NCBI GenBank assembly: GCA_016719135.1
Contig: JADKAV010000028.1
Coordinates: 3,351 to 67,350, forward strand
From: Micrococcales bacterium
GTDB lineage: Bacteria; Actinomycetota; Actinomycetes; S36-B12; UBA10799
DNA length: 64,000 nt
Reading direction: 5' to 3'
Both the position numbers and the translations under genes were made by a program. Under the pieces are notes generated by a model. It ran no database searches. It was given only the letters and a program-made list of their open reading frames with translations, and was not told the DNA's origin. Positions 1 to 64,000 of this stretch are shown piece after piece. Every line of letters starts with the position of its first letter. Position 1 is the first letter of the stretch.

Positions 1-801
1 ACGTTCGTGGTCGACGAGACCCGCGCCCCGCGGCATGCCGACCGCACCTGGCAGCGGGTCGCCGAAGAGCTCAAACAGGGACGCAAGGTGTACGTGGTCT
101 GCCCACGGATCGGGGAAGGATCGGAGTTCGAGCCCAGCGACGATCTGCCCGCCGATCTGGCCGAACTCGATTTCCCCGCCCCCGAGAACACCCGCGGCGT
201 CGTGCGCACCGCACAGGAGTTGGCCGAGGGCCCGCTGGCGGGGGTGCGGATCGCCGTTTTGCACGGGCGGATGCCCACCGCGGAGAAGGCAGACGTGATG
301 GCGCGGTTCGCCGGTGATTCGGACCGACCGGATGCGGTCGATGTGCTCGTCGCGACCAGTGTGATCGAGGTCGGCGTCGATGTGCCCAGCGCCACCGTCA
401 TGGTCGTGCTCGACGCGGAGTCTTTCGGGGTTTCGCAACTGCATCAGTTGCGGGGCCGGGTCGGCCGAGCCCGACTGCCCGGTCTTTGCCTGCTCTGCAC
501 CCGCAACCCCGCCGCCGTCGAACGCCTGGAGAAGGTGGCGGGAACGACCAATGGCTTCGACCTGGCGCGCATCGACCTCGAACAGCGCAAAGAGGGTGAC
601 GTCCTTGGCACGGCACAATCAGGGCGCCTGACCCGTTTGCGGCTGCTGCGTGTCATCCGTGACGAGCACGTCATCGAGCAGGCCCGCGAGGATGCCGAGG
701 ACCTCCTGCACCGCGACCCGACCCTGGCCGGGCACCGCGAACTGCGAGCCATGATCAACCGTTGGGAGACCGCTGGTGCCGAGTTCGTGGAGAAGGCGTG
801 A
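1..801 (+). CDS. recG: ATP-dependent DNA helicase RecG, C-terminal part (5' end lies outside the window)
   Basis: The frame of ORF 7..801 stays open back to nt 1. Helicase C-terminal motifs are present (VLVATSVIEVGVDVP, QLHQLRGRVGR). It is followed by rsmD-coaD, as in other actinobacteria. Confidence 0.85.
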   Translation, partial: TFVVDETRAPRHADRTWQRVAEELKQGRKVYVVCPRIGEGSEFEPSDDLPADLAELDFPAPENTRGVVRTAQELAEGPLAGVRIAVLHGRMPTAEKADVMARFAGDSDRPDAVDVLVATSVIEVGVDVPSATVMVVLDAESFGVSQLHQLRGRVGRARLPGLCLLCTRNPAAVERLEKVAGTTNGFDLARIDLEQRKEGDVLGTAQSGRLTRLRLLRVIRDEHVIEQAREDAEDLLHRDPTLAGHRELRAMINRWETAGAEFVEKA

Positions 802-1409
802 CCCGGATCATCGCCGGCGCGGCTCGTGGCCGACGGCTCGCGGTTCCGGCCACCGGGACCAGGCCGACCGCCGACCGTGTGCGAGAAGCTCTCTTCTCGT
901 CGTTGAACGCGGTGATGGACCTTTCCGGCGTGCGCGTGCTGGATCTGTTCGCGGGCTCCGGCGCACTGGGGTTCGAGGCGCTCTCACGCGGTGCTCACGT
1001 GGTCACCTTGGTGGACAGCAGCCCCGCCGCGGTGCAGGTGATGCGCCGCAACGTCGCCACCGTCGGACTGCCGGGGGTCCACGTGGTCAAAGCCACCGCC
1101 ACCGGACATCTGCGCGGACAACCACAACCGGTCGACCTCGTGCTGTTGGACCCCCCGTACGATCTCGCCGCGGACCAGATCGAGGAAATCCTGACGCAGT
1201 TGTGCACCGGCTGGCTGGTGCAGGGAGCCGTGGTCGTGGTGGAGCGGGGCGCCCGGGATGAGCCACCGCGGTGGCCCGCCGGATTCGGCACCGCGTGGAA
1301 TCGCCGTTTCGGCGACACCGAACTGCACCGGGCGGTTTGGTACGGTCACGGAGACACTCTCGATGATCTGCACGATTCCCCCGAGCCGCAAGGAGCCGAC
1401 GGTGCGTAG
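798..1409 (+). CDS. rsmD: 16S rRNA (guanine966-N2)-methyltransferase RsmD
   Basis: The N-terminus [14 protein letters not shown] is typical of RsmD. SAM-binding [11 protein letters not shown] and the DPPY motif are present. The GTG at 798 overlaps the recG stop (GTGA). Confidence 0.85.
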
Positions 1410-1884
1410 AGCGGTATGCCCGGGGTCTTTCGATCCCGTGACCAACGGACATCTGGACATCATCCGGCGCGCCAGCAAACTGTTCGACGAAGTGGTGGTC
1501 GCAGTCCTCATCAACAAGAAGAAGCAGAGCATGTTCACTGTGGACGAGCGCATCGAATTGCTGCAGGAAGTGACGGCGGACTGCCCGAATGTGCGCGTCG
1601 ACGCGTTCCATGGCCTCTTGGTCGACTTCTGCGCGACCCACGAGATCCAGGCCATCGTCAAAGGTCTGCGGGCGGTCAGCGACTTCGACTACGAACTGCA
1701 GATGGCGCAGATGAACTACCAGTTGTCCGGTGTGGACACAGTGTTCGTGTCGACCAACCCGCTGTACTCGTTCCTGTCCAGCAGTCTGGTCAAGGAGGTC
1801 GCAACCTACGGCGGGGACGTCTCCGGGCTTCTTCCCGGCGTGGTCTTCGACCGTTTACGCGAACGCGTGACTAATACTGAGTAG
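1402..1884 (+). CDS. coaD: phosphopantetheine adenylyltransferase
   Basis: [17 protein letters not shown] nucleotidyltransferase motif. About 160 aa. The GTG at 1402 is in frame with ORF 1258..1884. Confidence 0.9.
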
Positions 1885-1906
1885 GAAGAGAGTTTGGAGG
1901 ACCGCC

Positions 1907-2584
1907 ATGGAGGTCTACGAACGGCTGGATGACCTGGTCGATCTGATCGAAGGCGCCCGCGGTGTTCCGTTGTCGGACTCCTGCGTGGTCAATCGCACCA
2001 TCGCTTTGGAGTTGCTGGAAGCGGTGCGTGCACTCATGCCGGCGTCCCTGCGCGACGCGGCCACGATTCTGGCCGACCGCGACGATGTGCTGGAGGACGC
2101 TGCCCGGGAGGCGGAATCGCGCATCGCCGCCGCCCAGGACGAAGCCGACGCGACCTTGTCCCGGACGGAGAACGAAGCGGCCGCACTGCTGTCCCACACC
2201 CAGGTCGAGGTCGAGCAGATGCTGGCCCAAGGTCAGTCGGACGCCGCGCGGACCGTCGACCGGGCACGCGCGGAGGCTGAGCGCCTTGTGGCTGCCGACA
2301 CCATCCGACTGGAGGCCGAACGTCAGGCCAAGGCGTTGACCCAGCATGCCGAGTCGGACGCATCGCGGGTGCGGGCCGAGGCCGACATCTACGTCGACAA
2401 GCGACTGGCCAACCTGGAGGACACCCTGCGGGCGGCATTGGACCAGATCGGTCGCGGCAGGCGGCGCTCGAACGCTGCGCCGCAGGGCTCAGCTGCGCAG
2501 GAGGCGGTGTACGACTTCACCCAGGACCCGGACGTTGCCGGCGAACTGGTAGGTGGGCGGCGCCGCGCCGCGCGCTCTGGTTGA
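1907..2584 (+). CDS. hypothetical Ala/Glu/Arg-rich coiled-coil protein in the conserved coaD-yceD position
   Basis: 225-aa ORF with a long predicted coiled coil (AEAERLVAADTIRLEAERQAKAL). No catalytic motif recognised. Confidence 0.5.
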   Translation: MEVYERLDDLVDLIEGARGVPLSDSCVVNRTIALELLEAVRALMPASLRDAATILADRDDVLEDAAREAESRIAAAQDEADATLSRTENEAAALLSHTQVEVEQMLAQGQSDAARTVDRARAEAERLVAADTIRLEAERQAKALTQHAESDASRVRAEADIYVDKRLANLEDTLRAALDQIGRGRRRSNAAPQGSAAQEAVYDFTQDPDVAGELVGGRRRAARSG

Positions 2585-2677
2585 TACCCTTGTGCGGTGG
2601 CGCTGTGCCACGTCGTCGGTGTTTCATGCCCACCGTGCGGCACAAGCGCTGACAACCCGACGAACAAGGATTCTGCC

Positions 2678-3250
2678 ATGACCACGACTGACGGTGCGCC
2701 GTTCGTCGTCGACGTGCGCGCCCTGCTGGGCAAACCGGGGGCATATCAGCGGCTCACTCTGACCGGGGCTGCTGGCCCCAACGTGGCCACTGCGGTGGTC
2801 ACTGTCGCCGAGGACGAGCCCGTGACTGCCGAAGTCATGCTCGAATCGGTGCGCGAGGGCATCCTGGTCACCGGAAGCGCCCGCACCACCGGTGACGCGG
2901 TGTGCAGCCGCTGTCTGGACCCGGTGCGCATCGATCTGCAAGCCGACCTGCAGGAGTTGTACGCGTGGAGCCTCGAGGAAGCGGAGGTCGACGACCTCGG
3001 GGAACCGGGTCCGCACCTCGACGGTGAGAACCTGAATCTGCGTCCACCCATCCGCGACGGATTGATCCTGGAAATGCCGTTGGCTCCGTTGTGTTCGACG
3101 GACTGCCAGGGATTGTGCGCGCAGTGCGGCGCCCGGCTCGACGACGATCCCGGACACGCACACGAGACTTCAGACCCCCGATGGGCGGCACTGTCCGCTC
3201 TCAAAGCCGACCTGCTCGACGAGCAGGCTGAAACACCCAAGGAGAACTAA
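2678..3250 (+). CDS. YceD/DUF177 family protein
   Basis: Cys pairs CSRCLDPV and CQGLCAQCG are typical of DUF177. It lies directly upstream of rpmF. The ATG at 2678 is in frame with ORF 2597..3250. Confidence 0.8.
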
Positions 3251-3424
3251 GTGGCCGTCCCGAAGCGCAAGACCTCGCGCAGCAACACCCGGTCCCGTCG
3301 CGCCCAGTGGAAGACCTCGGCTCCCACTCTGGCGACCTGCAAGCAGTGCGGCACCCAGAAGCCGCCGCACATCGCCTGCCCGGTCTGCGGCACCTACGCC
3401 AAGCGACGCGTCCTCGACGTCTAG
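3251..3424 (+). CDS. rpmF: 50S ribosomal protein L32
   Basis: Not in the ORF track because it is under 60 aa. Manual translation from GTG 3251 gives [57 protein letters not shown], ending at TAG 3422-3424. Confidence 0.85.
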
Positions 3425-3440
3425 GCCCGTCGCCGCCCCG

Positions 3441-4145
3441 GTGGAAGCGCAGGTGGATCTCGCCGAGCTGGTCGAGCGGCTCGGTCTGGCCAGCATGCCC
3501 GCGACCCTGCCGCTGGCGATGGTCCACCGCTCGTACTCCTACGAGAACGGCCGGGTTCCCACCAATGAACGCCTCGAGTTCCTCGGCGATTCTGTGCTCG
3601 GCCTGGTCGTCACCGACCACCTCTACGCCACCTTCCCCGACTTGCCCGAAGGGCAGTTGGCCAAGATGCGTTCGGCCATTGTCAATGCGCATTCGCTGGC
3701 GGAGATCGCTGCCGGACTCGAAGTCGGCGCTTTCCTGCAGTTGGGCCGCGGCGAGGAATCCACTGGGGGGCGCGAGAAGGTCTCGATCCTGGCCGACGCC
3801 ATGGAGGCGATCATCGGGGCGGTCTATCTGGAACTGGGACTCGAGGGTGCCCGCCGGTTCATCCTCGACCGGTTCGGGGCACTGATCGCGTCAGTTCCCG
3901 GACTGGGCGCTGGCCTGGATTGGAAGACGAGTCTGCAGGAACTGGCCGCACAAGTGGGCCAGGGTGCTCCGGAGTACATCGTCGTGGGCGAAGGCCCCGA
4001 CCACGCCCGCACGTTCACCGCTCGGGTGCGCGTCGGTGGGCAGATGTTCGGTCACGGGATCGGACGCACGAAGAAACAGGCCGAGCAGCAGGCCGCCCAG
4101 ACTGCGTTCGAACAGGTGCAGCAGTCGCTGAATGGCGATGCCTGA
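3441..4145 (+). CDS. rnc: ribonuclease III
   Basis: RNase III signature [12 protein letters not shown]. The C-terminal dsRNA-binding region contains GPDHARTF and KKQAEQQAA. Confidence 0.9.
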
Positions 4146-4971
4146 ACTACCCGAGGTCGAAGTCGTTCGTCGCGGCCTTCAGCACTGGACCTCCGATCGG
4201 GTGATCCGCGATGTCCAGGTTCTGCACCCCCGGGCAGTGCGCCGCCACGGCGCGGGCGGTCCGGACTTCGAGAACCAGTTGCGTGGCCAGGCCCTGACCC
4301 GGGTCCTGCGGCGCGGCAAGTTCCTGTGGTGGCCGCTGGCCGACGACGTGGCCCTGATCGGGCATCTGGGCATGTCGGGCCAGTTCCGCGTGGATGCCGA
4401 TCCGGGAGAGCACACCAGGGTGATCCTCGACCTCGACCGGACCCGCCTTCTGTTCGATGACCAGCGGACTTTCGGCGGCCTGTGGCTCGACGAGATCGTG
4501 GGCGGTCTGCCGCTGTCTCTGGGGCACATCGCCGCCGATCCGCTCTCGGAGCAGTACGACCGTGCGGCCACCGTGCGCACCATCCGTTCGCGACGGGCTC
4601 CGATCAAGTCCCTGTTGCTCGATCAGGCAGTTGTTTCCGGGATCGGCAACATTTATGCCGACGAGGCCCTGTGGCAGGCGCGGGTCTGCTGGCGCACCCC
4701 GGGCTGCGACCTCAGCGCGCGCAAGGTCGGCCAACTCCTGGACGCCGCCGTGTCGGTCATGACCCGCGCGATCGCGGCCGGAGGGACATCGTTCGATGCG
4801 CTGTACGTCAACGTCAACGGCAGCAGTGGGTACTTCCAGCGCGACCTCGCAGCGTACGGACAGGAAGGCCTGCCCTGTTTGCGCTGTGGGACTGCGATCC
4901 TGCGTGAGCCGTTCGCGAACAGGTCCTCGTACCGCTGTCCGCGCTGTCAGCGGTGTCGGCGTGTTCCTTGA
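4138..4971 (+). CDS. mutM: formamidopyrimidine-DNA glycosylase
   Basis: N-terminus MPELPEVE with catalytic Pro2, so ATG 4138 is preferred over 4132. C-terminal zinc finger CLRCG...CPRCQ. Confidence 0.9.
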
Positions 4972-5101
4972 CGAGTGTCGACTCGTTATGTCAACCTGAT
5001 ATATGGAGCGCGGGTTCCGTGCTCAGCAAGCCATAGCATCAGCGGCAGTCTCGCGGGAGTCTCCACGGCGGGGCCGCTGGAGCACCATGCATGGAGGACT
5101 G

Positions 5102-5287
5102 ATGGCCAAGGCGGTCTATACCCCTGGCGCACACTTCGACCCACGGCTGATGGCCGAGTTGGCGTCGTTGCGTGCCCGTGTCGCCGAACTCGAGCGCGAA
5201 GTCAGCGCCCTGCGCGTTGAGCACGCCGCGTTCGACGACGAAATGCTCGCGCTGTCGTCCACGACGGCACCGCCCGTTCTCGCCTGA
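5102..5287 (+). CDS. small hypothetical coiled-coil protein (61 aa)
   Basis: ATG 5102 is preceded by GGAGGA at 5092-5097. It lies within ORF 5003..5287. No family recognised. Confidence 0.3.
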   Translation: MAKAVYTPGAHFDPRLMAELASLRARVAELEREVSALRVEHAAFDDEMLALSSTTAPPVLA

Positions 5288-5327
5288 TCGACGACTGACC
5301 CGCGGCGGGCACGCTGAGTCAGCGCGC

Positions 5328-5729
5328 TCATTCGCTACGCGGCGGTAGTTCCATTCCCTGACATCCGTTGGGCACGAAGCCGGCGGCGCGGTACAAGGCG
5401 ACGCCGGCTGGGTCCGCGAACAAAGTGATCCACGGCTCCGCCGGCGCTTCGGCATGAATCCGCTGCAGCAAGGCATCGAGGACGGTCCGACCGATGCCTT
5501 TGTGCTGATGTGCCGGCAGGGTGGCCATGTCCGCGATGTGGAAGTACCAGCCGCCGTCGCCGATCACCCGGCCCATGGCCACGGCCTGCCCGTCGATGCG
5601 CACGGTCACCCACAACCAGGAGTTCTTCAGCGCGGGTCGCGCCTGCTCCTTGGTGCGCACAGTCAGGCCAGCCTCCCTGCGCAATCGCACGTACTCGTCG
5701 ACGGTGGGTGGTTCGAAGAGCAGATCCAT
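5328..5729 (-). CDS. GNAT family N-acetyltransferase
   Basis: Only the last 133 aa of the 832-aa minus-strand ORF look like a protein: MDLLFEPPTVDEYVRLRREAGL...HQHKGIGRTVLDALL...YRAAGF. The ATG is at 5727-5729. The upstream 700 aa is read-through into the hyper-GC block. Confidence 0.75.
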   Translation of the reverse strand: MDLLFEPPTVDEYVRLRREAGLTVRTKEQARPALKNSWLWVTVRIDGQAVAMGRVIGDGGWYFHIADMATLPAHQHKGIGRTVLDALLQRIHAEAPAEPWITLFADPAGVALYRAAGFVPNGCQGMELPPRSE

Positions 5730-5866
5730 GGTGGGCAGTGTAGGCAGGGGGTCACCTCCTGATCCCAGCGTTGGTCCGGCCGGTGGCACGAGACCGCGGT
5801 GGCCGGCGCAGGCCCCGACGACCGCGGCCGACCGCCCGCAGGCCGCCGCACGTGTAGGTGAGATCA

Positions 5867-7685
5867 GCCCCGCCCCAACAGCGCCGCCCCCCCCCAACCC
5901 CAACCCCACGCCCACCACCCCGACCAAAGGTACCCCCCCAGTCCCATGCCCCCCGGCTGTTCTCCTGCTTCTCGCGCGCCGCCCGCGGCGCGGAGGGGCG
6001 GCGGCGCCGGAGTGACCCCGATGACCCCAAGAGAGAAGGCCCGCGGGGCCGCGGCCGGGGAAGAGGGAGGGCCCCGACGAGCAGGGGGGGGCGGAAGGCG
6101 GCCGCACCGCGCCCGGGAAGGAAGAAGCCCGAATTGGGGGGGGGGCGCGGCCCAGCGGCCGGCGGGGGCGGCCCGCCCCGGCGGGGCCAGAGGGGCCCGG
6201 GGCGGGGCGGGCGGCAGAAGGGGGCGCGGGGCGGCGGGGGCCACGGGCGCCGCCCGCGGAAGAGGGGAGGGGGGGGGGGGCAGCCGGCCCGGGGGCCCCC
6301 GGCGCGGGCGCGGCGCGCGCGCGGCTCAGCGGGGGGAGAGCCGGGGGCGAGAGAGGCCGCGCGCGGCGAGAGGGGAGCAGAGCAGCGGAAGGTCGGGGGG
6401 GCGGCGGAGGGCGCCGCGGCGACCACCACACACGGCGGCGGGCGGCGCGCGGCGCGGGGCGGCGGCGGCGGCAGGCCCCGGCAGCGGGCGGCGAGGGAGG
6501 CGAGGAGGGAAGGCCCAGCGCGAAGGGGGGGCGGGGGGGGGGGAGCGGGAGGGGGGGGGGGAAGAGACAAGGAGAAACAGGGGGTCGCTTCCGGTTCCCC
6601 AAAATGATTGGGTGTTTGCCGGCGCCACGGGGGGGAGGGGGTCGCGGCCCCGGGGGGCTGTTGTCTGCACCCCGCGCGCCCGCGAGGGCGCGGGCGGGCG
6701 GCTTGGGGGGGGGGACCGGGCGGGGGGGGGGGGGGTTCCGCTGGCGGGGAGGGTGTCCATGTCGGCCTTCCGCCCGCTCGACGCCCCGGCGCCCGGGCGG
6801 GGCTCGTCCCGCCCCCGCGCCGCCGCACCCGCAGGGGGCCGGGCGGGGGGGGCTTTCCGCCCGCGCCCCGGCTCCAGGCGAGGGCGCGGCAGCAGGGGCA
6901 CTCCTGCGCGCCGCCAGGGGTCCGCCGGCGGGCGCCCGGCGGCCCGCGCCCGCGGCGGGGGGCGGCCCGGGAGGGGGGAGCACCCCCGGTGCCATCACAC
7001 GGGCCGCGCGGCGGGTGGGGGCGCCGCCGCAGGGTGCGTCGGCTGCTTGCGGTTTAGTCCCCGAGCGAGGTCGCGCCGCCTTCCCGCACAGGCCGTGGGG
7101 GGGGTCTTCCGGCTGGTTTGCCCGCCCGCCGCCTCCGCGCGTGTCCTCCGCTTTGCCCCGCGGCCCGCCCGTCTGCCGCCCGGGGGCGAGAGCGCGCCCC
7201 ACCGGGCAAGCCAGGGGGGTAGGTGGGTGCCGGTGGGGGGTTCGCCGCGGGCCGCACGGCCGCGGGGGGCGCCGGCCCGCGCGCGGCGGGGGCCGGCGCG
7301 GTTCCGGGTCCCGCGGGGCGGGGGCGCAGCGCGGCTCGCCGGGCGCCGGGCCCGCCGGCGGCGCGGCCTCCGCCCCCCCACCCACCCCCCCCCCCCGCCC
7401 CCCCCCGGGCCCGGGCCCCGGCGCGGCGGCGCCGTTCGACCTGATCTGACCCCCCACACTCTTGCCCCCCCGCCGCGCGGGCGCGGGTCGTCGCCCGGGG
7501 CTCGCCGTCCGCCGCGGGGTCGTCTCGCCGTCCCGGGCGCGCGCGGGCCGGGGGTCGGGTGTTCGGGCTTCGTGCTGCGCGGGGGGGGGTCCATATCCAC
7601 GGCGACGACCCCCGAGAACCTCCCCGCGCGGGCGGCGTCCCACCCCCCGGCCCCCCGGGGGCCGCGCGGCGCCCCCCCGCCGCAG
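5867..7685. other. hyper-GC, T-depleted, homopolymer-rich low-complexity block; not interpretable as coding sequence
   Basis: For example, 6181-6240 contains 55/60 G+C and no T. G runs: 6269-6280 (G12), 6533-6543 (G11), 6551-6561 (G11), 6722-6735 (G14). C run: 7385-7396 (C12). All six frames are open. Confidence 0.9.
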
Positions 7686-7820
7686 CGCATGTCGACCGTG
7701 CTGGCATTCGCCTCTGCGTGGCGCTGACCGGGACGCGCATGGTTCGGGGTTACGCTGACAGTCTTCCCCGTCGGCGGGCCGACCCGGCCCGTGGCTGATG
7801 CTGCGGCAGGAGGCACTGGA

Positions 7821-10800
7821 GTGCATCTCAGGAGTCTGACCCTACGGGGCTTCAAATCCTTCGCGTCGTCGACGACTATCGACCTCGAGCCGGGCATCAC
7901 CTGTGTGGTGGGTCCCAACGGTTCGGGTAAGTCCAACGTCGTCGATGCGATCGCCTGGGTCATGGGTGAGCAAGGGGCCAAAAGCCTACGCGGCGGGAAG
8001 ATGGACGACGTCATCTTCGCCGGCACCTCGGGCAAAGCGCCGCTGGGTCGCGCGGAGGTGGAACTGACCATCGACAACTCCGACGGGGCGCTGCCCATCG
8101 ACTACACCGAGGTCACGATCCGGCGCACACTGTTCCGCAGTGGCGGTTCGGAGTACGCCATCAACGGTCAGACCTGCCGTCTGCTCGACGTTCAAGAGTT
8201 GCTCGCGGACTCCGGGATCGGCCGTGAGATGCATGTGATCGTCGGCCAGGGCCGTCTCGATGCCATCCTGCACGCCAGTCCGGAGGACCGCCGCGGTTTC
8301 ATCGAAGAGGCTGCCGGTGTCCTCAAGCACCGCCGGCGCAAGGAGAAAGCCCTGCGCAAACTGGAGCAGATCCAGCAGAACCTGCAGCGGCTCACGGACC
8401 TGTCCACCGAATTGCGCCGGCAACTCAAGCCACTGGGGAGGCAGGCGGAGGTGGCACGGCGGGCTGCCACCATTCAGGCCGATGTCCGAGATGCACGGCT
8501 GAGGTTGCTGGCCGACGAGGTGGCCGGTGTGCAACGGGATCTGGCCGAGGAGCAGGCCGATGAGAGTGCAGCGAAGGCCGAACGCGAACGCGTCGAGGAG
8601 CAGTTGCGTGCTGCTCGGTCGCAGGAGGCAGACCTGGAGGAACGCCTGCAACAAGTGGCCCCGCAGCTGCATGCCGGGAGAAGTCGTTCACTGGATCTGA
8701 CGCGTCTGCGTGAGCGGATCAGCGGCCTCGTGGCCTTGATCGTGGAGCGCCGCAGGTCGCTGGAACGCGAACAACTGGAGTTCAGTTTCGGGGTGGACCC
8801 CGAGGAGATCCAACGGGCCGGGGATGCCGTCGAACTGGAGATCGCCGATCAGGCGCACATCGTTGCTGCCGCACAGAACGAGTTCGAGCGGGCCCGCGAT
8901 GCCGCCGAAGCGGTCGGTCGTGAGGTCCGCGAAGAACAGTCGCTGATCACGTCGGCGGAAGCAGCTCTCACCGAATACCGTCAGCACGTCGCGGCCGCCG
9001 AGCAGGCGGTGGCCGGAGGGGTCCGACTGGTGGAGTCCACCACGGCCCGTGCCGATCATCTGGCCCAGCAGCACGACAGCGTTGCGCGTGAGGCGAGCGA
9101 GGCGGCTGCTGCTGTTGCCGATCTTGATCCGGAGCCGGCACACGAGGACATCGTGGACATGTCGCAGGCCGACGAGAAGATGCGCGCTGCGGAACGCGAC
9201 CTCGAACTGGCCAGGACGGAACTCTCGACGCAGGAGCAGAAGCGCGCATCTCTGACGGCGCGTTGTGAGGCCCTGCGGTCAGCGGTGGCAGACACGGCCG
9301 ACGACTCAGTGGGTGCTGACCGTCAGGAAGGCACGCTGGACAGCGTCATCCGGGTGCGTCCCGGCTACGAGAAGGCGGTCGCAATGTTGCTCGGAGCCCT
9401 GGCCAGGGCCAGGGTGCTGCGCGAAGGTGTGAGCGTGCACGAGGTCCTCGGTGGGATCGACGCCGATCGGTCGGTCCGACTCGTGCTTCCCGGCACGAGG
9501 AACGCGGTCGCTTCGCATCCGGACGCAGCCCTGAACTACATCGAGGCGCCCGATCACCTGCGCGGCGCGCTGTCGCAGATGCTGGCCGGGGCAGTGGTGG
9601 CCCCGGACCTGTCGGCCGCTCAGCGCATCGTGGATGAACACCCCGATGTACTGGTGGCCACGATCGATGGCCAGATGCTCGGACGGGGGATCGCAGCGCA
9701 GGGTTCGGAGGGCGCCAACGTCATCGCTTTGCGCAACGCGCTGGAGCAGGCGACCGAGGAGTTGGTCTCCACCGAGGGGTGCTGGCGGCGGGCAGTGGAT
9801 CATGTCGCCAGGGTCGAAGCCCAGGCGGCGCAGGTGCGTCAGCAGCGCGACGAGGTGCGCAACCAGGTGGCCGCCCAGCAGGCGCAGGCAGCTGCCCGGG
9901 CTGAGCGGGATGTCCATGTGCGGCAGCGGGCAGCCACCACGGCACACCGGCTGGAACAGTTGCTCGCTGAGAAGGACGAGGTGGCTGCGGCACTGGCCGA
10001 ACACGCTGCTGACCTGCAGGCCGCACGTGACCGACTGCAGGAGCTCGAGCTCGCCGGTGCCCCGACCGTCGACCGAACGCAGCTCCACGCGCTGCTCACC
10101 CGCCAGGAGCAGGCACGGCAGGCGCACCATGAGACCGGACTCAACGCACGATCCGCGCACGAGCGTCACGCCTCGCTGCAGGCCAAACACGCGGAACTGG
10201 TCGAGCAGGCACAGCAGGCCAGGGAGGCCGTCGAAGCGGCAGCCCGGCGACGCGTCCAGCGTGAGCATGCCCTGGTCGAATTGGCCCGATTGGAAGAACT
10301 CGCGCGCCGGGCAGCGACCCTGGTGGAACAGGACGCCGCCACCGCCGAGTCGCACTTGAACTCGCTGGAGGCCGAACAGCAGCAGGTGCAGTCCGACCAC
10401 GCGCAGGCGCGCTCCGCGGCGCTGGAGCTGGCCGCGGAGGTCGAACGGCTCACCCAGGATGTCCACCGCGACGAGGTGCTGCGAGCCGGTAAACACGCAA
10501 CCCTCGAACAGCTGACGGAGAAGGCCCTCGAGGAGTACGGCCTCACCATCGACAACCTGGTGGCCGAATACGGCCCCGACCAGATGATCGAGGTCGCCGA
10601 CGGGGATCCGATCGCCTTCGAGCGCGGGCAGCAGCAGCGCCGCCTCAAGGAGGCGGAGCGCGGGTTGGCCCTGCTCGGCCGGGTCAACCCGTTGGCTCTT
10701 GAGGAATTCGCAGCCATGGAGGAGCGCCACACCCATCTGGTCACGCAGATCGAGGATGTCAAGAAGAGCCGCGAGGACCTGCTGGCACTCGTGGCCGATG

Positions 10801-11333
10801 TGGACACCCGCGTCCAACAGGTCTTTTCCGAGGCCTATGCCGATGTGGCGCGCGAGTTCGAGCACGCTTTCGCCCGGTTGTTCCCCGGTGGCCAGGGACG
10901 GTTGATTCTCACCGATCCCGACGACCTGCTCATCACAGGAGTCGAGGTGGAAGCCCGCCCACCGGGAAAGAAGATCAAGCGTCTGTCCCTGCTCTCCGGT
11001 GGTGAGCGCAGCCTCACGGCTGTGGCCTTCCTGGTGGCCCTGTTCAAGGCGAGGCCCTCGCCGTTCTACCTGCTGGACGAGGTCGAGGCGGCTCTCGACG
11101 ATGTCAACCTCGGCAGGCTGATGGGATTGCTCGAGGAACTGCGGGAGACCTCGCAGCTGATGATCATCACCCACCAGAAGCGCACGATGGAGATGGCCGA
11201 CGCTTTGTACGGGGTCACGATGCGCGCGGGCGTCACGCAGGTGATCAGCCAGCGGATGCGTCAGTGCAGCCTGTGTGATGCGCGGGGCGCCGTAAGCGGG
11301 GACTTTGGACGCAGACGGTCTCCTGCTGGCTGA
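7821..11333 (+). CDS. smc: chromosome segregation protein SMC
   Basis: VHLRSLTLRGFKSF start with GGCAGGAGG upstream. Walker A GPNGSGKSNVVDA, long coiled coils, signature LSGGERSL and Walker B FYLLDEVEAALD are present. Confidence 0.9.
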   Translation: MHLRSLTLRGFKSFASSTTIDLEPGITCVVGPNGSGKSNVVDAIAWVMGEQGAKSLRGGKMDDVIFAGTSGKAPLGRAEVELTIDNSDGALPIDYTEVTIRRTLFRSGGSEYAINGQTCRLLDVQELLADSGIGREMHVIVGQGRLDAILHASPEDRRGFIEEAAGVLKHRRRKEKALRKLEQIQQNLQRLTDLSTELRRQLKPLGRQAEVARRAATIQADVRDARLRLLADEVAGVQRDLAEEQADESAAKAERERVEEQLRAARSQEADLEERLQQVAPQLHAGRSRSLDLTRLRERISGLVALIVERRRSLEREQLEFSFGVDPEEIQRAGDAVELEIADQAHIVAAAQNEFERARDAAEAVGREVREEQSLITSAEAALTEYRQHVAAAEQAVAGGVRLVESTTARADHLAQQHDSVAREASEAAAAVADLDPEPAHEDIVDMSQADEKMRAAERDLELARTELSTQEQKRASLTARCEALRSAVADTADDSVGADRQEGTLDSVIRVRPGYEKAVAMLLGALARARVLREGVSVHEVLGGIDADRSVRLVLPGTRNAVASHPDAALNYIEAPDHLRGALSQMLAGAVVAPDLSAAQRIVDEHPDVLVATIDGQMLGRGIAAQGSEGANVIALRNALEQATEELVSTEGCWRRAVDHVARVEAQAAQVRQQRDEVRNQVAAQQAQAAARAERDVHVRQRAATTAHRLEQLLAEKDEVAAALAEHAADLQAARDRLQELELAGAPTVDRTQLHALLTRQEQARQAHHETGLNARSAHERHASLQAKHAELVEQAQQAREAVEAAARRRVQREHALVELARLEELARRAATLVEQDAATAESHLNSLEAEQQQVQSDHAQARSAALELAAEVERLTQDVHRDEVLRAGKHATLEQLTEKALEEYGLTIDNLVAEYGPDQMIEVADGDPIAFERGQQQRRLKEAERGLALLGRVNPLALEEFAAMEERHTHLVTQIEDVKKSREDLLALVADVDTRVQQVFSEAYADVAREFEHAFARLFPGGQGRLILTDPDDLLITGVEVEARPPGKKIKRLSLLSGGERSLTAVAFLVALFKARPSPFYLLDEVEAALDDVNLGRLMGLLEELRETSQLMIITHQKRTMEMADALYGVTMRAGVTQVISQRMRQCSLCDARGAVSGDFGRRRSPAG

Positions 11334-11381
11334 CTGCGTCCAAAGTCCACCCGCGATCGACGTCCTACGCAACCGGTCGAG

Positions 11382-12554
11382 ATGGCGGCGACGACCGTCG
11401 GTCACACTGGGATGGTGGATCCCATTCTCTACATCGTTCTTGGTGTTTTCCTGCTCGTTGTTGCCGTCGTTGTCGGGTTGCGGTTGGTCTCCGGCCGCCG
11501 CGTACCGCCCCCGCCGCCTCCGGAGGTCATTCCGGGCGTTGGGGACGATGCGTCCGAACCCCGTGACACGCCGCTGCCGACGGTCGAGGACGTGGTCCTG
11601 CCCGAGCAGGGCGGCGCCCCGACGATCGAGCTCGAGCGCCCCAAGCCGACCAAGGGCCGGTTGGCGGCGCTCAAAGCGCGCCTGGCCCGATCCAACTCCG
11701 CGATCGGTCGTGGGCTACTCGCGCTGCTGACCAGCGACAAACTCGACGAGGCCACCTGGGAGGAGATCGAGGACACGCTGATCATGTCCGACCTGGGGGT
11801 CGAGTCGGCCGGTGATCTGGTGGAACGGCTGCGCACTCGCCTGCGGGTCGACGCGGACGTGGACTGGCAGTCGGCGCTGCACGAGGAGTTGCTCGCCCTT
11901 GTCGGCCCGGACATGGACCGAACCCTGGTCGCCTCACGACAGGGCGATCGACCGGCCGTGATCATGGTGGTCGGCGTCAACGGAACGGGAAAGACCACGA
12001 CCACCGGCAAGCTCGCTCGAGTCCTCGTGGCCGACGGCCACACTGTGGTGCTCGGCGCCGCCGACACCTTCCGGGCAGCCGCCGCCGATCAGCTACAGAC
12101 ATGGGGCGACCGGGTGGGTGCGCGGGTCGTGCGGGGCCCGGAGGCCTCTGACCCGGCCGCGGTGGCCTTCGATGCTGTGGCAGAAGCCAACGCCGAACAG
12201 GCCGACTGCGTGGTCATCGACACGGCCGGCCGGCTGCACACCAAGGTCGGACTGATGGACGAACTGGGCAAGATCAAGCGGGTCATCAACAAACAGGGCC
12301 CGGTCGACGAGGTGCTGCTCGTGCTCGATGCCACGACCGGACAGAACGGCCTGGCGCAGGCCCGGGTCTTCAGCGAGGTCGTCGATGTGACCGGTGTGGT
12401 CCTGACCAAACTCGACGGGACCGCTAAGGGTGGCATCGTGGTCGCTGTTCAGAAGGAGCTGGGCGTGCCGGTGAAGCTGGTGGGGCTGGGCGAGGGCCCC
12501 GACGACCTGGCACCCTTCGACCCGGACGCTTTTGTGAGTGCATTGCTGGAGTAG
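11382..12554 (+). CDS. ftsY: signal recognition particle receptor FtsY
   Basis: N-terminal TM segment, then SRP GTPase motifs GVNGTGKTTT, DTAGRLH and TKLDGTAKGG. The start could alternatively be ATG 11411. Confidence 0.9.
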   Translation: MAATTVGHTGMVDPILYIVLGVFLLVVAVVVGLRLVSGRRVPPPPPPEVIPGVGDDASEPRDTPLPTVEDVVLPEQGGAPTIELERPKPTKGRLAALKARLARSNSAIGRGLLALLTSDKLDEATWEEIEDTLIMSDLGVESAGDLVERLRTRLRVDADVDWQSALHEELLALVGPDMDRTLVASRQGDRPAVIMVVGVNGTGKTTTTGKLARVLVADGHTVVLGAADTFRAAAADQLQTWGDRVGARVVRGPEASDPAAVAFDAVAEANAEQADCVVIDTAGRLHTKVGLMDELGKIKRVINKQGPVDEVLLVLDATTGQNGLAQARVFSEVVDVTGVVLTKLDGTAKGGIVVAVQKELGVPVKLVGLGEGPDDLAPFDPDAFVSALLE

Positions 12555-12603
12555 CGCCGGTTGCTCGGTCGGTCCGGTCGCCCGGTGAAGGTCGTCTCGC
12601 AGC

Positions 12604-12728
<125 letters not shown>

Positions 12729-12855
12729 AGGTCCTCCGCAGTTGGGGGACGTTGGGGTTTTCGGGTTCTGGGTGCCCAACAACGTCGCCCTCGATAGTTG
12801 CGGGGCCGTTGAAGCTGGCGCGAGCGGGGATTGAGCCGTCCTCAGCCCGATGAAC

Positions 12856-12925
12856 GAAACACAGACTTAACGCGATCCACTGCATCCGTCACATGCGCGA
12901 AACCTCAGACCGCACGTCGTGTAAC
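12856..12925 (+). promoter_or_regulatory. putative GlnR operator upstream of amtB
   Basis: GTCAC-n6-GAAAC at 12888-12903. Additional half-sites are GAAAC 12856-12860, TTAAC 12867-12871 and GTAAC 12921-12925. This matches the actinobacterial GlnR box gTnAc-n6-GaAAc recalled from the literature. It lies 70-140 nt upstream of the amtB start. Confidence 0.45.
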
Positions 12926-12992
12926 ACGCCCGGGTCAGGCTGCTTTCATCCCGAGGGAGACACCCGATGGGGAGAAGAGGAGACGCGCGACG

Positions 12993-14653
<1,661 letters not shown>

Positions 14654-14723
14654 CCAAGGACGTGGCGGTGACTGTGGGGGACAGTCGCCGCCACGTCGCT
14701 TATACGATCCAGGGGAGACAACG

Positions 14724-17219
14724 GTGAGTCTGATCGCCAACGATTTCCTGTCCGCCCGCGCGGACCTCATCGCCCGTCCAGATTTCGGGCCGTCCCGCCG
14801 GCACGCGCTGACCGGCCTCACCGATGCCTGGCTGACCGAGCTGTTCCAGTCCTCCGGTGCCACCGAACTGGGGTGTTCTCTGGTGGCTGTGGGTGGCTAC
14901 GGCCGAGGCGAATTGGCCCCGGCCAGTGACATCGACGTTCTGCTCCTGCACCCGTCGAAGGTGTCGGGCGACGATGTCGCCGCTGTCGCCGAGAAAATCT
15001 GGTATCCGATCTGGGACAGCGGGCTGCGTTTGGACCACAGCGTGCGCACACCCGCGCAGGCCCGCCGACTGGCCGGTCAGGACTTGCGAGTTCTGCTCGG
15101 TCTGCTCGACGCCCGCACCGTCATCGGCGATGACCGCCTCACCGCGCAGACCCGGTCAAGCGTTCTGGGGGACTGGCGCGCCATGGCCAAGCAGCGCCTG
15201 GAAGAACTGCGCGACGGCGTTGAGCAGCGCGCTGAGATCCACGGGGAACTCGCCCATCTTCTGGAGCCGGACGTGAAGGAGTCCTACGGTGGGCTGCGCG
15301 ACCTCACCGTGATGCGCGCGTTGGCCGCCAGTTGGATCATCAGTCCACCGCAGAGCTCGCTGAGTATGGCGCGGCTTACGCTGCTCGATACCCGTGACGC
15401 CCTGCACTCGTGTACCGGCCGCACAACCGACCGACTGACTCAGCAGGAGCAACCGCAGGTCGCCGCGATGCTCGGGTACGCCGATGAAGACGAGTTGCTA
15501 CGGGCAGTCTGCGCGGCGGGACGAACCATTTCGTTCGTGAGCTCGGTGGCCTGGGGTCGGGTCCGGCGACAGGTCAAACGCAAGGCGCTCCCGCGCTTAC
15601 GCAGGATCGGTCGCGCTGCGGACCGCTCACCGTTGGCCGAAGGCGTCGTGGTGCAGGACTCAGAGGTGGTCCTGGCCGCCGATGCGAGGCCGGACCGGGA
15701 CCCGGTCCTGGTGCTGCGGACCGCCGCCGCCGCAGCGCAGGCAGGGCTGCGGATTTCGCCACACGCCGTCGACCGGCTGGCGCAGGAATCGGCACCCTTG
15801 CCGGTACCTTGGCCGCGGCAGGCACGGGAGAATCTGGTGAGCCTGCTGGGGGCGGGTCGGGCTACTGTGGCGGCCTGGGAGTCCTTGGACCAGGCCAATC
15901 TGATCTCCCGGCTGATCCCGGGCTGGGACGTGGTCCGCTCGGCCCCGCAACGCAACCCCGTGCACCGGTTCACCGTGGACCGACACCTCGTGGAGACGGC
16001 GGTGGCCGCCTCAAGATACACGCGCAAGGTCTCGCGTCCGGATCTACTGCTGGTGGGGGCTCTGCTGCACGACATCGGCAAAGGGCGAGGGGGAGACCAC
16101 ACGGACGTCGGTGTGCGCATCAAAGACCTGGGGCCTGCACCTGGGTTTCGACACCGCGGACCGCATCCTCGTCCAGATGGTGCGTCACCACCTATTGCTG
16201 CCCGAAGTGGCCACCCGGCGTGACACCGATGATCCGTCCGTGATCGAAGCGGTCGGCAAGGCGGTCGAGACCCCCGAGGTGCTGGATCTGCTGCACTGGC
16301 TCACCGTGGCCGATGCGGCCGCTACCGGCCCCGCGGCCTGGAGTCCGTGGAAGGCCAATCTGGTGGAACTCTTGGTGGGCCGGACCCACTCGGTGCTGGC
16401 CGGCGACGAGGTCGTCATCGAACCTCTGCTCGACGATGTTGCTGAGGACTTGTGGGCGTCGGCAGGGGTCGAGGTGGGCATTGAACCCGGTGACGAAGGT
16501 GAACTGACGATCCTGGTCAGCGCGACAGACGCGATCGGACTGCTCAGCCGTTGCGCCGGAGTCCTGGCGATCAACCGGCTGAGCGCGGATGCCGCGAGCC
16601 GCACCGTGATGGTCGGGCGGTCGATCAGTCACCTGGAGCGGTCAGACCACGTTCGGGGAGCCGCCGCCCGCGGACTCGGCTGGCAGCGGACATGCGCCGA
16701 TCCATCGCTGGGGGAACTCGACCTGCGCGGCGGCTGAACGAGCGCGCACGTGCTTACCACGGCGCTGATGACCACCGTCCGGACCCGACGGCAGCCCTCA
16801 TCGCTGACGCATCCAGCCGGATCACCGTTTTGGAGGTCCGCGCCCACGACCGGGCCGGGCTTCTGTACTGGGTGACCTCAGCGCTGGCACAGGCCGGATT
16901 CAACGTCGATGGCGCCAAGGTCTCGACGCTGGGGTCCGAGGTGGTGGACGTGTTCTTCCTGACCGACGAGTCGGGTTGTGCGTTGTCGGAGCGTCGGGCC
17001 GTCCGTCCGCACTGGTTCGTTGGAGCTTCGCTGGACACGCCGTTGGAGGCGCCGTGGGGTTGGAGTCCTGCGCGGGTGGTCGGCGTAGGTCCGCCGGCCG
17101 TGCGCCGGTCGTCCAACGGCTGTACCAACCTCCACGGCTGGGCCGCATCCGGCCAGGGTTGTTGCGACCACGCCTTGAAGATTGGCCTGCCGCCCATTGC
17201 GCGGCCGTGGAGCGGGTGA
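14724..17219 (+). pseudogene. glnD: [protein-PII] uridylyl/adenylyltransferase GlnD, reading frame disrupted as sequenced
   Basis: The nucleotidyltransferase N-terminus, HD domain (LLHDIGKG) and two ACT domains (ELTILVSATDAIGLL; ITVLEVRAHDRAGLLY) are spread over three frames. Frame changes occur near 16131, 16608, 16628, 16680, 16712 and 16731. The 3' end is uncertain because the last 200 nt coincide with a repeat element. Confidence 0.8.
17015..17140. repeat. degenerate member of the GTTGGAG/CTCCAAC palindromic repeat family
   Basis: Three left half-sites (tcGTTGGAGc, ccGTTGGAGg, ggGTTGGAGtcctgcgcgg) are followed by gtCCAACgg and taCCAACc. This is the same layout as the repeats at 41408-41725. 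Confidence 0.35.
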
Positions 17220-17372
17220 TGGCTTGCGGAACAGTCCGGTGCGTTGCCCGGCGGCCGTGCGCCCGGAAGAACGCCTGGCCGTTCAAGGCGAACTGGCAGG
17301 CCCACGCTTGGGCGACTGACGGGACTTGTCGGCGACCGTTACCCTGGAATCTGAGAACCCAGGAGATGTTTC

Positions 17373-18899
17373 ATGTTCAATGCTCTGTCCGACCGGCTGT
17401 CCGCGACCTTCAAGGGGCTGCGTGGCAAGGGCCGGCTCTCCGAAGCGGACATCGACAACACCGTCCGGGAGATTCGCCGGGCCTTGCTTGAGGCGGACGT
17501 TTCGCTGCCGGTGGTGCGGACGTTCACTCCCGGGTGCAGGAGCGGGCCACGGGTGCCGAGGTGTCGACGAGCCTCAACCCGGCCAACAAGTCGTCAAGAT
17601 CGTTCACGAGGAACTCATCGCGATCCTCGGCGGCGAGACCCGCAACCTGCGGCTGGCGAAAAAGCCCCCGACGGTCATCATGCTGCTCGGCCTGCAGGGC
17701 GCGGGCAAGACGACCCTGGCCGGCAAGCTGGCCAAACACCTTGGCGAACCAGGGACATCACGCCCTTCCTGGTCGCAGCTGATCTACAGCGCCCCAACGC
17801 GGTGAATCAGCTGCAGATCGTGGCCGAGCGCGCCGGTGTGGACTGTTATGCCCCCCAACCGGGCAACGGCGTCGGCGATCCCGTGGTGGTGGCCCGGGAT
17901 TCCCTCGGGTACGCCGAGCAGTCACTGCACGATCTGGTCATCATCGACACTGCGGGCCGGCTGGCCATCGACGAAGAACTGATGGGACAGGCAGCGGCCA
18001 TCCGGGACGCGGTCCACCCCGACGAGATGCTGCTGGTCATCGACGCGATGATCGGCCAGGACGCGGTGCAAACCGCGGCTGCGTTCCAGGAGACGGTCGG
18101 TGTCGACGGTGTCATCCTCACGAAACTGGACGGTGACGCCCGTGGAGGTGCGGCCCTGTCCGTGCGTGAGGCCACCGGGGCTCCGATCATGTTCGCCTCC
18201 GTCGGGGAGAAGGTGGAGGATCTCGAGGTCTTCCATCCCGACCGGATGGCGTCGCGCATCCTCGATATGGGTGATGTCCTCACCCTGATCGAGCAGGCCG
18301 AGCGGGCCTTCGATTCCGAACAGGCCGCCCGGATGGCCGACAAGGTTGCTCGCGGTGATGCCTTCACGCTGGAGGAGTTCCTCGAGCAGATGCAAGCGGT
18401 CAAGAAGATGGGATCCATCGGCAAACTCCTGGGGATGCTGCCCGGCATGGCCGACGCCCGCAAACAGCTCGAACAGATCGACGACCGGGACATCGACCGG
18501 GTGGCGGCCATCATCCACTCGATGACTCCGGCTGAACGCCGCGACACCAAGATCCTCAACGGTTCGCGCCGCGCTCGTATCGCCAAGGGCGCCGGGGTGC
18601 AGGTCTCCGATGTGAACTCGTTGGTCGAGCGCTTCAGCGAGGCGCAGAAGATGATGAAGCAGATGCGCGGCGGCGGCGGCATGCCGGGGATGCCCGGGAT
18701 GCCAGGGATGGGAGCTGGCTCCAAGAAGGGTAAGGGCAAGTCCAAGCCTGCGCCCAAGTCGAAGAAGGGTCGCAGCGGAAATCCGGCCAAGCGCGCCCAG
18801 CAGGTCACGGCTGAGCCGGAGAGCCCCGACGCGCCGCCGAAGCCGTTCACCGCCGATCAACTGCCGGAGGAGTTCAGCAAGCTGCTCGGCGGTCAATGA
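17373..18899 (+). CDS. ffh: signal recognition particle protein Ffh; the ORF is open, but codons from about 17529 to 17769 are out of frame as sequenced
   Basis: N-terminus [20 protein letters not shown] and a C-terminal M domain with a Met-rich tail are in frame. The G1 P-loop [15 protein letters not shown] and [16 protein letters not shown] are found only in the other two frames. Confidence 0.85.
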
Positions 18900-19061
18900 C
18901 CGCCCGTGGTGGGCGCGGGGTCGGCCGTGTCCGGGGTATCTGGCACACTAGGGGAAGTGTTCCCGCCCTCTCACCGGGAACCATCGACTTAGCGGTGCCC
19001 GCCGGGTATGTCCCCACATGCCAGCCGGGGCCGCCACACGACAACAGGAGAGACATCCGCA

Positions 19062-19595
19062 GTGGCAGCCAAGATCAAGTTGAAGCGGCTCGGCAAGATC
19101 CGCAACCCGCAGTACCGCGTCGTCATCGCCGACGCCCGCAACAAGCGCGATGGCCGCTCGATCGAGGAGATCGGGCTCTACCACCCCAAGGAGCAGCCGT
19201 CGCTGATCCAGATCGACTCCGAGCGGGTGCAGTACTGGCTCGGCGTCGGCGCCCAGCCGACCGACGCGGTGACGGCGCTGCTCAAGGTCACCGGTGACTG
19301 GCAGAAGTTCAAGGGCCTGCCCGGTGCCGAAGGCACGCTGAAGGCCCCGGAGGAGAAGGCCGACCGCAAGAGTGCCTTCGCCGCCGCCGCCGCGGAGGCA
19401 GCTGGTCTGAAGGAGGCCGAGGCAGCCACGCCGAAGGCCAAGTCGAAGCCGGCGAAGGCCAAGGCGGAGCCCGCCGAGGAAGTCGCGACAGAGCCTGCAC
19501 CTGCAGAGCCCGCAGCGGCGGAGGCCAGCGCTGAAGCACCGGCTGCTGAAGCACCGGCCACTGAATCCGCCGAGCCCCCGCAGGCCGATGCCTAG
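19062..19595 (+). CDS. rpsP: 30S ribosomal protein S16 with an Ala/Pro/Glu-rich C-terminal extension
   Basis: [26 protein letters not shown]. The GTG at 19062 is preceded by AGGAGAG. Confidence 0.9.
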
Positions 19596-19839
19596 GCCAC
19601 TGGCCGAGGCCTCGAGCACCTGGTCGTCGGGCATCGTGGACAACCCCGAGGACGTGTCCGTCAGTGAGCGGTCCGGGCGCGGCCGCGGGACCCTGCTGAA
19701 GGTCACTGTCCACCCGGACGACCTCGGGCGAGTCATCGGGCGCGCCGGGCGCACCGCAAAATCGCTGCGTACTGTCGTCAACGCACTGTCCGGCGGCCAG
19801 AATGTGCGAGTCGACTTCGTGGATGTGAACGGGCGCTGA
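19588..19839 (+). CDS. KH domain RNA-binding protein (YlqC family)
   Basis: [11 protein letters not shown]...[22 protein letters not shown]. Six codons (19612-19629) appear scrambled by a compensating -1/+1 indel pair. The expected LEHLVV is in another frame. Confidence 0.8.
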
Positions 19840-19856
19840 CCGAGCAACGCGTTGCG

Positions 19857-20345
19857 GTGGGCCGCATCGGCAAGCCGCATGGTGTTAAGGGCTGGGTGAC
19901 GGTCGCGCCGTCAACGGACGAGCCTGAGCTGCGTTTCGCACCGGGCGCGCAACTGCAGGTCGCGCAGGGCACTCTCGTCGTTGCTGAATCGCGTGTCAAT
20001 GGGCCGCCGGGTCACGCTGCGCTTCGAGGGGTACACCGACCGCGACCGGGCGCAGGCACTGCGGGGGTCGTGGCTGCATGTCGACATCGACCTCCGAGAG
20101 CCCTGCCGAAGACGACGAATTCTACGACCACCAGCTTGTGGGCCTGGAGGCTCGCGTTAACGGCTCCCGGATCGGAACCGTTGCCGAAGTTCTCCACCTA
20201 CCGGCACAGGACGTGCTGGCCGTGGAGATCGATGCCGGCCGCAGGTGCTGGTGCCCTTCGTGGAACAGTTCGTGCCAGTGGTGGATCCGGACGCGGGCAG
20301 GTCCATGTCATCGACATGGAAGGGCTGCTCGAGGATGAGGATTGA
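19857..20345 (+). CDS. rimM: ribosome maturation factor RimM; the ORF is open, but the central two-thirds is out of frame as sequenced
   Basis: [16 protein letters not shown] is at the N-terminus. [43 protein letters not shown]...[16 protein letters not shown] and [19 protein letters not shown] lie in the other frames. [14 protein letters not shown] returns to the original frame. Confidence 0.8.
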
Positions 20346-21106
20346 CGTCGTCACGATCTTCCCGGACTACCTGCAGCCGCTGAAGCTGTCGCTGATCGGC
20401 AAAGCGATCGATCGCGGGCAGGTTGTGCTGTCCATGCACGATCTGCGTGATTTCACCCATGACCGACACCGCACCGTCGATGATGCTCCGTACGGCGGTG
20501 GACCCGGAATGGTCATGAGTCCGCAGCCGTGGGGTGAGGCGCTGGACACCGTGCTGACCGACGAGTCGACCCTCATCGTGCCGACCCCCTCCGGGCAGAC
20601 GTTCACCCAGAGTCAGGCCGAGGAGTTGGCTCAGCGGGCGCATCTGGTGTTCGCGTGCGGCCGCTATGAAGGCATTGATGCTCGCGTCGTGGAGTATTTC
20701 CGCAGCCGCGTGGAGGTCCGCGAGATCAGCATCGGCGACTACGTGCTCGCCGGCGGGGAAGCGGCGACTCTGGTGATGTGCGAGGCGATCGGGCGACTGC
20801 TGCCGGGGGTGCTGGGCAATCCACTCAGTGCGGTCGATGACTCGTTCAGCCGCCCCGACGACCTGCTGGAGGGCCCTGTGTACACACGGCCGCCGCAGTG
20901 GCGGGGACTACCGGTGCCCGCCGGTCCTGCTGTCCGGCGACCACGAACGCATCCGCCAGTGGCGGGAAGAGCGTGCCCAGGAAAGAACCGAGGAACGCGC
21001 GATAGACGCCTGCTTGTACCGTCGTCGACGAGCGTGTGTCAGACTGAAGGGGTTCCGCGTGCCACCCGCCACAGGGGGCTACGCGCCGGAGCCAGCGATG
21101 AAGTGA
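20335..21106 (+). pseudogene. trmD: tRNA (guanine37-N1)-methyltransferase TrmD, +1 frameshift near 20923
   Basis: [13 protein letters not shown]...YGGGPGMVM...RYEGIDARV is in one frame. [22 protein letters not shown] is in the next frame. In the first frame the ORF reads through without a stop into rplS. The 3' end is uncertain. Confidence 0.8.
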
Positions 21107-21159
21107 CGCAACCACCCACCACTGTGCGTTCGACCTGTGGCGAATGCAAGGAGCACATC

Positions 21160-21516
21160 ATGCACACCCTTGACTCAGTCGATGCCGCCAGCCTGCGCGA
21201 CGACATCCCAGCGTTCCGACCCGGCGACACCGTCAAGGTCCACGTCAACGTGGTTGAAGGTGAACGTAAGCGCGTTCAGGTCTTCCAGGGTGTGGTGATC
21301 CGTCGGCAGGGCGGGGGTGTGCGGGAGTCGTTCACCGTCCGCAAGGTCAGTTTCGGGGTGGGTGTCGAGCGCACGTTCCCCGTGCACAGCCCGATCATCG
21401 ATCACATCGAAATGGTCAGCCGCGGGGACGTCCGTCGTGCCAAGCTCTATTACCTTCGTGAGCTGCGCGGAAAGGCCGCGAAGATCCGCGAGAAGCGCGA
21501 CAACACCTCCGCGTGA
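21160..21516 (+). CDS. rplS: 50S ribosomal protein L19
   Basis: [34 protein letters not shown]...[17 protein letters not shown] lies at 21148-21153. Confidence 0.9.
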
Positions 21517-22214
21517 CCGAAACCCCCACCGCCAGCAGCGGCGCTGGTGCCGCGTTATGGCGGTTCGTCAAAGAGATCGTCATCATCCTGGTGGTGGCGC
21601 TCGGTTTGTCCTTCCTGGTGCGCACGTTCGTCGTGCAGGCGTTCTACGTGCCGAGCCAGTCGATGGAAAACACGTTGATGCCCAACGACCGGATTCTGGC
21701 CTCGAAGCTGTCGACCCGCTTCGGTGGGGTCGACCGCGGTCAGATTGTGGTGTTCCGCGATCCCGGCAATTGGCTCGATGATGCCCAGAAGCGCTCACCG
21801 GGTGGTCTGCCGGGCCTGTTCGAGTGGATCGGGCTTCTGCCCAGCAACACCGGCGACGACCTGGTGAAGCGCGTCATCGGCGTCGGGGGAGACCATGTGC
21901 GCTGCTGCAGCACCGACGGCCGGATCGTGCTCAACGGTGTGCCTTTGACCGAACCGTACGTCAAGCCCGGTGGCACCAGCGACGACGTGCGCTTCGACGT
22001 GATGGTGCCGCAGGGCAGCCTGTTCGTGATGGGCGACAACCGCAACGCCTCGGCGGATTCCCGGTACCACCTCAATGACAACCAGGGCACGGTTCCGCTG
22101 GACAACGTCGTGGGAAGAGTGGTTCTGACGGTTTGGCCGTTTTCTGCTTTCAGCACTCACCCGGTGCCCGCTGTCCCGTTCGACGATCCACGCCTGGACG
22201 ACCAGCAGAAGTAG
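21513..22214 (+). CDS. lepB: signal peptidase I
   Basis: TM anchor, catalytic box SQSMENTL, and the KRVIGVGGD and [11 protein letters not shown] boxes. Confidence 0.9.
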
Positions 22215-22273
22215 TCGATCGGACACGCCGCGCTCGCCCACGGATATGTCGGACCTGTGCATAAGGTTGGGCT

Positions 22274-22927
22274 GTGGTGGGTCCCAATTTCCCGGTTCCG
22301 CGCAAGGGAGCCGGTCCGTACGCGTTCGACAACGCCGTGCGGCGGGCCGGGTTTCCGCTGGTAGCCGGCCTCGACGAAGCCGGCCGTGGCGCGTGCGCGG
22401 GGCCTTTGTACGCCGCTGCTGTGGTCCTCGGGCCGACCACCCGGATCGCTGAACTGGCCGACTCCAAGCTGCTGACCGCTGCGGTTCGGGAACGGGTGGA
22501 GGTGCGGATCAAACGGTCGGCCGTGGCCTGGGCAGTTGTCGCGGTGGACGTCGAGGAACTCGACGAGGTCGGCCTGCACCGCGCGAACCTGCTGGCCTTC
22601 CGCCGCGCCTGGCAGCGTTTGGACCCTACCCCCGACTACGCCTTGTGTGACGGCTTCGTCCCCGGCGGGCTGGGCCGCCCGGAACTCGGGGTGTGGAAGG
22701 GCGATCAGGTCTCCGCGTCGATCTCGGCGGCCAGCGTTCTGGCCAAGTGCGCACGGGATCGGCACATGACCGCGCTGCACGAGGACTACCCTGACTACGG
22801 TTTCGACGTGCACAAGGGCTACACAACCGCGGCGCACCGTACCGCGCTCAGCGCGCACGGCCCGTGCGAGATCCATCGACATCGATTCATCACCGTTCGC
22901 CGAGCCATACGAGAGGGAGCCGCATGA
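22274..22927 (+). CDS. rnhB: ribonuclease HII
   Basis: VAGLDEAGRGACAGPL catalytic motif, DSKLL, and KGYTTAAH near the C-terminus. Confidence 0.9.
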   Translation: MVGPNFPVPRKGAGPYAFDNAVRRAGFPLVAGLDEAGRGACAGPLYAAAVVLGPTTRIAELADSKLLTAAVRERVEVRIKRSAVAWAVVAVDVEELDEVGLHRANLLAFRRAWQRLDPTPDYALCDGFVPGGLGRPELGVWKGDQVSASISAASVLAKCARDRHMTALHEDYPDYGFDVHKGYTTAAHRTALSAHGPCEIHRHRFITVRRAIREGAA

Positions 22928-23229
22928 GCGTTGACGACCTGCAGCGCTACGAGAGTGAGGTCGAACTCGACCTCTACCGGCAGTACCGCGAGGTGGTGGG
23001 CATGTTCCGTCACGTGGTCGAGACCGAACGGCGCTTCTACCTGGCCAACGATGTCGACGTGCAGGTGCGGACCACCGACGGGGGAGAGGTCTTCTTCGAG
23101 GTGCAGTTGCGCGACGTCTGGGTCTGGGACATGTACCGGCAGGGAAGGTTCGCGCGGTCCGTGCGGATTCTGACCTTCAAGGACGTGAACGTCGAAGAAC
23201 TGCCCGCTGGGGAAAACGCCTCGGCCTGA
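22924..23229 (+). CDS. DUF2469 family protein
   Basis: MSVDDLQRYESEVELDLYRQYREVVGMFRHVVETERRFYLAN is the typical conserved actinobacterial protein found downstream of rnhB. ATGA overlap. Confidence 0.8.
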   Translation: MSVDDLQRYESEVELDLYRQYREVVGMFRHVVETERRFYLANDVDVQVRTTDGGEVFFEVQLRDVWVWDMYRQGRFARSVRILTFKDVNVEELPAGENASA

Positions 23230-23286
23230 TCCACAGATTCGCGCCGACGGTTCCCGCACGGCCCGGCGTCGAGCAGGCTGAGATCT

Positions 23287-24099
23287 ATGGACATCGATCG
23301 CTGTGCACGTGTGATCCTCAGCGGTGCCGGGCGCGAAACCGGCCACCTCGTCGACGACCCGGTGCGGATGGCCGCGGCGATCGTCGGACGCGACGCGGTC
23401 GTCCCGGCCGCTCACGCACTGGCCGACGACTGGGTGAGCAGCGGGGGCACGATCATCAGCGCAGATGACCCGACGTGGCCCGAGGGACTGGTGTCGCTGG
23501 GTGGGGCCCAGCCATTGCTGTTGTGGGTGAGAGGTTCGCTGCCAGGGGCGCGCTGCGAGATGGTCTCGGTCGTCGGGTCCCGGGAATGCACCGCGTACGG
23601 CCGCGATGTCGCGGCGGTGCTCGCCCGGCAAGCGTGCGCCAGCGGTCTCACGGTCGTGTCTGGAGGTGCGCTGGGTATCGACAGCCACGCCCACACCGGT
23701 GCCCTGGAGGCGGGCGGAAAGACAGTGCTGGTGGCAGCCGGCGGGGCGGGACGGGTGTATCCGAGCCCGCACGAAAAGCTGTTCCGCGAGGCTGCCGCCG
23801 CAGGTGCGGTGATCTGGGAACACCCACCGGGGACCCGCCTGACGCAGCGGGGTTTCCTGCACCGCAATCGGCTCATCGCAGCGCTGTCCGGTGTCACCGT
23901 TCTGGTGGAGGCCGCCGAACGGTCAGGTGCGCTGAACACGGGGCGGACAGCAGCGGACCTCGGGCGTCTGGTCCTCGGGGTGCCAGGGCGTATCGACAGC
24001 CCAGCATCGTCGGGGATTCATCGGGCGATCGCCGATGGCTGGGCCGCGATTCTGCTCGGAGCCAATGATCTGTCGCAGTTCTTGGCCAGCGCCGCGTAG
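23287..24099 (+). CDS. dprA: DNA-processing protein DprA
   Basis: Rossmann-like core VVSGGALGIDSHAHTGAL...HRNRLIAALSGVTVLVEAAERSGALNT. Confidence 0.85.
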   Translation: MDIDRCARVILSGAGRETGHLVDDPVRMAAAIVGRDAVVPAAHALADDWVSSGGTIISADDPTWPEGLVSLGGAQPLLLWVRGSLPGARCEMVSVVGSRECTAYGRDVAAVLARQACASGLTVVSGGALGIDSHAHTGALEAGGKTVLVAAGGAGRVYPSPHEKLFREAAAAGAVIWEHPPGTRLTQRGFLHRNRLIAALSGVTVLVEAAERSGALNTGRTAADLGRLVLGVPGRIDSPASSGIHRAIADGWAAILLGANDLSQFLASAA

Positions 24100-24407
24100 T
24101 GGGGTCTGACCGCCGCCGGTCTCAGCACAGGGATTGCCTGGATGGGGTAATTGTGGACCCCGGGCACTGACTTGAGGCGCCAAAGCAAGAACTCGGGTTC
24201 ACCAGCGCGGCGCCTCGGCTTCGGGGTTCGGCAAGGGTCTGTTCGGGATAGAGACCGCCACTGCGGACCGACTCAACACTGACGCCTGGTCGAATCCGAA
24301 GGGCCGGTTTGACTCCCGGTGTTCGGGACGGGCACTCTGGCACCGTGCCCGGTCAGGTGACGAGCAAACAGCACGTGGACGGTTCCGCCGCCGCGCTGCG
24401 ATCGGCC

Positions 24408-25265
24408 ATGACCGATTTCGATCGCTACATGGCCGCAGAGCGCGGGTTCTCAGCTCACACGGCCACGGCCTACCGCCGTGATGTGGAGGATCTGCTGGCC
24501 TTCCTCGGCGACGAGCCGATGACCACCGCCTTGATTCGTGCGTGGTTGGCACAGGCACGGGAGCGCGGGGTGGGCTCGGCGACCGTGGCCCGTCGCATCG
24601 CGAGTCTGCGGTGCTTCGCCCACTGGGCGGTGCGCCAAGGACTGCTCGACGCCGATCCCACGCTGCGCCTGAGAAGCCCACGGGTGGTTTCCGATCTGCC
24701 ACGTGTGGCCGACAGTGATCGGCTCAACGAGGCTCTCGACACGTTGAACCGGGTCGCCGACGATCCCATCGCAGTGCGCGATGTGGCCGCGCTCGAGCTG
24801 CTCTACGGCAGCGGTCTGCGGGTCAGCGAGGTCTGTTCGATCGACGTCGGCGATATCGACCACGAACGGCGGACCGTGCGAGTGCTCGGGAAGGGTGCGA
24901 AACAGCGGGTCGTGCCGCTCACCGTGCCCGCCAGTCGCGCGATCCAGCGCTGGACCTCGGTGCGCGCGACCCTGGCCAACCCCGATGAGTGCGCGCTGCT
25001 GGTGGGCAGTCGCGGAAGGCGACTGGACGTGCGGGTCCTGCGACGCGTCGTCCACGAGACCACCGCAGCCTTCCCGGGCTTGCCCGAACTGGCTCCCCAC
25101 GGACTGCGCCACAGCATGGCCAGCCATGTTCTCGAGGGCGGCGCGGACCTGCGCTACGTCCAGCAGTTGTTGGGCCATGCCAGTCTGGCCAGCACCCAGA
25201 TCTACACCCATGTCTCCGCAGAGCGGCTGCGCTCGGCCTACCAGAATGCGCATCCCCGTGCTTGA
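24408..25265 (+). CDS. xerC: tyrosine recombinase XerC
   Basis: The N-terminal core-binding region [23 protein letters not shown] is present. Catalytic residues are in [39 protein letters not shown]. The start is uncertain; in-frame alternatives are TTG 24309 and GTG 24345. Confidence 0.85.
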
Positions 25266-26079
25266 GCCCGATCTGCTGGATGAGGCCAGCCTCGCGGAGA
25301 AGGAGGCGGCCCAGAACGCCGCTGCCCTCAGTACTTTGTGGCAGGCCTACAAAGACACCGGTGACCGGTCGAAACGGGATCGACTGATCGTCCATTACGC
25401 CCCGCTGGTCAAGTACGTCGCCGGCCGGGTGCGCTCCGGACTGCCCAACAACGTCGAAGCCGCGGATCTGGTCTCGTACGGCATGTTCGGCCTGATCGAC
25501 GCGATCGACAAGTTCGACATCAGCCGTCAGATCAAGTTCGAGACCTATGCGATCAACCGGATCCGGGGTGCCATCATCGACGAGTTGCGGTCGCTGGACT
25601 GGGTGCCGCGGTCGGTCCGGTCCAAGGCCAAGGTGTTGGAACGGGCCCACGCCGAGCTGGAAGCCGAGCTCAAGCGGGCTCCCACCGAGGCGGAGATCGC
25701 CGACAGGATGGGACTGACCCGAGAACAACTGGCAAAGCTGATGAGCCAGGTCTCGTTCACCAACATGGTCGCTCTCGACGAGGTCACCCACGGCGGTTCC
25801 GACCGCGGCGACAAGATGACCCTTGGCGATCTGCTCGAGGATCCTCGTGCGCCGGACCCCGAAGCGGAATATGAGACCGAGGAGATGAAGGTCCTACTGG
25901 CCGAACAGATCTCCGGTCTGCCCGAGCGCGAGAAGGTCGTGCTCACCTTGTACTACTACGAACGGCTCACCTTGGCCGAGATCGGATCGGTTCTCGGCGT
26001 TACCGAGAGCCGGGTCAGTCAGATCCACAGCAAGTCGCTGCTGGATCTGCGCGCTCGGCTGACGCAGATCGGCTTGTGA
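25258..26079 (+). CDS. FliA/WhiG family RNA polymerase sigma factor
   Basis: Region 2 ([46 protein letters not shown]) and region 4 ([25 protein letters not shown]) are present. It sits where whiG sits in Streptomyces, between xerC and rpsB. GTG start 25258 is tentative. Confidence 0.8.
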
Positions 26080-26219
26080 GGGTTCAACGCGAAGGCCTGT
26101 GGATCAGCCCCTGCAGGCCGGTCCATCCGATCGGCGCAGCGGCCCGCTGAGGCCTGGCATGAGCCCATCTAGGCTAGAAGCGAGGGGGTGGGCAGGATGT
26201 CGCGGCGTCGGTCACGATC

Positions 26220-26906
26220 ATGACTCCGGTCTTCGCCTTCCTGCTTGCTTCGGCGGCAGCGTCGACGACGATGCTGGGTGCCTTGATCGCCACCAGCGGC
26301 CGACCGTGGCCGGCCAGAGTGTTCGGCGTGACGTTGCTGCTGGTGGCCGGGGCCATGGTGCTGATCAGCGTGCTGGAACTCTTCCCGGCCGCTGTCGACG
26401 CCGGGCTGTCGGTGGCCCGGGTGGCAGGGCTGGCGTTGATCGGCGCGCTCATCGTTGTCGGCATGCAGATCCTGGCCAGGCGTTTGCGCCCGGACGGCAG
26501 CCGCCTGGCCATGAGCGCTTCGCTCATTGCCGTGGCGATCGGCCTGCACAACATCCCCGAAGGGGCAGTGACCGCGGCCACCGCCATGTTGTCCGTCGAG
26601 GCGGGCCTCGTGACGGCCACCGCACTGGCCTTGCACAACGTGCCGGAGGGTATCGCTGTGGCCGCACCGGTGATGGCTGCCGGAGGTGGGCGTGCACGGG
26701 CCTACTGGTTCACGTTCATCGCGACCGCCGGGGAAATCGCCGGCGCCCTGATGGTGTTGGCTTTCGCCGAAGCCTTCACCGAGGTCCGTATTGCCGGACT
26801 GCTTGCGGTGGTGGGCGGAATCATGGTGACGCTGAGTCTGCTGGAGATCGCACCGGCGGGAATCGGGCTCTGGCGCCAGGAGGCACGGGTACAGCGGCAG
26901 GCCTGA
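26220..26906 (+). CDS. ZIP family metal transporter (ZupT-like)
   Basis: Polytopic membrane protein with the paired motifs GLHNIPEG and ALHNVPEG. Confidence 0.75.
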   Translation: MTPVFAFLLASAAASTTMLGALIATSGRPWPARVFGVTLLLVAGAMVLISVLELFPAAVDAGLSVARVAGLALIGALIVVGMQILARRLRPDGSRLAMSASLIAVAIGLHNIPEGAVTAATAMLSVEAGLVTATALALHNVPEGIAVAAPVMAAGGGRARAYWFTFIATAGEIAGALMVLAFAEAFTEVRIAGLLAVVGGIMVTLSLLEIAPAGIGLWRQEARVQRQA

Positions 26907-27372
26907 ACGCCAGGGCCGACAGCGGTTTCAGAACCGGGCGGGGGCGTGGCAGGAAGGACAGCGGATCGACGTACTGGCCATCGACCTTCGCACCCCAGTG
27001 CAGGCAGCGGCCGTCGCAATGGCCTCCGGTCTCGACCCGGCCGAGCACCTGACCAGGCTGCAGTCGTTGCCCCACAGTGACCCGGGCACGCACCGGTTCG
27101 AACGTGAAGCGGACGACCCCGGACTTGAGTACGAGCACAGGGCGCGCAGCGATCCGGTCTGCGAACACGATCCGGCCGGGCCGGGGTGCGACCACCGCCT
27201 GCCCGCGACGGGCCTCGAGGTCGACGCCGCGGTGTGCCGGCAGCCAGTTGTGCGGCGCCGGCGCGAACGGCCGGACGACAACCAGCGGGGATACCGGCGG
27301 CGCCGGCGGGAGGGCGAACATCGTCATGAACTCATTGACACTCAGCTGACGGTCGCTGTGAACCGTCCTCAC
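26821..27372 (-). CDS. M23 family metallopeptidase
   Basis: HRGVDLEARRGQAVVAPRPGRIVFA...GGHCDGRCLHWGAKVDGQYVDPLSFL (LytM-type HxxxD and HxH). The start is uncertain; the alternative is ATG near 27327. Confidence 0.8.
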   Translation of the reverse strand: MRTVHSDRQLSVNEFMTMFALPPAPPVSPLVVVRPFAPAPHNWLPAHRGVDLEARRGQAVVAPRPGRIVFADRIAARPVLVLKSGVVRFTFEPVRARVTVGQRLQPGQVLGRVETGGHCDGRCLHWGAKVDGQYVDPLSFLPRPRPVLKPLSALAFRPAAVPVPPGARARFPPVRSPADSASP

Positions 27373-27632
27373 GGAATCTGTGAATACCGGGCGTCGCTAT
27401 CCACAGGTGGCCCGTTACCATAGGGAACATCGTCTGGCCGATCCGGCGTGCCCCAGGGTAGGTTCGGCACAGGTCAGGCGAAATTCGCACACCGAGTGCC
27501 GCGCTGTACCCACTGCGCGGTCTCCTGAGTCCAGTCCTCACCAGGTCAGCACAGGAGTCGGTGTCAGGGTGCCGATCGCCGATTGGCACATCTAACTGGA
27601 CAAGTGCCGTACGCGGCACGAAAGGAAATCCC

Positions 27633-28619
27633 ATGGCAGTTGTGACCATGCGCCAGATGCTGGAGTCCGGCGTCCACTTCGGACACCAGACCCGCCGCTG
27701 GAACCCCAAGATGAAGCGGTTCATCCTCACCGACCGCAACGGCATCTACATCATCGACCTGAATCAGGCACTCGGATATCTCGACAACGCCTTCGAGTTC
27801 GTCAAGCAGACCGTTTCGCACGGCGGCACGATCCTGTTCATCGGCACGAAGAAGCAGGCCCAGGAAGCTGTCGCCACGCAGGCGCAGCGGGTTGGAATGC
27901 CCTACGTCAACGAGCGCTGGCTCGGTGGCATGCTGACCAACTTCCAGACGGTGCACCAGCGCCTGCAGCGCCTCAAGGAACTCGAGGAGATCGACTTCGA
28001 CGACGTGGCGGCCAGTGGCATGACCAAGCGGGAACTGCTCGGCCTTCGCCGCGAGCGCGACAAGCTTGAGCGGGTCCTAGGTGGTATCCGCTTCATGAGC
28101 AAGATCCCGAGTGCGGTCTGGATCGTCGACACGAACAAGGAGCACATCGCGGTCGCCGAGGCGCGCAAGCTCGGCATCCCGATCGTCGCGATCCTGGACA
28201 CCAACTGCGACCCCGATGTGGTCGACTACCCGATCCCCGGCAACGACGACGCGATTCGTGCCGTCGGACTGCTGACCCGGGTCATCGCCGATGCCGTGGC
28301 AGAGGGCAAGATGGCCCGCGCCGGGGCAGGCGACGAGACTGCCGAAGAGATGCCGCAGTGGGAACGCGACCTGCTGGAGCCGGACGGAAGCCGCCGAGCC
28401 GAAGCCGGGGCTGGACGCAGCCGAAGCCAGGAAGCCGCCGAAGCCGCACCTGCGGCCGAAGCAGCACCAACCCCCGAGCAGGTCGAGCCAACTGAAGCCA
28501 CCGGTGTGGACGTGCCCGAGGTGCCGGTCGCCCAGACCGGAGAGGCCCCCACGCCCGAGCAGGTCGAGCCCGTTGAGGCGACGACCCCCGAGCCCACCAC
28601 CAATGAGGAGAACAACTGA
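27633..28619 (+). CDS. rpsB: 30S ribosomal protein S2 with an acidic Ala/Pro/Glu-rich C-terminal extension
   Basis: [35 protein letters not shown] lies upstream. The tail carries a duplicated APTPEQVEP(T/V)EAT motif. Confidence 0.9.
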
Positions 28620-29452
28620 TGGCTGTGAGTGCAGCTGACGTCAAACGCCTGCGCGAAATGACCGGCGCGGGAATGCTGGACTGCAAGAACGCCCTGACCG
28701 AGGCGGACGGCGACTTCGACAAGGCCGTCGAGATCCTGCGGGTCAAGGGTGCCAAGGGTGTCAACAAGCGTGCGGAGCGTACGGCCTCCAACGGGCTGGT
28801 GACCTCCTACCTCGAGGGCACCGGACACGGAGTCCTGCTCGAGCTGAACTGCGAGACCGACTTCGTGGCCAAGACCCCGGCCTTCCAGCAGATCGCTGCC
28901 GACGTGTCCGCGTTCGTCGCGGCCAAGAGGCCGTCGGATGTGACCGAGTTGCTCAGCCTGGAACTCGAGGCCGACAAGACCATCCAGCAGTTGCTGGACG
29001 AGGCCAACGCGAGCATGGGTGAGAAGATCGAGATCCGCCGCTTCGAGCGGTTCGGGGACGGCTTCGTCACCGTGTATCTGCACAAGCACGACCCGGCCCT
29101 TCCGCCGAGCGTGGGTGCGCTGGTCGAGCTCGACGGCGAGAACGAAGAGGTCGGCAAGAACGTCGCCCAGCACATCGCGGCGATGTCCCCGCTGTACCTG
29201 TCGCGCGAGGATGTCCCCGAGGATGTCGTCGCCAACGAGCGCCGCATCGCCGAGGAGACCGCCCGCGAAGAGGGCAAACCCGAGCAGGCGCTACCCAAGA
29301 TCGTCGAGGGCCGCGTGAACGGGTTCTTCAAGGACGTGTGTCTGCTGGAGCAGCCATGGGTCCGCGACAACAAGAAGACCATCGGCGCGTACCTGAACGA
29401 GAACGGTGTGACCGTGACTCGGTTCGCGCGCTTCAAGGTCGGCCAGGGCTGA
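28619..29452 (+). CDS. tsf: elongation factor Ts
   Basis: [41 protein letters not shown]. The ATG overlaps the rpsB stop. Confidence 0.9.
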
Positions 29453-29456
29453 CACG

Positions 29457-30191
29457 ATGCAGCGTTGGGAGTCGGCACCTGCAACAGGCTGGAATCGTGT
29501 CCTTCTGAAACTGTCCGGGGAGGCGTTCTCGGGCGGTACCGGCCTAGGTGTCGATCCCGACGTCGTCGCATCGATCGCGCAGCAGATCGCCGAAGTGGTC
29601 TCGGACGGTCGGGAGGTGGCTGTCGTGATCGGTGGCGGCAACTACTTCCGCGGCGCGCAACTGTCCGAGCACGGTATGGACCGGGCCCGCGCCGACTACA
29701 TGGGCATGCTGGGCACGGTCATGAACTGTCTGGCCCTGCAGGACTTCTTGGAGAAAGCCGGCGTCGAGACCCGGGTTCAGACAGCCATCGCCATGGGGCA
29801 GGTCGCTGAACCCTACGTCCCGCGTCGCGCCATCCGGCACCTGCAGAAGGGCCGCGTTGTGATCTTCGGCGCGGGCCTGGGGGTGCCGTACTTCTCCACG
29901 GACTCCTGTGCAGCCCAACGGGCATTGGAGATTGGTTGCCAAGTGGTGCTGATGGGCAAGAGCGGGGTGGATGGCGTCTACGACGCGGACCCGCGCACGA
30001 CACCTGCGGCCACGAAGTACGACCGTCTGACCCACTCCATGGTTCTCGCGCAGGATCTCAAGGTGGCCGATGGAACCGCGATCAGTCTGTGCCGTGACAA
30101 CGGGCTTCCGCTGATCGTTTTCGACCTCATCGCGCCGGGGAACATCCGGCGGGCCGCGGCCGGCCTGCAGGTCGGCACCCTCGTCGCGTGA
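29457..30191 (+). CDS. pyrH: UMP kinase
   Basis: [11 protein letters not shown]...[11 protein letters not shown]...[12 protein letters not shown]. Confidence 0.9.
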
Positions 30192-30203
30192 TTTGCCTCA
30201 CAA

Positions 30204-30219
30204 GTAAGGGTCGCCTTAC
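30204..30219. promoter_or_regulatory. perfect 6-4-6 palindrome GTAAGG-gtcg-CCTTAC, 22 nt upstream of feoA (candidate operator or weak pyrH terminator)
   Basis: Read directly from the sequence. It resembles the AGG...CCT core of DtxR/IdeR-type boxes only loosely. Confidence 0.3.
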
Positions 30220-30241
30220 CCGAACCTGGTAACGTAGGAGG

Positions 30242-30469
30242 GTGGGAAACACACTCGGTCAGCTCGCGGGAGCAGGCACAGTGACCGAGGTGGAAGGCAC
30301 CCCGTCGATGAAACGACGTCTTGCTGAGATGGGTATCCGCACCGGATCCCATGTGCGGGTGCTGTACCGCACGACCGGCGGTGGCCGGGTCGTTTCCGTC
30401 GGTGGCGCTCGCGTCGCCCTCGATTCAGGGCTGGCGGCCGCGATCGGTATCGAGCACCGTGACGACTAA
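30242..30469 (+). CDS. feoA: ferrous iron transport protein FeoA
   Basis: 75-aa SH3-like protein: RRLAEMGIRTGSHVRVLYRTTGGGRVVSVGGARVAL. Confidence 0.8.
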   Translation: MGNTLGQLAGAGTVTEVEGTPSMKRRLAEMGIRTGSHVRVLYRTTGGGRVVSVGGARVALDSGLAAAIGIEHRDD

Positions 30470-32468
30470 TTCCTCCGCATCGAATTTCGCATCCTGCCAC
30501 TCCGACGCGGCAGGGCCACTGGCCGCTAGCGGTGCGCCCGTGGTGGCACTCGTCGGCGCACCCAACGTCGGAAAGTCGACGCTGTTCAACAGCCTCACGG
30601 GTGCCCGCCGACAGGTCGGCAACTGGCCGGGCACCACAGTCGAGGTCGGCCGTGCGCGCTGGTCGGTGCCACTGCGTGAACGCACAGCTGTCCCAGACCT
30701 CGCCGGGGCCGGATCGTGGGACGAACCGGGATCCGAGGTCGCGCTGCTCGACTTGCCGGGCGCCTACAGCCTGGATGCGATTTCCCCGGACGAGCAGTTC
30801 ACGCGCACGCTGCTGATGCCACCGGACGAGGCCGACCGTCCCGACCTGATCGTCGTCGTCGCGGACGCCTCCCGACTGGCCCGCTCGTTGTATTTGGTGT
30901 CCCAGGTCAGGGAGTCCGAGGGCCGGGTCGTCGTCGCACTGACCATGTCGGATGTGGCGGCACGCCGGGAGATCGAAGTCGACGTGGAGGAACTGCACCG
31001 CCGGCTCGGAGCGCCGGTGGTACGTGTCGACCCACGTCACGGGATCGGTGACGCGGATCTTGCCCGAGCTGTCGCCCAGTCCCTGGGACGCCCGCCGCTG
31101 CCCGCCCGGCCGCGACCCGATCTCGCCGGTGACGAGTTGGCCTCAGCCGATGAACGCTTCGCGTGGATACAGGACGCCATCGATGCGGCCACCGTGAGTC
31201 CGCAAGCCGAACCACGGACCTGGTCCGACCGGATCGACCGCTGGGTCACCGCGCCCTGGCTGGGACCGATCATCTTCCTGGCTGTCATGTGGGTGGTGTT
31301 CCAGCTCACCACGACCGCCGCCGCACCCCTGCAGGACGGGCTCGACGCGCTGTTCTCCGGCCCGGTGAGTACGGCGGCCGTCGCGGTCTTGAGCGCGATC
31401 GGACTCGGTGGTTCCTGGGTCGAGAGCTTCGTGGTCGATGGGCTGATCGCCGGTGTCGGCATGCTGCTCACGTTCGTGCCACTGATGGCGATCATGTTCG
31501 CGCTGCTCGCGCTGCTCGAGGATTCCGGCTACATGGCCAGAGCGGCGGTGGTCACCGACCGGACGATGCGGATGATCGGCCTGCCCGGACGCGCCTTCCT
31601 GCCGCTGATCGTGGGCTTCGGCTGCAACGTCCCGGCCATCAGCGCGACCCGGGTACTTCCCGATTCGCGGCACCGGATCCTCACCGCGCTGCTGGTGCCG
31701 TTCACCTCGTGTTCGGCGCGGCTGGCCGTCTACGTGATGCTTGCGGCGACCTTCTTCCCGAACAGCGCCGGCAACGTGGTGTTCGCGATGTACATGATCT
31801 CGATCCTGTTCGTGGTCGTCGTGGGCCTTGCGCTGAAGAAGACGTTGTGGCGGACCATGGGTCGCGATCCGCTGCTGCTGGATCTACCCGCCTACCAACC
31901 GCCCCACCTTAGAATCCTGGGCATCGTGACCTGGGGCCGGCTGAAGGGCTTCTTGCGCACCGCGTCCGGGATCATCGTCGCCACGGTGGCGGCCGTCTGG
32001 CTGCTGCAGTCGATCCCCGTCGGGGGGCAAGGTTCGTTCGCCGACGTGCCGGTCAGTGACAGTGCTTACGCCGCAGCCGCGCAGACGGTCACGCCCGTGT
32101 TTGCGCCGGCCGGCTTCGGCAACTGGGAGGCGGTGGGTGCGCTCGCGGTGGGTTTTGTGGCCAAAGAGGCGGTCATCAGCTCCTGGTCGCAGACCTACGC
32201 CGTCGAGGAGCCCAGCGAGCTGGATGCACCCGGCGCGCTGGGAGACGCCGTGCGCGAGGACTTCGCGCAGTCGTCTGGCGGACACACCACCGCTGCGGTC
32301 TGGGCGTTCATGATCTTCCTGCTGGCATACACCCCCTGCGTGGCGACCCTCGCGACGCAATGGCGCGAGATCGGACGCAAGTGGACGCTGTTCGGCGTCG
32401 GGGTCCAGCTGTCCGTTGCATGGGTGGCCGCGGTGGCCGTGTTCCAGGTGGGGAGGTTGCTCTCATGA
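30459..32468 (+). CDS. feoB: ferrous iron transporter FeoB
   Basis: G domain VALVGAPNVGKSTLFNSLTG...GTTVE...DLPG, followed by a polytopic membrane domain. The GTG at 30459 overlaps the feoA end. Confidence 0.9.
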   Translation: MTTNSSASNFASCHSDAAGPLAASGAPVVALVGAPNVGKSTLFNSLTGARRQVGNWPGTTVEVGRARWSVPLRERTAVPDLAGAGSWDEPGSEVALLDLPGAYSLDAISPDEQFTRTLLMPPDEADRPDLIVVVADASRLARSLYLVSQVRESEGRVVVALTMSDVAARREIEVDVEELHRRLGAPVVRVDPRHGIGDADLARAVAQSLGRPPLPARPRPDLAGDELASADERFAWIQDAIDAATVSPQAEPRTWSDRIDRWVTAPWLGPIIFLAVMWVVFQLTTTAAAPLQDGLDALFSGPVSTAAVAVLSAIGLGGSWVESFVVDGLIAGVGMLLTFVPLMAIMFALLALLEDSGYMARAAVVTDRTMRMIGLPGRAFLPLIVGFGCNVPAISATRVLPDSRHRILTALLVPFTSCSARLAVYVMLAATFFPNSAGNVVFAMYMISILFVVVVGLALKKTLWRTMGRDPLLLDLPAYQPPHLRILGIVTWGRLKGFLRTASGIIVATVAAVWLLQSIPVGGQGSFADVPVSDSAYAAAAQTVTPVFAPAGFGNWEAVGALAVGFVAKEAVISSWSQTYAVEEPSELDAPGALGDAVREDFAQSSGGHTTAAVWAFMIFLLAYTPCVATLATQWREIGRKWTLFGVGVQLSVAWVAAVAVFQVGRLLS

Positions 32469-32737
32469 GTGCCGGACCACTGAGGCTTGTGCTTGAGGCC
32501 GTGCAGGCCGGGTCGCTGACCAGCAACGAGATCCACCGGAGCACGGGTCTGTCGATGGACATGATCCGCACGTCGCTGGATCAACTCGTCCGCATGGGTT
32601 ACCTGTCGGCGGAGGCGATGGCCACCGCGTGCCCACCGAGCGGTTGTGGCAGTTGCGGCAGTGCTTCGGCGCAAACGGGAACCTGTTCGACGGGCCCGGT
32701 ACTGCTCGGTCTTTCCCTGACCCGGCGGGCTAGCTGA
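32465..32737 (+). CDS. FeoC-like winged-helix protein with a Cys-rich tail
   Basis: ATGA overlap with feoB. The architecture resembles E. coli FeoC: a wHTH region (LVLEAVQAGSLTSNEIHRSTGLSMDMIRTSLDQLVRMGYL) followed by CPPSGCGSCGS...C. Confidence 0.55.
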   Translation: MSAGPLRLVLEAVQAGSLTSNEIHRSTGLSMDMIRTSLDQLVRMGYLSAEAMATACPPSGCGSCGSASAQTGTCSTGPVLLGLSLTRRAS

Positions 32738-32786
32738 GCTCCACCGGTGACGGAGCTGTGAGTCTCATTGAGTACACAGTTCGCGG

Positions 32787-33866
32787 CTACCAGAGCACGT
32801 CCTGGTTCTCCACGACGCCTGGCATGCCGTCGACCTCAAGGGTCTGTCCGGCGACCTTGACGCTTCCGCGGAACTCGCCGACCGGTTGCAGGAAGTGGCT
32901 GCGGACCAACCCCAGGTTCAAAGACTCCCGGTGAACGCCGATCGGCGTGAACTCGAGATCCACGGCAGCGTCAGAGGTCGTGATGTGCCACGCCTTCTCC
33001 GGCGCCGCCGGGTCGTAGCTGATCTGCGCGTCGGGGTCGATGGCGTGCAGCGTTCCGTCCAACCACACGGAGTTCTCCCGGGCGCGGGCCTGCAGACCCG
33101 AGAAATCAGCGGAGAGGTTGAGCCCGAACAGGCGATCGTCGGCCAGATGGCCTGTGAGGTACGCCCATCGCCACTGGGTGTGGCGGGGGAGGAAACCACT
33201 GGTGTAGTCGAAACCACCGACCGCGTCGGCGAAATCGAAGGCGTGCAGCAGTCCGGCATGGCGGATCACGACGCGGCCGTTGACCGGTAACGCGGCGTTC
33301 TTACCGGTGGTGGACACCGCAGGCGGATCCGTGTCGAGGTCCGAGATGACTGTCAGTGGGGGCTGAGCGGTGATGTCGAAGTGCAGATCGAGTTCAACCG
33401 CCGGCGCGCCGATCGCCGGGAGGCCGACCGGGGAGCCGATCTTGGCGCGCACGGACAGGATGCCGTCGACCGTCTTCATCGACACGTCCGATCCGGGCAT
33501 GCGGTAGCGGCTGCGGTGCCCCTCTCCGGGGTGCGCGTTGACGGAGACCATCGGGCGGGTCCCGCCCGGACGGCTGATGTCGGCCAGCAGGTGCCCGGTA
33601 CGCCGATCGGCCACGGTCAGAAAAGTGGTGCCAGTAGGTCCGGCATCGACGATCGCGGCCGTGACCAGGATCTCCTCGTTCGCGGCGAACGTGTACATCC
33701 AGCGCTTGTGGCGAAGGAAGCCCGCTATCTGGCGTTGTCCTGGCAGGCCCTCGGCCCCGGGGGGTTGCAGAACGGGTGTCAGACCGACGTAGTCACCGAA
33801 GCGGGGACCGTCGGGGCCCATGACCTGCATGGGAGCGGTGTGCCGGATGGTCGTGGGTTCAGCCAT
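32787..33866 (-). CDS. DUF2804 family protein
   Basis: 359 aa. WRWAYLTGHL...FGLNLSADFSG...ENSVWLDGTLHAI...VDLEFTPIGVH...GVVENQDVLW matches my recollection of DUF2804. The function is unknown. Confidence 0.55.
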   Translation of the reverse strand: MAEPTTIRHTAPMQVMGPDGPRFGDYVGLTPVLQPPGAEGLPGQRQIAGFLRHKRWMYTFAANEEILVTAAIVDAGPTGTTFLTVADRRTGHLLADISRPGGTRPMVSVNAHPGEGHRSRYRMPGSDVSMKTVDGILSVRAKIGSPVGLPAIGAPAVELDLHFDITAQPPLTVISDLDTDPPAVSTTGKNAALPVNGRVVIRHAGLLHAFDFADAVGGFDYTSGFLPRHTQWRWAYLTGHLADDRLFGLNLSADFSGLQARARENSVWLDGTLHAIDPDAQISYDPAAPEKAWHITTSDAAVDLEFTPIGVHRESLNLGLVRSHFLQPVGEFRGSVKVAGQTLEVDGMPGVVENQDVLW

Positions 33867-33888
33867 GACTCAAACCTAGCCATGGCGT

Positions 33889-34794
33889 TCAGCGCAGTGG
33901 TTCGCGCATGAGAACTTCTTGCGCCGCCGACGAGACCAAGGTTCCGTCCGGTTTGTAGAACTGGCCGGTGGCGAATCCGTGGCCGCCGCCCGACACCGGG
34001 CTCGCGGTCACGAACAACAACCAATCGTCGGCGCGGAACGGCTCGTGGAACCACATGGCGTGATCCAGCGATGCGATGTCGAGGTCCGCCCGGCCGAAGT
34101 AGCCGCCGTGGTGCCCAAGCACCGTTCCCACCAACGTGAGATCGGAGAAGTAGGTCATGGCGCACACGTGGAACAGCGAGGGATCCGGCAGTTTCTGACC
34201 GGCCCGGACCCAGGCCATCCGGTCGAACCTGCCCTGGGAGATCCGTTCCACGTCTTCAGCGTCCACGTACCGGATGTCCACGAAGTCGTGTTCGGGCAGC
34301 CCGTCGTTGCCTTGCTCACCGGTTTGCCGCAGACGATCGAGGATGACCGCCTGCGAGAGTCCAGCCGGATCCGGGACCTGCGTCATCCAGTGCTGGTCGG
34401 GGAACGGGCTCACATAATGGCTGGGGCCGGACTGTTGTTGGGCGTAGGACGCGGACATGGTGAAGATCGTCTTGCCGTACTGCACCGCGCGCACCCGCCT
34501 GGTGGAGAACGATCGGCCGTCGCGAGGCCGGTCGACCATGTACACGATGTGGTCAGTGGTTGAGCCCGCGCGCAGGAAGTACGCGTGCAGCGAATGCACG
34601 ACGCGACCGGGCTGTTCAACCGTGGTTCCGGCCGCCACGAGGGCTTGGGCCGCCACTTGTCCGCCGAACGCCCGCAGCGGGGATCCGGCGTGGCACCAGC
34701 CGGTGAAGATGTCGCGGTCGATGCGGTGCAGCGTGAGTCTTTCGAGGAATCCACTGTCCGGCGGCGGGCTGTCGCCGAGGTCCACAACGGTCAC
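33889..34794 (-). CDS. tesB: acyl-CoA thioesterase II
   Basis: Double hot-dog fold: FGGQVAAQAL...HSLHAYFLRAG...DRPRDGRSFSTRRVRAVQYGKTIFTMSASY...SLDHAMWFH. Confidence 0.85.
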   Translation of the reverse strand: MTVVDLGDSPPPDSGFLERLTLHRIDRDIFTGWCHAGSPLRAFGGQVAAQALVAAGTTVEQPGRVVHSLHAYFLRAGSTTDHIVYMVDRPRDGRSFSTRRVRAVQYGKTIFTMSASYAQQQSGPSHYVSPFPDQHWMTQVPDPAGLSQAVILDRLRQTGEQGNDGLPEHDFVDIRYVDAEDVERISQGRFDRMAWVRAGQKLPDPSLFHVCAMTYFSDLTLVGTVLGHHGGYFGRADLDIASLDHAMWFHEPFRADDWLLFVTASPVSGGGHGFATGQFYKPDGTLVSSAAQEVLMREPLR

Positions 34795-34812
34795 GGTGTT
34801 CAGGCTATTCGT

Positions 34813-35330
34813 GGCCAGGGTCTGCTCGCCCGGTGACGACGAATGACCCGGTTGTTGGATGGCCTGTTGGTTGCGGATGACCCGTTGGTTGATCGATGAC
34901 CCGTTGGTTGCCGGATAGCCCGTTCTTTACGGGTCAACGGGCAACTGCTGGGCTATCTCGCGATCTGAGATGACCGTGGCGGGTTGTCGCCGTGGTCCAC
35001 GAAGGTTGCAAGGTGCGGGCTTTGCGCGGTGAGGGTCTGCTCGCCTGGTGAGGGCCAAATAGCCCACTGGTTGCTGGATGACCCGTTGGTTGCCGGATAG
35101 CCCGTTCCTTACGGGTCAACGGGTAACTACCGGGCTATCTCGCGATCTGAGATGACCGTGGCGGGTTGTCGCCGTGGTCCACGAAGGTTGCAGGGTGCGG
35201 GCTATGCGCGGTGAGGGCCAAATAGCCCGCTGGTTGCTGGATGACCCGTTGGTTGCCGGATAGCCCGTTCTTTACGGGTCAACGGGCAACTACCGGGCCA
35301 TCTCGCGATCCAAGACGACCATGGCGGGCT
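34813..35330. repeat. tandem repeat with units of 182 nt (34895-35076) and 163 nt (35077-35239), a partial third unit and degenerate leading copies, all with nested palindromes
   Basis: The units start with GATGACCCGTTGGTTGCCGGATAGCCCG and are about 95% identical. The first carries a 19-nt internal duplication. Intergenic between the CDF gene and tesB. Confidence 0.9.
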
Positions 35331-35376
35331 CGCAGGCGCAACTGGCACGGTCCCACCGCGGTATCCAGCGGCTGTC

Positions 35377-36288
35377 CTACGCGTGCGCCCCCGGTTCATG
35401 CCCGGCATGGTCGGCCGGTTCCACCTGGAACGTCGTGTGCTCGATGTCGAAACAACGTTTCGCGCACCCCTGCAACTGATCCAGCATCGACGACGGTCCG
35501 CACTGGTCGAGCGTTGAGCGATCCACCACGACGTGTGCGGTGAGCGCCGGGACGCCTGAGGTGATGGTCCACACATGCACGTCGTGCACATCGACGACCC
35601 CTGGCACCTCGGCCAAGTGCGTGCGCACGTCGGCGACATCGAGGTCGTCGGGCGCCGCCTCCATGAGGATCCGCAGTGCGTCGCGCAGCAGGCGCAGCGA
35701 ACGGGGGAGGATCAGTGCCGCCACAACCAGGCCTGCCACCGGATCGGCGCGCTCCCAGCCGGTCAACACGATCACCGCACCGGCCGCGACCACAGCGGCC
35801 GACCCCAGCAGGTCGCCCAGCACCTCCAGGTAGGCCCCGCGCACGTTGATCGACTCGTCCTTGCCGGCGGTCAGGATCCGCAGCGACACGAAGTTCGCCA
35901 CCATGCCGACGACCGCGACGGCGAGCATGACGCCGGCTTCCACCGGTTGGGGGTCGATCAGCCTCTTGACGGCTTCGATGGCCACGAAGGCGCCGACCCC
36001 GATGAGCAGCAGGGCGTTGAAGGCGGCGGCGATCACCTCCAGGCGCATCCACCCGAACGTTCTGCGGTAATTCGGCGGGCGCTGGGCTGCGGTCGCCGCT
36101 ACCAGCGCGAAGGCCACGCCGAACATGTCCGTGAAGACATGGCCGGCATCGGCAAGCAGCGCCAGTGAGCCGGTCACCAGCGCGCCGACCAGTTCCATCA
36201 GGAACACTGCCGCGGCGATCGCCAGCGCGATGGCCAGCCGTGCGCGGTGCTTCCCGCCGGCGGTGACGACGCCGTGATCGTGGCCCAT
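35377..36288 (-). CDS. cation diffusion facilitator family transporter (Zn/Co/Cd efflux)
   Basis: MGHDHG..., TGSLALLADAGHVFTDM in TM2, and a His-rich C-terminus (HAGHEPGAHA). Confidence 0.85.
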   Translation of the reverse strand: MGHDHGVVTAGGKHRARLAIALAIAAAVFLMELVGALVTGSLALLADAGHVFTDMFGVAFALVAATAAQRPPNYRRTFGWMRLEVIAAAFNALLLIGVGAFVAIEAVKRLIDPQPVEAGVMLAVAVVGMVANFVSLRILTAGKDESINVRGAYLEVLGDLLGSAAVVAAGAVIVLTGWERADPVAGLVVAALILPRSLRLLRDALRILMEAAPDDLDVADVRTHLAEVPGVVDVHDVHVWTITSGVPALTAHVVVDRSTLDQCGPSSMLDQLQGCAKRCFDIEHTTFQVEPADHAGHEPGAHA

Positions 36289-36430
36289 GGCCTCCAGTGT
36301 GACGCACCTGCGCGGATATGTGCCTCACGCGTAACCTCGGATGGTCACGCATGGTGTCATCGGCGCACCTCACGCGCCGAAAGGTCCCCACGGGCCAGTA
36401 GGCTGCCCGTAGAGGCAAGGAGGATTCCCG

Positions 36431-36988
36431 GTGATCGACGACATCCTGCTCGAAGCAGAAGACAAGATGGAGAAGGCGATCGCGGTTGCCCGCGAGGACT
36501 TCTCCACGCTGCGCACCGGCCGGGTGAACCCGGCGATGTTCTCCAAGATCAATGTGGACTACTACGGTGCCCCGACACCGCTGAACCAGTTGGCCTCCTT
36601 CCACGCCGCCGACGCACGCATGATGCTCATCACGCCGTTCGACAGGGGATCGACCAACGCCGTCGAGAAGGCCATCCGCGATTCAGATCTGGGCGTGAAT
36701 CCCAGCACCGACGGCAACGTCATCCGGGTCGTCCTGCCGCAGTTGACCGAGGACCGCCGCAAGGAGTACATCAAGGTGGCCCGGCACAAGGCTGAGGACG
36801 CGCGGATCAGTATCCGCAGCGTACGGCGCACGGCCAAAGAGTCGTTGGAGAAGCTCAAGAAGGATGGGGATGTCGGCGAGGACGAGGTCAAGCGCGCGCT
36901 GACCCACCTCGAGGAGATCACGCACGAGCAGGTTGCGCACGTCGATGAGATCCTCAAACACAAAGAGGAAGAGCTGCTCGAGGTCTGA
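36431..36988 (+). CDS. frr: ribosome recycling factor
   Basis: The GTG is preceded by AAGGAGG. AREDFSTLRTGRVNPAMF...ITPFD...LTEDRRKEYIK. Confidence 0.9.
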   Translation: MIDDILLEAEDKMEKAIAVAREDFSTLRTGRVNPAMFSKINVDYYGAPTPLNQLASFHAADARMMLITPFDRGSTNAVEKAIRDSDLGVNPSTDGNVIRVVLPQLTEDRRKEYIKVARHKAEDARISIRSVRRTAKESLEKLKKDGDVGEDEVKRALTHLEEITHEQVAHVDEILKHKEEELLEV

Positions 36989-37830
36989 TGAGCAGCCCCG
37001 ACGCGGCGTCCGCTCCGCCGTCCACCAGTCGCGCGGGTCGCAACCTCCCGGTGGCGATCGCAGTCGGCCTGGCCCTCGGGGCGATGATCGTGCTGTCGCT
37101 GATCTTCAACAAGTACCTGTTCGCCGTGGTCGTGACGGTGGCGATGCTGATCGCCGTATGGGAACTGCACGGAGCCTTTCTGCACAACGACATCCGGGTG
37201 GCGCGCAGTCCGCTCTACTTGACCGCGTTGGCGGGACCGACTCTCGCGTATTTGTACGGCGTTCCGGCGCACATCGCAGTGTTCGGGACGTTCGTGGTGG
37301 TCGCGCTCGCGTGGCGCATCCGACGCGGTACCGACGGGTTCGTCAAAGACGCAACCGCCTCACTGTTCGTCGGCTTCTATCTGTTGTTCATGGTCGGCTT
37401 CGTGATGCTGATGCTCCGCGAGGACGACGGGGTGACCAGGATCGTGGCATTCATTGCGATCACCGTCTGCAACGACGTGGGCGGGTACTTCGCCGGCGTC
37501 CTGTTCGGTAAACACCCGATCGCCCCGCAGGTCAGTCCCAAGAAGTCCTGGGAGGGATTCGCCGGGTCGGTGGCGCTGTCGGTGGCCGTGGCGATCCCGA
37601 TCTTCATCATCGGATTCGATGCCCCGTGGTGGCAAGGTCTGGTCTTCGGGTTGATCATGCCCATCACCGCGACGGTCGGCGACTTCGTGGAGTCCGCTGT
37701 GAAGCGCGACCTCGACGTCAAGGACATGTCGAACATCGTTCCCGGGCACGGCGGGCTGATGGACCGGCTCGACTCGCTGATCCCCAATGCGTTCGTCGCC
37801 TGGGCCCTGCTCGGTTGGTTCATCGGATGA
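36988..37830 (+). CDS. cdsA: phosphatidate cytidylyltransferase
   Basis: Polytopic membrane protein with the C-terminal signature [12 protein letters not shown]...[16 protein letters not shown]...[11 protein letters not shown]. Confidence 0.9.
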
Positions 37831-38921
37831 CTTCCTTGCCGTTGGTGATGCAGGCACCGCGCCGTGGCAAGCCCCCGCAGCATCTGTTGGACCTCGACCT
37901 CCCCGCGCGCAGGCAGGCCGTCACCGCGCTGGGCAGTGCGGCCTTCCGCGCGGCGCAGTTGAGCCGACAGGTCGTCGTGCGACACGTCGACTCGGTGGAC
38001 GAATGCACCGACCTCGGTGATGCGGATCGTGAGCGGCTCGCGCCGTTGTTGCCAACCTTGCTGACTGCGTCGAAGGTGCAGACCTGCGACGGGGACGCCA
38101 CCCGCAAGACGCTGTGGAAGTTGCACGACGGCGCATTGGTCGAATCGGTTCTCATGCGCTACCCGAAGCGGGTCACGCTGTGCCTGTCATCGCAGGCGGG
38201 CTGCGGTATGGCATGTCCGTTCTGCGCGACGGGTCAGGGCGGATTGCAGCGCAACTTGAGTGTGGCTGAGATCCTCGAACAGGTCCGGGTGGCTGCCCGC
38301 GACGCGCAATCCGGTGTTCTCGGCGACACGGCCCGCTTGTCCAATGTCGTGTTCATGGGTATGGGCGAACCGTTGGCGAACTACAGCACGGTGGTCACGG
38401 CGGTCCGCCGGATGATCGCGCAGCCGCTGGAGGGTTTCGGTCTGAGCGCACGCGGGGTCACCGTCTCCACCGTGGGGCTGGTGCCGCAGATCCGGCGTCT
38501 GGCCGACGAACAGATGCCGGTCACGCTCGCGGTTTCGCTGCATGCCCCGGATGACGAGCTGCGCAACACGTTGGTCCCCATCAACACCCGCTGGTCGGTG
38601 GGCGAGGTGCTGGACTCGGCGTGGGAATACGCAGACAAGACCCGCCGGCGGGTGAGCATCGAGTACGCGCTCATCCGCGACATCAACGACCAGGACTGGC
38701 GCGCCGACCTGCTCGGTGATCTGCTGCAGGGCCGTCTCGTGCATGTCAACGTCATCCCGTTGAATCCCACGCCCGGGACTCAGTGGACCGCTTCGTCGCC
38801 CGAGCAGGAGGAGTCGTTCGTCGAGCACCTGCGAGCCAAGGGCGTGGCGGTCACCGTGCGTGATACGCGTGGGCGTGAGATCGACGGCGCCTGCGGACAG
38901 TTGGCGGCGTCGGAAACGTGA
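37827..38921 (+). CDS. rlmN: 23S rRNA (adenine2503-C2)-methyltransferase RlmN
   Basis: Radical SAM motif [16 protein letters not shown] and [13 protein letters not shown] overlap with cdsA. Confidence 0.9.
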
Positions 38922-40078
38922 TGCCACGCGACGTCGTCATCCTGGGTAGCACCGGGTCAATCGGAACGCAGGCCCTGGACGTGATCCGGCGCAATCCTGG
39001 CCGATTCCGGGTGGTCGGGCTCGCGGCTGGCGGCTCGGATGTCGCCGCACTGGCTGCGCAGGTGGACGAGTTCTCCGTGGCGCACGTAGCGGTCGCGGAC
39101 CCGACTGCGGCCGATGCCCTGACGGCCACCGGCGCCACTGTCCATACGGGTCCGGACGCTGCCACCGAAGTGGCGGGCCTGGACGTCCACACGGTGCTCA
39201 ACGGCATCACTGGCGCCGTTGGACTGCGACCCACCCTCGCCGCATTGGAAGCCGGGAGCGTTTTGGCACTTGCCAACAAGGAGTCGCTGATCATCGGCGG
39301 GCAGTTGGTGACCGCGGTGGCCCGACCCGGACAGATCGTGCCGGTGGACAGCGAGCATTCGGCAATGGCCCAATGTCTGCGTTCGGGACGCGCCGAGGAG
39401 GTGCGCAAACTCATCCTCACCGCCAGTGGTGGACCGTTCCGTGGACGCGCGCGCGACCAGTTGCAGTCGGTGACGCTGGAGCAGGCGCTCGCGCATCCGA
39501 CCTGGGACATGGGCCCGGTGGTCACCATCAACTCGGCCACGCTGATGAACAAGGGACTGGAGTTGATCGAGGCGCATCTGCTCTTCGGGGTACCGCTGGA
39601 TGCCATCGAGGTGGTCGTGCATCCCCAGTCGATCGTGCATTCCATGGTCGAGTTCGTCGACGGCAGTACCATCGCGCAGGCCAGCCCGCCCGACATGCGG
39701 CTGCCGATCGCACTAGGCATGGCCTGGCCGGACAGGGTTCCAGATGCCGCGCCCGCCTGTGACTGGAGTAGCGCGGCGACCTGGGAGTTCTTCCCGCTGG
39801 ACGATGAGGCCTTCCCGGCGGTCGGGCTCGCCTCCCGAGCGGCTGCGGCCGGCGGCATAGCCCCGGCGGTGCTCAACGCTGCCAACGAACAGGCGGTTGC
39901 GGCCTTCCGCGAGGCCCGGATCGGGTTCCTCGGGATCACCGAACTGGTCGATCGGGTGATGCAGGAAACCCTCCCCTCTGGCGCGAACAGGGGGAACCGG
40001 GTGACACTGGAAGACGTCCTGGATGCAGACGCCTGGGCACGTGGGCTGGTTCGAGGACTGATCGAGGAGGACGTATGA
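38918..40078 (+). CDS. dxr: 1-deoxy-D-xylulose-5-phosphate reductoisomerase
   Basis: [17 protein letters not shown]...LANKESL...DSEHSA...HPTWDMG. Confidence 0.9.
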
Positions 40079-41352
40079 CGCTGATCGGGATTCTCGCGCT
40101 GGTCGTGGCGCTGGTCATCTCGATCGCGCTGCACGAGGTCGGCCACATGGTGCCGGCCAAGAAATTCGGGGTCAAGGTCACCCAGTACATGGTCGGCTTC
40201 GGCCCCACGATCTGGTCGACGAAGAAGGGTGACACCGAATACGGCGCCAAGGCAGTCCTGCTCGGCGGCTACATCCGGATGATCGGCATGTTCCCTCCCG
40301 GCCCCGACGGCAAGATCAAAGCAAGCAGCACCGGCCGGCTCGGGACTCTGATCGAACAGGCCCGCGAGGAGTCCGCGGCCGAGATCATGGAGCCGGGCGA
40401 CGAGAAGCGGACGTTCTACAACCTCTCCGTGCCGAAGAAGCTCGTGGTGATGCTCGGCGGACCCACCATGAACCTGCTGATCGCCTTGGTCCTGTTCACC
40501 GTGGTGTTCGCCGGATTCGGCACACCGACGCCCAGCACAACGGTGTCCACGGTCACCGCGTGTGTTCCGACCGCCGCCGACCCCGAAGGAACCTGCGTGG
40601 CGGGGTCGGGGACACCCACCGGTGCCGCTGCGGCCGGGCTGCAAACCGGCGACCAGATCGTGGCCTGGGATGCGGTGCCCGTGTCCGACTGGCCCATCCT
40701 CAGCCAGGCCATCCGTGACTCCCAGCCCGGCAACCATGAGGTCACGGTCGTGCGCGACGGCCGTGAGATCACGTTGGAAGTTCCCCTCACCTCCATTGAC
40801 GGTGCGATGCTCGGCGACGCCGCACAAACTCGCGGATTCTTGGGCGTTTCCCCGGTCGTGGAACTGGAACCGCTGTCGATCTCCGCGGTACCCGGGGAAA
40901 TGTGGGACATTTCGGTGAGGTCCGGCCAGGCTTTGCTGTCATTCCCAGCCAAGATGGTCGGGTTGACCGAAGCCGCCTTCACCGATCAGGCGCGCGATCC
41001 CGAAGGCCCGGTCGGCGTGGTCGGGGTGTCCCGGATCAGCGGTGAGGTAGCCGCGGCCGACGCGCCACCCAGCTGGCGCATCGCGCAATTCCTGGCCATC
41101 GTCGCCTCGTTGAACCTGTTCCTGTTCCTGTTCAACCTGCTGCCCGTCCTGCCGCTCGACGGCGGGCATGTGGCCGGCGCGCTGTACGAAGGGGGTCGTC
41201 GGCAAGTGGCCCGTTTCCGGGGCCGGCCCGACCCCGGACCGGTCGACGTGGCACGGATGTTACCCGTGGCATACACCGTGGCTTTGGTGCTCGTAGCGAT
41301 GAGCGTGATCATTCTGTGGGCCGACATCGTCAAGCCGATCCGCCTGGGGTAG
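40075..41352 (+). CDS. M50 family site-2 zinc metalloprotease (RseP/Rip1-like)
   Basis: [13 protein letters not shown] (HExxH) in TM1, a central PDZ-like region, and C-terminal [12 protein letters not shown]. Confidence 0.85.
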
Positions 41353-41407
41353 GTCGAGGGTTCGGGGAGTCTGGGTTCCGACGCTGCGCGTCCGCCACGA
41401 AGTCACG

Positions 41408-41725
41408 CCCGCGCAACCGTTGGAGTTGGGTACATCCGTTGGAGTCAGGTACATCGGTTGGAGTCCCGCGGTCCGTGCAACTCCAACGCCTGTACCTAAG
41501 TCCAACGCCTGTGCCTGACTCCAACGGGGATGGACTTGGAGACCGGATCCCGGCCGTGCCTGCACCCCCGCGCAACCGTTGGAGTTGGGTACATCCGTTG
41601 GAGTCAGGTACATCGGTTGGAGTCCCGCGGTCCGTGCGACTCCAACGCGTGTACCTAAGTCCAACGCCCGTGCCTGACTCCAACGGGGATGGACTTGGAG
41701 ACCGGATCCCGGCCGTGCCTGCAGC
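41408..41725. repeat. two tandem 159-bp copies of a composite palindromic element (3 x GTTGGAG sub-repeats, a loop, then 3 x CTCCAAC sub-repeats, plus a tail)
   Basis: GCGCAACCGT recurs at 41411 and 41570, giving a 159-nt period. The copies are nearly identical. Intergenic between the M50 protease gene and ispG. Confidence 0.9.
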
Positions 41726-41797
41726 CCTCGAACGCTCGTTGGAGTTCTGCCAGCCGCAGTCGAATGCGTGATTGACGTCATGCGCGATACTTGAGAT

Positions 41798-42952
41798 ATG
41801 ACCGTTTCGTTGGGAATGCCTGCTGGACCGCCGCCGACACTGGCACCGCGCAGGAAGACCCGCAAGATCACCCTTCGACACCCGAACCACCCGGTGGAGG
41901 TCGGTGGGGATGCGCCGGTGAGCGTGCAATCGATGACCACGACGCTGACTTCTGACGTCAACGCGACGCTGCAGCAGATCGCCGAGCTCACGGCGTCGGG
42001 TTGCCAGGTGGTCCGGGTGGCGGTGCCCAGCCAGGACGACGCCGAGGCGCTGCCCATCATCGCCAAGAAGGCGGATATCCCGGTCATCGCCGACATCCAC
42101 TTCCAGCCCAAGTACGTATTCGCCGCGATCGACGCCGGATGCGCAGGCGTGCGGGTCAACCCCGGCAACATCAAGGCCTTCGACGACCGGGTGGGTGAGA
42201 TCGCACGCGCCGCCGGTGATGCCGGAGTGCCCATCCGCATCGGGGTCAACGCCGGATCGCTGGACAAACGTCTGCTCGAGAAGTACGGCAAGGCCACCCC
42301 GGAAGCGCTGGTGGAAAGTGCCCTGTGGGAGGCGTCGTTGTTCGAGGAACACGACTTCCGCGACATCAAGATTTCCGTGAAGCACCACGATCCGGTGGTC
42401 ATGGTGCAGGCCTACCGGCAGCTGTCCGCGGCCTGCGATTACCCGTTGCACCTCGGTGTCACCGAAGCGGGCCCGGCCTTCCAGGGGACCATCAAATCCG
42501 CGGTCGCCTTCGGGGCGCTGCTGGGCGAGGGGATCGGCGACACGATTCGAGTCTCCCTGTCGGCGCCGCCGGTCGAAGAGGTGAAGGTCGGACTGCAGAT
42601 CCTCGAATCGCTCAACCTGCGCGAGCGCGGGCTGGAGATCGTCTCCTGTCCGAGTTGTGGCCGGGCGCAAGTGGATGTGTACACGCTGGCCGAGCAGGTC
42701 ACCGCAGGGCTGCAGGGACTGGAGGTTCCGCTGCGGGTCGCGGTCATGGGATGTGTCGTCAACGGTCCGGGGGAGGCTCGCGAGGCTGATCTCGGCGTGG
42801 CCAGCGGCAACGGCAAGGGCCAGATCTTCGTCAAGGGAGAGGTCATCAAGACCGTGCCTGAGGCCGCGATCGTCGAGACGCTGATCGAAGAGGCCATGCG
42901 GCTCGCGGAGTCCATGGAAAGTGCAGGCGATCCCACCGTTTCGGTCGGGTGA
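41798..42952 (+). CDS. ispG: 4-hydroxy-3-methylbut-2-en-1-yl diphosphate synthase
   Basis: VSVQSMTTT...RVAVP...RVNPGN...SCPSCGR. Confidence 0.9.
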
Positions 42953-43782
42953 CCGCGTCGGTCCGGCTGCTGGCGGGCGGGGACGCACCCGCCCTGCGGC
43001 ACCTGTTGCGTTCCGACCCCGTGTCGTACGCGATGGTGTCCGAGCGCACGCAGATGACCGGTATCGGGTCCGCGCTGGGGGCCGAGGTGTGGGGATGGTT
43101 CCCCGAAGGACAGCTCAGCGCCGCGCTCTACCTCGGTTCGAACGTGGTCCCCATTGCCGCCGATCTCGAAGCCGCCCACGCCTTCGCCACGCGGGCACGC
43201 CTGTCGCCGCGGCGATGCTCGTCGATCGTCGGCCCGGCAGCGGCAGCGCTCGCCTTCTTCGAGCAGGTCGAGCAGTCGTGGGGTCCGGCCCGACTGGTCC
43301 GGCCACACCAGCCGATGCTGGTCATCGACACGGGACCGAAGGTGGCCTCGGATCCGCGCGTGCGCCCCGCGACCATGGATGACATCGACCTCCTGTTTCC
43401 GGCGTCGGTGGCGATGTTCACCGAGGAACTCGGAGTCAGCCCGTTGACACCCGATGGCGGGGCTGCCTATCGACGCCGGGTCGCCCAACTCATCCGGCAG
43501 GGCCGGTCCCTGCTCGTGATCGACGACTCACAGGTGTTGTTCAAGGCCGAAGTAGGGGTGGTCGCCGATGGCGTCGCGCAGATCCAGGGTGTCTGGGTCG
43601 ACCCGTCGCATCGAGGGCAGCACGTGTCGGAACCGGCGATGGCTGCGGTGGTGAATCTGGCCCAGCAGCACTTCGCACCGACGGTGAGCCTCTACGTCAA
43701 CGACTTCAACCACGCAGCGCTGGCCTCTTATCGTCGGGTGGGTTTCAAGCAGGTCGGTGAGTTCGCGACGGTGTTGTTCTAG
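42949..43782 (+). CDS. GNAT family N-acetyltransferase (two-domain type found next to ispG in actinobacteria)
   Basis: C-terminal GNAT core [24 protein letters not shown]...[17 protein letters not shown] overlap with ispG. Confidence 0.7.
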
Positions 43783-43900
43783 GTTTGCAGCTCGGCCCCG
43801 ACGCCCGCCAATCCGCCCGTCCTGCCGATCCGCCGGCGGCCGGCGTGTGCGGATGCGAGCGTCGATGAACTCGTGGCCTACGCTTGCACCCGTGCTGAGA

Positions 43901-45646
43901 ATGTCCACGCTGTTCCTGAGAACCCTGCGCGAAGACCCCGCCGACGCAGAAGTCCCGAGCCACCGATTGCTGGTGCGCGCAGGCTTGGTCCGCCGCGTTG
44001 CGCCCGGCATCTTCTCGTGGCTGCCGCTGGGTTACCTGGTGTATCGCAACGTCGAGCGCATCGTGCGCGAGGAGATGGACGCAGCCGGCTTCCAGGAGGT
44101 CCACTTCCCGGCGCTGCTGCCGCGCGAACCCTACGAGGTGACCGGGCGCTGGACGGAATACGGCGACACCCTCCTGCGCCTGCACGACCGCAAAGGTGGG
44201 GACTATCTGCTCGGTCCCACCCACGAGGAAATGTTCACATTGCTGGTCAAGGGGGAGTACTCCTCGTACAAGGATCTGCCCCTGGTGATCTACCAGATCC
44301 AGACGAAATACCGCGATGAGGCGCGTCCCCGAGCCGGCATCCTGCGCGGCCGGGAGTTCGTCATGAAGGATTCGTACTCCTTCGACATCGACGATGAGGG
44401 CCTGCAGCGGTCGTACGACAGGCACCGTGAGGCGTACATCAAGACATTCGACCGACTCGGCCTCGAGTACGTGATCGTGTCCGCCATGTCCGGGGCGATG
44501 GGTGGCTCGGCCAGTGAGGAGTTCCTCGCGCCGTGCGAGTCCGGCGAGGACACGTTCGTGCGTTCCGAGGGCGGGTACGCGGCCAACGTGGAAGCCGTCG
44601 TGACTGTCGCGCCGGAGCCCATCGCGCTCGAGGGCCTGCCCGCTGCGCATGTGGAGGACACCCCCGACACCCCGACGATCGAGACACTCGTGGCTGTCGC
44701 CAACGCCGAGCACCCGCATCCTGATCGGCCGTGGACGGCAGCAGACACGTTGAAGAACGTCGTTCTGCGTCTCGACTACCCCGATGGCACCTCCCGGCCG
44801 CTGATCATCGGCCTGCCGGGGGATCGTGAAGTCGACATGAAACGGCTGGAAGCCCAGGTGGCGCCGGCGGTTCCATCACCGTTCGAGGAGGACGATTTCA
44901 CCAAGCACCCGGAACTGGTCAAGGGGTACATCGGGCCGCAGGTGCTGGGCAAGGAGTCGCCCTCGGGCATCGAGTATCTGGTCGACCCGAGGGTCGTGCC
45001 GGGCACCGCATGGATCACCGGCGCGAACGAACCCGGCCGTCACGTCTTTGATCTGGTGTGTGGGCGCGATTTCACTTTCGACGGCACGATCGAGGCCGCC
45101 GAGGTGCGCGATGGCGACCCGGCACCCGATGGTTCGGGACCCTTGCACAGCGCGCGCGGCATCGAGATCGGGCACATCTTCCAGCTCGGGCGCAAGTACG
45201 CTGAGGCACTCGACCTGAAGGTTCTCGACGTCAACGGCAAGTCCCGGGTCGTCACGATGGGCTCATACGGCATCGGGGTGTCCCGGGCAGTGGCCGCAAT
45301 CGCCGAACAGCACCACGACGACAAGGGTCTGATCTGGCCGCGCGAGGTCGCCCCTGCGGATGTGCACATCGTGGCCACCGGCAAGGACCCGGCCGTTTTC
45401 AGTACCGCGGAGGAACTGGCCCTGGCATTGGAGGACGCGGGTCTGCGGGTCCTGTACGACGATCGCAAGGCCTCACCGGGGGTGAAGTTCAACGACTCCG
45501 AACTGCTCGGTGTGCCGACGATCGTGGTCGTGGGCAAACGCCTGGTCGACGGCATGGTCGAGATCAAGGACCGGGCCAGTGGGCAGCGCGAGGAAGTGCC
45601 GGTTGCCGCTGCGGTGGCCGAAGTGCTGAAGGCCTGCGGACGGTAG
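43901..45646 (+). CDS. proS: proline--tRNA ligase
   Basis: [28 protein letters not shown]..., class II motifs ([17 protein letters not shown]; GSYGIGVSR). The in-frame GTG at 43892 is an alternative start. Confidence 0.9.
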
Positions 45647-45793
45647 CGCGGTCAGCCGACGGGGACCGTGACTTGGCGGGCGTCTTCTGAGTGCTCACCC
45701 CGACCGCATGGGCGTGGTTGAAGCGGCACGACCGGGCGGCTCAAGGTGCCGCGTTGTTGGGGCCGGGGCGGCGGCATGTCCGGCCTCACAGCC

Positions 45794-45905
45794 GTGAGAG
45801 TTAGGTACGTGCGTTGGAGATCGGTACGGACGTTGGAGATCCCGCGGGGCGTGCAACTCCAACGGCTGTGCGTTTGTCCAACGGTTGTACGTAACTCCAA
45901 CGCCT
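45794..45905. repeat. single diverged copy of the GTTGGAG/CTCCAAC composite palindrome
   Basis: ...gcGTTGGAGatcggtacggacGTTGGAGatcccgcggggcgtgcaaCTCCAACggctgtgcgtttgtCCAACggttgtacgtaaCTCCAACgcc. It lies in the convergent gap between proS and the dehydrogenase gene. Confidence 0.8.
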
Positions 45906-45995
45906 AGAACCAGGCGCCCCCGCAAGCGCGTCAGGATCGCTCTACGCGCCGGGGCAACCAGGTCAGCCGCATTCCCGCCGGACCGAGACCCGGGA

Positions 45996-47078
45996 TCAAC
46001 CACCGACCTGCACGGCCAGGATCTGGTCGTCGCCGGACTTCGGCTCACCGCGGCCGTCGGTGTTGTTCGTCATCACCCACAGGCCCCCGTCGGGACCGGC
46101 GACCACATCGCGCAGACGGCCCAGCTCCCCGTCGAACCATGCCGTCGGCTCACCGGCGGTCGTGCCGTCGAGGGGTACCTGGTACAAAGCCTGCCCGGCC
46201 AGGGCAGCCACCCAAGCCGAACCGTCGACGATGGCCAGACCACTGGGCGACGCCGTGGAGGTGGGTGACCACGTGGCCTTGGGGTTCGTCATCCCCGGGA
46301 CGTCGCAGTCACCCTCGCAGCGCGGCCAGCCGTAGTTCTTGCCTGGCTCGATCAGGTTCAGCGCATCGACGTCCTGCTGCCCGAATTCGGTGGCCCACAG
46401 GCGCCCGTCGCTGTCCCATGCCAGGCCCTGCACGTTGCGGTGGCCCCAGGACCAAACGGGGGAGTCGGGGTCCGGGTTGTCCGGGGCGGGCTTTCCGGAG
46501 GCCTTGATGCGCAGAATCTTCCCGGCCAAGGAAGTGCGGTCCTGCGCCAGTTCGGGTTGCCCGACCTCGCCGGTGGTCACATACAGGTAGCCGTCGGGTC
46601 CGAACGCGATGCGGCCGCCGTCGTGAATGGGTCCCTTCGGGATGCCGGTCAGAACCGGTTGTTCGTTGCTCAGGGTCGTGCCGTCGAAGTCGAAGACCAC
46701 CACGCGGTTGTCGGTCGCTGAGGTGTAGTACGCGAAAACCTTGTCATCGTCCGGCGCCCGCATCGCCAGGCCGAGCAGTCCACCTTCACCTTGGGCCAGA
46801 ACCTCCGGGATACTGCCGGCCACTGACGTGTTTCCGCCGCTGAGCAGCAGGATGTTGGCGCTGTTGCGCTCGCTGATCAAGGCCTTGTCGTTAGACAAGG
46901 GGATCACGCTCCACGGGGCGGCGAGATTATCCGCCACGGTCCCGGTGATCGTTGGTTCGATCGTCGAGTTGGGGGTCGCGGTCGGCGACTCCTGTGGACT
47001 CGTCTGGGAGGTGCTTTCGTCGCCGCCGCAGCCGGACAACACCGCAAGGCAGAATGCTGCCGCCAGGAACCGTCGCAT
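45996..47078 (-). CDS. PQQ-dependent sugar dehydrogenase family lipoprotein
   Basis: Lipobox MRRFLAAAFCLAVLSGCGG. Beta-propeller motifs HDGGRIAFGPDGYLYVTTGE, WSWGHRNVQGLAWD and NYGWP. Confidence 0.75.
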   Translation of the reverse strand: MRRFLAAAFCLAVLSGCGGDESTSQTSPQESPTATPNSTIEPTITGTVADNLAAPWSVIPLSNDKALISERNSANILLLSGGNTSVAGSIPEVLAQGEGGLLGLAMRAPDDDKVFAYYTSATDNRVVVFDFDGTTLSNEQPVLTGIPKGPIHDGGRIAFGPDGYLYVTTGEVGQPELAQDRTSLAGKILRIKASGKPAPDNPDPDSPVWSWGHRNVQGLAWDSDGRLWATEFGQQDVDALNLIEPGKNYGWPRCEGDCDVPGMTNPKATWSPTSTASPSGLAIVDGSAWVAALAGQALYQVPLDGTTAGEPTAWFDGELGRLRDVVAGPDGGLWVMTNNTDGRGEPKSGDDQILAVQVGG

Positions 47079-47123
47079 ACCTACACCCTTGACACCCACG
47101 GGGCTTCTGTCAAAAGGAAGTGT

Positions 47124-47555
47124 CTATGACGGCGCCGACGGAGCAGCTAGATCCGTCGGCCAGGGGAACGCTTGCCCGGGTGCCCCCCACGACTGAGCCC
47201 GCAGTGCGCAGTCACGGACCTCACGCACTGCCCGACGACGCCGTTGCGGTTCCTCGAACTGTTCGGCGATCAGCTCGGTGTACAGCGGGATCAAGCGCAA
47301 TTCGACCAGGGCCAGCAGCTCACGCGCCTGCCGGTCGCTGTTGACTGGTCCGGGCAGTGTGTAGGCGGCGGCCGGTGGGGCAGGCTGCTCATCGTCATCG
47401 AGCAGCCATTGCCGCAGGGTGTCGCGCACGGTCCGATGGACGGACAAGTGAAGCAGTGCCACGTCTTGGTCTGCGGTCAGTCGTCCACCGGCGCGACCGT
47501 AGGCGTAAATCGCCGCGTACTCGCCGGCCAGAGCGGCCTGTATCGCCGTGCTCAC
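47124..47555 (-). CDS. ferritin-like DUF4439 family protein
   Basis: AIQAALAGEYAAIYAYGRAGGRL is typical of DUF4439. Its start overlaps the end of the upstream ORF. Confidence 0.6.
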   Translation of the reverse strand: MSTAIQAALAGEYAAIYAYGRAGGRLTADQDVALLHLSVHRTVRDTLRQWLLDDDEQPAPPAAAYTLPGPVNSDRQARELLALVELRLIPLYTELIAEQFEEPQRRRRAVREVRDCALRAQSWGAPGQAFPWPTDLAAPSAPS

Positions 47556-47986
47556 AGCGCCTCCAGGTCGACCACGTGTTGCGCCTCCGATGCGGCGATC
47601 AGCGCGAGGATCTGTGCCTGGTCGGCGTCGGGCGATGTGGCGGCGGCGTCGCTGCGGATTCGGGAGGCCCGGCGCTCGGCGCGGATCAGGACTCGGCGAC
47701 TGGAGTTGGCATCGACCGGCGCGGGTGGGGGCTGCTGCCAGCCGAGCGCGACCAAGTGTTCGACATGCTCGTCGCGCAGGCGCTGGTACACGACCGTGGC
47801 GCGGGGACCGGCCGATAGCAGCGCCGCGTCGTAGGCGGCGATCAGGGCCAGTTCGTCGGCCTGCTGGGAATCGGGGGTGGGCTGCGGTGCCGGTTGTCCT
47901 TGCTCATCGGTACCGCATGCAGGCAGCACCGTGGTGGTGAGTGCTGCCAAGGCCCCCAGTTGAAGCACCCGTCGCCGGTCGATCAT
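47552..47986 (-). CDS. Tat-signal lipoprotein, ferritin-like partner of the DUF4439 protein
   Basis: MIDRRRVLQLGALAALTTTVLPACG (twin-arginine signal plus lipobox). The start is taken at the internal Met of ORF 47552..48058. Confidence 0.5.
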   Translation of the reverse strand: MIDRRRVLQLGALAALTTTVLPACGTDEQGQPAPQPTPDSQQADELALIAAYDAALLSAGPRATVVYQRLRDEHVEHLVALGWQQPPPAPVDANSSRRVLIRAERRASRIRSDAAATSPDADQAQILALIAASEAQHVVDLEAL

Positions 47987-48036
47987 GAACCGCAGACTAC
48001 GCGCGCGTAATCTGGGAGGTCGGCAGGGAGGCTGAC

Positions 48037-48501
48037 ATGGCGGACGTACGGGAAACACAAGTGGCGGAACTGGTTGCCCCGATCGTTTCGCCCAAAGGGG
48101 TGGACGTCGAGTACGTGACCTTGCGCCCTGCGGGGCGTCGCACGGTGGTGGTCATCGCGTTGGATGCTGATGGCGGCATCACGCTGGATGACGTGGCCGA
48201 ATACTCTCGCGACATCTCCGAGGCGCTCGACGAAGCCGACGTGATGGGCGACGCGCCCTACACCCTCGAAGTCACCTCGCCGGGGGTGCACCGGCCACTG
48301 ACCCTCCCGCGGCACTGGCGCCGGGCCGCAACCCGACTGGTTAGAGTGCAGATGGCGGACGGCACCACCGTCGAGGGCCGGATCCAGGACAGTGACGACA
48401 CACATGTCGACATCGAGGTATCAGGCGCCACGCGCCACATCGCGATGGCCGACATCGACAAGGCCGTGGTGCAGGTCGAGTTCCCTAAGGAGACTGGCTG
48501 A
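48037..48501 (+). CDS. rimP: ribosome maturation factor RimP
   Basis: [20 protein letters not shown]. Located immediately upstream of nusA. Confidence 0.85.
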
Positions 48502-49469
48502 TGGATATCGACATGGCGACGCTCAAGGCGGTCGTGGTCGACAAGGGCCTCAGCCTGCAGACCGTCGTGGGCAGCATCGAACAGGCACTGCTGGCCGCCT
48601 ACCACCACACGGAGGGCCACCAGCAGCAGGCGCGCGTCGAACTCGACCGCAAGACCGGGCATGTGACGGTCTGGGCGGCAGAACTAGACGACCAGGGCCT
48701 AAAGGTTGGCGAGTACGACGACACCCCGGCCGACTTCGGTCGGATCGCCGCCACCGTCGCCAAGCAGGTCCTCATGCAGCGCCTGCGCGAAGCCACCGAC
48801 GACGTGACCTTCGAGGAGTTCGCAGCGCGCGAGGGTGACCTGGTGTCCGGCGTCATCCAACAGGGCAGTGACCCGCGACTGGTGTACGTCAACCTTGGTT
48901 CGGTGGAAGGGATCATTCCGCCGTCCGAGCAGGTCCCGACCGAGTCCTACAAGCACGGCGAGCGCATCCGTTGTTATGTCGTCACGGTCCGGCGCGCGGC
49001 CAAGGGGTCTGCGGTCACTTTGTCCCGCACCCACCCGGACCTGGTCCGGCGGCTGTTCGCGATGGAGTCGCCGGAGGTGGCAGAGGGCGTCGTGGAGATC
49101 GCCGGGCTGGCGCGCGAGGCTGGTTACCGGACGAAGATCGCTGTGCGGGCGATGGCGCCGCAGGTGAATGCGAAGGGTGCGTGCATCGGCCCGATGGGTC
49201 AGCGGGTTCGCGCCGTGACCTCCGAACTGCAGGGCGAGAAGATCGACATCGTCGACTGGGACGAGGATCCGGCAGGCTTCATCGCTGCCGCACTGTCGCC
49301 GGCGCGGGTACAGGCCGTGCAGATCGTCGACGAGGCCGCCCGCTCCGCAAAGGTGATCGTGCCCGACTACCAGTTGTCCCTGGCCATCGGCAAGGAAGGC
49401 CAGAACGCGCGTCTGGCCGCACGTTTGACCGGCTGGCGCCTGGATATCCACCCGGACACGGAGGGCTAG
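48501..49469 (+). CDS. nusA: transcription termination/antitermination factor NusA
   Basis: N-terminal domain, S1 domain ([10 protein letters not shown]...) and two KH domains ([21 protein letters not shown]; [22 protein letters not shown]). Confidence 0.9.
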
Positions 49470-49614
49470 GGCTGCGCACGCGTTCAGGCAACGGGCCATT
49501 TCGCCGGTGTTCCCGTGTCCTTGAGCCGCCGCGCCAGGACCCCGGAGTCCAACTACGGCCAACGTGCTGTCGGGTGGTTGACCCCGCACGCTAGACTGGT
49601 CAAGGATTGCCGCG

Positions 49615-49965
49615 ATGAACATCCAGGGTGTCGACAGGTCAGCTGCTTCTGCACGCTCCCCGAGACTGCCGGTACGCACGTGTGTGGGGTGCCGGACCAG
49701 GGACCATCAAGGCGATCTGCTCAGAGTCGCTCTTGTGACGGGCCGGGTGGTACCGGATCCGGAACGGGGGCACTCCGGTCGCGGTGCCTACGTACACCCC
49801 TCGCGGGAGTGCGTCACGGCTGCTATCGCCCGCAAGGCGTTCGGCAGGGCATTCCGCACCGGTGGACCGCTGGATCCCCGTGATCTGGTGGCCTTCTGCA
49901 GCGCCAATGACCGAACCGAAAGTTGGGAGCGTCGGGATGACAACCCGATGAGCAGTCAGCGATGA
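49615..49965 (+). CDS. YlxR (DUF448) family protein
   Basis: RTCVGCRTR...LLRV...GRGAYVH motif between nusA and infB. The start is uncertain. Confidence 0.75.
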   Translation: MNIQGVDRSAASARSPRLPVRTCVGCRTRDHQGDLLRVALVTGRVVPDPERGHSGRGAYVHPSRECVTAAIARKAFGRAFRTGGPLDPRDLVAFCSANDRTESWERRDDNPMSSQR

Positions 49966-50019
49966 AAGCGCCGACAGACAACTAGGTCCGGCAGTATGCC
50001 CGGGCCAGACAGGAGAAAA

Positions 50020-52797
50020 GTGGCCAAGGTCCGGGTCTATGAACTCGCTCGTGAGTTGGGCGTGGAGAGCAAGGCTCTCATCTCGCAACTCAACGACATG
50101 GGGGAGTTCGTCAAGTCCGCCTCATCAACCATCGAAGCGCCGGTCGTGCGTCGACTGCGGGATTCCGCGAAGTCCGCCCCGGCCGAACCAGCACCACCGG
50201 AGCCGGCCAAGAAGGCCACTTCCGGGCCCAAGCCGGCCCCGCGGCCGGTGAAGAAGACCGTGCCGGCGCCGGAACCGGCGGCAGAGCCAGCCGCTCCGGC
50301 CGCCAAACCTGCCCCGGCGTCCGCGCCAGCTCCAGCCCCAGCCCCGGCCCCCGCGCCGAGCCCGGCTGCCAAACCCGCGCCGGCTCCCGGTCCGCGTCCG
50401 GCTGCACCCAAACCAGGTCCGCGCCCGGGCAACAACCCCTTCGGGGCTCCGGCGCCGCGTCCCGGCAACAACCCATTCGGCTCGCCCGCGCCCCGACCGG
50501 GCAACAACCCATTCAGCGGTGCGGCCCCGGCCGCACGCGGCGGCGTGCCCGGTGCGCCTCGCCCCAACCCGGGGATGATGCCCCCTCGCCCGCGTCCCGC
50601 CCCCGCCCGACCCGGTGGTCCGGGACGTCCGGGAGGCCCAGGTGGTCGAGGCAGGCCGGGCGGTCCCGGTGGCGGTCGCCCCGGCGGTCCCGGCGGCTTC
50701 GGTGGACGTCCTGGCGGTCCCGGCGCCGGCACCGGTCGTCCTGGCGGTCCCGGCGGCGGCACCGGTCGTCCCGGTGGTCCCGGCGGTGGCACCGGTCGTC
50801 CCGGTGGTCCCGGCGGTGGTCCTGGTGGTGGTGGTCGTCCAGGTGGTCCCGGTGGCGGCTTTGGCGGTCGTCCCGGTGGTCCCGGCGGCCGCGGTCGTCC
50901 CGGCGGCAAGTCGCGGGCTCGCAAGAGCAAGCGCGCCAAGCGCCAAGAGTTCGACAACATGGAGGCCCCGACGATCGGCGGCGTGCGGATCCCGCGCGGC
51001 GACGGTCGTAAGGTCCGGTTGCCGCGTGGGGCCACGCTGACCGACTTCGCCGATAAGATCGATGCGAACCCCGGTTCCCTGGTTCAGGCGCTCATCAGCC
51101 TGGGCGAGATGGCCACGGCCACGCAGTCACTGTCCGACGACACCTTGATGCTGCTCGGTTCGGAGTTGAACTTCGCGGTCGAGGTCGTGTCCCCCGAGGA
51201 CGAAGATCGCGAACTGCTGGAGAGTTTCCACCTGGAGTTCGGCGAGGACGAGGGTGGTGAGGAGGCCCTCGAGCAGCGCCCGCCGGTGGTGACGGTCATG
51301 GGTCACGTCGACCACGGAAAGACGAGACTGCTCGACGCGGTGCGTCACACGAATCAGGTCGCACGCGAGGCGGGCGGCATCACCCAGCACATCGGCGCCT
51401 ACCAGATCCAGGCCGAGTTCGACGGTGTCGAACGGGCGATCACGTTCATCGACACCCCCGGTCACGAGGCGTTCACCGCCATGCGTGCCCGTGGCGCGAA
51501 GGTGACCGACATCGCGGTGCTGGTTGTGGCCGCCGATGACGGCGTCAAGCCGCAGACGATCGAGGCGCTCAACCACGCGCAGGCCGCCGACGTACCGATC
51601 GTGGTCGCGGTCAACAAGATCGACAAGGAGGGCGCCGATCCGCAGAAGGTTCGCGGGCAGCTCACCGAGTACGGACTGGTGGCCGAGGAGTTCGGCGGCG
51701 ACACCATGTTCGTCGACGTGTCGGCCAAGGCCGAGATCGGAATTCCGGAGCTTCTGGAAGCCGTCGTGCTCACCGCTGATGCGTCATTGGACCTGCGGGC
51801 CAACCCCGAGCAGGACGCCCAGGGTGTGGCCATCGAGGCGCACCTGGACAAGGGTCGCGGCCCGGTGGCCACGGTCCTGGTGCAGCGCGGGACGCTCAAG
51901 CACGGCGAGAGCATCGTGATCGGCGAGGCGCACGGACGCGTCCGCGCGATGCTCGACGAGAACGGCAATCCGGTCGACGTGGCATTGCCATCGCGACCGG
52001 TGCAGGTGCTCGGCCTGACCGCGGTTCCCGACGCCGGCGACACGTTCCTGGTCGTCAGCGAGGACCGCATCGCCCGTCAGATCGCCAACATCCGGCAGGC
52101 CCGTGAGCGCAACGCCGAACTGGCCGCACGTCGTGGCCGGCGCACGCTCGAGGACATCCTGCAGGGCTTGGAGAAGGGCGAAACCGGCACGCTGAACCTG
52201 ATCATCAAGGGTGACGTGTCCGGTTCGGTCGAGGCTCTTGAGGATGCGTTGCTGAAGCTGGATGTCGGCGACGAGGTCGACCTGCGCGTCATCCACCGCG
52301 GGGTGGGTGCCATCACGCAGAACGACGTGAACCTGGCCACTGTGGACAGCGCGATCATCATCGGCTTCAACGTCCGCACCGCCGAACGCGTGGCCGAACT
52401 GGCTGAACGAGAAGGTGTGGACATCCGCTACCACTCGATCATCTACGCGGCCATCGAGGAGGTCGAGCAGGCGCTCAAGGGCATGCTCAAGCCGATCTAC
52501 GAGGAAGCCGCCCTGGGTTCTGCGGAGATCCGCGAGGTGTTCCGCTCGAGCAAGGCCGGCAACATCGCCGGCGCCCTGGTGCGGTCGGGAACCATCCGCC
52601 GCAACTCCAAGGCGCGGGTCATCCGCGACGGTGTCGTCGTGGCGGACAACCTGACGATCGACTCGCTCAAGCGGTTCAAGGACGACGCCACCGAGGTGAA
52701 GGAGGGCTACGAGTGCGGTATCGGACTCGGGTCCTTCAACGACATCAAGGTGGACGACGTCATCGAGACCTTCGAAATGCGCGAGAAGCCGCGCTGA
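50020..52797 (+). CDS. infB: translation initiation factor IF-2
   Basis: [14 protein letters not shown] with AGGAG at 50011-50015. Pro/Gly-rich linker containing [10 protein letters not shown] repeats. G domain motifs [16 protein letters not shown] and NKID. Confidence 0.9.
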
Positions 52798-52810
52798 GCG
52801 GCGGGCACGC

Positions 52811-53104
52811 GTGTACGCAGGAGTCATGTCCGTGGACGTGTTGCTGCATTCCCGCTCCTTGAAGGAGAAGCGGGCAGTGGTCCGTCCCCTGATCGCCCAC
52901 CTGCGCCGGGAGTTCGGGGTGACGGCTGCCGAAGCCGGACACCTGGACCTGGTGGGCAGGACACAGGTGGGAATCGCGGTGGTCGCGCCGGACATGGCGC
53001 ACTGCCGCGATGTCCTGGACACGTGTCAGAGGTGGGTGGAGTCCGAACCTCACGTCGAGTTCGTCGATGCCCGCCGTACTTATGTCAGTGATGAGGAGTT
53101 CTGA
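52811..53104 (+). CDS. DUF503 (YlxP-like) protein
   Basis: [17 protein letters not shown]. Located between infB and rbfA. Confidence 0.8.
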
Positions 53105-53706
53105 TGTCCGAACAACGTGCCCGACGCCTCGCCGAGCGCATCCAGGTGATCGTGGCCGAGATGCTGGAACGACGTATCAAGGACCCGCGGCTCGGGTTCA
53201 TGACGGTCACCGGTGTGCGCGTGACCGGCGACCTGCGCGAAGCCACCGTTTTCTACACCGTGCTCGGCGATTCGCTGGAGCGGGAGGCGAGCGCCGCGGC
53301 ACTTGCCTCCGCGACCGGTGTCATCCGCAGCGAAGTCGGCAAGCAGACCGGGATCAAGTTCACGCCCACTCTGGCTTTCGTCGCCGATGCGGTGCCGGAG
53401 AACGCCGCCCATATCGAGGACCTGCTGCGGGAGGCCCGTGAGCGCGACGCGGAGTTGGCCGGAATGGCTTCCGGGGCGACTTTCGCCGGCGATCCGGATC
53501 CCTACAAGTCCGACGACGACGAGCCGAGGAATCCGCCGAGGACGAGCCCACCTCATGAGTCACCGCTGGGCGCCGGTCCTGGCCGCCCTGGCCGGTGCCG
53601 TCGCGTGTCTTGCTGGTGGGCCACGTCAATCCGGATGCGGACGCCCTTGGCTCAGCGCTGGCGACCGGCATGGCCCTGCACACTCTCGACCGCGATGTCC
53701 AGGTGA
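53104..53706 (+). CDS. rbfA: ribosome-binding factor A; the ORF is given as sequenced, but the true end is probably at 53558
   Basis: [47 protein letters not shown]. After about 53520 an alternative frame gives an acidic tail [11 protein letters not shown], with its stop in an ATGA overlap with the likely nrnA start. Confidence 0.8.
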
Positions 53707-54521
53707 CGTTCCCCGACGAGCCTTTCGAGGTTCCTGCCGGGTTGCGCTTCCTGCCCGGTCAGGACCTTGCGGTCGCGCCCGAATCGGTGAGCGCACCGGA
53801 CGTGGTCATCTCGATGGATGCTTCCTCAGGGGATCGGATCGGGCGGTTGCTGCCGGTCGGCCAGGCCGCGAGGACATTCATCGCAGTGGACCATCACGCC
53901 AGTTTCGTTCCTTTTGCCGGGATCAACGTGGCCGATGCCGACGTGCCGGCCACCGGCATCCTGGCCCTTGAACTGATCGATGAACTCGGGGTCGACCTGA
54001 CTGCGGACATTGCCGCGTGCCTGTACGCCGCGATCAGTTCCGACACCGGTTCCTTCCGGTATGCCGCCACAACTCCCGACACCCTTCGGGTGGCCGCGAG
54101 GCTGATGGAAACCGGCATCGACTTCGCCGGTCTCGCCCGCACGATGTTCGACACCAAGTCGATGGGATTCCTCGCGCTGCAGGCCGAGGCCATCAACTCG
54201 CTGGAACTGATGCAGGTTGGTGGACGCTGGGTCGCGGTGGCCCGGATCGGTATCGCCGAGCGCGAGCGCCACGGCGTGGCGTTCACCGCGGTGGAGTCCC
54301 TGATCGACGTCGTCCGCACGGTCGACGAAGCGGACATCGCGGTCGTCCTGAAGCAGGATGACACTGGGGTGTGGCGGGTTTCGACCCGGTCGAATGGGGC
54401 GGTGGACGTCGGAGCGGTGTGCACTTCATTGGGCGGTGGCGGTCACCGGATGGCGGCGGGTTTCACCGGGTCCCACGATGCGGATGCCACTCTGGCTTCA
54501 TTGCTGGTGGCCTTAGCGTGA
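53595..54521 (+). CDS. nrnA: DHH family phosphoesterase NrnA (oligoribonuclease/pAp phosphatase); the true start is probably ATG 53555 in another frame
   Basis: [16 protein letters not shown] (DHH motif I), VDHH, SSDTGSF and [27 protein letters not shown] lies upstream in the +2 frame. Confidence 0.8.
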
Positions 54522-54644
54522 GGTCAGTTCGCCTCCTTCGGGCTCGACTGTTGCACCGTTGCTGGTTCGAGGGGTCGAATCCCGCAACCGCGCAACACTC
54601 GGCACTCAGCGGGGGCCACAGGGGCCACAGTACGGCCCGCGGCC

Positions 54645-55643
54645 GTGATCTCCGGTTTCGCGCTGATCGACAAGCCGCAGGGCTGGACCAGTCACGATGT
54701 GGTCGGCCGGCTGCGGCGGCTCTACGGCCAGCGCCGCGTTGGTCACGCCGGGACGCTGGATCCGATGGCAACCGGGGTGCTCGTGGTCGGTCTGGGCCAC
54801 GCCACCCGGCTGCTGCGTTTCGTGCAAGGCCAGCCCAAGACCTACGAGGCCACGATCAGGCTCGGCGTTGGAACGCTGACCGATGATGCCGAAGGTGAGG
54901 TCGTGGCAACCCCCGGATGGGAATGGGATCCGGCAGGACTGTCCGCGGCGATCACCGCACTGACCGGAGAGATCCAGCAGGTGCCCAGCGCGGTCTCCGC
55001 GATCAAAGTCGATGGAGTGCGTTCGTATGCGCGGGTGCGTGCCGGCGAGGAGGTCGAACTCCAGCCCCGGCCGGTCAGCGTCTACCGCTTCGAGATGCTC
55101 GGGTCGCCTCGTCTCGAGGACCACGCGGTGGACATCGACGTCGTCGTGGACTGCAGCTCCGGCACCTACATCCGTGCGCTGGCTCGGGACCTTGGTGCGG
55201 CCGTGGGCAGCGCAGGCCATCTCATTGCTCTTCGACGGACAGCGATCGGCCCGATCGGGGTGGGGGAGTGCGCGGAGTTGGGCGAGGAGCCGCCGCCGGT
55301 CTCATCCACACAGACCGTCGTGTCCAGGCTGATGCCCGCGGTGACGGTTGACGACGACGTGGCCTCGGCGCTGCGAAACGGGCGCCAAATCACACTCGAC
55401 GAACCCGATGGCACGTATGTGGTGATGGATCCGGATGGCACCTGGGTGTCGGTGGTCAGCATCGAGGAGGCGCGAACCCGCATCGAGGTCAACGCCCCCC
55501 CCAGCCGGGTCGGACGGCCCGTCTGGCGCGTGACGACGTTGGCGCGTGTGTGTTCTCAACCTCGTGCGTCCTCGTGGGAGCCATACCGGATGCGGTCAGC
55601 CACCCGTAGCGGTGGGCATCATCAACGCCGGGTCAGGGTCTGA
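54645..55643 (+). CDS. truB: tRNA pseudouridine55 synthase TruB (3' end uncertain)
   Basis: IDKPQGWTSHDVV...VGHAGTLDPMATGVLVVGLG...KVDGVRSYARVRAG. A C8 run at 55495-55502 lies close to the expected C-terminus. Confidence 0.85.
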   Translation: MISGFALIDKPQGWTSHDVVGRLRRLYGQRRVGHAGTLDPMATGVLVVGLGHATRLLRFVQGQPKTYEATIRLGVGTLTDDAEGEVVATPGWEWDPAGLSAAITALTGEIQQVPSAVSAIKVDGVRSYARVRAGEEVELQPRPVSVYRFEMLGSPRLEDHAVDIDVVVDCSSGTYIRALARDLGAAVGSAGHLIALRRTAIGPIGVGECAELGEEPPPVSSTQTVVSRLMPAVTVDDDVASALRNGRQITLDEPDGTYVVMDPDGTWVSVVSIEEARTRIEVNAPPSRVGRPVWRVTTLARVCSQPRASSWEPYRMRSATRSGGHHQRRVRV

Positions 55644-55656
55644 GAGGGTAGACCTC

Positions 55657-56523
55657 GTGGAATCAGTGGTGACGATCGGTGTCTTCGACGGTGTCCATCT
55701 CGGCCACCAGGCGCTGATCGGACACTGCGTTGAAATCGCTCGCGCCAACGGTCTGCGCTCGATCGCGGTCACTTTCGATCCGAATCCCCTGGAAGTCCTG
55801 CGCCCGGACGTCGCTCCCACCAGACTGTGCGAGATCGACCGTCGGGTGGACCTGATCCGAGCGCTGGGCATCGACCAGGTTGAGGTGCTGGCGTTCGATC
55901 CGGACATGGCAGCGATGAGTGCTCAGCAGTTCGTGGAGGATGTGTTGCTGAAGCGGCTCAAGGCCGAACACGTCGTCATCGGACACGGCTTCCGCTTCGG
56001 CCACAAGGCCGCGGGCTCGGCGGACACGTTGCGTTCCGGTGGCCTGAGCGTCGACGAATACTCCCTGGTGGGCGACCAGCAGCCGGTCTCCTCCACCCGG
56101 ATTCGGTCGGCGGTGGCCGCCGGCGACGTCGTCCTGGCCGCGGGCATGCTCGGCCGCAGCCCCGAGGTGGAAGGTGTCGTGGAAGCCGGTCAGAAGCGAG
56201 GACGGGACCTCGGGTTCCCCACCGCGAACATCGCACATCACCGGCTGGCCGCGGTACCCGCGGACGGGGTGTACGCGGGCACGGCCACGGTCGGCGATCG
56301 GTCGTACATCGCCGCCATCAGCGTGGGCACGAACCCCACTTTCGAGGGCGTGCGGCGGACCGTCGAGGCGTACCTGCTCGACTTCGACGGCGATCTGTAC
56401 GGCCAGCGTCTGCGGGTCGGATTCACCGCGCGCCTGCGGGACACGCTGGCCTTCGGCGGCGTCGAGCAGTTGGTGGCCCAGATGGAGGCTGACGTTGCTC
56501 ACACGCGCCGGGTCATGACGTGA
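55657..56523 (+). CDS. ribF: bifunctional riboflavin kinase/FAD synthetase (5' end uncertain)
   Basis: VVTIGVFDGVHLGHQALI, GHGFRFGHKAAG, SSTRIRSAVAAGD, GRDLGFPTANI and VEAYLLDFDGDLYG. Confidence 0.85.
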   Translation: MESVVTIGVFDGVHLGHQALIGHCVEIARANGLRSIAVTFDPNPLEVLRPDVAPTRLCEIDRRVDLIRALGIDQVEVLAFDPDMAAMSAQQFVEDVLLKRLKAEHVVIGHGFRFGHKAAGSADTLRSGGLSVDEYSLVGDQQPVSSTRIRSAVAAGDVVLAAGMLGRSPEVEGVVEAGQKRGRDLGFPTANIAHHRLAAVPADGVYAGTATVGDRSYIAAISVGTNPTFEGVRRTVEAYLLDFDGDLYGQRLRVGFTARLRDTLAFGGVEQLVAQMEADVAHTRRVMT

Positions 56524-56671
56524 GCTGACGGGTCCTCCTCGCATCGGAGTCGTACGGCCGTCCTTTCGACTCCCAATCCCGGTTCGACTCCCCGCTGCCG
56601 TTCCGGCGAGTGCACGGATGCTGTGCTAGGAGCCCGCTTCGGGTCCGCACACCCCGAGAAGCAGCACATTT

Positions 56672-57060
56672 CTAGTCAGTACGAGGTTTGCGGGATCCGG
56701 CCCTCATCAGGCCAAATCCGTTCTGGTGCGGGTCGGGTGTCGCGTGGTCCAGGTCGGTGCCCCAAAGCGCACCTGGGAGCGGGCGAACTCCTCCGAGTCA
56801 GGTACGTTGCCTGCTGAGATTCGCTCACGGCACGCTCGAGGCAGGTTGAGATGCCCCGGTGGACCAGCCGAATTCCGTGATCCATATCGGCATGGTGAGC
56901 CGCCAGTCCGACTCCCCGCTCCAGGACCGGGTGGTCAACCCGGTCCGCACCCCACCGTGCCATGTCGGCGGCGGTCCACCGGTCAGAGCCGGACCCTGCC
57001 TCTCACCGCACCCGAAATACCCCACCCGCTACACTGGGACCACGGCTACTGAACGGACGC
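56672..57060 (-). pseudogene. remnant of a glycoside hydrolase (C-terminal third only, with at least 2 frame changes)
   Basis: Minus-strand pieces in three frames: MPIWITEFGWSTG, then CLERAVSESQQATYLTR, then ALWGTDLDHATPDPHQNGFGLMRAGSRKP with a stop. The ITEFGW nucleophile motif and the FGL...KP tail are typical of clan GH-A enzymes. The fragment is truncated by rpsO. Confidence 0.45.
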
Positions 57061-57106
57061 TCGGTAGCCGCCATGTTTTGCGTCCGCGTAGATCCAAGGA
57101 ACATCA

Positions 57107-57370
57107 ATGGATACTGCCACCAAGCAGAAGATCATCGGCGAGTACGCCACGGCTGACGGCGACACCGGCAGCCCCGAGGTTCAGGTAGCTCTTCTGAGCC
57201 ACCGGATCTCCCACCTCACCGAACACCTCAAAGAGCACAAGCACGATCACCACAGCCGCCGCGGACTGCTGCTGCTCGTTGGTCGTCGTCGCCGACTGCT
57301 CGACTACCTGGCCCGCACCGACATCGAGCGCTACCGTGCGCTGATCGCGCGGCTGGGTATCCGTCGATAA
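57107..57370 (+). CDS. rpsO: 30S ribosomal protein S15
   Basis: [51 protein letters not shown]. Confidence 0.9.
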
Positions 57371-57377
57371 CCTGATC

Positions 57378-57405
57378 GGGGGGAGTGGCGCAGGCTGCTC
57401 CCCCC
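57378..57405 (+). terminator. GC-rich hairpin between rpsO and pnp (terminator/attenuator or RNase III processing stem)
   Basis: GGGGGGAG-tggcgcaggctg-CTCCCCCC, 8 nt after the rpsO stop. There is no U-tract. Regulatory hairpins between rpsO and pnp are known in E. coli and Streptomyces. Confidence 0.4.
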
Positions 57406-57525
57406 GAGTCTTACCACCCAACGGGGCCGCATTGCACGCCTCGGTCCTCGGTGGTGATGGCCCGCACTGCGGACCATCTCGATCGAAGACCGGCGCCTGC
57501 GGCCCCCTCAACAAAAGGAGGGCCC

Positions 57526-59726
57526 ATGGAGGGTTCCAACATTGAAAGCGCCGAGACCGTTCTGGACAACGGTCCGTTCGGCACCCGCACCATCCGATTC
57601 GAGACCGGGCGCCTAGCGCGCCAAGCGGCCGGCTCGGCCGTCGCCTACCTCGACGGCGACACCATGTTGCTGTCGGCGACCACCGCCGGCAAGCACCCCA
57701 AAGAGCAGTTCGACTTCTTCCCCTTGACTGTCGACGTCGAGGAGCGGATGTACGCAGCCGGGCGCATCCCCGGTTCGTTCTTCCGCCGTGAAGGCCGCCC
57801 CAGCGAGGACGCGATCCTGACCTGCCGCCTCATCGACCGGCCGCTGCGCCCGACGTTCGTCAAGGGCCTGCGCAACGAGGTCCAGGTCGTCATCACCATC
57901 CAGTCGCTGAATCCGGATCACCCCTACGACGTGCTGGCGATCAACGCCGCGTCGATGTCGACCCAGCTGTCCGGCTTGCCGTTCAGCGGCCCGATCGGCG
58001 CCGTGCGTGTGGCACTCATCGGTGAGCGCTGGGTTGCGTTCCCCAGTCACTCGCAGCTCGAAGAGGCCGTGTTCGACATGGTCGTCGCGGGCCGTGTGGT
58101 CGGTGACGACGTGGCCATCATGATGGTCGAGGCCGAGGCGACCGAGTCCGCGGTGGAGTTGGTGCGCGGAGGTTCGCCGGCCCCGACCGAGACCGTCGTC
58201 TCGGAGGGTCTGGATGCGGCCAAGCCGTTCATCCGCCAGCTGTGCGAGGCGCAGTCCGACCTCGCGGGCGTGCGGGCAAGGAGACCCACGAGTTCCGGTA
58301 TTCCTGGAGTTCAGGACGACGCGTACGAGGCCGTCGAAGCCGCGACCAGCGACAAGTTGGCCCAGGCGCTGACGATCGTCGACAAGCAGGAGCGTGAGAC
58401 CGCCCTTGACGCGATCAAGGCCGGCGTCTCCGAAGCAGCTCGCCGAGCAGTTCGAAGGCCGTGAGAAGGGGAGATCGGCGGGGCCCTGCGTGCGGTCACT
58501 AAGAAGCAGATGCGTCAGCGCATCCTGCGCGATCACGTCCGCATCGACGGCCGTGGGCTGTCGGACATCCGCGCACTGTCTGCCGAGGTCGACGTGATCC
58601 CGCGGGCACACGGTTCGGCATTGTTCGAGCGCGGCGAGACCCAGATCCTGGGCGTCACCACGCTGAACATGTTGCGCATGGAACAGCAGTTGGACACGTT
58701 GAGCCCCATGACGCGCAAGCGCTACATGCACAACTACAACTTCCCGCCGTACTCGACTGGTGAGACTGGTCGAGTGGGAAGCCCGAAGCGCCGCGAAATC
58801 GGCCACGGAGCACTGGCCGAGCGGGCGCTGGTTCCCGTGCTGCCCAGTCGTGAAGACTTCCCGTACGCGATCCGTCAGGTGTCCGAGGCCCTCGGGTCCA
58901 ACGGATCCACCTCGATGGGTTCGGTGTGTGCCTCCACGCTGGCACTGCTCAACGCCGGTGTGCCCCTGAAGGCGCCGGTCGCGGGTATCGCCATGGGCCT
59001 TGTCTCCGACAACGTGGATGGGAGATGCAGTACGTCGCGCTGACCGACATCCTGGGTGCAGAGGACGCCTTCGGCGACATGGACTTCAAGGTTGCCGGCA
59101 CGCGCGAGTTCGTCACTGCGCTGCAACTGGACACCAAGCTCGATGGCATTCCGGCCAGCGTGTTGGCGGGTGCCCTGGAGCAAGCCCGCGACGCCCGCAT
59201 GACCATCCTGGACGTCATGTCCGAGGCCATCGACGGCCCCGACGAGATGAACGCCCTGGCACCGCGGGTCATCTCGATCACGGTTCCGGTCGACAAGATC
59301 GGTGCGGTGATCGGGCCGAAGGGTCAGATCATCAACCAGATCCAGGACGACACCGGCGCCGACATCACGATCGAGGATGACGGCACCATCTATATCGGTG
59401 CGACCAACGGTGACGCCGCCGAGCAGGCACGCGCCATGATCAACGGCATCGCGAACCCGCAGATGCCCGAGATCGGCGAGCGCTACCTCGGCACAGTCGT
59501 GAAGACGACCAACTTCGGCGCGTTCGTGTCGCTGGTCCCCGGTAAGGACGGACTGCTGCACATCAGCGAGGTGAAGAAACTGGTCGGTGGCAAGCGGATC
59601 GAGAGTGTGGACGACGTCGTGAAGGTCGGCGACAAGATCCGGGTCGAGATCAAGGACATCGACGACCGCGGCAAGCTGAGCCTGGCGCCGGTACTCGACG
59701 AGGCTGAGGAGTCAGACTCCGAGTGA
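57526..59726 (+). pseudogene. pnp: polyribonucleotide nucleotidyltransferase (PNPase), reading frame disrupted as sequenced
   Basis: AAAGGAGG precedes the start [10 protein letters not shown]. The RNase PH domains, KH domain and S1 domain ([15 protein letters not shown]) are recognisable but split over ORFs 57385-58464, 58394-58597, 58510-59043 and 58926-59726. Confidence 0.85.
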
Positions 59727-60970
59727 GCCCCCGCTCCCAGGTGGTTCTGCGCGACCCCGGGGGGATCACGGTGCACCGCACTGACGATTCCCTCAGGGCC
59801 TCGTGTCTACACCGGTCATCCCGGCCGTCCGGTCGGTCACGATGGGTGTGTGGGTGCCGGTCGGTTCGCGGCGTCAAGCCCCGTCGACCTCTGGCGCCGC
59901 ACTTCCTCGGATCACCTGCTGTTCAAGGGCACGGAACGCCGGTCGGCGCTGGACATCGCCGCCGCCGTGGAAAGTGTTGGCGGCGAGATCAATGCCTTCA
60001 CCACGAAGGAATACACCTGCTACCACGTGCGGTTGCTCGACGAGCACCTCGATGTGGCCGTGGATGTGCTCGCCGACATGCTGGGGCAGTCCCTGCTCCG
60101 GGCCTCCGACATCGAATCCGAGCGTGCCGTGGTGCTCGAGAGATCGCGATGAGCGAGGACGTCGCTCGACCTCGCTCGCACCGAACTCGGGCCCGCCTGT
60201 TCGCTGGACATCCGCTCGGAACTTCGGTGGCGGGTACGGTCGACACTGTCATTTCGATGGTCGGCGCTTCCATCAAGCGGCACTACCGGCGTTACTACAC
60301 CCCGGACAACTATGTGATCACCGCGGTGGGCAGTGCTTCACACCGCCGCGTCGTGTCGCTGGTGCAAGCAGGGCCTTCAGCCAGTCGGAGGCGCCGGTGC
60401 GCCCACCCAAACAGAGCCCCCGCGCTGCCAAGCCGTCCCGCCGCACGTCTCGCGGGCTTTTGAACAGATCCAACCTCTTGCGCGGTTACCCTGGTATCGC
60501 CCGAAACGAGGCCGCCGTTACGCCATGGCGGTTCACCGATCCTCGGCGGCGGAATGTCCAGTCGGCTGTTCCAGGAAGTGCGCGAACGTCGCGTGGTCTG
60601 GCGTACACCGTCGCCGCGTTCCGCTCCAGCTACAGCGACGCCAGGATCTTCGGCGTGCACGGCTGCGCCCCGGAAAACTGGATCAGACCCGCGGGTCATC
60701 GATACCGTCCTGCTGAAGCCCGCCGGCATCTCCGAGGAAGAGGTCGCAGCTGCGAAGAACCAGGTCAAGGGCCAGATGGTCCTGGATCTCGAGGATCCGG
60801 GTATGCGTCTGATGCGTCTCGGAACCCGGGCTCTGTTCGGGGAGAGAATCATCGCGCTGAACGAGGGGCTTAAGAAAGTCGAGGCCGTGAGCGCTGTCGA
60901 AGTGACTGACCTGGCGCAGGAGATTCTCTCTGGTCCGGCGGTGGACGTCGTCGTCGGTCCGCAGCGGTAG
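59723..60970 (+). pseudogene. M16 family zinc peptidase (pitrilysin-like), heavily frameshifted as sequenced
   Basis: Fragments lie in all three frames: PAVRSVTMGVWVPVGSR; HLLFKGTERRSALDIAAAVESVGGEINAFTTKEYTCY; IKRHYRRYYTPDNYVITAVG; SSRLFQEVRE; GLAYTVAAF; KNQVKGQMVLDLEDPGMRLMRLG. GTGA overlap with pnp. Confidence 0.75.
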
Positions 60971-60987
60971 GTATGGGAGGCGCAACC

Positions 60988-62084
<1,097 letters not shown>

Positions 62085-62171
62085 TTCCAGCACCTTCGGA
62101 AGGTGGGTCTGCTCATCGGAAAGGAGTGTTGATTGGTGGGCTGGCCGAGAGGTGTCTGCTACGGTCCCGAT

Positions 62172-63120
62172 GTGCAGCCCACGCTGAGCGTCGTGATACC
62201 CACTCACCACCGGGCGCGGACCCTGGCGCAGATGATCGGGCCGTTGCTCGCCGATGAGGCGGTGACCGAGGTCGTGATTGTCGTCGACGGTTTGGACGCG
62301 CGGACCTTGGCCGTCCTCGAGGCTGTGCCGAATGTACAGCGGAGGTTGCGATGGTCGGTCCTGGAGCCGAACCAGGGACTTGTGCGTGCGAAATCCAACG
62401 GCATCACGCTCGCGAGAGGTGACATCGTCCTTATGCTGGATGATGATGTGCGGCTCCCCGCGGGTTGGCCTCAGGACATGTCGCGCATCAGCAGCAGCGG
62501 GATCACCTGGTCGTGGTGGGATCCATGCATGTGGACCTCGGACTACGCCGTCGCATGCTTGACCGGGTCGTGGCCCGCAACTACGAGGGCCTACGCGACC
62601 GACGTCGCCGGCTACGTGTCGAACCCAGAGGAATCCTCGACGGTCTGTGGAGCCAGCAACGTGTCCATGCCGAGGCGGATCTGATGGCAATGCAACCGAG
62701 ATCCCGAGGTACACCATGTTCGCCCATGAGGACAAGCACCTGGGCCTGGTGGCCAAGCGCCATGGAATGACGGCCGTCTTCGACCCCAGCCTCGCGGCGG
62801 AGCATCTCTACATGAAGGGCTGGGCTGGCATGCTCAGGGATGCCGAGGCGTCCGGCCGTGCGCAGCGTGTCCTAAGCGAGATTCATCCGCATCTCGGTCC
62901 CTTCGACGCCGAGGGGATCCCCGAACCCCTCAACCCGCTTGTGGCGCGAGCCGTATTAGCCTCCGACCATCCCCAGGTCCGACGCGTAGAACTGGACTCA
63001 TTGCGGGTCGCAACATGGGTCAGTGAAGCGGTGGGTGCCCACCGAACCGCAGAGCGGCTGGCGTTCACTGCAGCCCAGATCACACGACGCCGGGGGAGGC
63101 GGCGAATCCTGTCGAGGTGA
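62172..63120 (+). pseudogene. family 2 glycosyltransferase, at least 4 frame changes as sequenced
   Basis: LSVVIPTHHRARTL...GDIVLMLDDDV (GT-A fold, DxD) in one frame. LVVVGSMHV, GASNVSM and FAHEDKHLGLVAKRHGMTAVFDPSLAAEHLY are in other frames. Confidence 0.65.
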
Positions 63121-63314
63121 GTGATCGGGTGCCGACGAGCCAGCGTTCACGCGAGGTCAGATGTCCCAGCCCGGCCGCCGCGAGTCTCCTGAGGATCTGT
63201 GGGAGCGGATGATCGCGAACCAGCACGGGAGCGGATCGGAGTGTGGAGCGCACATGGGTGGGGGCCGCACCTTCGAGGCGGCCCACCGTGCTAAGTGGAT
63301 TCAGTCCTTGCTAG

Positions 63315-64000
63315 TTACCTGAGGATCCAGGACTTGCGCCAGGTGTTCGGCTTCCAGGTGTCCTTGTAACCCTTCTTCGGCTTGCTCCGGACAATCACCG
63401 TGACCTTGACCTTGTCGTAGCCGCGGGTCTTCACCCGGATCTTGCCCTTCTTGGTGACCTTCGTGTCACAGAAGGCCTTCTCACCGGCGGCGTTGCTGGC
63501 CAGCGGCCGGCACAGCACGACGGGCTTGAGCCTTGCCGCAACTGCTATTAGTTTTGATCTTCTTGACGATCACCCGGTTGCCGACCTTCGTTGGCTTCGG
63601 CTTCACCAAAGTAACCGTGATCGGACAGATCCGCTTAGCAGCCACCGGGCTGACCTGCGTCACCGTGACCGTCTTGCTGTCGGTGGCGGTGACCTCCTGG
63701 CCGGTGTTGTCCCTACCGGTGGCCAGCGCGGTGTTCTCGGTGGTCACCTGCAAGGTGGTGGTGCAGGTGAACGTCCAGACCTCTTTGAGGCCCAGCTTGC
63801 CATTGTTGTCGGCGTCACCGGACGTGTAGTCCACCGGGGCGCACTTGTCGTCGGTGACCTTCACGTTCAGCAACTCGGTGTCACCGGTGTTGCTCACCTC
63901 GTAGGTGTAGGTGACGCTTTCACCGACTGTCACGGATGAGGCCGAGGCGGTCTTGACCACCTTCATGCCGGGCTTGGGCACCTTGACGGTGACCTCGTCC
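63315..64000 (-). pseudogene. DUF11 (conserved repeat domain) cell-surface protein; C-terminal part, 5' end outside the window, frameshift near 63500-63520
   Basis: SVTVGESVTYTYEVSNTGDTELLNVKVTDDKCAPV is the typical DUF11 repeat. The Lys-rich C-terminal region continues in ORF 63315-63518. G+C is visibly lower than in the rest of the window. Confidence 0.6.

Follow-up and report, generated by a model that had tools for sequence, protein, structure and literature searches.

A hyper-GC block between a GNAT gene and smc in an actinobacterial contig is very probably an assembly artefact

The window analysed here, a stretch of 64,000 nucleotides, is a 67% G+C segment of an actinobacterial chromosome that carries a block of hyper-GC sequence between a GNAT acetyltransferase gene and smc. 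Comparison with close relatives makes it highly probable that this block is an assembly artefact outside the organism's genome, consisting of single-molecule-read or gap-filling junk retained in the consensus. The confidence placed in this reading is high because 17 near-identical assemblies join the flanks of the block directly and essential genes nearby are garbled. Three marks of a spurious insertion coincide at this locus. The block is absent from independent assemblies (20 of 20 loci, 17 assemblies), no biological signal or homologue emerged from any of the sequence and database searches run, and the contig carries other error signatures, namely an overwritten repeat and frameshifts in ffh, glnD and smc. 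A sequence-only reading of the same DNA had favoured an artefact over a genuine hyper-GC element, and both the empty site of the relatives and the errors in the neighbourhood agree with that preference.

The gene order around the block is rnc, mutM, a 61-aa ORF, GNAT, smc, ftsY, amt, glnB, glnD and ffh. The GNAT gene (5328-5729, minus strand) encodes 133 aa and was assigned from its translation and from Pfam matches to Acetyltransf_1/7/10. On the plus strand, smc spans 7821-11333 and has a frameshifted C-terminus, giving a product of 1170 aa here versus 1152 aa in the relatives. The 133-aa GNAT protein is found unchanged in 301 sequence blocks of the public collection, and FtsY likewise in 203. 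Proteins peculiar to the window, namely the 1170-aa SMC, the ORFs at 24781-26079 and 54645-55643, and Ffh, have no record in the collections. The relatives used for comparison comprise 20 loci from 17 distinct assemblies, including short-read MEGAHIT contigs and scaffolded metagenomes as well as three genomes from NCBI (GCA_023957875.1; GCA_963851825.1, with a 1.36-Mb contig; and GCA_020637025.1, with a 0.94-Mb contig).

Aligned over window positions 1-5800 and 7684-12602, the flanks of the block are 99.0-99.6% identical to these relatives. The GNAT-smc spacing is 208 bp in all 20 loci of the 17 assemblies, and the 25-mer that spans the empty site is found in every one of these loci and is missing from the window. 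The uninterrupted junction of the relatives reads ...CACGAGACCGCGGT followed immediately by AGCGCATGTCGACC..., or in short form GAGACCGCGGT joined to AGCGCATGTCGACC. At the same site the window reads ...CGCGGT, then the inserted DNA from GGCCGGCG to CCGCCGC, then AGCGCATG..., so that the spacer is split between ...GACCGCGGT and AGCGCATG.... Read against each other, the two versions define the extra DNA as exactly 5801-7683, or 1883 bp. The left 71 nt of the true spacer (5730-5800) are identical to the relatives through ...GAGACCGCGGT, and the right 137 nt (7684-7820) are identical or nearly identical from AGCGCATGTCGACC... onwards and abut the smc start codon. The insertion thus sits between the genes, 71 nt from where GNAT starts and 137 nt from where smc starts, and the block leaves both genes undisrupted. 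The junction is exact, with zero bases duplicated or lost, the immediate flanks are free of errors right up to the junctions, and the two insertion junctions (T/GGCCGG... and ...CCGCCGC/A) have no base in common. The boundaries proposed earlier, 5867-7685, have to be moved accordingly, as the 66 nt at 5801-5866 that had been read as normal belong to the insert. A homologous block in relatives had been named beforehand as the finding that would speak against an artefact; it is present in none of the 20 loci (17 assemblies).

The composition of the block is far beyond chance. Base counts over 5867-7685 give A161, C691, G839 and T128, or 84.1% G+C with 7% T, against 66.6-67.0% G+C in the remaining window, and C makes up 38% of the 1.9-kb block. 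The near-absence of A and T described earlier is borne out by the counts, including those for 6181-6240 (5 A, 0 T and 55 G+C). The block holds thirteen homopolymers of G or C that are 8-14 nt long. Six had been listed before, and each was recovered at its position: G12 at 6269-6280, G11 at 6533-6543 and 6551-6561, G10 at 6705-6714, G14 at 6722-6735 and C12 at 7385-7396. The other seven runs are likewise at least 8 nt long. G runs of at least 8 nt number 10, where shuffles that preserve local composition yield 3.5 +/- 1.7. The block compresses about as well as its own shuffle and, the excess of long G runs aside, looks like random sequence of matching local composition. Counts in 100-nt steps also support the described succession of C-rich, G-skewed and mixed segments, with a C-rich start, a G/A-rich part (63-77% purine) at about 6000-6600 and an alternation of G-rich and C-rich patches thereafter. 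Short islands of normal complexity occur within the block, for example at 6575-6630.

A background for these values was drawn from about 2 Mb of actinobacterial smc loci, collected by a scan of genome contigs with the SMC N-terminus and representing other species at no more than 79% identity. The richest 500-nt window of the block reaches 87% G+C, +0.20 over the window mean, with a T minimum of 0.8%. In the background loci, the 500-nt excess over the locus mean is at most 0.13 G+C, and neither A nor T ever falls below 4.8%. No comparable GC excursion precedes smc in any of about 80 more distant loci from actinobacteria.

Canonical G4 motifs (G3+N1-7) number nine on the plus strand and three on the minus strand of the block, compared with 15 and 5 in the whole window. 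Their abundance is a trivial consequence of base composition, and the clusters say nothing about whether the block DNA exists. A genuine strain-specific insertion would be a 1.9-kb, 84% G+C, non-coding stretch dense in G-quadruplex and i-motif sequences between the divergent GNAT and smc promoters, produced by untemplated or aberrant synthesis, for example during break repair. We consider such an element very unlikely. In its favour, the insertion is clean and intergenic and spares both genes, it holds 9 of the 15 plus-strand G4 motifs of the window, and it includes the normal-complexity islands such as 6575-6630. A real block would tend to escape short-read assemblies, as hyper-GC DNA sequences poorly. 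Against this stand its absence from all relatives, the lack of any homologue in the collections searched, the artefactual G runs and essential-gene frameshifts within 5-10 kb, and a sequence that, long G runs aside, is random-like for its local composition. A conserved G-quadruplex or i-motif island is likewise not found at this locus, as the motifs are present but their conservation is absent in all relatives. We know of no bacterial precedent for a hyper-GC element of this sort, and a real block would represent an unprecedented kind of DNA insertion in bacteria, here in an uncultured actinobacterium.

The reading frames of the block add no coding signal. An 832-aa ORF on the minus strand (5328-7826) joins the GNAT gene to the block, and a 593-aa ORF on the plus strand (5946-7727) is rich in Pro, Arg, Gly and Ala; both are present as previously reported. 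The long ORFs arise because the base composition yields few stops. GNAT seems fused within the 832-aa ORF only because that frame runs through the block without meeting a stop codon, so the earlier view of the fusion as artificial stands. Stops per frame range from 0 to 4, in line with the 3-4 per frame expected from composition. The claim that all six frames are open holds only roughly, as two of them are free of stops and the others carry up to four.

Codon periodicity is absent from the block (chi-square p=0.78), whereas an smc stretch of equal length gives 6e-43, and no residual periodicity appears in any 600-nt sub-window (p >= 0.18). Pfam returned no match for eight block ORFs from both strands. 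The absence of codon-position information and of a recognisable domain, both noted at first reading, is thereby upheld. Low-complexity coding sequence would be expected to show more than this, and the block displays no three-base periodicity and no frame conservation and is missing from the relatives. Its raised G+C and its Pro/Gly/Ala/Arg-rich ORFs do recall the IF-2 N-terminus (50261-50821) or mycobacterial PE_PGRS genes. Unlike the infB N-terminus, however, the block has neither periodicity nor conservation, and its G+C lies above about 80%.

Searches for homologues were equally negative. The two longest ORFs (593 aa on the plus strand, 698 aa on the minus strand) had no match at E<=1e-3 among 5.8 billion proteins; because this database covers ORFs from metagenome contigs, any comparable block in other DNA would be likely to have shown up in it. 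The islands that look most normal were queried as exact 21-26-mers, which were found neither among the metagenome-collection matches listed in two scans nor in the viral collection, and blastn of the block against plasmid and phage collections gave no match. Rfam yielded no match in the block at E<=0.1, with eukaryotic LSU and SSU models included, and hence no tRNA or rRNA either.

These searches also bear on the idea that hyper-GC DNA of another organism in the sample, for example a eukaryotic rDNA spacer or a virus of high G+C, was joined chimerically to the contig, which we regard as extremely improbable. Eukaryotic rDNA spacers and herpesvirus repeats carry G and C homopolymers between short normal islands, and the block resembles them superficially in this respect. 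A foreign origin is opposed by the lack of any Rfam match, eukaryotic rRNA models included, and of any match in the viral, phage, plasmid or protein collections or among the metagenome matches listed. Moreover, two breakpoints would have to bring exactly neighbouring bases of the host spacer back together, an outcome that neither ligation nor graph mis-joins produce. A eukaryotic rRNA expansion segment was rejected as well, since the block has no match to the Rfam eukaryotic LSU and SSU models.

Internal repeats and nearby DNA were considered as further sources. TRF and a repeat finder returned just short, low-scoring GC-rich rows and no true repeats, in agreement with the sequence-only reading, which had seen no regular repeat unit. 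No recognisable multi-copy unit of the VNTR or REP-like kind was detected in the block, nor any similarity to the 152-bp repeat unit of the ftsY-amt spacer described below. Inverted repeats inside the block are G-run/C-run pairings only, with 71-79% complementarity. A degraded copy of nearby DNA was rejected, as blastn with relaxed settings, run against 90 loci and the window, produced only compositional alignments of 56-62%. A base-converted copy was rejected too, as A/T-to-G/C recodings (four schemes, both strands) gave matches no longer than those of shuffles, a poly-G tract excepted. An A/T-stripped alignment of the block scored below shuffled controls, under overly permissive scoring.

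A second patch of junk lies downstream, in the ftsY-amt spacer. Alignment to the relatives places it at 12603-12727, where a G15 run, a degraded repeat fragment and a G38-C-G34 tract follow one another; the G tracts themselves span 12604-12727. In the relatives, this spacer holds a 152-bp tandem repeat of one to three intact units, or N-gaps or contig ends. A hairpin with a perfect 12-bp stem (GACGTTGTTGGG...CCCAACAACGTC) is present in each 152-bp unit. Contigs of short-read assemblies frequently end at this repeat or have Ns in its place. The window follows the true sequence into the repeat, after which A and T are lost (TGTCGTTGTTGGGGGTTTTCGGGTTCTGGGGTGCCCAACAACGTC becomes TGTCGTTGTTGGGGTTGGTGGGGTGCCCACCCCCCC) and the G runs begin. 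The runs take the place of about 165 nt in a repeat allele of roughly two copies. The last repeat unit of the locus (12728-12830) differs from all relatives by eight deletions and one insertion and represents an unpolished, deletion-biased consensus. The patch as a whole is junk written over real sequence, and it shares its compositional signature with the block. The G38-C-G34 tract had been cited in support of an artefact, and the comparison strengthens that argument, as the tract overwrites a real tandem repeat that is intact in relatives.

Errors also occur in genes downstream of the block. In comparison with the relatives, the loss of a single T at about 11264 puts the C-terminus of smc out of frame. 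Two indel clusters in glnD (16117-16762, plus strand, at 16117-16163 and 16585-16762) split this gene into ORFs at 14574-16223, 16111-16737 and 16551-17219, whereas the relatives have a single 773-aa gene. Four single-base indels in ffh (SRP54; 17527-17761, plus strand) shift the frame of Ffh residues ~52-135 and replace the GxxGxGKT P-loop of the GTPase with Arg/Pro-rich nonsense; the other 370 residues remain about 96% identical to the relatives. A cell could not live with such an Ffh, and these indels are therefore sequence errors. The clustered indels pointed out earlier are thus real features of the contig sequence and break the frames of ffh, glnD and the smc C-terminus.

Differences private to this contig number 0-3 per kb over 1-16 kb, junk excluded, and over most of 21-51 kb, and they rise to 30-114 per kb over 16-21 kb. 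In this latter interval, real strain divergence seems to be mixed with errors. Identity to the relatives is 95% over 17.1-22.5 kb, so part of the contig appears to derive from a divergent strain. Given the 0-3 private differences per kb elsewhere, the errors are local; they are concentrated at about 5.8-21 kb, with the rest of the window clean.

The degradation seen at ftsY-amt opens another reading of the block, in which the site holds a real insertion of an ordinary kind, for instance an insertion sequence or small gene cassette, whose sequence was corrupted beyond recognition by poor or minority reads. We judge this improbable. At ftsY-amt, the junk demonstrably took the place of real sequence by losing A and T while G and C remained, and a similar degradation could hide a real element in the block. 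The intergenic position is that of tolerated insertions, and the apparent divergent-strain stretches (95% identity over 17.1-22.5 kb) would fit as well. On the other side, the perfectly called flanks show no target-site duplication or terminal repeats, no 600-nt sub-window has coding periodicity, and the Pfam and protein database searches came back empty. In the ffh and glnD patches, which are ordinary unpolished long-read consensus, more than 90% of the sequence can still be recognised, and in the block nothing can. The occupied site was found in none of the 17 other assemblies.

Comparison with insertion sequences and mobile elements leads in the same direction. The block resembles them as a discrete intergenic insertion of about 1.9 kb that occurs in one genome only. 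It differs in having no transposase or other coding ORF, no terminal inverted repeats, no target-site duplication, no second copy and no homologue. Terminal inverted repeats and target-site duplications were looked for at the block ends without result, and no mobility gene was found by Pfam on the eight ORFs, in the protein database or by periodicity.

The assembly artefact most likely stems from poor reads. The deletion bias of the 1-nt indels and the unresolved tandem repeat suggest that single-molecule reads supported the contig poorly over 5.8-21 kb. The most likely source of the block would be one long read with an internal stall or noise burst that was called as G/C-rich sequence. Such a read may have served as the backbone, or it may have bridged or gap-filled the contig at this point. 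Polishing would have left the burst in place, since genuine reads would span it as a deletion and none would align to the junk itself. The flanks would abut perfectly because the burst lay inside one continuous molecule, a property that a chimera or graph mis-join fails to explain. The same process, or the same poor read support, may have given rise to the G-run patch at ftsY-amt and to the indels in smc, glnD and ffh.

Long-read sequencing is recognised to fail in ways that can disturb assemblies, among them junk (low-complexity) reads and read glitches (PMC6966772); both are simulated by Badread (Wick & Holt 2021, PMC6966772). Like junk and glitch segments of this kind (PMC6966772), the block is low in information, free of homologues, embedded in otherwise correct sequence and resistant to polishing, and it co-occurs with 1-nt indel frameshifts and unresolved tandem repeats. 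Unlike simple low-complexity junk, it is pseudo-random with a strong, drifting G/C bias.

A short-read source accounts for less of the evidence. The G15 and G38-C-G34 tracts at 12604-12727 resemble Illumina default-G calls that replace real sequence. Two-colour Illumina chemistry calls the absence of signal as G, which produces poly-G artefacts. The block differs from such artefacts with its 38% C and a length that far exceeds that of short reads, and the deletions beside the ftsY-amt G runs are also unlike Illumina errors. Two-colour default-G calls could explain at most the second patch, for example via polishing with such reads. Channel dropout in two-colour chemistry (A to C, T to G) was rejected for the block, as it needs a real template of preserved length, of which none was found, and is impossible over 1.9 kb.

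Several observations do not sit easily with an artefact. The insertion lies between genes and hits none, which randomly placed junk would do in only about one case in ten; this mildly favours a real, tolerated insertion or a site-specific cause. The flanks are flawless up to both junctions, and since the relatives assemble through the spacer easily, there is no obvious reason for a gap there. The literature offered no specific base-caller signature matching the G+C-rich, drifting composition of the block, and to our knowledge none is documented for exactly such a composition.

As it is highly unlikely to be a real feature, the block would carry no biological meaning, and its value lies in flagging the quality of the contig. 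The contig probably belongs to a metagenome-assembled genome of an uncultured actinobacterium placed in Nanopelagicales. Between about 5.8 and 21 kb it holds at least two patches of junk, and several essential genes there are frameshifted. Gene callers will yield the spurious 832-aa GNAT fusion and the 593-aa Pro/Arg/Gly/Ala ORF from this region, together with broken models of smc, glnD and ffh. Claims of pseudogenisation, novel proteins, a G-quadruplex island or a GC outlier that are based on these features would be wrong. A quick test for such blocks is to locate the exact flanking protein in other assemblies and to compare the spacing.

The window contains a third high-GC patch, at 50261-50821. 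It corresponds to the normal Pro/Gly-rich N-terminus of infB, with codon periodicity at p=6e-13, a maximum of about 80% G+C and conservation in the relatives.

Private differences from the relatives are unevenly distributed along the contig, reaching 30-114 per kb at window positions 16000-21000 versus 0-3 per kb elsewhere. Identity to these relatives is correspondingly about 95% in that interval and exceeds 99% elsewhere. The contig resembles a strain mosaic, part divergent strain and part common strain, overlaid with errors.

Several reading frames are altered. In ffh (17373-18899), four single-base indels at 17527, 17583, 17743, and 17761 shift the frame across residues ~52-135 of Ffh/SRP54, and the GxxGxGKT P-loop is lost. 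The ORF nevertheless remains open over 508 aa. As the gene is essential, this hidden frameshift is a sequence error. The glnD locus (14574-17219) appears as three overlapping ORFs, whereas relatives carry a single gene of 773 aa; indels and mismatches clustered in two places, 16117-16163 and 16585-16762, break it up. At the 3' end of smc, a TT-to-T deletion at ~11264, set against all 10 relatives compared, shifts the frame of the last SMC residues and yields a product of 1170 aa with a nonsense tail instead of the 1152 aa of relatives.

The ftsY-amt spacer harbors a 152-bp tandem repeat (window 12555-12992; ~4420-5060 and ~11174-11810 in the locus coordinates of relatives L001-L010 and L091-L100, respectively). 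Copy number ranges from 1 to 3 between assemblies of the species, and a perfect 12-bp hairpin stem (GACGTTGTTGGG / CCCAACAACGTC) lies within every unit. Short-read assemblies display contig breaks or inserted Ns at this repeat, and in the window, G15 and G38-C-G34 tracts have replaced the inner part of the repeat.

A third high-GC patch (50261-50821), besides the insertion upstream of smc and these G runs, corresponds to the infB N-terminus, which encodes Pro/Ala and Gly-Gly-Arg-Pro-Gly repeats of IF-2. This patch is genuine coding low complexity. Codon periodicity is strong, and short indels, of which some keep the frame (3 or 6 nt), distinguish the window from relatives here.

Palindromic repeats form further arrays in intergenic sequence at 34860-35340, 41390-41760, and 45750-45920, with examples such as CCGTTGGAGT...ACTCCAACGG and GACCCGTTGGTTGC... 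Relatives differ in both the copy number and the sequence of these arrays, which resemble REP/MITE-like families and have no relationship to the 152-bp unit of the ftsY-amt spacer.
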